In this document: positions 1 through 46,106 of the stretch, one piece after another
How the letters are laid out: every line of letters begins with the position of its first letter
Numbering within the stretch: the first letter of the stretch is position 1
Assembly (NCBI GenBank): GCA_964647265.1
Contig: CAZYGP010000001.1
Location: 1-46,106, forward strand
From: an uncultured Acidimicrobiaceae bacterium
GTDB lineage: Bacteria; Actinomycetota; Acidimicrobiia; Spongiisociales; UBA5794
Length of the DNA: 46,106 bases
Direction of reading: 5' to 3'
Notes under the pieces: generated by a model
Databases searched by the model: none
What the model saw: the letters and a program-made list of their open reading frames with translations, nothing else
Told to the model about the DNA's origin: nothing
Program-made: the position numbers and the translations under genes

Positions 1-47
1 GTAGCGGGGGCGGGATTTGAACCCGCGACCTTCGGGTTATGAGCCCG
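1..47 (-). repeat. attL core: 47-nt copy of the 3' part of tRNA-fMet (anticodon-stem 5' strand through the discriminator base plus C)
   Basis: Bases 1-47 are identical to 41919-41965 and diverge at base 48. The reverse complement of 48-75 cannot supply an acceptor or D arm, so this is a partial tRNA rather than a second gene. Confidence 0.9.
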
Positions 48-123
48 GAGGGACGCTGGGCATCCGGGTTCGATAACTCCCAGATGGGGCGTTTTCCGGC
101 CCTTCTTGCTGGCTCCCTCCCGT

Positions 124-141
124 CCCGTGACCCCCCGTGAC
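124..141 (+). repeat. Tandem CCCGTGAC x2 (period 10) in the attL-proximal arm
   Basis: cccgtgac occurs at 124-131 and again at 134-141, immediately upstream of the GTTTGACAC pair. Confidence 0.4.
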
Positions 142-150
142 GGTGGGTTC

Positions 151-173
151 GTTTGACACACGTTTGACACGGG
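151..173 (+). promoter_or_regulatory. Candidate arm-type integrase binding sites: GTTTGACAC x2, period 11 (left arm)
   Basis: gtttgacacacgtttgacacggg matches 41829-41851 (gtttgacacaggtttgacacggg) at 22 of 23 positions. It has the same orientation and lies about 100 nt from the attL core. Confidence 0.6.
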
Positions 174-489
174 CCATAAGGGCTGCCCATCGGGTTGTCG
201 ACGCCCTCGGCGCTGGACCTGCGCGAGCCCCAGTCCATATGGTCCAGTTGGACCACCGGCAGGATTCGCCGTCCGAGCCGTCTGCAACCATTAGCTGAGG
301 TTTCACGAAAGCCCACTCCCCCATGGCTCATGAAAGGCTTGTCAAGCGGGCTGAGAGGACCTCAGACGCGGCGGAAGCGTCAGAGTACGCCATGGTCGGT
401 AACGCCTCTACGGGACCGGTCAAGCCCACGGGCGCCTCTGTGCAGCGGGCGCTACGACCGCGGGACCTGCACGAAGAGAACGAAACGGG

Positions 490-1154
490 TCACGACCGAG
501 AGGAATCCCCGAATTCCGGGGTGTGTCGCTGAGCGTCACAACTGGAATTGGGCGTGCGGCCTGCCATGCTCGTCACTCCATCGACGACCATCTGGTAGGC
601 GAGTGAGTGGAGGAAGGCGTGGCTGTGGACTCGCTTCTCGATGCCCGCTCGTCGTGCCACAACCTTAAGCATCCGCGTCACCTCGCTCTTGCTCAATAGT
701 CCGCTAGGCGCGCCAGCACCGTTGGCCGCCGCAGTTCTCGGTTTCGGTCGGGTGGTTCAGAATTCACCGTTGACAACCGCAAACGGCGAACAGTCGCATG
801 CCTTGCGGAAAGATCGTCTGGTGAACTGACCGGCGACGACGTCGCTGATGAAGGACATCGAACGCACGAGCAGCGGTCTGAGTGCGCCGCCACGCCTCAA
901 GCCATGCTTTGCACTTCTGGACCGATGCGCGAGCCATGCTCGACAGTCTCGAAACTCAGCCGCTCGCCTTCGATCGCTATCTCAAATGCCTGAAGGTCAA
1001 GCTCGACCAGGGCGAGCCAGCCCTCACGCGAAGACTCGGAGGAGTAGAACGGCTCGGCACTATTGACCTCCTGGCACCAAAGGGGACCAGCGCGTTCGAT
1101 CGGGCTTGATGCGTTACGGGTCAAGGGCTTCGCCTTCATGCTCAGGCGCCCCAA
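490..1154 (-). pseudogene. Decayed tyrosine recombinase (XerC/phage-integrase-like) remnant
   Basis: The minus-strand translation carries integrase C-terminal boxes that are degenerate: GIEKRVHSHAFLHSLAY (the Arg of H-x-L-R-H is lost) and AGRTPNSSCDAQRHTPE (the LGH...Y.H box has R for His and H for Tyr). There is an in-frame TGA at 757-759 and a frame change near 897-900 between the N-terminal part (897-1154) and the rest. Confidence 0.65.
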
Positions 1155-1539
1155 CTGCTTGACGGCGTCTTCATCTGGGTAGCTCGACCAAGAAGCATCC
1201 AGATACCTGCAACCAGCTAACAGATTTCGATGGCAGCGATGTGGTAGTGGGTGACGATGTCCGAGCGATAGAGGATCTCGATCCGATCTGCACGCTCATG
1301 CCTCATCCGTCTGCTGTGAACTCGGTCATGGTGGATCGCATTGCTCACGGCCCTGAGGTGACCCGCAGGGATGCTCTGCACCAGGACTCCACCACCGCGA
1401 TCGAACGGGGCGCGACTGATCTGACCCCAACACAGCGGCGTTCGGCAATCTGTCCTGCACCACGTGGTGGGTCCGGCAGCGAACACGGGAGGAAACGTCG
1501 ACACCGGCAGTAGCTTCTCAGCCGCTAGCGGCCGCTACC

Positions 1540-2519
1540 GTGGCGAACGCCGAATCCGCAATCCCATTGCAGGTCATGGATACTCACAAAGGATGGCGCC
1601 GCGGACTGACGTGGACAACAGCGGCCCTCTCGGAAGGGCAGCTCCGCAACGCAGGCGATTCGGTCCTGGACTTCCGGACCTTCCGGGACAAGTACATTCT
1701 GCCGAGCAGGACAGTCACGGCAAGTAGGCCCAGCCTTGACAATGCGGCAGCCCCACTCCTCCACATGCTCAGCCGGAACCCATACGGCATTGCCAGGTTT
1801 CGAGTCGACTTCGCCTTTGTTCCAGAACGCCTTGCTGTCGAAGCGGACGGTCGAGCATGGCACGACGCCGATCGCGACGCGGCAAGAGATGCATTTCTCG
1901 AAACGCTCGGATGGAGGACCATCCGATTCACCGGTAGCCAGATCTATCGAAACGTCGATGACGTGGTCGCCCAGACCATCGCTGCACTCGCAGATCGCTC
2001 GGACATCGTCACCTTCACTGAACCCGAAGCGGCGGACCGCGTGTCGATCTGGCGACGGTTCTGGAACTGGCTCACTCGCCGAAACAATCGCGACACCGTC
2101 GATCCATACGTCTCACTGACGCCGATCAAGCGGCCGATCCCACCGTGGAAGGCGGATCTCGACAACAACCAACGGCTCGCAGTCGACTCCATGGAAGGCG
2201 TTGTGCAGGTCATCGCACCCGCAGGATCAGGGAAGACACGAACGATGATCGGACGCGTCCAGGAACTCATCTCCCGCGGTGTCCCCGCAAGCCGGATCCT
2301 GTGCTCAACCTTCAACCGCGCTGCACGAGAAGAACTCGAGGATCGCCTCAAGACCCTCGGAATCGGTGATGTCGAGGTTCGGAACTTCCATGCCCTAGGT
2401 CGTCACATCCTCGACGAGGAGGGCCTACTCCGGGCCAGCGTCGGAACCGTGTCGTACGGTCAGTGGAGACGAATCGCAAAACTGGCAATGGACTCGACCA
2501 CGGACGGGGTATGGATTGA
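1540..2519 (+). pseudogene. Truncated DUF559 (Vsr-like endonuclease) - UvrD-like helicase fusion, N-terminal third only
   Basis: A DUF559-like block is present (FVPERLAVEADGRAWHD...RDAFLETLGWRTIRF), followed by a UvrD-type Walker A (VIAPAGSGKT) and motif Ia (STFNRAA). Helicase motifs II-VI are absent, and family resemblance ends around 2515-2530. Confidence 0.6.
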
Positions 2520-2700
2520 CGCCCCCGCAGAGAGGTGTTCGAACGAGCGGCGTCGCGGGTCAACGACCTGGGCCTTCTCTCCGAGGAGATCGATCTCCGC
2601 TCTGGCGCCTTGATCGGCTACCTCCGACGGGCGTTCAGCCACATCGGGCTCATCAGCGCTGCGTGGCCGATCTCCCGGGCGGAGCTTGCCGAAAGAGCCT
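2520..2700 (+). pseudogene. C-terminal fragment of a glycoside hydrolase family 15 gene
   Basis: VNDLGLLSEEIDLRSGALIGYLRRAFSHIGLISAA matches the conserved GH15 C-terminus (GLLSEE.D...G...GNFPQAFSH..LI.AA), with NFPQ degraded to YLRR. The frame opens only after a TGA at 2517-2519, and no upstream GH15 sequence is present. Confidence 0.6.
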
Positions 2701-2803
2701 CATCCCCCCGACCGCTGGCCCCACGCTCCCGGCAACGGTGTCGTGACGGCGGTGTGATCACGGCGATCCGTTCGACGGATCGGTGCGGACGGCATCGGCG
2801 ACG

Positions 2804-4036
2804 TCAGCCCGCTCCGCCTGCGAGTTGCATTGCGTACGCTGAGCGCTTCAGGCGCACCATCGCGACGATACCCAGTGCCGGGCCGAGTGCTAGCACCGGA
2901 AATGCCCAGCGCCAACCCCACATTTCGGCCAGGAGCGGGACACCCCGAATGGTCACGAGCGTCAGGAGGAACCCCACCGCGGTCTGGAGGGTCAATGCTG
3001 TCCCGCGGTGTGCGTCCTCGGCCGTCTCCGTCACCATGGCCGAGAACTGAGCCGAGTCAGCGACAACCGTCGCTCCCCACACGAGGAACACCGGGAGGAC
3101 CAGCCAGGGGGTCAGACCGAACACGAGCGGAGTCAACATGGCGCAGGTCCCGGAGATGGCCATCGCTCCGCCTGCGATCACGGTGCGTCCACGCCCGTCG
3201 GCGAGGACACCTGCCAACCATGCACCGAGCCCCCCTATCGCGATGATCGCAAAGGTCGCGCCCGGGACCCACCGGTCCCCGATTCCAGCGGACGCTGCCG
3301 ATGCGGCGAGGAACGCAGCCGTCCATGTCCACATGGCGTACAACTCCCACATATGGCCGAGGTATCCGTAGGTCGACAGTCGAATTCCCCGGTTGCGGAG
3401 TACGCCCCTCACCTGGTCCCACGAGAACCGCACCGGCACTGTCTCATACGGCCCATCGCTCACGAGAAGGCCAAGCACGCCGACCCCGATGAGCGCGAGT
3501 GCCGACGCTGCGATCAGCACTCCCTCCCAGCCGAAGCCCAGGCCACGGATCAGATGGGGTGCGGCGCTACCGACGGTCAGGGCTCCCACGAGCACTCCAA
3601 GTGCCATGCCCCGCCCACGTTCGAACCAGCCCGCCATCGCCTTGAGGCCGCTCGGGTACACACCGGCAAGGGCGACACCGGTCACAAAGCGAAGCCCGAA
3701 GGCAGCCAGCGTGTCGCCCGGCCCGAGAGCGAGGAGCGAGAGGTTGACGGCAGCACCGATCACACCGGCAACCACGAACAGGCGTCGCGCAGGAATGATG
3801 TCGGGAAGGTTCAGGAGGCCCGAGACCAGCGCTCCCACGACGAAGCCGATCTGCACCGCCAATGTGAGACCGGCAGCCTCACCCGACGTCAGCCCCCATG
3901 CGGTCTCGAGTTGGGGCGCAACCGCCGACGCCGAGAACCAGAGCGTGAGAACGAGCAGTTGGCTCGCCGAAATCGCCACAAGCGCGCTCCGCTGGCCGAT
4001 CGGGCGCGCTCGGTCGGAGGCATCTACCGCTGTCAT
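2804..4036 (-). CDS. MFS transporter
   Basis: The 410-aa product is hydrophobic with about 12 predicted TM segments and is Gly/Ala/Leu-rich, typical of MFS. Its ATGA overlaps the ccdA stop at 4033-4036. Confidence 0.7.
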   Translation of the reverse strand: MTAVDASDRARPIGQRSALVAISASQLLVLTLWFSASAVAPQLETAWGLTSGEAAGLTLAVQIGFVVGALVSGLLNLPDIIPARRLFVVAGVIGAAVNLSLLALGPGDTLAAFGLRFVTGVALAGVYPSGLKAMAGWFERGRGMALGVLVGALTVGSAAPHLIRGLGFGWEGVLIAASALALIGVGVLGLLVSDGPYETVPVRFSWDQVRGVLRNRGIRLSTYGYLGHMWELYAMWTWTAAFLAASAASAGIGDRWVPGATFAIIAIGGLGAWLAGVLADGRGRTVIAGGAMAISGTCAMLTPLVFGLTPWLVLPVFLVWGATVVADSAQFSAMVTETAEDAHRGTALTLQTAVGFLLTLVTIRGVPLLAEMWGWRWAFPVLALGPALGIVAMVRLKRSAYAMQLAGGAG

Positions 4037-4917
4037 GGCACCTGGTTGACGTCTGATTCCTCACGCTTCGCGTCGGTGCCCGGCCTTCTGGCGACCACGA
4101 CCGTGACGAGGGCTCCGCCGACGAGCAGGGCAAGGCCCAGCGAAAGGAATCCGGTGTTGTCGTTGACGAGATTCAGGGCGGTCTGTGACAGGTTCTCGAC
4201 GAACCGGAAGAGGCCCGAGTCGAGGCTCGTGGCGCCCGATGCGAGCGTGGTTCCCCAGAACCAGACGATGTAGAGGCCGGCAGCGATGAGGATCACCCCT
4301 GAGAGCGTGTTGACGTGCTTCAGCACCCGACGAAACTGGCCCACGATGGACGACTTGCCGAGTGCCAGAGCGACCGTCAGCGCCACCAGGACCAGCGCCA
4401 TACCTGCACCGTAGACGACGAACGTGACCAAGCCAGAGATGACGTTCGTTTGGGTGACCTGGCCAGCGACGACCGTCAGGAACACCGGAAGGGAGCACGA
4501 CAGGGATGCGATGGCGTACGAGACACCGAACGTGAAGATCGACCGGAAGTCGCGCGTGCTGGGGCCTCGTTTCACCTTGAACAGGCTCACATTGAGGTCG
4601 AATCCGAGTACGAGGGCCACACCGAGGGCGATCACCCCGAGACCGATCACGAGCGCCAACCACGGTATCCAATCGATGAACGATCGGAAGCCGGCGGTGA
4701 TCAACAGTCCGGCGAGACCGAAGACGACCAGGAAGCCGAGCGACACGGTGGCGCCGACAACGAGCGCTGACCTCACCGCACCAATCCACGACCGCGAGTC
4801 GCCGTCATCGATGCCCATGAAGTAGGAGAGATATGCGGGAAGCATCGCGAAGCCGCATGGGTTGATGGTTGCCACCATCCCAGCGGCGAATGCGAGGGCG
4901 ATGGGTGCCTCGATCAT
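4033..4917 (-). CDS. ccdA: Cytochrome c biogenesis/thiol-disulfide transporter CcdA (DsbD-core) family
   Basis: The N-terminus AAGMVATINPCGFAMLPAYLSYF is typical of CcdA, and a second conserved Cys lies in SYAIASLSCSLPVF. Its ATGA overlaps the upstream thioredoxin-like gene. Confidence 0.8.
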   Translation of the reverse strand: MIEAPIALAFAAGMVATINPCGFAMLPAYLSYFMGIDDGDSRSWIGAVRSALVVGATVSLGFLVVFGLAGLLITAGFRSFIDWIPWLALVIGLGVIALGVALVLGFDLNVSLFKVKRGPSTRDFRSIFTFGVSYAIASLSCSLPVFLTVVAGQVTQTNVISGLVTFVVYGAGMALVLVALTVALALGKSSIVGQFRRVLKHVNTLSGVILIAAGLYIVWFWGTTLASGATSLDSGLFRFVENLSQTALNLVNDNTGFLSLGLALLVGGALVTVVVARRPGTDAKREESDVNQVP

Positions 4918-5429
4918 GAGAGCAGGACCTCGGTGATCCGATCGACGAGCTGGCTCTCCGTCAGCGGCCCGTTGTGAACGTCGAGTATGAGACCGTCGGG
5001 GGAGATGAAGACGGTGAACGGCATCCCGAGACCCCCGAGCGCGGTGTAGAGCTCGCCGACGGGGTCCTCGGCGAGGTCGAACAGCGCGCCGGTCTCTTCA
5101 ACGAGGTCCAGCGCCCGGTCGCGCTCGTCCTGGATGTTGATCCCCAAGAACGCGACCTGGTCGCCGAGCTGCTGCTGGGCGGGGAGGAAAGCAGCAGACA
5201 TCTCCGCCACACACGACGGACACCACGATGCCCAGAAGTTGACGACCAGCGGCTCGCCCGCATAGGCGCCGAGGGAGATCTGCTCGCCCGCAAACGTCTC
5301 GAACGTTTCGCTTGGGATGGGTTCACCCTGAGGTTCATCGACTGACTCGGCGCTGCTCGAGCACGCCGCCACAATGAGAGAGAAGGCGATTAGGAGGACG
5401 GCCATCTTCGCTGTGCCCGGGAGATTCAC
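4914..5429 (-). CDS. TlpA/ResA-like thioredoxin-fold lipoprotein
   Basis: The signal peptide ends in the lipobox LIVAAC. The redox motif FWASWCPSC is present. The start may instead be the internal Met at 5405. Confidence 0.8.
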   Translation of the reverse strand: MNLPGTAKMAVLLIAFSLIVAACSSSAESVDEPQGEPIPSETFETFAGEQISLGAYAGEPLVVNFWASWCPSCVAEMSAAFLPAQQQLGDQVAFLGINIQDERDRALDLVEETGALFDLAEDPVGELYTALGGLGMPFTVFISPDGLILDVHNGPLTESQLVDRITEVLLS

Positions 5430-5744
5430 GGTGAGTCCTGCTTTGTTGGGGTCCCACCTTCAACGCCCCGCAGCGCGCTTGGTCGCGACCAACTGTCGCG
5501 AACACGTCAAACTGGCGCTCGAGCGTGCCCTGGACACCGAGCGGCGCCCCCGCGGACTTCACCGCCGGGCAAGCCAACGACTCCGACCGCGTCCGTTGGC
5601 TGCGGGTGCGTTCCGCCGCACCTCGCCGCGGCGGCGGGGCGAGCCCACGAACCACTCAACTGTCGCCTCAACGACTTTGTGATGTTGGGTTCATCCCGGG
5701 AGCGGTTCCCCTGATGTCATATCCGCGTTCCATGAGGAGGAACC

Positions 5745-6674
5745 ATGACCACGAGAATCGAGTCATTGACCCGTCCCAAGGTCGGGCAGGACACATCGAA
5801 GGGGTCGTCGCGTCGTACGGTCGGATTCGCCATCGCGGCGATTGGCCTCCTGCTGGCCATCGTCACCTTGGTGGCGAATATCAGCGCGGCAAACGATGTC
5901 GCCAGCGACCCTGCATCGTCGGCCGAGACGCTTGCCTGGAGCTTCGGCCTGACCACGACGGCGTTCGGCACGCTGAAGCTGGCCATCGGCATCATCCTGA
6001 CCGCCATCCTGATCGGACTGTGGCTCCGTGTCGACAGCGTCGAGGCGGCATTGCCGAGGCTCAAGGCGCAAGCCGACCCGGTCCTGGCGTCGGGGGATGC
6101 CGACTCGGCCCAGGGGCGTATCCAGCAGGGCTCGACGGTTCCGGCCCCACTGCCGATCCACACGATGGCAAAGCGCCTGTGGGCGCCCATGCTCGCCATG
6201 GGCTACATGTTCGTGCTGATCGGGCTGGCGGTGTCGTTCAGCTGGGCGGATGACCCGACCGACGTGGCAGCGTCGGCATGGACGCAGGGGCTGCAGTTCC
6301 TCGGCGAGGGATTCCTTCTCGCCGGTATCTCGTTCCTGCTCGGAACGATCCTGGCCTCCTTGCGAGAGGGCGGGGGACAAGTGCAGGCGTCGCTCGGCCT
6401 TACGGTCAAGACGCTGCGCATGCCGACGACGGCGAAGGCGTTCATCACCCTGATGATGCTCGGCCTGATGACGTCGATCGCCCAGTTCGTGCTGTATGTG
6501 GTCGTCGCCTCGGGCGTAGACAATCCCGCAGCGTGGTTTGCGTGGCTCGGACCACTTCGCGAGGTCGGTCTCGGGCTGCTGCTCGCAGGGATCGTGTTGG
6601 CGCTCGTGACGATCGGCAACGTACTCACCTTCCAGTTCGACCGCATCCGCCAAATCATTGCCACGGGCAATTGA
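5745..6674 (+). CDS. Uncharacterised polytopic membrane protein (paralog A, 309 aa)
   Basis: A strong RBS (gaggaggaaccATG) precedes the start. The protein has no Cys and contains three copies of a roughly 45-aa hydrophobic unit. Its C-terminal two-thirds align with the next gene (KRLWAPMLAMG / RRLWAPMFAMA; EGGGQVQASLGLTVKTLRMPTTAKAF / KGGGEIQEAAGQPVHTLRMPVTAKVF). Confidence 0.75.
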   Translation: MTTRIESLTRPKVGQDTSKGSSRRTVGFAIAAIGLLLAIVTLVANISAANDVASDPASSAETLAWSFGLTTTAFGTLKLAIGIILTAILIGLWLRVDSVEAALPRLKAQADPVLASGDADSAQGRIQQGSTVPAPLPIHTMAKRLWAPMLAMGYMFVLIGLAVSFSWADDPTDVAASAWTQGLQFLGEGFLLAGISFLLGTILASLREGGGQVQASLGLTVKTLRMPTTAKAFITLMMLGLMTSIAQFVLYVVVASGVDNPAAWFAWLGPLREVGLGLLLAGIVLALVTIGNVLTFQFDRIRQIIATGN

Positions 6675-6690
6675 GAAGAGGACGATTCAC

Positions 6691-7305
6691 ATGACTACAA
6701 CCACAACATTCGACTACGAGGTCTCACAGAAGGGCCTCGGCTACAACGGCCCCCAAGCCATGGGTCGCCGGCTCTGGGCGCCCATGTTCGCAATGGCGCT
6801 CCTCGGCTTCGCCGTCGGGTTCGTCCTCGCGGTGGTTCGAGCATCCGAGATCGCATCGTCCGGTGATCCGGAGACCATCGTCCGTCTCGGTCAGCTCATT
6901 CCCGCCTTCATGTTCGTCGGGTTCGTCGGCGTGTTCGCGGCGATCTCGTTCGCCATCGCACGGATCCTCGGTGTGTTCCGTAAGGGCGGCGGCGAGATCC
7001 AGGAGGCAGCGGGCCAACCGGTGCACACACTGCGGATGCCCGTGACGGCCAAGGTCTTCCTGGCCTCGATGATGATGGCCGCCATGATCATCATGGTGGC
7101 GATCGTGCTGCACTTCGTCGTCGCGGCGAATGCAGGGACGTGGTCACCGGAGAGCATCGAACAGTGGGCGATCAACCTGGAAGGCGCTCGCCGAGTCGGT
7201 GTGTCGCTCTTCCTCTTCGGTATTGCCTTCGGGCTCGGCACCATCGTGACGGTGTTGCGGTTCCAGGGTGTGCGTATCAGGGAGCTTGCAGCAACCCACG
7301 GTTGA
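6691..7305 (+). CDS. Uncharacterised polytopic membrane protein (paralog B, 204 aa)
   Basis: An RBS (gagaagagga) lies 8 nt before the ATG at 6691. A Met-rich TM segment is present (FLASMMMAAMIIMVAIVLHF). The gene is followed by a strong hairpin. Confidence 0.75.
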   Translation: MTTTTTFDYEVSQKGLGYNGPQAMGRRLWAPMFAMALLGFAVGFVLAVVRASEIASSGDPETIVRLGQLIPAFMFVGFVGVFAAISFAIARILGVFRKGGGEIQEAAGQPVHTLRMPVTAKVFLASMMMAAMIIMVAIVLHFVVAANAGTWSPESIEQWAINLEGARRVGVSLFLFGIAFGLGTIVTVLRFQGVRIRELAATHG

Positions 7306-7320
7306 GCCAGTTCATGCGGC

Positions 7321-7348
7321 GAGGCGCCCCGCGGTGTCGGGGCGCCTC
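7321..7348 (+). terminator. Intrinsic-terminator-like hairpin after the membrane-protein pair
   Basis: gaggcgccccg-cggtgt-cggggcgcctc forms a perfect 11-bp GC-rich stem with a 6-nt loop, 16 nt after the stop. The tail is only weakly T-rich. Confidence 0.6.
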
Positions 7349-7430
7349 ATCGCGTGTTCCGTTCGGTCCGAAACAGTAGGAATTCCGACAGTCGTGGCGG
7401 CCTCGCGGCGATTGCGGCGTTGGCGATCTC

Positions 7431-8039
7431 ATGGCACGGAGGACCAAGGCTGAGAGCGCCGCGTCGAAGCGGGCGATCGCTGATCAGCGCAGACGCGCCG
7501 CGGCAAGGCGGACGAAGATCCGTAACGGCATTCTCGTGGCTGTCGGAACCCTCGGCATCTTCGCAGCGCTCGTGATCCTCCGACCCGAGCCGCTCAGCGG
7601 TGATACCTCGGCAGAAGCGTGGGATCTTCCTGCGCTCGCCGGTGACGGCAGGGTGAAGCTCTCCGATTTCCGCGGCAAGCCGACCGTCGCGGCGTTCTTT
7701 GCGTCGTGGTGCGACGTCTGCGAACGCGAGATCCCGGAGTTCCTCGCCGTTTCCGAGCAAGTCGGTGATCAGGTTCAGTTCGTTGGCATCAATACCCAGG
7801 ACGGCGGTCGAGGGATCGGCGACGCTCGGAAGTGGGGAATCGAAGGCGCGTGGCCCCTCGCCCGCGACATCGGCAGGAGCAACGGCAGCGGTCTTTCCAG
7901 CGGCACATTCGGTATGTTCGGATCCCCGATGACCGTCTTCTACGACGCTGAAGGCATCGTCATCCACGTGCAACGAGGCGGCATGTCGGGTGGGCAACTC
8001 GTCGGAGCCCTTCAGCAGTTCTACGGTATAGGCGGCTGA
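7431..8039 (+). CDS. Membrane-anchored TlpA-like thioredoxin-fold protein
   Basis: A basic N-terminus is followed by one TM segment (ILVAVGTLGIFAALVIL). The redox motif is FFASWCDVC. Confidence 0.8.
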   Translation: MARRTKAESAASKRAIADQRRRAAARRTKIRNGILVAVGTLGIFAALVILRPEPLSGDTSAEAWDLPALAGDGRVKLSDFRGKPTVAAFFASWCDVCEREIPEFLAVSEQVGDQVQFVGINTQDGGRGIGDARKWGIEGAWPLARDIGRSNGSGLSSGTFGMFGSPMTVFYDAEGIVIHVQRGGMSGGQLVGALQQFYGIGG

Positions 8040-8118
8040 TCCGGCCCTCGAGCCGGCTACCACGGAGGCTGTTGCGCCAGGGCGGTTCGCTGTGCGAGGA
8101 GGCGCTGGCGAGCGGACG

Positions 8119-9366
8119 TCACTCCTCGATGATCTCCGTGCCTGGTTGGTAGGTCGACCAGGCGAACCAGAACGTGTCGAGGTGGTGGGCCGGTGCGAGC
8201 CGGATGCCCTCCATCTCACCGGCAACTGCGGTACCGGTGATGTCCCAGGTCGATCCGGTCTGCTCGTCCATGAACTCTCCGTCCGACGCCACGAATGTCA
8301 GGGTGGCTCCATCGACCCTGGACGAGAAGACGCCCACTGAGCCGACATCACGGCCACCGTTGACGGTGCCGTCCTCCAGTGCGGTCGATTGCCCTGCTCG
8401 CCACAGGATCACCATCGGCATGTCTCCTACCTCGGTGTTCGTGGCTGTTGCTTCACCGTGCGACAGGGCGTCGAGCGTCCATGCCCGGGATTGACCCCCC
8501 TCGACGATGCCGACGACCCGCTGCATCGCCTGAGCTCGATCGTCGAGTGCCCCACGGAACAAGAAGGGACTCGCAGACTGATCGTCGTAGCCGACGTAGG
8601 GGTTACGGCCGTAGTCGCGTTCGTATCCGGTAGCGCCGCGGTCGAGTACGTCTGCGTCAGGGAAGGCCTCCTTGAAGTCGCTCCACGCGATGAGCGGCGA
8701 TGGGATCGGGGCGAGGCGCCTTCCGGTGAGAACGCCCGCAACAGCGAGGCCGTCGAAGTGCGTCCACAGGGATTCGGTCGCCCTGTCGTACATCACCAGA
8801 GCCGAGGCGTAGAGGCGCCCGGACGTCCCGAAGGTGGTCTCGACACCGTCGATCACACGAGAGTAGGACACGGCGCTGTTGCACAGCGGGCAGTAGGTCA
8901 CGGACACGGGTTGTCCCCCAACGACATCATTGACGATCTCGTGCCAGATGAGGACCTGCACGGGATACGCGTGCACATCGCCTTCGATCTCGAGGTATAC
9001 GACAGGCTCGGCATCGGTGAGCCACTCGTCTGCCGCCTCCGTTGTCACGAAGGCCGGATCGTCGATTGGGGGAATTCCATCGGGAGGCGGTCCCCCCGAG
9101 ATGATGTCGGCGGGATCGACGAGAGGCGTCGGCAGTTGCGGATCATCGATGGTTCGCAGGGCCGATGGTCCCTCCGGAAGGCCGGATCCGGCATCCGTTG
9201 GTGCGACCGTTGTCGATGTACCGCCCGCCGTCGTGTCGGGCGCCTCTGATGGCTGTTGGGTCGTGTCGACGGAGGACGCATCGATGTCGTCACCTACCCC
9301 CTTCGTTGCGCAGGCTGCGGCAACCACCGCAAGAATCAGAACGACGGCTGCGATGGCTGTCCGCAT
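8119..9366 (-). CDS. DUF3179-family lipoprotein (copy 1)
   Basis: The start is set at MRTAIAAVVLILAVVAAAC (signal peptide plus lipobox). The conserved core is HAYPVQVLIWHEIVND...VTYCPLCNSAVSY...GTSGRLYASALVMYDRATESLW. Confidence 0.75.
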   Translation of the reverse strand: MRTAIAAVVLILAVVAAACATKGVGDDIDASSVDTTQQPSEAPDTTAGGTSTTVAPTDAGSGLPEGPSALRTIDDPQLPTPLVDPADIISGGPPPDGIPPIDDPAFVTTEAADEWLTDAEPVVYLEIEGDVHAYPVQVLIWHEIVNDVVGGQPVSVTYCPLCNSAVSYSRVIDGVETTFGTSGRLYASALVMYDRATESLWTHFDGLAVAGVLTGRRLAPIPSPLIAWSDFKEAFPDADVLDRGATGYERDYGRNPYVGYDDQSASPFLFRGALDDRAQAMQRVVGIVEGGQSRAWTLDALSHGEATATNTEVGDMPMVILWRAGQSTALEDGTVNGGRDVGSVGVFSSRVDGATLTFVASDGEFMDEQTGSTWDITGTAVAGEMEGIRLAPAHHLDTFWFAWSTYQPGTEIIEE

Positions 9367-9409
9367 GGATGTCTCCGCTCTCCGGCTCCGTTGATTCCGA
9401 TCATCGTCG

Positions 9410-9760
9410 TCATACAGCGTGCACCTGCCGCGCGCGGCCGAGGGCCACGAGGTACCCGACAGCCCCGCCAACCACCGCCGCGGCGAAGGATTCGAACGCG
9501 GCATTCCCCCACGGCAGCAGCGACGCGCCCTGGAGCGCGCCTCCCAGCGCAAGGAGGGTCGTGAGTGCTACGGCGATTGTGAAGCCGGCCATGGCCATCG
9601 GGAGCGGCCTGCGGTCCGATCGATCCGCGATCGGCGGCCATGCCGCGACGATCAGCGGGGCCAGGTGATATGTCGTTGTTGGAGAGATGCTCGCGAGCAC
9701 TACCCATAGGGAACCGAATGCCGCAGCACCCAGGAGCGGCGCGTAGCTCTTGATGTTCAT
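9410..9760 (-). CDS. Small hydrophobic membrane protein (116 aa)
   Basis: It has three to four hydrophobic segments. It lies 43 nt upstream of, and co-oriented with, DUF3179 copy 1. Confidence 0.5.
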   Translation of the reverse strand: MNIKSYAPLLGAAAFGSLWVVLASISPTTTYHLAPLIVAAWPPIADRSDRRPLPMAMAGFTIAVALTTLLALGGALQGASLLPWGNAAFESFAAAVVGGAVGYLVALGRARQVHAV

Positions 9761-9848
9761 GGCTTGGCAACGCTCGCGATTACTGCCGCCGTTCGCCGAT
9801 GGTCAGAACTCCGACAGTCTGGTCGGGACTCCGCGAGTCGTGCGACAG

Positions 9849-10631
9849 TCACCTCACGGAGCAGGACAGGCCCCAGTCGTACGTCTGGAACCCGACTCCG
9901 GGCGTAGCGGCCTCGATCGACTCCTGTGTCGACGGCTCGATCCAACTGCTCAACGCTGAGAGCACGGCGCGCCGGCGCGTGGGGAGGATCGTGGGCATAC
10001 TCGCCGGCCGGACGAAGTCAGCGCCGAACCACAGGAACACCCTCGACAGCATCACCAGGTTGCGCTCCTCGTCGTAGATCAGGCCGCCCGATGCGAGGAA
10101 GTGGCGCATCTGGTCATCCAGTTGCTGGGCGATGACGACACCTCGGTACGGTTCACCGCGCAACGTGGGACATGACACAGATCCGCAGACCAGGGCAGCG
10201 TGGATGCGAGGGTCGCGGAACCTTCGCAGCTTGCCGTGCTCGATGTCGTCGAGCGACAGGTCCTCGCCGCCGATCCGTACGACCGGTTTGCGAAACGCAC
10301 CGGGGACGAGCAGCACGGACGTCGCCCCCTGCTGCTGTGCCTCCGCCGCACGAGCGAGTGCGCCTGCGTTGTAGAGGTTGATCCACATGGCCAGTGCCTC
10401 GTCGCGGGTCAGCTCATCGGGATCGACCGCCCGAACGGAGGAGAGGTAGGCACCGAGGTCCCCGGACAGTGACGTGAGCACGCCCGGTCCGTTGTCGGCG
10501 AGTCTCGAGAGTGAGCCTGCCAGCGCCCCGTGGTCCATCGTGGAGGTCCCGAGCGGATTCGGTCTGGCCACCCGCGCAAGGGCTGACACGATCGACCATG
10601 CGGCCACGACCGGGTTTGGGCTATCGCTCAT
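9849..10631 (-). CDS. DUF547 domain protein
   Basis: WINLYNAGAL ... LSLDDIEHGKLRRFRDPRIHAALVCGSVSCPTL is present. The start is trimmed to MSDSPNP at 10631. Confidence 0.7.
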   Translation of the reverse strand: MSDSPNPVVAAWSIVSALARVARPNPLGTSTMDHGALAGSLSRLADNGPGVLTSLSGDLGAYLSSVRAVDPDELTRDEALAMWINLYNAGALARAAEAQQQGATSVLLVPGAFRKPVVRIGGEDLSLDDIEHGKLRRFRDPRIHAALVCGSVSCPTLRGEPYRGVVIAQQLDDQMRHFLASGGLIYDEERNLVMLSRVFLWFGADFVRPASMPTILPTRRRAVLSALSSWIEPSTQESIEAATPGVGFQTYDWGLSCSVR

Positions 10632-10752
10632 GGCTGTGCAAACCTCGGCGCGGTCCGGTCTCTTCCTGCAAGTGTGATCCTCGTCGAACGACCAATTGTC
10701 GGACGTCTGACACTGATCGAGCACTCCTCGTGGTCCAGGGCTTCCCTGCGTC

Positions 10753-11601
10753 TCAGGTGGTGCCTCCCCTGCGCAGTGCAACTCGTCTGGCGAGCTCGCC
10801 GAAGGTCGGGTCGATCTCGTAGCGGTACCCTTCCCACCACCCATCCTTGTCGGGTACGAAGCGCCGTGGGGAGGCGACCGACGAGGCAAGGGCTCTGGCC
10901 TTCATGGCTCGTTCGAGCTCCCGCATCGCGGCGTCGTCGAGGTCGGCCGCGGGGACCGGCGGAAGAATCTCCATCGACACGCGTTGCCCGATTCGAACGG
11001 TGGGGGCGAAGGGGTGGGCCCACACGGTGTGGCTCCCCGTCAGCACCACGGGCAGAAGCGGTCGGTCGACGCTCCGGGCGATCCGCGAGACGCCCGTTCT
11101 GAAGGCGACCTCGATACCCAGTATCGATCCCTGCGGGAAGACGACGAGGCTCTCCCCGGACTCGAAGACGCCGTGGATGTCACGCATCAGGCTCCGACTC
11201 GCCGCCACGCCCGGGCGCTCATCGACGCGAACCTGACGAGAAGCCCGCAGATAAGCACCGAGCACGGGCCAGTCGAACAGCTCGTCACGTGCGGTGAAGC
11301 GCAGGTCAAGGGGCAACCTGAGCAGGGCGAGAGCATCGGCGAATCCCTCGTGGAGGGACGCCACCACGTACTGGCTCTTCGAGTCCACGTGGTGCAGTCC
11401 GGTGATGTCGAGCCGAAGGTCGACGAGCCTCGCCGCGCTCGCCGCCCAGGTCCGCTCGGCTGCGCGCATGACTCGACGGCTCCCTGTGGCAGCCAGGACG
11501 GTCAGGAAGCGCCCGCCGGCGCCGACGAGGAGACGGGATCCAACAGCCACACGGAGTGCATCTGCATCGTTTGCGGCCACGAACCGAGGCAGCTCGCTCA
11601 C
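10753..11601 (-). CDS. Lysophospholipid (PlsC-type) acyltransferase
   Basis: The H(X)4D box (SLHEGFAD) and FPQGSI motifs are present. The GTG start overlaps the upstream stop as GTGA. Confidence 0.7.
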   Translation of the reverse strand: MSELPRFVAANDADALRVAVGSRLLVGAGGRFLTVLAATGSRRVMRAAERTWAASAARLVDLRLDITGLHHVDSKSQYVVASLHEGFADALALLRLPLDLRFTARDELFDWPVLGAYLRASRQVRVDERPGVAASRSLMRDIHGVFESGESLVVFPQGSILGIEVAFRTGVSRIARSVDRPLLPVVLTGSHTVWAHPFAPTVRIGQRVSMEILPPVPAADLDDAAMRELERAMKARALASSVASPRRFVPDKDGWWEGYRYEIDPTFGELARRVALRRGGTT

Positions 11602-12245
11602 AGGTGCGCGTACTGCACGGCTGCTGCCCTCTTCCTCGCACCCAGAACCAGCGTGGACACGGCGATGATCGCTGCCACGACATCGAACGGCAACACGTGC
11701 CGAATGAGGGCATCACGGTCGACGACCCAGCCACCATCGGCTGCGAAGCCGACGGCATCCAGGTAGCTCCAGATCGACCACACGCACACGGCCGCGACCA
11801 TGAGCGCCGCCACCATGCCCGCACGTCGACCTGCGATCCACGTCACGCCGATGAGGACTGCCGCGGTGACCCACGCAATATCCATCGCGGACAGCAGCTG
11901 GAGGAACTGTGCAGAGGGCTGGAATCTGAGCGCGGCCGAGGACGCCAGGGTGACGAGGGCGACGGCTCCCGTGGTGAGGGCGACCACCGACGCACCGGAG
12001 GCGAGATGGCGCGAGGTCGGCGACAGCCACACGAACCACGGCCGGGGAAGGTACCGGGACAGGTCCCCGGCAAGGGCGAGGCCAAGCACGACCAAGGCGG
12101 CGAGGTGAAGGATCATGAGAGCGGAGAGATCTGTCGCCGCCGGCGCAGAGACGACGAGACCCGCCGCGGCGAAGATCGCCGCGGCGGGCACCACCCACAG
12201 CACCGCCCTTGCGACGGCTGCTTCGATCGCTACAGGGTCGCTCAC
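11598..12245 (-). CDS. Hydrophobic membrane protein (about 215 aa)
   Basis: It has multiple TM segments. The start is set at the GTG at 12245, which forms a GTGA overlap with the reductase stop. The longer ORF in the track would overlap the reductase by 94 nt. Confidence 0.5.
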   Translation of the reverse strand: MSDPVAIEAAVARAVLWVVPAAAIFAAAGLVVSAPAATDLSALMILHLAALVVLGLALAGDLSRYLPRPWFVWLSPTSRHLASGASVVALTTGAVALVTLASSAALRFQPSAQFLQLLSAMDIAWVTAAVLIGVTWIAGRRAGMVAALMVAAVCVWSIWSYLDAVGFAADGGWVVDRDALIRHVLPFDVVAAIIAVSTLVLGARKRAAAVQYAHL

Positions 12246-13711
12246 ACGAATATTCTCGCCTGTTCGTCCCGGTATGTCTCGAGGAGCCGCAGCCACACCT
12301 CGCTGAGAGTCGGAAACGCCGGAACGGCGTGCCACAGCGTTGCAAGAGGCACCTCGCCGACAATGGCAATGGTCGCGGCGTGCAGGAGCTCTCCTGCACG
12401 AGGCCCGACGAAGGTCGCGCCGATGATGATGTCGCGGGCGGGATCGATCACCAGCTTGCTCGTACCCTTATAGCCCCTGCCCAGCGTGGCGGCGCCAGCG
12501 ACGTGGCCAATGTCGTAGCTGACGGTGTGGATCTCGATCCCTTGCGAGCGGGCCTGGGCCTCCGTCAACCCCACGGCAGCGAGCTCGGGGCTGGTGAAGA
12601 CCACCCTCGGCGTGGCACGTGTGTCGCCCCAGGCACGTGTCTCGTTCCCCGCGACGACGGCACCTGCGATGCGAGCCTGATACTTCCCCGTGTGGGTCAA
12701 CAGTGATCGTCCGTTCACATCGCCGACGGCGAACAGCCAGCCACCTGGAACGTCTCGGGCCCTGAGATGCTCATCGACCTCGATGTATGTGCCAGCCTCC
12801 AGCCCCACGGTCTCGAGGCCGACATCTGTTGTGTTCGGACGGCGGCCGGTGGAGACGAGGACCTCATCAGCCTCGATGGAGATCGTCGTTCCGTCCACGA
12901 GATCCACCACTGCCGTCACGGGCCCGTCGGTGCCAAGACGTCCGATCTCCGTCGTCACAGCCGACGTGTGCACGACGATGCCCATGCGGACGAGGGCGTC
13001 AGCGAGCTCCCTTCCGGCGAACGACTCCTCGCGAGGGAGGAGATGGTCGGCGAGCTCGAGGATCGTCACCTCCTCACTGCCCAGCCACTTCCACGCCTGG
13101 GCCATCTCGACACCAACGACGCCTCCACCGATGACGAGCAGCCGGCGCGGTGCCTTCTTCGCGGTTGTCACTGCCCGACTGTCCCAGATGCCCGCACCCG
13201 CAAGGCCGGGTATCGGCGGAAACGACGCAGACGAGCCGGTGGCGACAATCACAGCTCTATCCGCCCGGAACGTGCGAATGGCGCCCTCGGCATCGGTCAC
13301 CTCGACACGACGTTCACCCGCCAGACGGGCATGGCCCCGGATGAGGTCGACGCCCGCCCCCTCCAGCCAGGCCACCTGTCCCGAATCGTCCCAGTTCCCG
13401 GACAGGGCGTCGCGCCGAGCGAGTGCCTCCTCGATGTCGATCGATCCCGTTGCAGCGGCCCGAGCGCCCGGCACCCTTCGTATCGCGTCGAGCGCCTCAC
13501 CTGCTCGGAGGAGAGCCTTGGAGGGCATGCATGCCCAGTAAGTGCACTCCCCGCCGACGAGATCGTGTTCCACGAGCGCTACCCGCAGGCCGCCCCGTAC
13601 GGCTATGTCTGCCGCGTTCTCACCTGCCGGCCCACCACCGATGACCACGACGTCGTATGACGTGTCGTCACCATCGGTGGGGAGCGGTGCTGGTCGGTCG
13701 TGGTTCTGCAT
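12242..13711 (-). CDS. FAD/NAD(P)-dependent pyridine nucleotide-disulfide oxidoreductase (dihydrolipoamide-dehydrogenase / mycothione-reductase-like)
   Basis: It has a dinucleotide fold (VVVIGGGPAGENAA), a redox-active disulfide motif (GGECTYWACMPSK), a second Rossmann motif (LLVIGGGVVGVEMA) and a C-terminal dimerisation region. Confidence 0.8.
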   Translation of the reverse strand: MQNHDRPAPLPTDGDDTSYDVVVIGGGPAGENAADIAVRGGLRVALVEHDLVGGECTYWACMPSKALLRAGEALDAIRRVPGARAAATGSIDIEEALARRDALSGNWDDSGQVAWLEGAGVDLIRGHARLAGERRVEVTDAEGAIRTFRADRAVIVATGSSASFPPIPGLAGAGIWDSRAVTTAKKAPRRLLVIGGGVVGVEMAQAWKWLGSEEVTILELADHLLPREESFAGRELADALVRMGIVVHTSAVTTEIGRLGTDGPVTAVVDLVDGTTISIEADEVLVSTGRRPNTTDVGLETVGLEAGTYIEVDEHLRARDVPGGWLFAVGDVNGRSLLTHTGKYQARIAGAVVAGNETRAWGDTRATPRVVFTSPELAAVGLTEAQARSQGIEIHTVSYDIGHVAGAATLGRGYKGTSKLVIDPARDIIIGATFVGPRAGELLHAATIAIVGEVPLATLWHAVPAFPTLSEVWLRLLETYRDEQARIFV

Positions 13712-13971
13712 CGTGGATCCTTTCGAGGATTGGCGCGGCTGGCGCGCCGAACGTTGTCTTCGTGAACCCCGCCGGGCATCGGTCGAACCTGGTCACCGGT
13801 TCGGCAGGCTGGTGGGTCGTCAAGGGAACGGATCGGTTGGCCCGGGGCTTCAGGGACTGTCGGGGTCCCGACACTCGCGGGCGACTCTCGGAATGGGAGG
13901 TTGTCGCGATCACTTGGTCATGGTGGGACCACGGCCGTGGCCGGGACCCTTCACGACCCAAGGAAACACAC

Positions 13972-14472
13972 ATGCAGACCACATCCGCCACCGTCGAGAT
14001 CGGAGCCCCAGCGCAGAAGGTGTGGGAGGTCCTCGCAGACTTCGGCAACATCGCCGCATTCAATCCGGGTCTCATTCGCTCATACCTCACCGGCGAGTCA
14101 GCCGGTGGCGTCGGGGCGACCCGTCACTGCGATCTCGCCGTTCCCGGCGCCTCCATCGAGGAGAGAATCATCGATTGGGTCGACGGCGAGTCGTACACGG
14201 TCGACATCTATCAGGGCACCCGCAATCCGTTCGCCAGCGCCACAGCCACGCTCGGGGTGTCCTCCATCGATGCAGAGAGCTCTCGCGCGATGATGACGAT
14301 CCGGTGGAAGGCGAAAGGTGGGATCCTCTCAGGGCTGCTCGATCGTGGTCTTCGAGGGCAGAACCGCAAGGCGATCAAGGGCGTCCTCGCCGGCCTGAAG
14401 CATCATGTCGAGACCGGTGCGCCCGTCGAGGCACGCCAGCGAGTTGACACGTCCTCCGTCAGTAGAGCGTGA
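13972..14472 (+). CDS. SRPBCC (polyketide cyclase/START-like) family protein
   Basis: An RBS (aaggaaaca) precedes the ATG at 13972. The N-terminus IGAPAQKVWEVLADFGNIAAFNP is typical of SRPBCC proteins. Confidence 0.65.
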   Translation: MQTTSATVEIGAPAQKVWEVLADFGNIAAFNPGLIRSYLTGESAGGVGATRHCDLAVPGASIEERIIDWVDGESYTVDIYQGTRNPFASATATLGVSSIDAESSRAMMTIRWKAKGGILSGLLDRGLRGQNRKAIKGVLAGLKHHVETGAPVEARQRVDTSSVSRA

Positions 14473-14524
14473 CTCAGCGCCACCCGCCTCGCGTGGGAGA
14501 CGTTGTCGGCGACCCATCGGCAGT

Positions 14525-15511
14525 TCACCTGTGTCGAGCGAGCGCGAGGCCGAACCACTTCCTCTGATCCGTGTACCAACGCTCCACGCTGAGTCCGGCG
14601 CGAGTCAACTCATCGGACACCATCGAGCGACTGAACTTGCACGACACCTCGGTGCGGATTCGCTCCCCCTCACCAATGTGCACGGTGAGGTCGAGTGCGG
14701 CGCAATGCACACGCATGGCACGTGATGCCTCGAGCCACGCCTCCATGCGTGACTCCCGCCTGTTCCAAACCGGTCGATGGATGAAGTCCTCGACGGGGAA
14801 GTCCGTGCCGAGTTCCCGGTTGACGACGGCGAGGATGTTACGGGTGAAGGCAGCGGTGACTCCCGCGGCGTCGTTGTAGGCGCGGATCATCGTGGCAGGG
14901 TCCTTCACCAGGTCGACGCCGAGCAGGAATCCATCGTTCGGATCGAGCATCGCTGCGACACTTCCGTAGAAGGCGAGCCGCTCCTCTTCGATGAGGTTGC
15001 CGATGGTCGACCCGAGGAACGTCACAAGGCGCCTGCCCCTGCGAGGAACACGATCGAGGTCCACATCGAAGTCACCGACCAGGCCATCGATCGCGAGTTC
15101 GGGGTAGTCGTCGCACAGGGCGCGGACGGCCTCCTCGAGGGCTGATTCGCTGATGTCGATCGGTACGTAGCGGCGCCCCAGGTCGAGGTCGAGCATGGCA
15201 TCGAGCAGAATGCGCGTTTTGTCTGCTGAACCCGCTCCAAGCTCTATCAACTCCTCCGGCCGCGTTCGGCGCATGATGTCGGTCGCCGAGGCACTCAGGA
15301 TGGCCGTTTCGGTCCGCGTCAGGTAGTACTCGGGGAGGTGCGTGATCCGGTCGAACAGCTCGGATCCTGTGGCGTCATAGAAGTACTTGGACGGAATCGT
15401 CTTGGGTTCGACCGCCATTCCTGACAGGATGTCGGCGGCCAGCTCGGATCGATGATCCTGCAGTGGGGACAGCCTTCGAATAGTGACCGGCGCAGCCTCG
15501 GCGGTCCGCAT
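14525..15511 (-). CDS. egtD: L-histidine N-alpha-methyltransferase EgtD
   Basis: IPSKYFYDATGSELFDRITHLPEYYLTRTE, IELGAGSADKT and YVPIDIS are present. The start at 15511 forms an ATGA overlap with the egtB stop. Confidence 0.85.
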   Translation of the reverse strand: MRTAEAAPVTIRRLSPLQDHRSELAADILSGMAVEPKTIPSKYFYDATGSELFDRITHLPEYYLTRTETAILSASATDIMRRTRPEELIELGAGSADKTRILLDAMLDLDLGRRYVPIDISESALEEAVRALCDDYPELAIDGLVGDFDVDLDRVPRRGRRLVTFLGSTIGNLIEEERLAFYGSVAAMLDPNDGFLLGVDLVKDPATMIRAYNDAAGVTAAFTRNILAVVNRELGTDFPVEDFIHRPVWNRRESRMEAWLEASRAMRVHCAALDLTVHIGEGERIRTEVSCKFSRSMVSDELTRAGLSVERWYTDQRKWFGLALARHR

Positions 15512-16902
15512 CAGGCTCTCGTTCCATCGACGGCGGCAGATCCTGACATCATCGGGGAGTCCGACGGGGGCCACGCGAGACGGAATCCCGCAAAGATCTG
15601 TCGTCTTATCGGAAGGTCCCAATTCCGAAAGCTGCCCCTCGCCACCGACGCCGACGTCGCCCAGGAGGCTCCGCGCAGCACCCGGTAGTCCTCCCCGAAG
15701 AACACTTCCGAGTACTCCGGATACGGGAACGTCGTGTAGCCCGGATACGGGAGGAAGAGCGAGGACGTCCACTCGTAGACATCACCGATCATCTGCTCCA
15801 CGCCGAGCGCTGAGGCGCCGTGTGGGTGACTTCCGACGGGTGATGGTCCCCACGTGGCGTGATCGAGGTTCGCGTGGAGGGGCGTCGGCGGATCGTTCCC
15901 CCACGGGAATCTGCGGGTCGTGCGCGTGGACGGATCCCAGACCGCAGCCTTCTCCCACTCTGCCTCGGTGGGGAGCCTCCCGCCCGCCCACCGGGCGAAG
16001 GCATCGGCCTCATGGTACGAGACGTGTTGGACGGGCTCTCGGGGATCCAAAGGGACGACATGGCCGAATCGGCGAACCACCCAGCCCCCTTCGAGGTCGG
16101 GTATCCATCCTTGGGGCGCATCATGGCCGACGCTTCTGAGCCACTCCCACCCGGCCTTGGACCACCACTCCGGTGTCCTGTATCCGCCAGCCATGACGAA
16201 CTCGGCGAATCGACGGACGGTGACGGGGTAGCGGTCGATTTCGAACGCGTCGACGCGGACCGTGTGGGAGGGGCGCTCGTTGTCGTACGCACTCGACGAG
16301 TCATCGGTCCCCAGGGAGAATGGACCTCCCGGCACGAGAACCCGTGAGACGTCGTCCAACGTCCGGCGATGACGGCGAGGGAGCGACACGAGGGGATACG
16401 GGTCGAGATCTGGTCGCAGATCGAGCGCCTGGAGCATGGTCTCCTGGTGCTGTGCCTCGTGCTGGATGACCATGCCGAAGACGTATCCGTGCCTCGTGAG
16501 CCCGTCGTCGGGATCGAACTCACGACCGCCGAGGATGCTGAGGGCGTCCCTGCGAACCTCCCGCAGATACTCGATGGCGTCACGGCGGCCGAGGACGTCC
16601 AGATCACCCCGGCACCATCGCGGGTTCTCGAAGGGGTTGTATACATGATCGAGCCTGACGTCGTGGGGTTCACGCCCGTCGAGCACCCTCAGGAGCCAGA
16701 GCTCCTCGAAGTTCCCGATGTGGCCCACGTCCCACACCAGAGGGCTCATGATCGAATGGTGCTGCCGCTCGAGGTCATCCTCGGTCAGAGGAGCGATCAA
16801 GCGATGGGTTCGGTCACGAACCGCGGCGAGGCCCGACTCGAGGTCCCTCCGGCGGGAGCTCTGATCGATTCCTGTGGTGACCGGACCCCCGATCGCCGCC
16901 AT
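15511..16902 (-). CDS. egtB: Ergothioneine sulfoxide synthase EgtB (DinB-like plus FGE-sulfatase domains)
   Basis: SPLVWDVGHIGNFEELW (DinB-type His) is present, with GGRLPTEAEWEKAA, GDVYEWTSS and RGASW in the C-terminal domain. ATGA overlaps occur at both ends. Confidence 0.85.
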   Translation of the reverse strand: MAAIGGPVTTGIDQSSRRRDLESGLAAVRDRTHRLIAPLTEDDLERQHHSIMSPLVWDVGHIGNFEELWLLRVLDGREPHDVRLDHVYNPFENPRWCRGDLDVLGRRDAIEYLREVRRDALSILGGREFDPDDGLTRHGYVFGMVIQHEAQHQETMLQALDLRPDLDPYPLVSLPRRHRRTLDDVSRVLVPGGPFSLGTDDSSSAYDNERPSHTVRVDAFEIDRYPVTVRRFAEFVMAGGYRTPEWWSKAGWEWLRSVGHDAPQGWIPDLEGGWVVRRFGHVVPLDPREPVQHVSYHEADAFARWAGGRLPTEAEWEKAAVWDPSTRTTRRFPWGNDPPTPLHANLDHATWGPSPVGSHPHGASALGVEQMIGDVYEWTSSLFLPYPGYTTFPYPEYSEVFFGEDYRVLRGASWATSASVARGSFRNWDLPIRRQIFAGFRLAWPPSDSPMMSGSAAVDGTRA

Positions 16903-18167
16903 CAGCTGGAACCTGCCCAGTCGATCGCCCTGACCGGATCGCGAGCCATGACCATTCGCAATTCATCGGCAGGGCTGCGATATCGGTCGACCCAGCCCTC
17001 GACGAACGAGCCTGCGTCGGCCAGATGGCTCGCAGCGACGGCGGTCGACATCGAGTGCGCGCCTGCCAGTGCGACGTTCCACACAAGGGAGGCGAGCCTG
17101 GCGAGGTCGACATCTTCGAGGCCTGCGCCAGCCGCCCTCCTCCACAGATCAACGGAGTCGAGACCATCTGTGATATTGAGGATCTGCGTGCCCGCTGCGA
17201 CGTCGTAGACGGCTGCCGAGACGAGGACCACGAGCGCAGGAAGGAGTCGCAACGGAAGCGAGTCGGCGCTCCGGATCTCGAGCGTTCCGTGCCGGGGCCG
17301 AACCTCCGGGAACAAGGTTGTCAGGTGATACCGGATGTCGTCGGCTGTCGGACCACCCCATAGCGGATGGCCGTCCCGTTGCCACGTCGCGAAGGAATGG
17401 TTGCGAGGGACTGCTTGCCAGGTGGTACCGCGACGGACGACGACGACATCGGCACCGAGGGCCATCTCCCACATCCCGCGCGCCGGATCGCCGGCAAGAT
17501 CGAGGAAGCCGGTCCTCGTGGGGTCGAGTCGTTGCCATACGCGTGCCCTCCCGGAGTGGGCGCGTGTCGTCGGACTCGTCGAGAAGGACGCCGTCACGAA
17601 CGGTGCGAGCGCCTGGGCAACCCTGGCCCTATGGGGAAAGAGTTGTCCGCCGCCGTCCAGGTTGACCTGCACAGACGCGCTGTGGCGCATCATCACGCGA
17701 CCCCAACGTGACCGCGCGGTCAGGTAGCGATCCATCATGGGATATCGCGGCTCGCTGAGCTGGAGGGGAATCGATCGCACGTCATTCCAGAGGTCCAGGC
17801 CCGTGAACACCAGTAGGGAGCCAGCGACATCTCGTAGGGTCGACCACGCTCGGAGCTGGGAAGCGATTGCATCAGAGATCGTCGCCTTGGGTGCGGTCGC
17901 GATCTCCACCTGACCCCCCGGCTCGAACGACACAACCGCATCGTCGAGGTCGAACCGTGGATCACCGTCGTGTGGCCTCGCGGTGAGGGACCGCCGCAGG
18001 AGCGGTTCCATGGCCGAGATCGGGATGCGGCCACCCGTAGCGGACATGGGGAACGCCTCGACCTCGAGGCCTACGCTGGTACCGGCGGTTGCCGGTTCGA
18101 TGGTGGCCGAACGGACGACTTCGAACGGGTCAACCGAGGTCGTGGGCGCGGCGAGAGACGTGACCAT
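16902..18167 (-). CDS. egtA: Glutamate-cysteine ligase family 2 protein (EgtA-like)
   Basis: The 421-aa product has a GCS2-type layout and is translationally coupled (ATGA) to egtB. The assignment rests partly on context. Confidence 0.65.
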   Translation of the reverse strand: MVTSLAAPTTSVDPFEVVRSATIEPATAGTSVGLEVEAFPMSATGGRIPISAMEPLLRRSLTARPHDGDPRFDLDDAVVSFEPGGQVEIATAPKATISDAIASQLRAWSTLRDVAGSLLVFTGLDLWNDVRSIPLQLSEPRYPMMDRYLTARSRWGRVMMRHSASVQVNLDGGGQLFPHRARVAQALAPFVTASFSTSPTTRAHSGRARVWQRLDPTRTGFLDLAGDPARGMWEMALGADVVVVRRGTTWQAVPRNHSFATWQRDGHPLWGGPTADDIRYHLTTLFPEVRPRHGTLEIRSADSLPLRLLPALVVLVSAAVYDVAAGTQILNITDGLDSVDLWRRAAGAGLEDVDLARLASLVWNVALAGAHSMSTAVAASHLADAGSFVEGWVDRYRSPADELRMVMARDPVRAIDWAGSS

Positions 18168-18352
18168 GATGAACCCTCCAACGCCAGCAGCGACGGAGCA
18201 TTGAGAGAATGACCCAAAAGCGACAATCCCTCGGGCCGCGGACTAGCTCAACGCGCGCAGTTCGCAGGAGTATCCGCCGCACCGGCGTCAGGCAATGGTC
18301 GGAAATGCGACAATTACCCGCCCGCCTGCGCCGGAGCCTGGTTGATGGAGCC

Positions 18353-19672
18353 ATGCGAGCGCGGACCTCGGTCATGATCGCCGCCATCGCCATGATCGCC
18401 GTGGCATGTAGCGGTGGTGCCGACTCGGCGGGCGACGGCGGCCCTTCCGCTGGTCCGGTCGTGGCATCGCGTGCGACAGGGTTCGAACGGACGCTGCCCG
18501 CAGGCCCCTCTGCTCTTGACGACATGGCACACCCTGCGCTGCCGGTCCCCCTCGTCGAGCCGTCCGAGATCATCCCGGGGGGTCCACCACCCGACGGTAT
18601 CCCGTCGATCGACATTCCCGAGTTCATCCCGATCGCCGCCGCGGACACGTGGCTCGCGGACGAGGAACCGGTGGTGTACCTCGAGATCAACGGCGACGTG
18701 CACGCATACCCGGTCCAGGTGCTCTTGTGGCACGAGATCGTCAACGACACCGTCGGCGGGGTTCCGGTGGCGGTGACCTATTGCCCGTTGTGCAACAGCG
18801 CGGTCAGTTACGAGCGCGCCGTAGATGGGATCGAGACCACGTTCGGGACGTCGGGGAGCCTGTATGCGTCGGCGCTCGTGATGTACGACCGAGCAACCGA
18901 GTCCCTCTGGACGCATTTCGATGGCCGGGCCGTGGCGGGAGTACTCACGGGCCGCAAGCTCGAGCCGATATCGTCGCCGTTGCTGGCGTGGTCGACGTTC
19001 AAGGAGGCCTTTCCCACCGGACTCGTCCTTGACAAGGCGGCGACGGGCTTCGCGTTCCCGTATGGCGAGAACCCGTACGTCGGCTACGACAACCCGGAGT
19101 CGATACCGTTCCTGTTCCGCGGCACCGTCGACACACGCGCACGGGCCAAGGAACGGGTCATCGGTGTGGCGCTTGGAGACGCCGCCTCTGCGTGGACGCT
19201 CGACACCATCTCTGGCGGGCACGCAACCGCCACGAATACAACCGTAGGGGAAGAACCCGTTGTGATCCTGTGGCAAGAGGGACAGGTGACCGCGCTCGAG
19301 ACCCAGCGACTGATCTCGGGGCGGGACGTCGGATCCGTGGGGGTCTTCCGATCGATCGTTGACGGATCCCTCCTCGTCTTCGAGGCAATTGGCGATCGGT
19401 TCGTCGACACCGAGACGGGCACGGAGTGGGACATCACGGGAGCGGCGATCGCCGGCCCCCTCGCCGGCGAAAGGCTCGAGCGCATCCACCACCTCGATAC
19501 GTTCTGGTTCGCATGGTCAACCTACCGACCCGGAACGGACCTCGTGGCTGAGCCTTCCCCGGTACCGAGTCCACCCTCGCCATCAGCGCCGGAGGACGGC
19601 CTTCCCGATGGGCCTCCTGTGAGGCCTCAGCACTTCGGTCGACCCCCGCCCCAATGGGTGAGCTCGTACTGA
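18353..19672 (+). CDS. DUF3179-family lipoprotein (copy 2)
   Basis: The start is set at MRARTSVMIAAIAMIAVAC (lipobox). By eye the core is about 80 percent identical in amino acids to copy 1, including VTYCPLCNSAVSY. Confidence 0.75.
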   Translation: MRARTSVMIAAIAMIAVACSGGADSAGDGGPSAGPVVASRATGFERTLPAGPSALDDMAHPALPVPLVEPSEIIPGGPPPDGIPSIDIPEFIPIAAADTWLADEEPVVYLEINGDVHAYPVQVLLWHEIVNDTVGGVPVAVTYCPLCNSAVSYERAVDGIETTFGTSGSLYASALVMYDRATESLWTHFDGRAVAGVLTGRKLEPISSPLLAWSTFKEAFPTGLVLDKAATGFAFPYGENPYVGYDNPESIPFLFRGTVDTRARAKERVIGVALGDAASAWTLDTISGGHATATNTTVGEEPVVILWQEGQVTALETQRLISGRDVGSVGVFRSIVDGSLLVFEAIGDRFVDTETGTEWDITGAAIAGPLAGERLERIHHLDTFWFAWSTYRPGTDLVAEPSPVPSPPSPSAPEDGLPDGPPVRPQHFGRPPPQWVSSY

Positions 19673-19801
19673 CAGCGCCCGACCGGTGGTTCTCGCGACG
19701 ATCGAGCCCGGATGCGTCGCTTCGTCGATCGTTCACGTCGGAATGGTCCGATGCCGCCGCGGGTTGACATCGGCACCTGCAATCGCTGAGGAGCAAACCT
19801 G

Positions 19802-20617
19802 ATGAATAGCATCGACCTTCCGGCCCTGCGTCCCGATTTCGAGGCAACGCGAGCCACGCTGCACGCCTATGCAAAGGCCGTTGGCGCCATCCCGAGGGCG
19901 CACGGCATCGCCCATCCGAACTGGTGGCACATCAGCCTCAAGGTGAGGCCGGAGGGGCTGGTGACCGACCTCATCCCGCTTCCGGGCGGCGGGGCGATGG
20001 CCATCGTGATGGACGTCAGGCACCACGAGATCGTCGTGCGATCGAGCGAGGGCGCTGTGCGGACCATCGACCTTCGGGATGCGCGAACAGCCTCGGAAAT
20101 GGGGGCGACCTTGGCCTCGATCGCGGCAGAGTTCGGCCTCCCCGACGTGTACGAACGCGACCGATTCGAGAGTGACGATGCCAGAACGTACGATCCGGCT
20201 GCGGCCGCTGCGTACCTCGATGCGTTCGTGGACGTGACGGCCACCTTCGAGCGACATCGGGTGACGCTGGGCGACCGCGTCGGCCCGATCCAGGTGTGGC
20301 CGCACAACTTCGATCTGGCATTCGAATGGTTCGGAACACGCACCCAGGAACACGACGGGGTCGTGCTGCCGTCACAGCTGAACCTCGGCTTCTATCCGGC
20401 AGGCGATGAGCCCTACTTCTACTCGAATCCGTGGCCGTTCGACGAGAGCCTCACCGACACACCCCTGCCAGAGGGCGCTGTGTGGCACACGGAGGGGTGG
20501 CAGGGCACGCTGTTGCCATATGCCGTCGTACAGGCCGATCCCGACGGACCCGCACGGCTTGCCGCCTACGCCCGAGCCGTGTTCGACGCCGCCTCCCCGA
20601 CCCTCGAGGCCACGTGA
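19802..20617 (+). CDS. Conserved hypothetical protein (possibly DUF5996-like)
   Basis: An RBS (gaggagcaaacctgATG) precedes the start. The 271-aa product is soluble and contains WPHNFDLAFEWF. The family name is recalled from memory, not verified. Confidence 0.55.
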   Translation: MNSIDLPALRPDFEATRATLHAYAKAVGAIPRAHGIAHPNWWHISLKVRPEGLVTDLIPLPGGGAMAIVMDVRHHEIVVRSSEGAVRTIDLRDARTASEMGATLASIAAEFGLPDVYERDRFESDDARTYDPAAAAAYLDAFVDVTATFERHRVTLGDRVGPIQVWPHNFDLAFEWFGTRTQEHDGVVLPSQLNLGFYPAGDEPYFYSNPWPFDESLTDTPLPEGAVWHTEGWQGTLLPYAVVQADPDGPARLAAYARAVFDAASPTLEAT

Positions 20618-21354
20618 GCACTGGACAACCGACACGAGCCCGTGGCCGCTCGGAGCCGCCCGGCCCGGCGGAGCGCCAACTCGTTCAACATTACGCGTGG
20701 CTTGCACGCTCGTTTGGCCGGACCGACTACCTCCTGCTCAGCCCCGACGACCTCGGTGCGCTCGACGCTGCCGGCACCTATGTCACGAGGTACCCGGGGA
20801 CGCACCTCTTTCGTGAGGGTGAGCCATCCACGGCTGCGTACGTCATCCAGAAGGGGAGCGTGGAGCTGTACCGCGGAAGCCGCTCCGACGCCATGATCGT
20901 CGCACGGGCGAAGTCGGGCTCGGTCATCGGCGACATCGCCATGTTCCGTGACGAACCGTACATCCAGTCGGCGAGAGCCATCGACGCCGTGACAGCGCTC
21001 CGTCTCGATAGGAACCTTCTGATCCCCCTCCTCCTCCATCGACCCGTCATCGCACTCAGGTGGCTCGTATCCGGTCTTACACAGCTGGAACAGACGCAGC
21101 GGCGTGTCCTCGGCCTGATGCACCGCACGGTCCTCGAGCAGGTTGCCGGCCTCATCCTCGATGAGGTCGATGCAGATGGTGAGGTTCATCTCTCCCAGGC
21201 TGCGATCGCCACGCTCCTCGGCGCCAGCCGCCAATCCGTCAATGAGGCGCTCGCCACACTCCGGGAACGGGGCGTGGTCGAAACCGGGTACAGGGTCATT
21301 CGGCTGGTCGACCGTGACGCTGCATTGGATGCCTTCGCCGCATACGTGGAGTGA
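20614..21354 (+). CDS. Crp/Fnr-family transcriptional regulator
   Basis: A cNMP-binding-like beta-roll (LFREGEPSTAAYVIQKGSVELYR...GDIAMF) is followed by a C-terminal HTH (SQAAIATLLGASRQSVNEALATLRERG). The GTG at 20614 overlaps the upstream stop as GTGA. Confidence 0.75.
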   Translation: MSTGQPTRARGRSEPPGPAERQLVQHYAWLARSFGRTDYLLLSPDDLGALDAAGTYVTRYPGTHLFREGEPSTAAYVIQKGSVELYRGSRSDAMIVARAKSGSVIGDIAMFRDEPYIQSARAIDAVTALRLDRNLLIPLLLHRPVIALRWLVSGLTQLEQTQRRVLGLMHRTVLEQVAGLILDEVDADGEVHLSQAAIATLLGASRQSVNEALATLRERGVVETGYRVIRLVDRDAALDAFAAYVE

Positions 21355-21484
21355 CAGGGCACGGGACACTCGACTGTCCGAAATCCGACGCGTTGGAGCT
21401 CGTGACGAGCCACGTGGAGTTGTGACGGGAACGGCGAGGTGCCAGCTTCGCCTTCCGCCCACGACACAGAAAGAGGATGCCAAG

Positions 21485-22030
21485 ATGACCCGTGTCCCGA
21501 TCCATGACCTCGATTCGGCCCCGGAAGGGAGTCGCCGAGCGCTCGAGCGAGCGGCCGGCAGGACAGGGCGGATCCTCAACATCCATGGCGCTATGGCGGT
21601 TTCGCCGCTGCTCGTCGATCTGTACGACACCATGGAATCGACGCTTGCGGAGCGGTCGTCGCTCGGCGAACCGCTTCGGCAGGCCATCCACCTGGCCGTG
21701 GCGGCATCCAACGAATGCGGCTACTGCCAGTCCGCTTATACAGGCGCCGCCCGTCGGAATGGCTTCACGGTCGACGAGACGATCCAGATCCGCAAGGGAT
21801 TCCTCGATGGGAAAGACGATCTGACCTCGGTGCTGCGGGTCGCGCAGGAGATCGCGGAGAACAAAGGGTACGTGGACGAGCGGACGTGGAACGCGGCGCT
21901 GTCGGAGGGCTGGACCGAGGAGCAGTTGCTCGAGGTGTACGCGGAGGTGGTGCGCACCATATTCACGAACTACTTCAACCACCTCGTCGTGACGGCGATG
22001 GACCTTCCCCCAGCACCGCCTATCGAGTGA
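21485..22030 (+). CDS. Carboxymuconolactone decarboxylase (AhpD-like) family protein
   Basis: An RBS (aaagaggatgcc) precedes the start. The AhpD-type motif SNECGYCQSAY (CxxC) is present. Confidence 0.7.
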   Translation: MTRVPIHDLDSAPEGSRRALERAAGRTGRILNIHGAMAVSPLLVDLYDTMESTLAERSSLGEPLRQAIHLAVAASNECGYCQSAYTGAARRNGFTVDETIQIRKGFLDGKDDLTSVLRVAQEIAENKGYVDERTWNAALSEGWTEEQLLEVYAEVVRTIFTNYFNHLVVTAMDLPPAPPIE

Positions 22031-22086
22031 AGACGATCGCAGGCATGGTGCCCCACCGAGCCGGAGCCGATCACCGACGTCGGTTC

Positions 22087-22821
22087 TCAGCTCGGCCGGA
22101 GCGGCACGCGGTACCGATCACCGAAGATCGCCTGCGGGACATCGATTCCCGCTCGCAGGTAGACCTCTCGTGGAATGCCGATGTCGGCGAGGGTGACGGC
22201 TCCGGCAGCCGCCGTGTCGAGTCCGGTCTTGGGGAGCGCCAACGTCAACGTCACCGACGCAGCGACGTGGGCGCCGGGAGCCTCGCCAGTGCCGGCGTCG
22301 ATGCCCGATGGAACGTCAAGGGACAGGACGGGCGCGCTCTGGTGGGCGATCCAGTCGATCATCCGAGCGGCCGGGCACCTCGGCGCTCCGCCGAGGCTGT
22401 ACCCGATGATCGCATCGACGATGATGCCAGGCTCGAGGCTGTCGAGGCCATCGATCGGTAGGATCGTGCCGCCTGCGGCTCTGTACACACCCAGCTGCTG
22501 AAGCGGCACCGGTGCCAACCCCCCATCATCCGTCACCACGACGGCGACGTTCGCCCCTCGATTGACGAGATGGCGAGCCGCGCAGATGCCTCCTCCGCCG
22601 TTGCCGCCCGTGCCCGCGAGCACGACGACGGGGGTCTCGGCCCACCCATCTCCGGCGATGGTGATCAGGTGCTCGGCGAGGTTCCTGCCGGCGTTTTCCA
22701 TCATCTGGTAGAGATTGGGGCCGAGCTCCTCGATCGCGACACGATCGACTTCGCGCATCTGGTCGGTGGTGACGGCGGGAACTCGTACGCCACGGTCGGT
22801 GAGGAAGCTCGAAGCAGTCAT
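22087..22821 (-). CDS. NAD(P)H-hydrate epimerase (YjeF N-terminal domain)
   Basis: LYQMMENAGRNLAEH and VVLAGTGGNGGGGICAARHL are present. The start is trimmed to the Met at 22821. Confidence 0.75.
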   Translation of the reverse strand: MTASSFLTDRGVRVPAVTTDQMREVDRVAIEELGPNLYQMMENAGRNLAEHLITIAGDGWAETPVVVLAGTGGNGGGGICAARHLVNRGANVAVVVTDDGGLAPVPLQQLGVYRAAGGTILPIDGLDSLEPGIIVDAIIGYSLGGAPRCPAARMIDWIAHQSAPVLSLDVPSGIDAGTGEAPGAHVAASVTLTLALPKTGLDTAAAGAVTLADIGIPREVYLRAGIDVPQAIFGDRYRVPLRPS

Positions 22822-22828
22822 CGGTTGG

Positions 22829-23770
22829 TCATGTCCGTTGTCCTTCGTCCATCGCGATGGGTCTACCGGATTCTCGTATGGCGATTGCTGCTCCGACGAT
22901 TCCCGCATCGTTGCCGAGCACTGCGGGGACTGCGGGTGCTGAAGTGTCGAGGCTGGCGCAGAATCGGTGGAACTCCGCACTTATCCCGCCCCCGATGATG
23001 AACACGTCAGGCCAGAGGAGGCGGTCGAGTTCCCTGAGGAAGACGGACAGATGTCCGCTCCATTGATGCCAGTCCTGCTCATGGCGCTCCTTTGCGCGAG
23101 TCGAGGCGACCCGCTCTGCTTCCACGCCGTCGATGATGAGGTGTCCGTACTCGCTGTTCGGTACCAGTCGCCCTTCCGTGAACACTGCTGTCCCGATGCC
23201 CGTTCCAAGAGTGACCATGACGGCCACACCGGCGTGACCTTTCCCCGCTCCATGGCGCATCTCCGCGAGTCCCGCGGCGTCCGCGTCGTTCATGACGGCC
23301 ACGGGCCGGCCCCCGAGGTGGTGAGAGAACAGCTCACAGGCATCGAGTCCGATCCAATCCGGATGCAGGTTGGCGGCAGTTTCCGTGACCCCCCGTCTCA
23401 CGACTCCGGGGAATCCGAAGCCCACATGTACCGGACTCCCGATGGCGAGCACGAGTTCAGCGGCCTGCTCGGCGACGGCTTCGGGGGTGGCGGGACGGGG
23501 CGTCGCAGCGGTTCGCCGAGCACCGACGAGGATTCCCCGATCGAGGTCCACGAGCGCTGCCTTGATACCGGTGCCGCCGATGTCGACTCCGACCCCCTGG
23601 GTCACCCACGAAGTCCGCACCTGCTCCTCCTGACGTCGGTTCAGGCGCGCGATCGTCGCTGGTCGTGAGTAGCCGGTCCGCGCCCTGGAGAGTGGCGCTG
23701 CGTCGTCCTTGATCCGGAGCTCGACAACCGGTCGTACCGATCCGTCGCTGATGGCCCCGAACGGTTCCAT
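22829..23770 (-). CDS. ppgK: Polyphosphate/ATP glucokinase (ROK family, PpgK-like)
   Basis: GVDIGGTGIKAALVDL, MNDADAAGLAEMRHGAGKG, TLGTGIGTAVF, PNSEYGHL and IIGGGIS are present. The start is uncertain: the Met at 23770 is chosen, but a later GTG is possible. Confidence 0.8.
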   Translation of the reverse strand: MEPFGAISDGSVRPVVELRIKDDAAPLSRARTGYSRPATIARLNRRQEEQVRTSWVTQGVGVDIGGTGIKAALVDLDRGILVGARRTAATPRPATPEAVAEQAAELVLAIGSPVHVGFGFPGVVRRGVTETAANLHPDWIGLDACELFSHHLGGRPVAVMNDADAAGLAEMRHGAGKGHAGVAVMVTLGTGIGTAVFTEGRLVPNSEYGHLIIDGVEAERVASTRAKERHEQDWHQWSGHLSVFLRELDRLLWPDVFIIGGGISAEFHRFCASLDTSAPAVPAVLGNDAGIVGAAIAIRESGRPIAMDEGQRT

Positions 23771-23870
23771 CGCACCGATCTCGTTGGCGGGATGCATCGC
23801 CACGTTCGATGCGAGCTTCCATGTCGCTGTGATTGGCAATGGGGGGCCCTGCCCCGGGTCCCCCATCAGA

Positions 23871-24266
23871 TCACGCCCGGTCCATGTGGGACCTGAGCGC
23901 TTCGGCACCGGCAGCGGCCACCGCCTTCATCGACTCGGCGGCCTCGTCTGGCTCGATTGTCATCTCCCAGGTGAACCGGGATCCGGCGCCTTCGGACTCG
24001 ATCCACATCGCCGCCCGATGGTGATCGAAGCTCGTTGGGCCGTCGAGGATCGTGTATTCGTAGCGACGCGTTGCGTCGTCACGGGAGAGCACCTTCTCCA
24101 CCAGCGGGGGTGACCCGTTGGGGAATTCGCAGACCCGCTCGTCCCCGACGAGGGAGGACGCCTCCACTCCGGGCATCCAGGCTGACAATCCACCGATGTC
24201 GCCAACCACGCTCCAGACCTCGTCCGGTGTGCGATCGATGTACACGTCTGCTCGAATCGTTGTCAT
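23871..24266 (-). CDS. SRPBCC family protein (131 aa)
   Basis: The N-terminus DRTPDEVWSVVGDIGGLSAWMPGV is typical of SRPBCC/START-like proteins. Confidence 0.65.
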   Translation of the reverse strand: MTTIRADVYIDRTPDEVWSVVGDIGGLSAWMPGVEASSLVGDERVCEFPNGSPPLVEKVLSRDDATRRYEYTILDGPTSFDHHRAAMWIESEGAGSRFTWEMTIEPDEAAESMKAVAAAGAEALRSHMDRA

Positions 24267-24371
24267 GGTTCAGCCCTTCTTCGATTGGAACATTGACAAC
24301 GCGTGCGCTGAGCGACGCTTCCACGATGGACGAAAACCCGTCATTGCGACGAGTCAGGTTGATCTCCCGAC

Positions 24372-25090
24372 TCAGCAGAGACCCGTCTCCGGGTCGCACA
24401 CCAGACCGGCATTGAGATCGCCGTAGCGATCCTCGAGCCACCTCGTCAACGCAGGCTCGAGTTGATCCCACGGGACGAATCCGCGAGTCACGACGCCCAA
24501 CTCGCCCCCATCACGGAGCGCCACTGTCGGGAAGCCGGACACCCCGTATCGCCGTGCCTCCGCGAAGTCCCGCTTCGTTCGCTCGGCCGTCGACTCGTCG
24601 GTGAGCACCTCGGTGAATAGGTCCCGGTCGACGCCGAAGCCGTCCAGGAGGTCCGGGAAGGTGTCCAGATCGGTGATGTCGACTCCCCTCACATAGAACG
24701 CTTCATGAAGCCGGGCCACCCACCGCAGCGTCTCGGCGGGAGCCAGCTCGCGCATCGCCACCACAGCCCGACACGAGGGTTCGGTGTCGTAGCTCCAGTC
24801 CCCGCGCTCGAGTGCCGCAGTGGTGAAAGGCTGGCCCGAGCGCTGCTTCACGACCTTCCAGTAGTCGCCGAGTTGACGCCGCGCATCGGCGTTCATCGGT
24901 TGGACCTGGGACCCGGTTCGGAGGCCTCCCATCACGACTCGCATTCGATCGAGTAGCGGGTGCCCATCTGCTCGAGTGCCGGGGAGAATCCCCAGCACCA
25001 ACTGCACATGGGGTCGCCGACATAGATGAATTCGAGATCCGTTTGGTGCCGAACGTCGAGCCCGAGATCCAGTGGCAGTGACGTGTTCAT
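24372..25090 (-). pseudogene. DsbA-family thioredoxin-fold gene interrupted by a frameshift
   Basis: The frame starting at ATG 25090 gives MNTSLPLDLGLDVRHQTDLEFIYVGDPMCSWCWGFSPALEQMGTRYSIECES and stops at 24932-24934. The rest of the family sequence (RVVMGGLRTG...GFPTVAL...) continues in another frame as the 24372-25007 ORF. Confidence 0.7.
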
Positions 25091-25230
25091 ATGATCAACT
25101 CCTCGTCATGCGGCAACACGCCATCGGCGCCGAAACTTCCGAATGCATCGCGGCCGTTGCTGAAGACTGTCAGACACATGGGCACACCGAGCATGAGGGA
25201 ATATCGGGGCGCGTGGCGTGTTGAGTCGGC

Positions 25231-25803
25231 ATGCAGTATGAGGTCACGTTTGATTACCTATGCCCGTTTGCCCGCAACGCCAACGAGGCGGTGGTCGAGG
25301 GCCTTCGGCTGGGGCGAGACTGGGACGTTGCGTTCCGACCGTTCTCCCTCGCCCAAGTCCATGTCGAGGACGGTGAGCCGCCGGTGTTCGATGACATCAC
25401 CAAGCCGGGAATCCTCGCTCTCCAGTGGGGGGTCGCGATCCGCGACGTCGAACCGGGGAACTTCTCGGCAGCCCACGTGGCGCTCTTCGCCGCTCGACAC
25501 GACCATGGGCTCGACCTCTCAGATGGGTCGGTGATCCGATCCGCGCTCACCGAGACGGGCGTGGATGTGGATTTGATCGCCGACGTCGTCGCCTCAGGCG
25601 TCCCGGCCGAGACGCTCACCTCCGAGCACATCGAGTCGGTCCACCGTTGGCAGGTGTTCGGGGTCCCGACGTTCATACGGCACGACGTGGCGACGTTCGT
25701 GCGCTTCATGAGCCGCGGCGGCGTCGACGATCTCGACCGGATGCTCGAGATGCTCGACTGGCAGGACTTGAACGAGTTCAAGCGGACGGTCGCTCCCCGC
25801 TGA
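25231..25803 (+). CDS. DsbA-like thioredoxin-fold protein with a single-Cys CPFA motif
   Basis: The N-terminus VTFDYLCPFARNA and the C-terminal VFGVPTFI are typical of DSBA/HCCA-isomerase-like proteins. It is divergent from the frameshifted paralog. Confidence 0.65.
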   Translation: MQYEVTFDYLCPFARNANEAVVEGLRLGRDWDVAFRPFSLAQVHVEDGEPPVFDDITKPGILALQWGVAIRDVEPGNFSAAHVALFAARHDHGLDLSDGSVIRSALTETGVDVDLIADVVASGVPAETLTSEHIESVHRWQVFGVPTFIRHDVATFVRFMSRGGVDDLDRMLEMLDWQDLNEFKRTVAPR

Positions 25804-26191
25804 CCCGAGCGTCACCGTGGATGCGCTTATCCGCGATTCAGGACGTCCCGTGATCGCCTGGAGGTGCGAGACGATGGATACGTTCCATTGGGTTCGGCAG
25901 TGGCTACTGCCTCCAATGTCCTGATGGCGGGCATCGTGGAGATGATTCGGAGGAAGGGGAAGCTAGTCCAGACCATGGGCTGGGTTGGGCTGGCGACTTC
26001 ATATCGAGCACGATTGAGGCAAGAGGTGTGGCTGAGCCGCTGGCAGCGGTCCGCCTGGTCGTGCCCTCCCTCATCGGCGTCGCCCCGATCCCCTCGCCAC
26101 TCGCTGCAACCGCGCTCGTGGAAACTCCGAACGGTGGCGCGGTCCCACATCCCTGCGAGGCCGCGCGGGCGATCGATCACGGTCGATCCGG

Positions 26192-26800
26192 TCAGAGGAT
26201 CGGATCCATCGATCTGAGGTGGCAGGCCTCGTTCCAGTGTCGTACCACTCGGTTCTCGCGTTCCCAGCCCAGTGTGGAAGCGGTGGCCGTATCGAGTCGG
26301 AGGTGGCGCCCGGCATCCGCAGGGAGGTTCATCCACCGTGCGGTCAGGATTCGCAGGACGTGGCCGTGGGCGAAGAGGGCGACGGGACCATCCGTTTCGA
26401 TGGCGCTTGCGATGACCCTGTCCACCCTGGCTCCGACCTGTTCGATCGACTCTCCGTCGATCATGGGGTGCGTCCACACCGACCAATCCGGGATCTCCGC
26501 CCGGATGTCGTTCGTGCGTCGTCCCTCGTAGATGCCGTAGTCCCACTCCATGAGATCATGGGACACCGAAGCTTCGAAGGTCCCGGCGGTCTCCATTGTG
26601 TCCCACGCTCGGGAGAGAGGACTCGAGAGCACGAGAGCGAACTGTGCCCCCGCCAACATCGTCCCCAGCGCAACGGCCTGGCGCCGACCGAGATCGGTGA
26701 GGGGTACGTCGGTGTGGCCCGTGTGCCTCCCCGACCTGCTCCACTCGGTTTGGCCGTGTCGGACCAGGATCACGTCGTGGTGTCCGCCGCTCGACGTCAT
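26192..26800 (-). CDS. Histidine phosphatase (phosphoglycerate-mutase-like) family protein
   Basis: The catalytic motif VILVRHGQTEWS is present, with FAHGHVLR downstream. The ATG at 26800 forms an ATGA overlap with the zwf stop. Confidence 0.75.
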   Translation of the reverse strand: MTSSGGHHDVILVRHGQTEWSRSGRHTGHTDVPLTDLGRRQAVALGTMLAGAQFALVLSSPLSRAWDTMETAGTFEASVSHDLMEWDYGIYEGRRTNDIRAEIPDWSVWTHPMIDGESIEQVGARVDRVIASAIETDGPVALFAHGHVLRILTARWMNLPADAGRHLRLDTATASTLGWERENRVVRHWNEACHLRSMDPIL

Positions 26801-28170
26801 CGGGTCACCCACGATGCACCAGCGCCGAGCAGCGCGTCCGCCTCCCTGGGTCCCCAGGTCCCACGCTCATACGAGATCGATGGCCTGCGGTCGGTGAGGA
26901 TGCGATCCACGATGCGCCATGCCTCCATGACCCCGTCCTGGCGAGCGAACAGACCGGGGTCGCCGCGAAGGGCATCGCCGATCAGACGGTCGTACGCGTC
27001 CCGACCGCGGACCCTGTCGTGCTGAAGGTGCAGCTCCACAGGGCCGCTCACCATCGAAGCTCCGGGGATCTTCGTCTGCATGGACAGGCTGATCTACTCG
27101 TCCGGCTTCGTGCGGAAGGTCAGGCGGTTTGCGCCCGGTCTGCAGTTGGCGTCCGCGAACAGCGGGCGGGGTGGGCGAGCGAACTCGACCACCGCTTCGG
27201 TCGTCGTCGTGGCAAGTCCCTTGCCTGCCCTGATGATCCAGGGAACGTCTGCCCAGCGCCAGGAATCAACGGCGAGGCGGATCGCGGCGAATGTCTCTGT
27301 GTCCGAGTCGGCTGCGACACCTGGCTCGTCGCGGTAGCCGGCGTACTGGCCGCGGACCATGTCGTCGGGTGTGAGAACCCGTGTCGCCCCGAGGACTTTG
27401 ACCCGTTCATCACGCAGCGCGTTGGGGTCCTCTGAAGTCGGCGGCTCCATCGCGAGGAGGGCGAGCATCTGGAGGAGGTGGTTCTGGACGACGTCTCGCA
27501 GTGTCCCCACAGTGTCGTAGAACGCGCCCCGACCCTCGACCCCGAAGTCCTCGGCCATGGTGATCTGGACGCTTCGAACGTAGTGGCGGTTCCACACCGG
27601 CTCGAGGATGGTGTTGGCGAAGCGGAAGATCATCAGGTTCTGGACGGCATCCTTGCCGAGAAAGTGGTCGATGCGATACACGCGATCCTCGGGGTATGCG
27701 CGATGGACGATCTCGTTGAGCTCCGCCGCCGAGTCGGCGTCGCGTCCGAAGGGCTTCTCGAGCACCAGCCTGCCCCGACGGTTCAACCCAACGGACGCGA
27801 GACCCTCGACGACATCGTCGAACAGGTCCGGAGGAATGGCGAGGTACGAGACCGCGCACTCGGCGCCCCCGACCCGCTTCAGGATTCCCTGGTAGGTGGC
27901 CGCGTCGCGGTAGTCACCTCCGACGTAGCAGAGGTTGGCCGCAAGCCGAGCAAAGACTCCCTCGTCGATGTCCGAGGTACCCGCCTCCAGAGCTTCTCGC
28001 GCATGGAGCCTGAGCGTGTCATCGTCCCAGTCGCTGGATGCCACCCCGATCACCGGCATATCGAGGCTTCCCTGTGCCGTCAGTTCGTAGAGGGCGGTGA
28101 AGAGCTTCCGTCTCGCGAGGTCACCGCTGATTCCGAAGAGGATCAGGGCATCTGCGTAGGTTCCCGTCAT
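26797..28170 (-). pseudogene. zwf: Glucose-6-phosphate dehydrogenase with an in-frame TAG at 27094-27096
   Basis: The N-terminal part (27097-28170: [24 protein letters not shown]) and the C-terminal part (26797-27093: YERGTWGPREADALL) are in the same frame. They are separated only by TAG within ...FRTKPDE*ISLSMQTKIPG.... Confidence 0.8.
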
Positions 28171-29186
28171 GCGGGCTTCACCTTCTCGGCGTGGCCACCG
28201 AACTGGTTCCGCATCGTCGAGAGCACCTGGTTTGCGAAATCACCGCTCCCCCTGCTGTCGAATCGGCCGTACAGGGCCGCCGAGAGGACCGGAGCTGGCA
28301 CACCCTCTTCCACGGCACTCAGCACCGTCCAGCGCCCCTCGCCGGAGTCCGACACGTGTCCGGTGAACCCCTCCAACTCGGGGTCATCGACGAAGGCGGC
28401 CGCGGTGAGGTCGAGGAGCCACGATGCGATCACGCTCCCCCTCCGCCATACCTCGGTCACTTCCGGGATGTCGATGTCGTAGAGGTATCGCTCCGGGCGC
28501 CGAAGGGGAGCGGTCTCGGCGTCGTGGTCCCCTGCGGACGCTCCGATCCCGGCATGCTTGAGGATGTTGAGGCCTTCGGCGAACGAGGCCATCACACCGT
28601 ACTCGATGCCGTTGTGGATCATCTTGACGAAGTGGCCCGCACCGCTCGGCCCGCAGTGCAGATACCCGTGCTCGGAAGGACCGGGGAGGCCACTTCGTCC
28701 CGGGGTCCGAGCCGCAGCCTCCACGCCGGGGGCGAGGCTCCGGAAGATCGGATCGAGCGACGCGACCGCATCGGTGTCGCCGCCGATCATCAAGGAGAAT
28801 CCACGCTCGAGCCCGAAAACTCCACCGCTGGTGCCGACGTCGACCAGCCGTATCCCCCGCTGTGCGAGGGACGCCGATCGCTCGAGGTCGTCCTGGTAGA
28901 ACGAGTTGCCCCCGTCGATTATGATGTCGCCCGGTTCGAGGTGTTCAGCTATTTCCTCGATGACCTGTCCGGTGATTCCTGCTGGGACCATCACCCAGAC
29001 GGCACGCGGAGCGCTCAGGAGAGAGGCCAGATCCTCCATGGTCTCGGCGCCCATTGCACCCCCTGCGACCAGTTCGGCGACGGTTTCGCTGTTGACGTCG
29101 TAGACGACGGGTTTGTGGCCGTCGCGTAGCATCCGACGTGTGAGGTTGGCGCCCATACGGCCGAGGCCGATCATGCCGATTTCCAT
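28167..29186 (-). CDS. gnd: 6-phosphogluconate dehydrogenase, short (about 340 aa) decarboxylating type
   Basis: An RBS (gaaggagacacac) precedes the ATG at 29186. The N-terminus is [15 protein letters not shown], with GGNSFYQD and [13 protein letters not shown] also present. The long N-terminal extension in the ORF track overlaps tal and is not coding. Confidence 0.8.
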
Positions 29187-29202
29187 GTGTGTCTCCTTCG
29201 TG

Positions 29203-30291
29203 TCAGTTCGTGTAGGTACGGATCGAGGCGAGCAGGCCTGCCCATGCCTCGTTGAACGCAGCAGCCCCGTCGATTCGGAGTCGGTCACCCAGCTGCTCGA
29301 CGTCGACGCCGGCCCTCCGAACCGTGTCGATGCGGCTCCGGGCCTGTGCGTGGTCCGGCTCCATGAGGTCACACGTGACCCCATGGTCGGCGTATGCGAG
29401 CAGGGTCTTCTCGGGGACGGTGTCGACGGTTCCAGGGGCCACGAGTCGTCCGAGGTAGTACGTGTCGGGTAGTGCGGGGTTCTTGGTCCCCGTGCTCGCC
29501 CACAGCACCCGCTGGGCGAAGGCACCGGCATCGCGGAGCCGTGTGAATCGTGGCGTGGCGAGCGTATCCCGGTAGGTTGCGAGGATCTCCTGCATCAGCG
29601 CCAGGCCCAGCCTTCCCTGCTGCTCCTCGGGAAGCTGAGGATCGGCGGCCGCGTCCCAGCGACTGACGAACACGGATGCGACCGACGCAACCCTCGGTGT
29701 GAGCCCGGCATCTACCCGCCGCTCCATCGCGGTGAGGTACGCGTCAGCAGTAGCGGCGTAGTGGTCGGGGGAGAACAGGAGGGTCACGTTGACGGGAATG
29801 CCGGCGGCGAGGAGCTCCTCAGCCGCCTCCAACCCGGCCGCAGTGCCCGGAACCTTGATCATCACGTTCGGCCGGTCGGCGTCGGCGAACAACTGGGTTC
29901 CAGCGGCAATCGTGCCCTCGGCGTCGTCGAGAAGGGTGGGGCTCACCTCGATGGAGACGAAACCATCGGCTCCTCCGCTCGCACGATGCGAGGCGAGGAG
30001 GAGGTCGGCCGCCGGGACAAGGTCCCCGAGTGCCAACGCGAACGCGATGGATTCTTCATCCGTCGTTCCGCCGTCGATGAGGGCCCGTATCGAGTCCACA
30101 TACTCTTCGCCGGCTCCGATGGCCTGGTGCAGGATCGACGGGTTCGACGTGACACCGGTGACGTACAGGTCGTTGATGTATCGCAACAGCGTCCCGCTCT
30201 CGATCAGATTCCGGCTGATCGAGTCGAGCCAAACGCTCTGACCGGCAGCAGCGAGTTCTCCCAGGGCGTTCGTCGCGACGGTGGAGGTCAT
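29203..30291 (-). CDS. tal: Transaldolase (actinobacterial long type)
   Basis: GQSVWLDSISR, VTGVTSNPSI and FVSIEVSP are present. Its ATGA overlaps the tkt stop. Confidence 0.85.
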   Translation of the reverse strand: MTSTVATNALGELAAAGQSVWLDSISRNLIESGTLLRYINDLYVTGVTSNPSILHQAIGAGEEYVDSIRALIDGGTTDEESIAFALALGDLVPAADLLLASHRASGGADGFVSIEVSPTLLDDAEGTIAAGTQLFADADRPNVMIKVPGTAAGLEAAEELLAAGIPVNVTLLFSPDHYAATADAYLTAMERRVDAGLTPRVASVASVFVSRWDAAADPQLPEEQQGRLGLALMQEILATYRDTLATPRFTRLRDAGAFAQRVLWASTGTKNPALPDTYYLGRLVAPGTVDTVPEKTLLAYADHGVTCDLMEPDHAQARSRIDTVRRAGVDVEQLGDRLRIDGAAAFNEAWAGLLASIRTYTN

Positions 30292-32312
30292 CGTGCACCT
30301 CGCTCGAGGAGGCCGCGCACCTTTGCAGCAACGTTGTCGGGGGTGAGACCGACTTCGCGGTACACGACCTCGGCAGGTGCCGAAGCACCGAAGCGGTCGA
30401 GGCCCACAACGGCATCGGCGAACTCGAGCCAGCCCTGGCTCGCTCCTGCTTCGACGGCGACGGCTGGCACATCGGGTGGGATGATCTTGCGTCTGTGAGC
30501 GTCCTCGAGCGATCGGAACTCCTCCCAGGACGGCATCGAGACGACCTGCGTGTCGATCCCCTCTCCCCGGAGGATCTCGGCAGCCTCAACGGCGAGTCCG
30601 ACCTCGGTTCCGGTGCCGATGATCACCGCGTCTTTCCCGTTTCGTACGACCGTGGCGCCGGCGCGGATCCGATCGGCGGGTATCACAGGCATCGCTTGCC
30701 TCGAGAGCACGATCATGGTGGGACCCTGCCGACGCATCGCGTCTGCCCAGGCTTTCGCCACCTCGTTGGCATCGCCCGGTCTCGACACGACGAGGCCCGG
30801 CATGGCCCGAAACGACGCAAGGTGCTCGACCGGCTGGTGCGTCGGACCGTCCTCGCCAACGCCGATCGAGTCGTGCGTCATCACCCATACGACGGGCAGC
30901 TGCATCAGTGCCGACATGCGCACGGCGGGGCGGAGGTAGTCGGAGAACACGAAGAAGGTCGAGGCGAACGGTCGAAGGCCGCCGTGGGCCGCCATGGCAT
31001 TCGAGATCGCGCCCATCGCGTGCTCACGCACGCCGAAGTGGATGTTGGACCCCGTCCAGTCGCCACAGTTGACATCCCCTGAGGCTGCGATATGGGTCTT
31101 GGTGGACGGCGAGACGTCCGCCGAGCCTCCTACCAGCTCGGGAGTCACACTCGCGATCGCATTCAAGGCGGAGCCGCCCGCGTCGCGACCGGAGACCTCG
31201 GATCCTGCGGTCCACTCCGGCACGGCATCCGCCCATCCGTCAGGCAGGCTCCCTCCGATGACACGCTCGAAGTCCTCGGCGAGATCGGGATGTGCCGCTC
31301 GGTACGCCTCCATTGTCCCGTCCCATGTCGTCCTCGCTGCGGCACGCTGGTTCACGAGACCCTCCCAGTGCGTGGTCACGCTGTCGGGGATCTGGAACGG
31401 ACCGTGGTTCCAGCCGAGCGTCGCCCGCCCGGCGGCGAGGGCTTCAGGGCCGAGTGGGTTCCCGTGAGCAGCGGCGGTGTCCTGTTTCGGCGTTCCGAAG
31501 CCGATGTTTGAGTGCACGACGATCAGGCTCGGACGACCGGGCTCCGCGATGGCCTCCGCGATCGAGCGGTCCAGCGCATCGAGGTCGTTGACGCATCCGA
31601 CAGGCAGTGCCACGTGCCATCCGTTCGCGGTGAACCGTGCCGCGACGTCCTCTGATGTCTCGACGTCCGCCGCGCCCTCGAGCGAGATCCGATTCGAATC
31701 GAAGAACACGGTGAGCTTGCCGAGGCCGAGTCGTCCCGCGATAGAGGCGGCCTCGCTGCTGAGTCCCTCCATCATGTCGCCATCACCTGCGATCACCCAG
31801 GTGCGATGGTCGACGATCGTGTGGTCCGGCCTGTTGTACCTCGCGGCGAGCATTCTCTCTGCGAGGGCGAACCCGACACCGTTGGCGATGCCCTGTCCGA
31901 GCGGACCTGTCGAGATGTCGATCCCGGGTGTCACCCCTCTCTCGGGGTGTCCGGGGGTGTTCGATCCCCACTGCCTGAACGATCTGAGGTCATCGAGGGT
32001 CAGGTCGTACCCGGCGAGATGCAGCGACGCATAGAGCAGGGCAGATGCGTGACCGATGGAGAGGACGACGCGGTCACGGTCGAACCAGTCCGGTGTCGCG
32101 GGGTCGTGCCTGAGCCATTCGGTGTACAGGCGGTACCCAAGCGGAGCGAGGGCCATCGGTGTGCCCGGATGTCCCGATCCCGCCCGTTCGACCATGTCGG
32201 CTGAAAGGAACCGCACCGCATCGATGGCGGCCTTCTGGGTTCCCTCCAGGTGGTCCTCCCCTGTGGAGTCGGTGTGGACGATCAGGACGGGTTCTGCGAT
32301 GTCGGTGGTCAT
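30288..32312 (-). CDS. tkt: Transketolase
   Basis: An RBS (gaggagcacc) precedes the ATG at 32312. SGHPGTPMALAP, GDGDMMEG and THDSIGVGEDGPTHQPVEH are present. Confidence 0.9.
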   Translation of the reverse strand: MTTDIAEPVLIVHTDSTGEDHLEGTQKAAIDAVRFLSADMVERAGSGHPGTPMALAPLGYRLYTEWLRHDPATPDWFDRDRVVLSIGHASALLYASLHLAGYDLTLDDLRSFRQWGSNTPGHPERGVTPGIDISTGPLGQGIANGVGFALAERMLAARYNRPDHTIVDHRTWVIAGDGDMMEGLSSEAASIAGRLGLGKLTVFFDSNRISLEGAADVETSEDVAARFTANGWHVALPVGCVNDLDALDRSIAEAIAEPGRPSLIVVHSNIGFGTPKQDTAAAHGNPLGPEALAAGRATLGWNHGPFQIPDSVTTHWEGLVNQRAAARTTWDGTMEAYRAAHPDLAEDFERVIGGSLPDGWADAVPEWTAGSEVSGRDAGGSALNAIASVTPELVGGSADVSPSTKTHIAASGDVNCGDWTGSNIHFGVREHAMGAISNAMAAHGGLRPFASTFFVFSDYLRPAVRMSALMQLPVVWVMTHDSIGVGEDGPTHQPVEHLASFRAMPGLVVSRPGDANEVAKAWADAMRRQGPTMIVLSRQAMPVIPADRIRAGATVVRNGKDAVIIGTGTEVGLAVEAAEILRGEGIDTQVVSMPSWEEFRSLEDAHRRKIIPPDVPAVAVEAGASQGWLEFADAVVGLDRFGASAPAEVVYREVGLTPDNVAAKVRGLLERGAR

Positions 32313-32424
32313 GGTGCTCCTCGGATGGTGTGTGGCTGTGTTGGGTTGGACACGTCGTCGCCGTGGCGCGCTGTCGCTGCCGATGTGGGGACTCGTCCGG
32401 ATCTCGGGTCGTTCGGGTAGTGCG

Positions 32425-34803
32425 TCATGCAACATCGACCGAGTAGTCCCGGCCCTCCCACCTCGTGCCGTCATCCCAGCGAAACGTGAATCGGATCGGA
32501 CCTTCCTGGGTGTCTGGCACCTCGATGTCGGCGTACTCGACTCCAAGGCGGGTCGACGTCGATGGGACCTCGGTGACGTCCTGCCATTCGTTGGCAGTCC
32601 AGATGAGGTCGAACGCCTGGGGAGTCTGAATGCGCAACAGCCAGCCTCGCTTGACGGAATGCGGCTGGCGGTTTGGCTTCCAGACCTCGAGTGGCCTGCA
32701 ATGGGTGCGGGCCCCGTAGCGCTCCGTGAGTTCGGGGATCAGGTCGAAGACCTTCCCTTCCGCGACGCTGCGCAGCAGCTTGATGTACTCGGCATGCGCC
32801 CACATGAGCGGCATGGCCGCACCTGTTGGGCGTCCAGTGAACAGGAACTGCTCAGGGCGGTCCTCGGCGTCCCAGACCTGCTCAGGCAGGAGACCGACGC
32901 CGTGCGCGAACGCTTCCAGTGCCTTGATGTGCGGGGTCGGGTCCCCTCCAGCCGCGAGTTCGTAATGGCCCCGCTCACCCGTGAGCAACGGCCACGGCCT
33001 GCCAACACCCCACCACTCGAAGGCGCCACCGTCGTCGCGTTGCCCGTAGCCGTCGTGGTTGTAGCGGTACCAGACGGGTCCCTCGTCGAGGTCCGCCCTG
33101 ATCGTGGCATCCACGACCCGAAGCGAGTCCTGGATGATCGGGTCGTCAGCGGGGCGGATCCCGTAGCGCACGAGCTCGAGGAATCCTGCGTCGATGATCT
33201 CCTTCGCCGGGAAGTGGTGCTGGACGCCGTCGGGTCGATTGGCGATCCGGACAAACGCGTCGTCCGGATGCTCATCGCCTTCGACGCCGGCAGGATTGAT
33301 GCGAACGAAATGACGGGGAACGTCGGCGAGGACGGTTCCTTTCGTCGTGACCGTCCATGGCTCGATGTGGCACTCGAGGAAGTCGGCGTACGTCTGGAGG
33401 AACGCAGCCGTCTCTTCGTCGCCCTGTTCGATGCACATCGTGGCGGCACAGGTGAGGGCGGCGATGTTGGAGGCCAGGGTCGACGGCGAGTATCCCCCGA
33501 GTTCCTCCCAGCGTTCCTGAGGAGTCGCCGGACCGTTGCGCACGAGATAGCCGGCGGCGCGGACAACCATGTCGTAGGGATCGAAGTGCTCCAAGCCTTC
33601 GCTTCGATACAGCCGATACGCCAGCAGGATGGGGAAAGCGACCTCGTCGAGCTGCACCCCCGTCCAGTAGGGATCGCCGGTCACCCAGAAGTTCTGATGA
33701 AAGCCCCCGTCAGGGAGCTGCGAGGCGGCGAGGTAGATGAGGGCGTGCATGGGGATGTCGGTATTGCCGGCGGCGAGCAGGCCGGTCGCCGAGTTGACCA
33801 TGTCCCGGGTCCAGACGAGGTGGTACCCACCCAGCTCGTGATCACCCTTGACCTCCCCCCATGGAATCGATAGCGACGCGATGAGCGCGCCCGGATACAG
33901 CTTGTCCTCATGGGCGTGGAGGAGGGACCGGCTGGTGCGAAACAACGCCCCACCGTCGCCGGAGGCCTTCTCGAGGGGCAGGAGGTGACCGGTCGCGGTC
34001 TTCCACTGCCCCACGAATCGGTCCAGCATGTCATCGAACGAGTGGCCAAGCGCCTGCAGCAGCGCCGTCATTGCGCCGTGGCGGCGGTCCGAGAAGGCCA
34101 AGGCGACGGTGAACGGCTCGTTCGCCGTCATGTCGAGTTCACCGGTGAGTGCGATGTTGCCGTCGTATGCGACGTCGAACTCCCGGGTCAGGTCGAGGTG
34201 CTCGGCGAGGTCCTGCCACCCGTCGTTGACGCCCACATAGCCGATCGAGGCACGGACGAGTGGGACGGATGCACCCAGTGCCAGCCATGAGTCGCCCTTG
34301 TGCGCGGTGAGCACGGTGCGGTCGCCTATGGACTCGACGTTCCCGGTGTTCCCCCATCCCCCGATCTCGAGGTGCGGCGCACACAAGACGAAGACGCGTA
34401 GTTTCGCCCTCAACGACGCGTCCGCCTCGATCCGTGTCCGGATGAGGAGGACGGACTGATCGGGATCGGTGATGATCTCCTTGACGATGCGGTAGCGACC
34501 GTCGGGGTCGGAGTTGGTGACGCGGACTGCGAGCGCATCGGCGTCGATGAGCTCCGTCTGCGTCAAGAGGTCGCGACGCTCATCATGGAAGAAGGTCTCA
34601 CCGTCGGTGACGATCAGCTGCAGGTCGCGAATCTGGGGTCGATCGATCGTCGGCCAGTACACCTCGTCGACGGCACCCTGGGACACGGTGTACCAGACAT
34701 GGCTCGCTGCTGATCGGGCGGTCCCGACGGCATCCTTGGCGGCGCGCGTCCAGCGGGGTTCGATGCCCGGTCCGCCGGGCGCTGCGGTCTGCGGTGCGGT
34801 CAT
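32425..34803 (-). CDS. GH15 glucoamylase / glucan 1,4-alpha-glucosidase (with N-terminal beta-sandwich domain)
   Basis: The start is trimmed to MTAPQTAAPG at 34803. YPGALIASLSIPWGE...GGYHLVWTRD, GVQLDEVAFPILL, WEELGGYSPST and PEQVWD are present. Confidence 0.85.
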   Translation of the reverse strand: MTAPQTAAPGGPGIEPRWTRAAKDAVGTARSAASHVWYTVSQGAVDEVYWPTIDRPQIRDLQLIVTDGETFFHDERRDLLTQTELIDADALAVRVTNSDPDGRYRIVKEIITDPDQSVLLIRTRIEADASLRAKLRVFVLCAPHLEIGGWGNTGNVESIGDRTVLTAHKGDSWLALGASVPLVRASIGYVGVNDGWQDLAEHLDLTREFDVAYDGNIALTGELDMTANEPFTVALAFSDRRHGAMTALLQALGHSFDDMLDRFVGQWKTATGHLLPLEKASGDGGALFRTSRSLLHAHEDKLYPGALIASLSIPWGEVKGDHELGGYHLVWTRDMVNSATGLLAAGNTDIPMHALIYLAASQLPDGGFHQNFWVTGDPYWTGVQLDEVAFPILLAYRLYRSEGLEHFDPYDMVVRAAGYLVRNGPATPQERWEELGGYSPSTLASNIAALTCAATMCIEQGDEETAAFLQTYADFLECHIEPWTVTTKGTVLADVPRHFVRINPAGVEGDEHPDDAFVRIANRPDGVQHHFPAKEIIDAGFLELVRYGIRPADDPIIQDSLRVVDATIRADLDEGPVWYRYNHDGYGQRDDGGAFEWWGVGRPWPLLTGERGHYELAAGGDPTPHIKALEAFAHGVGLLPEQVWDAEDRPEQFLFTGRPTGAAMPLMWAHAEYIKLLRSVAEGKVFDLIPELTERYGARTHCRPLEVWKPNRQPHSVKRGWLLRIQTPQAFDLIWTANEWQDVTEVPSTSTRLGVEYADIEVPDTQEGPIRFTFRWDDGTRWEGRDYSVDVA

Positions 34804-35123
34804 GTGTGTTCTCCACTCATTCACGGTCGTCGTAGCGGGTGTTCGCGTGGGTACGCGAGATCCGGGCGCCCTGCAGGGGTATGTCCACGGACCCTGTGTC
34901 AACACCGAAGCTGGGGATCGCACCGCTCAATGTCACCAAGGCGACAATGCTTCTTGTCGTGAAGGCGACTGTCTGACGCGGCCGACCTCATGACATCGGG
35001 TGGGGTTGACGCGTGCTTCGACAAGGCTCGGAACGGATCGCCTGCACCGGTGCGCCCGGGCATCTTCGTGACGGTCTACGCTACGTCGATGGTCTCCAGG
35101 CCCCATACCGATCGGCCGTTCCC

Positions 35124-37073
35124 GTGACCGAGCGCACGGAGACGACGTGGCACAAGGTCGCCGAGGTCGATGAGCTCGACGAGGGCCGGGTCAAGACCGT
35201 CATCGTCGATCGCAGGGCCCTCGTTCTCAGCCGGCACGAGGGTCGGTACGGCTGCCTGGACAATGCCTGTCCCCATCAGGGTGGCCCTCTCGGCGAGGGC
35301 TCGATCGAGAAGGGGTGGCTGCGCTGCCCATGGCACGGCTATGACTACGACCCGATCGACGGATCGCCACCCGAAGGGTTCGGGGACTCGGTTCCGTGCT
35401 TTGCCACCGACGTCCGAGACGACGGGGTCTATGTCGCGCTTCCCCCCGAACTCGCGCGTCAGCGAACGGTGTCCGACGTCATGGTCGAGACCATGGTCAA
35501 CTGGGGTGTGAGCGTCGTCTTCGGGATGGTCGGCCATTCGAACCTCGGACTTGCCGATGCCATGCGGGTCGCCGAGGAGGCAGGCAAGCTGCGCTACTTC
35601 GGGATCCGGCATGAGGGAGCTGCGTCCTTCGCCGCAAGCGCGTATGGGAAGCTGACCGATGGTCTCGCCGCATGTTTCGCCATCGCAGGTCCCGGGTCCA
35701 CCAATCTGCTCACGGGCCTCTACGACGCGAAGGTCGACAGGGCGCCGGTTCTGGCCCTCTCGGGTCAGGTGCCGTCGAAGGTACGGGGCAGGGGAGCGTT
35801 CCAGGACGCCGATCTCCATGCGGTGTTCGGAGACGTTGCCAGGTACTCGCAGACAGTCCACGCCGGATCGAATCACGCGGAGTTGATGAACCTCGCATGC
35901 AAGACGGCCCTCGTCGAGCGCGATGTGTCCCACCTCGAGTTTCCCGACGAGGTCCAGGTCCTCCCGGCGGGAGACGCAGAACCGGGAACGCCGCAGGGTC
36001 GGGTCGGGAGTCGGCGTGTCGCACCCGACCCTGACGTCGTGGACGAAGCCGTGGATCGGATCGCCGCGTCCACACGCCCGATGATCATCGTCGGCAATGG
36101 AGCCAGGCGCGACATGGACGCAATCGTCGATCTGGCCGAGCTTCTCGGCGCACCCGTCGCCACCACGTTCAAGGCGAAGGGCTTGATCCCGGATCGCCAT
36201 CCCCTCGGCTGCGGGGTCCTCGGGAGGTCCGGGACCCCGATCGCGAGCTGGTTCATGAACGAATCCGATCTCCTGGTCGTATTCGGTGCGTCCTTCTCGA
36301 ACCACACCGGTGTAGCGCCCTTCAAGCCCATCATCCAGGTGGATTTCGATCCGATGGCGCTTGGACGGTTCCACAGCGTCGACATTCCAATGCTTGCCGA
36401 CGTCGGGGTGGCAGCACAGACCCTCACCGCACGGCTCGCGGCGAGGGCGATTCACACCGACCGGCGGGACGAGATCGCCGAGCGGTGGCGCATCTGGCGC
36501 GATGAGAAGGAGCGACGATTCCACGATCACCAGGGGCAAGGCCTCTCATCGGCCAGGACGTTCGCCATTCTCACCGAGTGCGTGCCGGCTGACGCCGTCA
36601 TCTGCGTCGATGTCGGCAACAACACCTACTCGTTCGGCCGTTATTTCGAGGTCGAGGATCAGACGGTGCTCATGTCCGGGTACCTCGGCTCGATCGGCTT
36701 CGCCTTCCCCGCTGCGATGGGTGCTTGGGCCGCGGTTGGCGATCGCCGACCGATCGTCTCGGTGAGCGGCGATGGGGGATTCGGTCAGTACGCCATGGAG
36801 CTGACAACGGCGGTCAAGTACGACATGAACATCACCCACATCCTGCTGAACAACAGCGAACTGGCGAAGATCAGCAAGGAGCAGCGAGCCGCTCGTTACG
36901 ACGTGTGGCAGACCAGCCTCCACAACCCAGACTTCACCGCGTTCGCGGAGTTGTGTGGTGCGCAGGGCTTCAGGGTCACCCACCCGGATCAACTCGTCGA
37001 AGCTGTGGAGGCCGGCATCGCCCATCCGGGACCCTCGGTGGTCGGCATCATCAGCGATTCACAGTTGGTGTGA
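35124..37073 (+). CDS. Rieske [2Fe-2S] domain fused to a thiamine-diphosphate enzyme (pyruvate-oxidase / acetolactate-synthase family)
   Basis: The N-terminus carries the Rieske motifs CPHQGGPL and CPWHGYDY. TPP_N (GVSVVFGMVGHSNLGLADA, AGPGSTNL), middle and TPP_C (GDGGFGQYAMELTT, NNSELAKI) regions follow. The start is uncertain: GTG 35124 is chosen, and GTG 35013 is also open. Confidence 0.75.
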   Translation: MTERTETTWHKVAEVDELDEGRVKTVIVDRRALVLSRHEGRYGCLDNACPHQGGPLGEGSIEKGWLRCPWHGYDYDPIDGSPPEGFGDSVPCFATDVRDDGVYVALPPELARQRTVSDVMVETMVNWGVSVVFGMVGHSNLGLADAMRVAEEAGKLRYFGIRHEGAASFAASAYGKLTDGLAACFAIAGPGSTNLLTGLYDAKVDRAPVLALSGQVPSKVRGRGAFQDADLHAVFGDVARYSQTVHAGSNHAELMNLACKTALVERDVSHLEFPDEVQVLPAGDAEPGTPQGRVGSRRVAPDPDVVDEAVDRIAASTRPMIIVGNGARRDMDAIVDLAELLGAPVATTFKAKGLIPDRHPLGCGVLGRSGTPIASWFMNESDLLVVFGASFSNHTGVAPFKPIIQVDFDPMALGRFHSVDIPMLADVGVAAQTLTARLAARAIHTDRRDEIAERWRIWRDEKERRFHDHQGQGLSSARTFAILTECVPADAVICVDVGNNTYSFGRYFEVEDQTVLMSGYLGSIGFAFPAAMGAWAAVGDRRPIVSVSGDGGFGQYAMELTTAVKYDMNITHILLNNSELAKISKEQRAARYDVWQTSLHNPDFTAFAELCGAQGFRVTHPDQLVEAVEAGIAHPGPSVVGIISDSQLV

Positions 37074-37117
37074 GCCAGTCGAGCACGCTCCGGCTCCCGG
37101 CGGATGTGCCCTCCCCA

Positions 37118-37954
37118 TCATGCCGCGTGGGGGACAAGATCCCGCCGCAGCGTATGGGCACCGGGTTCGACGCCGAGGATCGAACCGTCGGGAACCTCGA
37201 GCCAGTCCTCGTCCGTGATCGGTTCGGACGCGATCACGACCGATCGATAGGTGTCATCGGCCAATGAGCAGTGCGACGTGCCACACACGGCACAGTCGGG
37301 AATTCCCCGTCGGAACACCCAGTACAGGGAGTTGCCCCATCGGCTCGCCCCGAGGTGCTCACCATCGGTGAGGAGGAAGTTGAGCTTCGGAGGCTCTGAC
37401 GCGCCAGAGGCGATGGTGAGGTCGAGGAGGTCGAACACGGCGTCCTGCAGGAGATCGACTACCTGACCCAGGCTGTCGGCGGGCCGGCGGGGGCTGAGCC
37501 CGTAGCGCTGCATCCGGTTCAGGAGCCACAAGAACACGAGCTCGCTGTCGGTCTGACCAGCCGGTGGACCATAGGGTCCGAGGTCGAGGCGCGTCCGTAC
37601 ATGCTCGAAGCCGTGGATGGTGCCGTTGTGGGCGAACGACCAGACGCCGAAGCTGAACGGGTGCGTATTCTCCTTGGCAACCCTTCCGATCGTCGCCGAG
37701 CGGATGTGCGCGATCGCGGCGTCGGGCCAGATCGTTCGAGCGACGTCACCGAACCCTCCGTCGGCGAAGGCTGGCATGGTGGACCTGATCACGGCACGCT
37801 GCCCATCCGTGTAGTGCGCGATGCCCCATCCGTCGGCGTTGCGAGTGCCACGCCCGTCCCGGTCGCTCTGGGTCTGGAGGGAGTTCTGGGCCTCGATGAG
37901 GCTGCACTCGAGGCGGGTGGGCTGCGTGGCGAGGAATCCGTAGAGTCTGCACAT
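37118..37954 (-). CDS. Class II (Ntn) glutamine amidotransferase, YafJ/EgtC-like
   Basis: The start is set so that Cys is residue 2 (MCRLYGF). NADGWGIA, IRSATIG and SFAHNGTI are present. Confidence 0.7.
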   Translation of the reverse strand: MCRLYGFLATQPTRLECSLIEAQNSLQTQSDRDGRGTRNADGWGIAHYTDGQRAVIRSTMPAFADGGFGDVARTIWPDAAIAHIRSATIGRVAKENTHPFSFGVWSFAHNGTIHGFEHVRTRLDLGPYGPPAGQTDSELVFLWLLNRMQRYGLSPRRPADSLGQVVDLLQDAVFDLLDLTIASGASEPPKLNFLLTDGEHLGASRWGNSLYWVFRRGIPDCAVCGTSHCSLADDTYRSVVIASEPITDEDWLEVPDGSILGVEPGAHTLRRDLVPHAA

Positions 37955-38153
37955 GGTGCCTCCTTTCCCCGTGGTCAACTACACCGCGTCACGTCGGTGA
38001 CGGTGATTGTCGAAACCACGACGGTTGGTGGCGCCGACCCACGGCAAGCGACCGGTACATCGGGTGTCTTCAGCCGAGGAAGCCGATCGGTCGCCCACCG
38101 AGCCCCGCCGCACCCTCGCGGAATACCAGCGTCGGCTGCCGGTTGAGCGGACC

Positions 38154-38684
38154 ATGGATTCCATCGAGATCGAAACACCAGCAGCGTTCGTCCTCGCCGA
38201 TCCAGACGGTGGCCAGGTCGTTCTGGACGACTTCGCGGCCGATCCTCTCGTCGTCATCCTCGTGCGGTACTTCGGATGCCTCCCGTGCCAGAACTTCGTC
38301 AGGGATGTCGACCTCGCCATGGATCGATTCCCCGCGTCGGCACGCATCATTGCCGTCGGTGGATCCACGGACGCACAGGCGCGCTGGCTTCGGGAGACCA
38401 AAGGGGTCGGCATGCCCCTGCTCCTCGACCCCGAACAGCGCGTGCGCTCTCTCGTCGGCCTTGGCGACCTGAGCACGCGTCAGCTCGCCAGGAGCCGCGG
38501 CTGGGTGGACTACGCCAGGGCGATCGGAAATGGATTCAGACCGCAGATGCCGTCAGAGCACGCACGCTCGGCGCCAGGCATCGCGGTCTTCGATCCCTCG
38601 TTCTCGGTCTCATGGGTCCACCGTGGTGAGATGCTCGGCGACTACCCGACGATCGACGAGCTCATCGAACATGTGTCGGCGTAA
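38154..38684 (+). CDS. Peroxiredoxin-like (AhpC/TSA, PRX-like2) thioredoxin-fold protein
   Basis: The motif LVVILVRYFGCLPCQNF is a CxxC. The start is trimmed to MDSIEIE at 38154. Confidence 0.6.
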   Translation: MDSIEIETPAAFVLADPDGGQVVLDDFAADPLVVILVRYFGCLPCQNFVRDVDLAMDRFPASARIIAVGGSTDAQARWLRETKGVGMPLLLDPEQRVRSLVGLGDLSTRQLARSRGWVDYARAIGNGFRPQMPSEHARSAPGIAVFDPSFSVSWVHRGEMLGDYPTIDELIEHVSA

Positions 38685-38756
38685 CACTCGGCCATCTCGC
38701 CATTCCCTGCGGTCGGTTTGCGACGTGCGAGTCCTTGCGGTGGGGATGGCGCGCGA

Positions 38757-39071
38757 GTGAGGGTCGTTGTGCAGCATTTCGACGGATGCCCCAACTGGGA
38801 GCTCGCCCGCGACCGCATCGCCGAGGTCCTCCCCGAGGTGGCAGGGTCGATCCTCTTCGGGGAGATCGATACCCTCGAGAAGGCGGAGGCGGTCGGGTTC
38901 CGGGGTTCTCCGACCATACTCATCGACGGTGTCGACCCGTTCTCCGATCCAACTGCCCCCGTCGGCCTCGCGTGCCGCATCTACTTCACCGATGCCGGTC
39001 ACGAGGGAGCACCATCGGTGGCGCAACTTCGATCGGTGTTGATCCCCGGGGCCTCGGGACAAGCTGAGTAG
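38757..39071 (+). CDS. Small thioredoxin/glutaredoxin-fold-like protein (104 aa)
   Basis: VRVVVQHFDGCPNW ... GFRGSPTILIDGVDPF ... LACRIY is present. The start is the GTG at 38757. The family is recognised only loosely. Confidence 0.45.
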   Translation: MRVVVQHFDGCPNWELARDRIAEVLPEVAGSILFGEIDTLEKAEAVGFRGSPTILIDGVDPFSDPTAPVGLACRIYFTDAGHEGAPSVAQLRSVLIPGASGQAE

Positions 39072-39143
39072 CGTCGCGATCGGCGTGTCCCTCCTGACCG
39101 TTCCGTACACTGCCGCCGGTGTCGGACCCAGCCGTCGTGGCTG

Positions 39144-39335
39144 GTGCTCGGTGTCATCGTGGTTCTGTTCGTGTGGAACAGGCGCCCGGTGGAGGTCGTC
39201 GCCATCGGGGCGTCGCTCACCCTGGCCGCCACCGGTGTCCTCACTCTTGATCAGTCCCTCTCTGGCTTCGGGAATGCGACCGTGGTGTTCATCGCCGCCC
39301 TCTTCGTCGTGAGCGAGGCGATCGAAGCCCAGCCC
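39144..39335 (+). pseudogene. N-terminal (about 60 codon) fragment of an SLC13/DASS-type permease
   Basis: LGVIVVLFVWNRRPVEVVAIGASLTLAATGVLTLDQSLSGFGNATVVFIAALFVVSEAIEA matches the first TM hairpin of SLC13 permeases. Resemblance stops at about 39330, and the frame ends at 39383. Confidence 0.55.
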
Positions 39336-39340
39336 GGCGT

Positions 39341-39362
39341 GGTGTCCGTCAAGTGTCCGTCA
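39341..39362 (+). repeat. Tandem 11-bp repeat GTGTCCGTCA(A/G) x2 at the cargo/integration-module junction
   Basis: gtgtccgtcaa (39341-39351) is followed by gtgtccgtcag (39352-39362), directly after the permease fragment ends. Confidence 0.5.
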
Positions 39363-39530
39363 GAGAACCGAAAACGACCATAGACGACAAGAGGTGACGA
39401 CAGACGAAATGCCCTGTCCTGTGGGGGTTTTCGCCCGAATCGCCTGCGTAGCACGGCCCCCTGTTCTGCCTTCACACGGCAGAGGTCATCTTCGCCCTTC
39501 CGATGTGACATCCGGATCGAGCAATGCTGT

Positions 39531-39743
39531 CTAGCGGGATTGGCGGCCGGTCTTGCTGGCCCACGCGACGATTTCAGATCGGAGCCACATCTTGCACCGC
39601 CCGCGGCCGAGGTCAACGACGGGGCGCGGCATGTCGGGGTAGCGCTGTTGATAGAGCGATACGGTGTTGCGTTGGGACAGGCTGAGCAGGTTCGCAACTT
39701 CACGCGCGTCGATCAGGTCGCTCGGATAGATCTTCGGCTCCAC
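39531..39743 (-). CDS. Small HTH DNA-binding protein (AlpA/MerR-excisionase-like), divergent from xis-int
   Basis: LIDAREVANLLSLSQRNTVSLYQQRYPDMPRPVVDLGRGRCKMWLRSEIVAWA is present. The start codon is uncertain: GTG 39743 is chosen, and no clear RBS is seen. Confidence 0.5.
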   Translation of the reverse strand: MEPKIYPSDLIDAREVANLLSLSQRNTVSLYQQRYPDMPRPVVDLGRGRCKMWLRSEIVAWASKTGRQSR

Positions 39744-39762
39744 GAGCGCAAGCCTACAAGTG

Positions 39763-39791
39763 TTGACCGCCGGGGCGTGATCCTCTAGTAT
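39763..39791 (+). promoter_or_regulatory. Near-consensus housekeeping-sigma-type promoter for xis-int
   Basis: TTGACC (39763-39768), a 17-nt spacer, then TAGTAT (39786-39791). It lies about 80 nt upstream of the xis ATG, which has a GGAGG RBS. Confidence 0.6.
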
Positions 39792-39809
39792 CCACTTGTA
39801 TACACATGG
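39792..39809. promoter_or_regulatory. Candidate operator: imperfect 18-bp palindrome CCAcTTGTATACAcaTGG
   Basis: A perfect 8-bp core TGTATACA (39797-39804) has matching CCA/TGG flanks and sits immediately downstream of the -10 element. Confidence 0.4.
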
Positions 39810-39871
39810 ATCCTGCCCCGGCGGTGCGGTAACACCCCGGGGCCGGCCGGAACCTACATAGGAGGTCCGAC

Positions 39872-40084
39872 ATGGCACACCCTATCGGAGTGCCGATTCA
39901 CGATGTCCTCGCGGGTCGCGTCACGCTGACGATCGTCGAGACGGCAACGCTGCTTGGCATCGGGAGGAGCTCGGCGTACGAGGCGGCACGGAGGGGTGAG
40001 CTCCCGTCTCGGCGTGTGGGGCGCAGGGTGATCGTGCCCGTTCCCGAGCTCATTGCCTGGCTGGGTTCGGCCGGCAAGACATAG
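39872..40084 (+). CDS. xis: Excisionase-family HTH protein
   Basis: LTIVETATLLGIGRSSAYEAARRGELPSRRVGRRVIVPVPELIAWL is present. The gene has a GGAGG RBS and lies 6 nt upstream of int. Confidence 0.75.
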   Translation: MAHPIGVPIHDVLAGRVTLTIVETATLLGIGRSSAYEAARRGELPSRRVGRRVIVPVPELIAWLGSAGKT

Positions 40085-40090
40085 CCACCG

Positions 40091-41281
40091 GTGCAGGGTC
40101 ACATCCGCAAGCGGACACATCGAACCAAGGCGGGACGTGAGACGGTTAGGTGGTACGTGGTCATTGATCTGCCCCGGCTCGACGGCGGGCGGCGGCGCCA
40201 GCGGTGGCATGGCGGGTTCGACACCCGCAGGGAGGCGGAGGCAGCGAAGGCCAGGCTTGTCCATGAGTTCCACACCGGCGAGTACATCGAGCCGGAGCCG
40301 ATAGCACTGGCGGAGTGGGTTCGAAAGGATTGGCTCCCCAGCATCAGGACACGGGTGAAGCCGAGCACCTTCGACTCGTACCGTGGAAACCTCGAGATCC
40401 ATGTCTTGCCCGTCCTTGGGACGAGGCAGCTCCGCCAGCTCACACCTTCGATGCTCAATCGGCTCTATGCCGACTTGATGACCGACGGGCACCGGAGGAA
40501 GCCTGGCGGTCTCAGTGCCAAGACGGTGCGCTATGTCCACACCATCGTCCGCAAGGTCCTCGCCGATGCCGTCGACACGGGGTTTATCGCCGTGAATGTC
40601 GCTGAGCGGGCGAAGCCGCCGAGGGTGTTGGCGAGACCGTCGTCCGAGATCCGCACCTGGACCACGCGCGAGCTCGGCCGGTTCCTCGAATCCGTCGAGG
40701 GGAAGCGGCTGGAGGCGGCGTGGCGTCTGGCGGCCATGACCGGAATGCGCCGTGGTGAGGTGCTCGGCCTCCGCTGGAGAGACGTCGACCTCGACGCAGC
40801 GCGCATCTCGATACGTCAGAGCATCGTGTCGGTGGCCTACGAGATCACGATATCGACGCCGAAGAGCCACCAGGCCCGGGTCGTCGACATCGACGATGTC
40901 ACATGCGCGCTGCTGCGCACCCACCACGCCGCCCAGCAGGTCGAACGCTGGCACTGCGGCAACGACTATCACGACGGCGACCTCGTCTTCTGTAGGTGCG
41001 ACGGGACACCGCTGCACCCGGACGCATTCTCCGCGGACTTCAAACGTATCGTGGGGGCAACGTCGCTCCCGAAGATCCGGCTCCATGACCTGCGCCACAC
41101 CCACGCGACCATCGCCTTGGCGGCCGGGGTACCCGTGAAGGTCATCGCCGAGCGTCTCGGGCACGAGGACCCGGCGTTCACCATGAAGCAATACGCCCAC
41201 GTGATCCCCGGCATGCAGGCCGAAGCCGCACGGATCGTCGCCGGGCTCGTCGATGTGATACCCGAGGCGGATGCGTCGTGA
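40091..41281 (+). CDS. int: Tyrosine-type site-specific integrase with N-terminal arm-binding-type domain
   Basis: The N-terminus is GHIRKR...WYVVIDL. The catalytic set is intact: R (TGMRRGEVLGLRW), K (STPKSHQAR), H-x-x-R (HDLRHTHAT), H (LGHED) and Y (KQYAHV). Confidence 0.9.
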   Translation: MQGHIRKRTHRTKAGRETVRWYVVIDLPRLDGGRRRQRWHGGFDTRREAEAAKARLVHEFHTGEYIEPEPIALAEWVRKDWLPSIRTRVKPSTFDSYRGNLEIHVLPVLGTRQLRQLTPSMLNRLYADLMTDGHRRKPGGLSAKTVRYVHTIVRKVLADAVDTGFIAVNVAERAKPPRVLARPSSEIRTWTTRELGRFLESVEGKRLEAAWRLAAMTGMRRGEVLGLRWRDVDLDAARISIRQSIVSVAYEITISTPKSHQARVVDIDDVTCALLRTHHAAQQVERWHCGNDYHDGDLVFCRCDGTPLHPDAFSADFKRIVGATSLPKIRLHDLRHTHATIALAAGVPVKVIAERLGHEDPAFTMKQYAHVIPGMQAEAARIVAGLVDVIPEADAS

Positions 41282-41314
41282 CGTCGGACGGTAAGAGCCG
41301 GCAGGACGTGCGAT

Positions 41315-41677
41315 CTACCGAGGCTCCTTTGCGATCCACAGATTCGAGTCGGGTGCCATCATCGCAGAGATCCTGCGGTTCTTGCTCCTCGTGCGCCTGG
41401 CGCGCATACCGGCTATCGAGTCGGGGCCCTCGTACGCCTCAACGTGGCAGGGGCACGCAAGGCTGTCCTCGGCCCGCCAATGGGGGCACAGGTTCTTGTC
41501 GGGACCGATGTAATTGCAGCGACCCCCGACGGCTTCCTTGGTGGAAACCCACCTCGGTGGTTTGCGAGGGGTCACCTCGGGACAGGTCCGACGAACCCAC
41601 TCCCTGTCCGATGCCGGTCTCGGCTGGGAGAAAGCGACCGGCGGAGAGATCTGTTGGTTCTGGTCGTCAAACGGCAT
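41315..41677 (-). CDS. Hypothetical Cys-rich small protein (120 aa)
   Basis: The cluster CNYIGPDKNLCPHWRAEDSLACPCH resembles a zinc-binding site. Third-position GC is plausible for coding. No family was recognised. Confidence 0.35.
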   Translation of the reverse strand: MPFDDQNQQISPPVAFSQPRPASDREWVRRTCPEVTPRKPPRWVSTKEAVGGRCNYIGPDKNLCPHWRAEDSLACPCHVEAYEGPDSIAGMRARRTRSKNRRISAMMAPDSNLWIAKEPR

Positions 41678-41828
41678 CGGAGCCTCCCTTTGGCAGGGCG
41701 CTCATTGGCGCTCAACAGACCCAGATCGTACCCCGGAAGATGTCTGGGAGCTGGGATCAACCACCGGACGCTTCGAGAACCCTGTCTGGCGAGTGGATCC
41801 ACCGTGGGAACCGTCGCCTGTTCGCACG

Positions 41829-41851
41829 GTTTGACACAGGTTTGACACGGG
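41829..41851 (+). promoter_or_regulatory. Candidate arm-type integrase binding sites: GTTTGACAC x2, period 11 (right arm)
   Basis: gtttgacacaggtttgacacggg is 22 of 23 identical to 151-173. It ends 67 nt from the attR core. Confidence 0.6.
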
Positions 41852-41876
41852 TCGTGTGTCGCCGGTCCCGGACGCG

Positions 41877-41916
41877 AGAAGGCCCTTCGAGGATGTAGGA
41901 CCTCCAAGGGCTTTCT
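41877..41916 (-). terminator. Hairpin immediately 3' of the tRNA (island-encoded)
   Basis: agaaggcccttcgagg - atgtagga - cctccaagggctttct pairs 14 of 16 bp and begins 2 nt after the tRNA 3' end on the minus strand. No clear U-tract follows. Confidence 0.5.
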
Positions 41917-41918
41917 TC

Positions 41919-41993
<75 letters not shown>

Positions 41994-42097
41994 TCGATGG
42001 CTGGAGTATACGCGGGGAGGCACTCTATTGCCCAGCCGTGCTCTGCCGACGACTGCCGGGCAGTCCAGGATGGCTCAGGACCGCGACTCGGGTGACA

Positions 42098-43231
42098 TCA
42101 GAGGTCGAGGAGCGCTTCGCTCCACCACGCCGGAGGGGTCGGCCTCGGGTCGAGCGACGGACTGGACTTCGAAGTCCCGTGCACGGGGGGTGGCGCGTCG
42201 TTGACCTTCGCTTGGCGTGCGGTGACAGCTTCCTTCGTCACGTTGTAGACGGTCAGATCCTGGGAGATCACCACCGGGCCTGTGTAGGACACAGCCATCT
42301 CCTCGAATACCGCGTCCACACCGGGGGTCACGTCCAGGTGCCAGAGTGCTCCCATACGCGGCCTCGTCATGTCGAAGATCTTGCCCATCTGCTCCGGGAT
42401 CGTGTGTGCGAGACGCGTGATCTGGATCGCTGTCTCCAGCGAAAGACCCGATGTCTGTGCGAACACCGCGGGCGACTGGAAACACTCATGAATGAACAGG
42501 TCCGCTCCGACCGCGGCTTCGACGACGTATTTGCAGGGACGCGTGTCTCCCGAGAAGACGACCGTCAACCCTGCATAGGTGATGCTGTAGCCGACGGCGC
42601 CGCTCACCCCGTGGATGGCCGGAAAGCTCGAGATGGTGACGCCGTCGCGCTCGTAGATCACCTCGGGTCGGTCGTAAGGGATCTCGTGGGCGACCATGTC
42701 GAACCCGGTGGTCGGACGAACGCCGCGCACGGAGGCCGCGTCCCATGCCATCGCCTTGCCCATGTGGTCGACGAAGGCAGCCAAGCCGAGCGTCGGGTCC
42801 TCGCTGGCGCCTCCCCAGATCTCGACCGGATCGATTCGGCCTGCCTTCGCGTAACTCCCCACGAGACCGGGAATGTCGCCGATGTGATCGGCGTGCAAAT
42901 GCGACAGGAACACCTTGGTCGTGGCCTCCAAGGGAAGCATCAACGACGCGAAGTTCGCCAGCGAACCCGAACCGAGGTCAAAGAAGAAGAAGTCCTTGCC
43001 GGGATTGCCCACCTCGATCAACAGCGATCCAGACGCCTGGCTCCGCCGGATCCACGGATCGCCACTGCCGAGCACCGTAACCCTGATCTCCCCGGGCGAC
43101 AGGTCCTCGGCACCTGGCACATACATCGACGCCCGGTCGTCCACTGGCACGCCGACCACTGGGGTTCGTGTCAACGGCACCGATCCACCCAGGTAGGCGG
43201 GGATGGGCAACGCATCCTTCGGATAGGACAT
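42098..43231 (-). CDS. MBL-fold metallo-hydrolase
   Basis: An RBS (gaggagaccgcc) precedes the ATG at 43231. The HxHxDH motif is SHLHADHIGD. Confidence 0.75.
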   Translation of the reverse strand: MSYPKDALPIPAYLGGSVPLTRTPVVGVPVDDRASMYVPGAEDLSPGEIRVTVLGSGDPWIRRSQASGSLLIEVGNPGKDFFFFDLGSGSLANFASLMLPLEATTKVFLSHLHADHIGDIPGLVGSYAKAGRIDPVEIWGGASEDPTLGLAAFVDHMGKAMAWDAASVRGVRPTTGFDMVAHEIPYDRPEVIYERDGVTISSFPAIHGVSGAVGYSITYAGLTVVFSGDTRPCKYVVEAAVGADLFIHECFQSPAVFAQTSGLSLETAIQITRLAHTIPEQMGKIFDMTRPRMGALWHLDVTPGVDAVFEEMAVSYTGPVVISQDLTVYNVTKEAVTARQAKVNDAPPPVHGTSKSSPSLDPRPTPPAWWSEALLDL

Positions 43232-43814
43232 GGCGGTCTCCTCACTGTTCTGTCGAGGCTGCCTGCGACCCAGTTTCCCCAGATCACTGCGGGTTCCCAC
43301 GATCGTCGTGGAATCGCGGGCAGCAGCCACATACTGATAGCAATCATGTAGCCCTGGCGAACGGAATGCATCAGCCACTCTGGCGGAAATCCCATGATCC
43401 GAGCGGGCACCGCATTGCGAGCCGGCCCGAGGCGCTGAACACTCGCCGGATTCTTGCTTCGGCTAGCTGCTCCCCTCAATCACGTCCTGGACGGCATCGG
43501 CGATGGCGTCCAGGACGTTCTGCTGATCAGAGCGTGCAATCACCTCTCTGATCAGTTTGCCGTCAGCACCCGAGATGATCATGGATCCCGGTTACGGCGC
43601 AACCATCTTCAGTGCAATCGTCCAGCCCCCCGGCCCACCCCACATCATCCGTTCGGGATTAGATCCGACGGCGGTCCGCGGGGCACGGCCACGGTGAATG
43701 ACGGCGTTCGTCGGCTTCGTCCCCTGCACGATCTGGGGCTACCGGGGAAGCCCGGTACCATGGGGGTGGCAAGTCGGGAAGTCTGGTCGACGTCATCCAC
43801 ACATCGGAGCGTTG

Positions 43815-46106
43815 ATGCCTTCCATGACAGGGGACCCGGTCGAGACGATCGACGATCAGCCGCGTTGGCACACACTCCCCGTCTCCGATGTCGAGGACCG
43901 GCTTCGCACGAGTCGCCACGGTCTCAGCGTCGACGAGGCAGCGGCCAGGCTCGAGCACTTCGGCCCCAATGAACTCGAGGGTGAGCCTCCTCCGTCGGCC
44001 ATCGCGGTGTTCGTGAGGCAGTTCAGGAGCCCGCTGATCGCGATACTCGTCGTGGCGGCCGTCGTCACTGCCCTGTTGGATGAGTGGATCGATACGTGGG
44101 TCATCACGGCAGTTCTGCTCCTCAACGCCGTCATCGGCTTCGCACAGGAGCGACGGGCAGAGGAATCGGTGCGTGCCCTGCAATCGCTTGCCGCACCCCA
44201 GGCTCGAGTCATCCGGAACGGGCACGAGCGTCACATCGAGAGCCGTTATCTCGTTCCCGGCGACTTCGTCCTCCTCGAGAGCGGTGTGCGTGTTCCGGCA
44301 GATCTGCGCCTGGTCACGACCATGGCCCTACGAATCGACGAGTCCCTCCTGACGGGGGAATCCGTCCCGGTGGCGAAAGACATCGATGTCGTCGACGACG
44401 ACACCCAGCTCGCCGACAGGACCTCGATGGCGTATTCGGGATCTATCGTCGCCTCCGGTCGTGGCCGAGGATATGTCGTGGCGACGGGTGGTACGAGCCA
44501 GCTCGGCGCCATCGCGGAACTCATGCGGGGGGAGAAGTCCCCCCAGAGTCCCCTCCAGATCCGGATGACCCGACTCGCGCACCTCATCGGCCTCATCATC
44601 GTCGCAGCATCGGTCGGTACCTTCGTCATCGGGGTCCTCGCCAACCAGCCGCCGTCCGTCATGCTCAGGTTCGCGGTCGCCATGGCGGTCAGTGCGATTC
44701 CCGAGGGACTGCCTGTCGTGCTCACCATCACGCTGGCCGTCGGGGTCCAGCGCATGGCGCACCGGAATGCGCTGATCCGGCGGCTTGCCGCCGTCGAGAC
44801 ACTCGGGAGCACCACCGTCATCGGTTCGGACAAGACCGGCACCCTGACCGAGAACAGGATGACCGTGCAGAGCATCTGGGCAGGGGGGAGACAGTGGCAG
44901 GTCGACCAGTCTCGCCTGTCCACCGACCGGACGGACTCCCTGCGACGAGCGCTCATGGCTGGTGTGCTCACGAACGAGGCGGAGCTCTACCTCGAGGATG
45001 GCGTCGAACGAACCTCAGGTGATCCCACCGAGGTAGCGCTCCTGGTCGCCGCAGCGCGATGTGGCATGGAGCCTGCGATCGTCAGGGACCGCTTCACGAC
45101 CACCGCCGAGGTGCCGTTCGAGTCAGAGCGCGGCTACTCCGCGGCCTTCGGGACGCTCGAAGGACGACCGATGGTCTTCGTCAAGGGCGCGCCGGAGCGA
45201 ATCATCGAGATGTCGACGACGATGATCGGGAGCAACGGCGCCACGGACATCGACCGAGGACTGCTCTTGGGGGTCGCAAACGACATGGCGGCCAACGGCC
45301 TTCGCGTGCTGGCGATTGCGGAAGGCGAAGACGAAGACCATCAGAGCGTCGAACGGGAGCTGGACGGGGCCAGCCTCACCGTGCTGGGGCTCCAGGGCAT
45401 GCTCGACCCACCGCGATCCGGCGTGGCGGATGCGGTCGCAGGATGCAAGCGAGCGGGCATACGGCCGATCATGATCACCGGCGACCACGCCGCGACAGCC
45501 CTGTCGATCGCCGAGCGGATCGGCATCGCCGACTCCGGATCCGAAGCTCTCACGGGTGCAGAGATCGACGACTTGACCGACGAGGAACTCACCGACCGGG
45601 TGCCGGGGATCTCGGTGTTCGCCCGCATGACGCCGGAGCACAAGTTGCGGGTGGTACAGGTCCTCCGACGCGCCGGTCAGGTGGTCGCAGTCACAGGTGA
45701 CGGTGTCAACGACGCACCTGCGCTCCGCGCGGCCGATATCGGGATTGCCATGGGCAAGGACGGCACCGATGTCGCTCGCGAGGCCTCCGATATGGTCCTC
45801 ACCGACGACAACTTCACCAGCATCTACGCCGCCGTCCACGAGGGTCGGGTCGTCTTCGACAACGTGCGCAAGGTCACGTTCTTCCTGCTGTCGACCGGCG
45901 CGGCGGGGATCGTGGCCCTCACGTCGGGGCTGATACTCGGATGGCCGTTGATCATGCTGCCGACGCAGATCCTCTGGCTCAACCTCGTCACCAACGGGGT
46001 CCAGGACGTCGCGATGGCGTTCGAACCCGCAGAGCCCGGTGTCCTCGATCGGTCGCCACGTCCGGCCCGCGAGGGCGTCATGAGCCGGCTGCTGTGGAAA
46101 CGCACC
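43815..46106 (+). CDS. Cation-transporting P-type ATPase (P2/Ca-type-like), 3' end beyond the window
   Basis: This gene is absent from the supplied ORF track because the frame has no stop before the window end. A GGAG RBS lies 5 nt before the ATG at 43815. GLSVDEAAARLEHFGPNEL, LTGESVPV, DKTGTLTENRM (44829), MITGDH and VAVTGDGVNDAPAL are present. Confidence 0.85.
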   Translation, partial: MPSMTGDPVETIDDQPRWHTLPVSDVEDRLRTSRHGLSVDEAAARLEHFGPNELEGEPPPSAIAVFVRQFRSPLIAILVVAAVVTALLDEWIDTWVITAVLLLNAVIGFAQERRAEESVRALQSLAAPQARVIRNGHERHIESRYLVPGDFVLLESGVRVPADLRLVTTMALRIDESLLTGESVPVAKDIDVVDDDTQLADRTSMAYSGSIVASGRGRGYVVATGGTSQLGAIAELMRGEKSPQSPLQIRMTRLAHLIGLIIVAASVGTFVIGVLANQPPSVMLRFAVAMAVSAIPEGLPVVLTITLAVGVQRMAHRNALIRRLAAVETLGSTTVIGSDKTGTLTENRMTVQSIWAGGRQWQVDQSRLSTDRTDSLRRALMAGVLTNEAELYLEDGVERTSGDPTEVALLVAAARCGMEPAIVRDRFTTTAEVPFESERGYSAAFGTLEGRPMVFVKGAPERIIEMSTTMIGSNGATDIDRGLLLGVANDMAANGLRVLAIAEGEDEDHQSVERELDGASLTVLGLQGMLDPPRSGVADAVAGCKRAGIRPIMITGDHAATALSIAERIGIADSGSEALTGAEIDDLTDEELTDRVPGISVFARMTPEHKLRVVQVLRRAGQVVAVTGDGVNDAPALRAADIGIAMGKDGTDVAREASDMVLTDDNFTSIYAAVHEGRVVFDNVRKVTFFLLSTGAAGIVALTSGLILGWPLIMLPTQILWLNLVTNGVQDVAMAFEPAEPGVLDRSPRPAREGVMSRLLWKRT

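Follow-up and report, generated by a model that had tools for sequence, protein, structure and literature searches.

Two tandem genes for cysteine-free membrane proteins (P4 and P5; Table 1) lie among tlpA, ccdA and DUF3179 genes in the 46,106-nucleotide stretch of DNA analysed here (the window), raising the question of whether this pair belongs with thiol-redox genes and what it might do beside them. A sequence-only reading had treated the region as a single envelope module. Our analysis suggests, with moderate confidence, that P4 and P5 form a two-subunit membrane complex, encoded by a mobile cassette and tied to the thiol-redox genes through a Cmr-type regulon.

Table 1. Coordinates and characteristics of the genes and predicted operator sites in the window
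Feature	Position	Strand	Description
MFS transporter	2804-4036	-	start overlaps ccdA stop
CcdA (DsbD_TM)	4033-4917	-	two Cys, in NPCGF and SCSLP
TlpA1	4914-5429	-	thioredoxin-fold lipoprotein, WCPSC; leads tlpA1-ccdA-MFS
Cmr-type operator TGTCGCGAACACGTCA	5494-5509		17.0 bits; 65 nt upstream of tlpA1 start
Cmr-type operator TGTCGCCTCAACGACT	5661-5676		one mismatch; 84 nt upstream of P4 start
P4	5745-6674	+	309 aa, 6 TM, N-in/C-in, three 2-TM hairpins, Cys-free, no known family
P5	6691-7305	+	204 aa, 4 TM, two hairpins, 5.4% Met, Cys-free, P4 paralog
TlpA2	7431-8039	+	membrane-anchored thioredoxin-fold protein, WCDVC; in variable segment
DUF3179 lipoprotein copy 1	8119-9369	-	non-lipobox Cys solely in CPLC
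Small membrane protein	9410-9760	-	116 aa; recurs beside DUF3179
Cmr-type operator GGTCAGAACTCCGACA	9801-9816		14.7 bits; 41 nt upstream of small-TM/DUF3179 operon
DUF547 protein	9849-10631	-	
Cmr-type operator TGTCGGACGTCTGACA	10697-10712		perfect, 20.8 bits; 65 nt upstream of DUF547
Reductase operon	10753-13711	-	reductase, membrane protein, acyltransferase
Acyltransferase	10753-11601	-	in reductase operon
Membrane protein	11598-12335	-	in reductase operon
Pyridine-nucleotide disulfide reductase	12242-13711	-	in reductase operon
Cmr-type operator TGTCGGGGTCCCGACA	13858-13873		perfect, 19.1 bits; between reductase operon and SRPBCC gene
SRPBCC (Polyketide_cyc2) protein	13972-14472	+	
Cmr-type operator GGTCGGAAATGCGACA	18297-18312		17.2 bits; 41 nt upstream of DUF3179 copy 2; divergent from egt operon
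DUF3179 lipoprotein copy 2	18353-19672	+	PF11376 match
DUF5996	19802-20617		stop overlapped by Cmr-like regulator start
Cmr-like CRP/FNR regulator	20614-21354	+	no Cys; GTG start overlaps DUF5996 stop

P4 and P5 are tandem paralogs, as the sequence-only reading had proposed with correct coordinates: BLASTP aligns them at 39% identity over 197 aa (E = 1e-25), profile-profile comparison joins them with a probability of 99.95% (E = 1e-37), and P5 is the counterpart of the C-terminal two thirds of P4. The P5 gene starts 16 nt past the P4 stop, with an AGAGGA ribosome-binding site ahead of it. The earlier count of three and two repeat copies also stands, although the unit is a two-TM hairpin of about 85-95 aa rather than the 45 aa or so first proposed, and AlphaFold2 models show three long helical hairpins in P4 and two in P5. 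Compared with one another by hhalign, the hairpins match at E = 5e-5 to 5e-4, but with probabilities of just 31-67%. The loop singled out earlier as conserved (REGGGQVQASLGLTVKTLRMPTTAKAF in P4, RKGGGEIQEAAGQPVHTLRMPVTAKVF in P5) is near-invariant over 37 P4 and 32 P5 homologs, and the reported lack of cysteine is exact for both proteins (0 Cys) and extends to 32/32 P5 and 31/37 P4 homologs.

The pair matched nothing in Pfam at E <= 0.1 and noise alone in NCBIfam (E of at least 0.05); a profile search of the PDB gave a best E of 1.6, and Foldseek searches of the PDB with confident models (pLDDT 87 and 93 for P4 and P5, pTM 0.83) gave best values of E = 0.12 for P4 and 0.02 for P5, with none below E = 0.02. 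Sequence profiles and folds thus bear out the earlier statement that no family could be assigned. Just 270 clusters match the pair's family in a profile search of 1.84 billion representatives, and its named sources are all Acidimicrobiia-type, Gaiellales or Chloroflexota MAGs; P4 and P5 apparently represent a compact membrane protein family with a seemingly new fold. In fold, P5 comes closest to the proteolipid (c) subunits of V-type ATPases (E = 0.02, TM 0.38/0.47), which resemble it in their repeated helical hairpins and two-hairpin, four-helix build, but the match is weak (rmsd 8.6 A) and the helices of P4 and P5 are much longer and reach into the cytoplasm. We rejected a rotor-ring proteolipid: no membrane carboxylate is conserved in P5, the E188 residue of P4 is close to the outer end of TM4, and ATPase genes are found neither nearby nor among the pair's neighbours. 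DoxX was also rejected as a relative of the pair (hhalign probability 0.2%).

By the positive-inside rule the pair is N-in/C-in, and its best-conserved stretches are cytoplasmic. Methionine makes up 5.4% of P5 (family mean 6.1%) and 2.9% of P4 (family mean 3.7%), and the earlier description of both proteins as Met-rich therefore suits P5 and certain P4 helices, not P4 overall. In hairpins 2 and 3 the conserved methionines share one face of the first helix, at its cytoplasmic end (M141/M149/M152/M155 and M237/M242 in P4), a pattern that P5 repeats. Such intramembrane Met stripes, together with the 5.4-6.1% Met of P5 and the predicted co-regulation of the pair with CxxC envelope proteins (see below), would suit a pair that conducts a thiophilic metal, for example Cu(I), while TlpA, CcdA and DUF3179 keep metal-binding or metal-damaged cysteines reduced; Bradyrhizobium TlpA serves copper-site assembly. 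We nonetheless regard this metal reading as unlikely. The conserved methionines sit in the inner-leaflet half of the membrane, homolog alignments and topology place no Met/His clusters on the short loops outside it, where Met-lined Cu(I) transporters (CTR/Cus type) have capture motifs, P4 is not Met-rich overall, and methionine rings can be plain hydrophobic gates. Copper genes are also missing from the neighbours: HMA, Sco, multicopper oxidase and CsoR do not feature in the 25 Pfam families found most often in the pair's 137 immediate neighbours.

P4 and P5 are obligate partners: in 72 of 73 loci the P5 gene comes directly after that of P4, separated from it by about 10-25 nt. The pair is patchily distributed, occurring in 13 of 201 genomes of the class (intact in 12) and missing from the same-genus genome G110; here it lies within a 42-kb tRNA-Met island, whose hallmarks are the tRNA-Met, an integrase gene (40091-41281) and the two copies of a 47-nt direct repeat (1-47 and 41919-41965). 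Its neighbours vary widely (the dnaK operon, PspC-type kinases, MFS, alcohol dehydrogenases and more), and an SRPBCC family gene directly follows the pair in five Gaiellales-type loci. One clade (6 loci) has an MsrB-like gene, recognised by its sequence alone, within a few genes of the pair. That gene and the Met-rich P5 would favour helices that scavenge membrane oxidants and are repaired by methionine sulfoxide reductases, a role we find highly improbable: individual Met positions are conserved on one helix face, which points to a structural or functional site and not to bulk scavenging, and the strong conservation of non-Met motifs (the GGG loop, WTQGLQFLGEG and LGPLRE) would go unexplained.

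The genes flanking the pair (MFS, CcdA, TlpA1, TlpA2 and DUF3179) are as the sequence-only reading described them, but for TlpA and CcdA the linkage that it implied failed the neighbourhood test that it had itself set. Of 80 related loci, 3 have TlpA and 3 have CcdA no more than 10 kb from the pair, and no thioredoxin-type family is found in the 25 commonest Pfam families of the 137 immediate neighbours. Window positions 7309-8112 are non-homologous to a 96%-identical relative (L097), which has a different TlpA-like gene there, and the pair is on a different contig from the TlpA-CcdA-MFS and DUF3179 genes in G158 and G146, two other genomes. DUF3179 is loosely linked to the pair, at a distance of up to 10 kb in 15 of 80 loci, and a disulfide reductase is that close in 12 of 80. 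Variable neighbourhoods with so few TlpA and CcdA genes are what one might see if the pair were unrelated to the thiol-redox genes, its adjacency and motif both coincidental; that we consider quite unlikely, as the DUF3179 and disulfide reductase counts are far above the expectation for families of two to four copies, and the operator and co-occurrence counts below also speak against it.

In 45 of 52 loci, against an expectation of about one, the pair has a 16-bp palindrome, TGTCR-N6-YGACA, about 64-130 nt upstream (24 perfect and 21 one-mismatch sites, against 0.03 and 0.93 on shuffling). When the genome was scored with a weight matrix from which the window had been left out, 7 of the 16 top sites (at least 14.5 bits) fell within the window, against 0.29 expected, and all seven are in promoter regions. 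The same site precedes P4 in L097; tlpA-upstream sites score 18.1 bits in L097 and 17.0 bits in G158, both of which share the MFS-ccdA-tlpA three-gene order, and the window's operators recur in L097, G158, G170 and G146. A third DUF3179 gene (contig C9) has a site at -40. The sites at the window's DUF3179 genes start GGTC, not TGTC, and the top-scoring window site (34931), between genes for a GH15 glucodextranase and a Rieske-TPP enzyme, is off the thiol-redox theme. A Cmr-like gene and DUF3179 accompany the pair in each of the 12 genomes where it is intact, and occur overall in 28 and 49 of 201 genomes, respectively; within the order (about 50 genomes) this co-occurrence has p of about 2.5e-4, for counts that are not phylogenetically independent. 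As the operator is common to the pair and the thiol-redox genes, they probably form one envelope redox-stress regulon. Because the operator is shared and the TlpA/CcdA linkage is not conserved, the module would be a regulon and not an operon, and the connection first read as physical survives as regulation.

The candidate regulator is the Cmr-like CRP/FNR protein at 20614-21354, whose best PDB match is M. tuberculosis Cmr (5W5B, E = 1.1e-30, residues 1-218; CRP_Mt, 2e-12) and whose full-length similarity to Cmr exceeds that to CRP. M. tuberculosis Cmr (Rv1675c), of the same family, is specific for 4C/13G in a 16-bp CRP-type palindrome (PMC5758884), and the palindrome found here, which precedes the pair, the Cmr-like genes and the predicted regulon genes, has C at position 4 and G at position 13; the sites at the Cmr-like genes are candidate autoregulatory sites, as for Cmr. 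In M. tuberculosis, Cmr activates the divergent rv1676-dsbF genes (PMC5499769), and the local predicted targets here similarly include extracytoplasmic thioredoxin-fold proteins (TlpA/DsbF-type). By analogy with M. tuberculosis Cmr, we infer that the Cmr-like protein binds these operators. Unlike M. tuberculosis Cmr, it lacks the Cys36-Cys131 redox switch (the aligned residues are Ser and Ala, in a protein without Cys), so that "redox stress" is read from the regulon's content alone, and its predicted regulon includes DUF3179, CcdA, DUF547, DoxX, SRPBCC and the orphan pair. A regulator with no Cys switch would need another input, which the pair could provide as a membrane sensor or anchor that controls it, for example by sequestering it through the conserved cytoplasmic loops, and not as an effector. 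The cytoplasmic position of the pair's best-conserved parts is consistent with this, as is the Cmr-like gene adjoining the pair in 6-7 loci and also in G146 and G086. Such signalling is, in our estimation, very unlikely: 16 of the 28 genomes with a Cmr-like gene have no pair, so the regulator works without it, and it has retained a full cNMP-binding-type domain, to which a small ligand could bind.

CcdA operates with membrane-anchored thioredoxins in B. subtilis (CcdA-ResA/StoA), S. pneumoniae (CcdA-Etrx-MsrAB2) and Bradyrhizobium (TlpA). Like the CcdA-ResA/StoA-type systems, tlpA1-ccdA is a classical reductant-import pair: CcdA, which matches DsbD_TM (PF02683) at 26.2 bits (E = 5.9e-6, just below the 27.1 cut-off), has two TM cysteines (Cys21 and Cys141), and two CxxC thioredoxin-fold proteins lie outside the membrane, TlpA1 with a VAAC lipobox and TlpA2 with an N-terminal TM, each with WCxxC and a Redoxin match (E = 1.6e-14 and 7.8e-10, respectively). 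Unlike CcdA-ResA/Etrx systems, the genes are joined to an MFS gene and are predicted to be co-regulated with DUF3179 lipoproteins, not with ResB/ResC or Msr genes, and those systems have no counterpart of P4/P5. The earlier statement that cytochrome c maturation genes are absent holds for the window, which has no ResB/ResC gene, but not for the genome, where contig C17 carries PF01578 frames of CcmF/CcmC size (712 and 274 aa) beside a TlpA-like gene. System II maturation (ResB/ResC) was rejected as the TlpA-CcdA client, with no ResB (PF05140) found in the 80%-complete assembly. The window's CcdA is the sole CcdA found in that assembly and for this reason may serve cytochrome c maturation too.

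We know of no described function for the DUF3179 family (PF11376), to which both lipoproteins belong at scores above the cut-off (329.7 bits for copy 1, 329.1 bits for copy 2). The CPLC cysteines (160-163 in copy 1, 144-147 in copy 2) are the sole non-lipobox Cys in each; copy 1 has lipobox Cys20 and C160-P-L-C163 and no others, in keeping with the single CxxC pair noted before. A relative in G170 carries selenocysteine, as WUPLC, at the position aligned with CPLC, and two reviews place DUF3179 among selenoprotein families with a UxxC/T motif. The idea of a redox-active CPLC site gains support from both, and the tie of DUF3179 to a Cmr-type operator and to TlpA-CcdA, predicted from sequence, would be new here.

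Taken together, we propose that P4 and P5 are two subunits of one complex from a previously undescribed family, which would comprise three plus two 2-TM hairpins, or ten TM helices, with the conserved GGG-TLxMP-TAK loops and the two termini of each protein all cytoplasmic. Their two-gene cassette would be self-contained and move between genomes, here on the 42-kb island, outside any conserved operon with TlpA, CcdA or DUF3179. The Cmr-type regulator is predicted to bind TGTCR-N6-YGACA upstream of the pair and also at tlpA1-ccdA-MFS, both DUF3179 genes, DUF547 and the disulfide-reductase/SRPBCC genes, units that together would constitute an envelope thiol-redox stress regulon. Gene coupling and architecture suggest that the pair forms a heteromer and that it serves as a channel or transporter and not in redox chemistry: Cys and haem-type His pairs are both lacking, and hardly any of its surface is extracytoplasmic. 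Our best guess is a hetero-oligomeric membrane conduit. More specifically, and rather doubtfully, the five hairpins might close into a pseudo-five-fold ring, a Met-gated conduit under the Cmr-type regulator that moves thiophilic or thiol species. Its pore would be lined by Gly/Met-rich first helices and gated by methionine rings, with a cytoplasmic collar built from the long second helices and small beta-strands; the cargo could be Cu(I), a sulfur or selenium species or a low-molecular-weight thiol, for instance the ergothioneine that the same island makes, and its transport would support extracytoplasmic CxxC/UxxC proteins.

Our findings turn a loose neighbourhood into a testable regulon, predicted to comprise one operator, one regulator and about eight transcription units, of which P4/P5 would be the most consistently operator-linked member. 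They would extend the link from Cmr to extracytoplasmic thioredoxins of M. tuberculosis to distant Actinomycetota, in a version of the regulator to which the mycobacterial Cys switch is unavailable. They also offer the selenoprotein family DUF3179 a first functional context, as a partner of TlpA/CcdA under predicted Cmr control.

Among 80 loci encoding P4 relatives, drawn from Acidimicrobiia, Gaiellales, Nitriliruptorales and some Chloroflexota and all from metagenome-assembled genomes, the P4 and P5 genes form an obligate pair: P5 directly follows P4 in 72 of the 73 loci with room for it, across a gap of about 10-25 nt. The flanks of the pair vary. The sequence-only reading had joined the pair to TlpA, CcdA and DUF3179 in one envelope module and made conserved linkage among homologs its criterion; on that criterion a conserved physical link with TlpA and CcdA is refuted, each lying within 10 kb of the pair in only 3 of the 80 loci, and linkage to DUF3179 is loose (15 loci), with MFS found in 1 and disulfide reductase in 12, all of these tallies being lower bounds because the crude, GC3-based ORF caller overlooked some genes, the Cmr-like one among them. 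The commonest Pfam families among 137 immediate neighbours were DoxX (9), cNMP-binding/Crp (7), MFS (5), SRPBCC (5) and Pyr_redox_2 (4); no thioredoxin-type family was among the top 25, and neither this tally nor all-against-all ORF clustering of the 80 loci yielded an operon partner conserved in more than nine loci. The genomes G158 and G146 carry TlpA-CcdA-MFS and DUF3179 genes on contigs other than the pair's.

Our analysis predicts that a regulatory link replaces the physical one, through an operator that, by analogy with M. tuberculosis Cmr, is putatively bound by a Cmr-like regulator. The classical CRP consensus, TGTGA-N6-TCACA, fitted the regions upstream of the pair poorly, and the TGTC/GACA variant was therefore taken up. 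In 45 of 52 loci the 16-bp palindrome TGTCR-N6-YGACA precedes the P4 start by 64-129 nt, 24 times perfectly and 21 times with one mismatch; the corresponding expectations from shuffled sequences are 0.03 and 0.93. A weight matrix built from loci other than the window and scanned across the whole 2.5-Mb assembly placed 7 of the 16 best matches (>=14.5 bits) in the window, where 0.29 were expected, and all seven sit in promoter regions (Table); another top match, on contig C9, precedes a third DUF3179 gene by 40 nt. These window sites are kept in L097, a 96%-identical relative, and in the genomes G158, G170 and G146, and other clades have their own operator at DoxX in 7 of 9 loci and at the Crp-like neighbour in 4 of 10. 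L097 also carries, at 2327-4190, two divergent DsbA genes and MauE/DoxX_2, with a perfect site, TGTCGGAAAGCCGACA, at 3124 between the DsbA genes; the window counterpart of this region is different DNA (integrase, helicase remnants). A scan of window 5300-8300 for promoter and terminator consensus sequences gave no match.

Features of the window
Feature	Position	Strand	Basis or downstream unit
47-nt direct repeat (3' half of tRNA-Met)	1-47 and 41919-41965		
MFS	2804-4036	minus	ORF list, domain scans
CcdA	4033-4917	minus	ORF list, domain scans
TlpA-type lipoprotein (TlpA1)	4914-5429	minus	ORF list, domain scans
Cmr-type site	5494		tlpA1-ccdA-MFS
Cmr-type site TGTCGCCTCAACGACT	5661-5676		P4/P5 pair
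P4, 309 aa	5745-6674	plus	ORF list
P5, 204 aa	6691-7305	plus	ORF list
TlpA2, second TlpA, membrane-anchored	7431-8039	plus	ORF list, domain scans
DUF3179, copy 1	8119-9369	minus	ORF list, domain scans
116-aa membrane protein	9410-9760	minus	ORF list; no Pfam match
Cmr-type site	9801		small-TM / DUF3179
DUF547	9849-10631	minus	ORF list, domain scans
Cmr-type site	10697		DUF547
Acyltransferase / membrane protein / disulfide reductase operon	10753-13711	minus	ORF list, domain scans
Cmr-type site	13858		disulfide reductase operon and SRPBCC
Cmr-type site	18297		DUF3179 copy 2, divergent from egt genes
Cmr-type site	34931		between GH15 enzyme and Rieske-TPP enzyme
Tyrosine integrase with arm-binding domain	40091-41281		
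tRNA-Met gene with right-hand repeat	41919-41993		

At 34931-34970 lies the genome's strongest Cmr-type site (23 bits), with a second site 24 nt away; the flanking genes encode a GH15 glucodextranase-like enzyme (32425-34923) and an unusual fusion of Rieske [2Fe-2S] and thiamine-pyrophosphate enzyme (35013-37073); neither suits a thiol-redox theme. Near the pair, the MFS, CcdA and TlpA1 genes have overlapping starts and stops, and the TlpA2 segment (7309-8112) is replaced in L097 (10121-11132) by non-homologous DNA encoding a different, 29%-identical TlpA-like protein, within sequence 91-95% identical on either side, so that a variable thioredoxin cassette lies directly 3' of the pair. A membrane protein of about 116-124 aa recurs beside DUF3179 in the window (9410-9760) and in two further loci (L095:4685-5059 and L094:3793-4152), with a conserved TYHLAPL motif, divergent or co-directional orientation and no Pfam match.

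The candidate regulator is a homolog, 78% identical and encoded in the window at 20614-21354, of the Crp-like protein that neighbours the pair in other loci. Among PDB entries it resembles M. tuberculosis Cmr most closely (E=1e-30, with CRP at 2e-12). Published work gives a preference for C at position 4 and G at position 13 within the 16-bp palindrome as what sets Cmr apart from CRP (PMC5758884), and the operator agrees with this exactly. M. tuberculosis Cmr activates the divergent rv1676-dsbF, encoding extracytoplasmic thiol oxidoreductases, and senses redox state via Cys36/Cys131 (PMC5499769). In contrast, the Cmr-like protein has no cysteine, these two residues being Ser and Ala, so its signal must differ. 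The genome matrix scan found no operator directly upstream of the Cmr-like gene, which lies downstream of DUF3179 copy 2 (18353-19672) and whose GTG start overlaps the TGA stop of DUF5996; this overlap implies that it is probably read from the promoter of DUF3179 copy 2. The genes for DUF3179 copy 2, DUF5996, the Cmr-like protein and a CGYC-containing member of the AhpD/CMD family run in the same direction (18353-22030), probably as a single autoregulated operon under the 18297 operator.

Of 201 genomes from the class, 28 carry the Cmr-like gene, 49 carry DUF3179 and 12 carry the intact pair; every one of these 12 has both the Cmr-like gene and DUF3179 (within the order, p ~2.5e-4 by a statistic that ignores phylogeny). 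Inspection of coordinates puts a DUF3179 gene no more than 5 kb from the Cmr-like gene in about 11 of the 28 genomes; in G146, G086 and G194 the Cmr-like gene adjoins the pair. The pair is patchy, matching in 13 of the 201 genomes and missing from a same-genus genome; that genome, G110, has the tRNA region and lacks both the pair and the Cmr-like gene. The only match within the class outside the order is a weak single P4-like frame (G084:C61:55574-56533) that contains an in-frame TGA, has no P5 beside it and may be a decayed copy. In the window, the direct repeats, integrase and tRNA-Met gene mark the roughly 42-kb stretch 48-41918 as an integrated island, whose cargo includes the whole predicted Cmr regulon, egt genes and zwf/gnd.

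P4 and P5 match no named family in Pfam, NCBIfam or profile searches of PDB sequences. A profile search of 1.84 billion representatives matched only 270 clusters, and the close homologs, about 1000 per protein, are all unnamed or 'hypothetical', with Acidimicrobiia as the named sources. Foldseek against PDB returned nothing below E=0.02 for either protein, giving GPCR/OST-alpha noise for P4 and, for P5, weak BAR-domain and V-ATPase c-subunit matches, the latter the best (TM 0.38-0.47). DoxX, a 4-TM protein often encoded in thiol operons, was dismissed as a distant relative (hhalign probability 0.2%). The proposed paralogy held (39% identity over 197 aa, E=1e-25; profile comparison probability 99.95%), as did the absence of cysteine from both proteins and the GGG...TLRMP.TAK loop, near-invariant across 37 P4 and 32 P5 homologs. 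The repeat counts, three in P4 and two in P5, stand, and the proposed unit of about 45 aa gives way to one of about 90 aa, a 2-TM hairpin; Met-richness is clear for P5 (5.4%) and not for P4 (2.9%). In the AlphaFold2 models (pLDDT 87 and 93, pTM 0.83) P4 folds into three and P5 into two long helical hairpins, whose connecting loops contain short strands, and hairpins match one another weakly (hhalign E=5e-5 to 5e-4, probability 31-67%). Hydropathy and the positive-inside rule give six TM helices in P4 and four in P5, N-in/C-in, which places the conserved loop in the cytoplasm.

In both DUF3179 copies the CPLC pair, already noted for copy 1, supplies the only non-lipobox cysteines. In a short paralog from the genome G170 (C64; L094:1150-2166, minus) an in-frame TGA stands exactly where the CxxC has its first Cys (VLVTWUPLCGTAM), which makes a selenoprotein form likely; about a dozen similar DUF3179 matches with one TGA occur in related genomes, several of them no more than 5 kb from the Cmr-like gene. 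Two reviews count DUF3179 as a UxxC/T selenoprotein, and the alternation of Cys and likely Sec at CPLC, together with these listings, makes a redox-active site likely. It is plausible that TlpA/CcdA supply its reductant, a reading supported by G158, where TlpA-CcdA-MFS, Cmr and DUF3179 genes cluster in one orientation. ResB/ResC-type cytochrome c maturation genes had been noted as absent. The window has no genes for cytochrome c maturation, but on contig C17 of the source assembly (5884-10895) a TlpA-like gene accompanies CcmF-like (712-aa frame) and CcmC-like genes. ResB was not found in the 80%-complete assembly, and the organism seems to use System I-type maturation. The window CcdA, the only one detected in that assembly, need not be dedicated to DUF3179.

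As for the pair itself, the extracytoplasmic loops are very short and each protein has only one invariant His, at non-equivalent positions. Given also the lack of cysteine and the near absence of external surface, the pair is unlikely to act directly in thiol or haem redox chemistry or to dock the lipoproteins. The close coupling of the two genes, their paralogy and their hairpin build point to a heteromer with five hairpins. On the first helices, conserved Met residues line one face close to the cytoplasmic side, conserved charges lie toward the outer helix ends (P4 K78, E188, R272, E273; P5 E164, R167, R168), and the helices have long cytoplasmic extensions, features compatible with a gated conduit. 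Any particular substrate, including the Cu(I) raised by the sequence-only reading, is improbable, and a heteromeric channel or transporter is a tentative assignment to which we give slightly less than an even chance. We consider it probable that the pair belongs to a Cmr-type regulon for envelope thiol redox.
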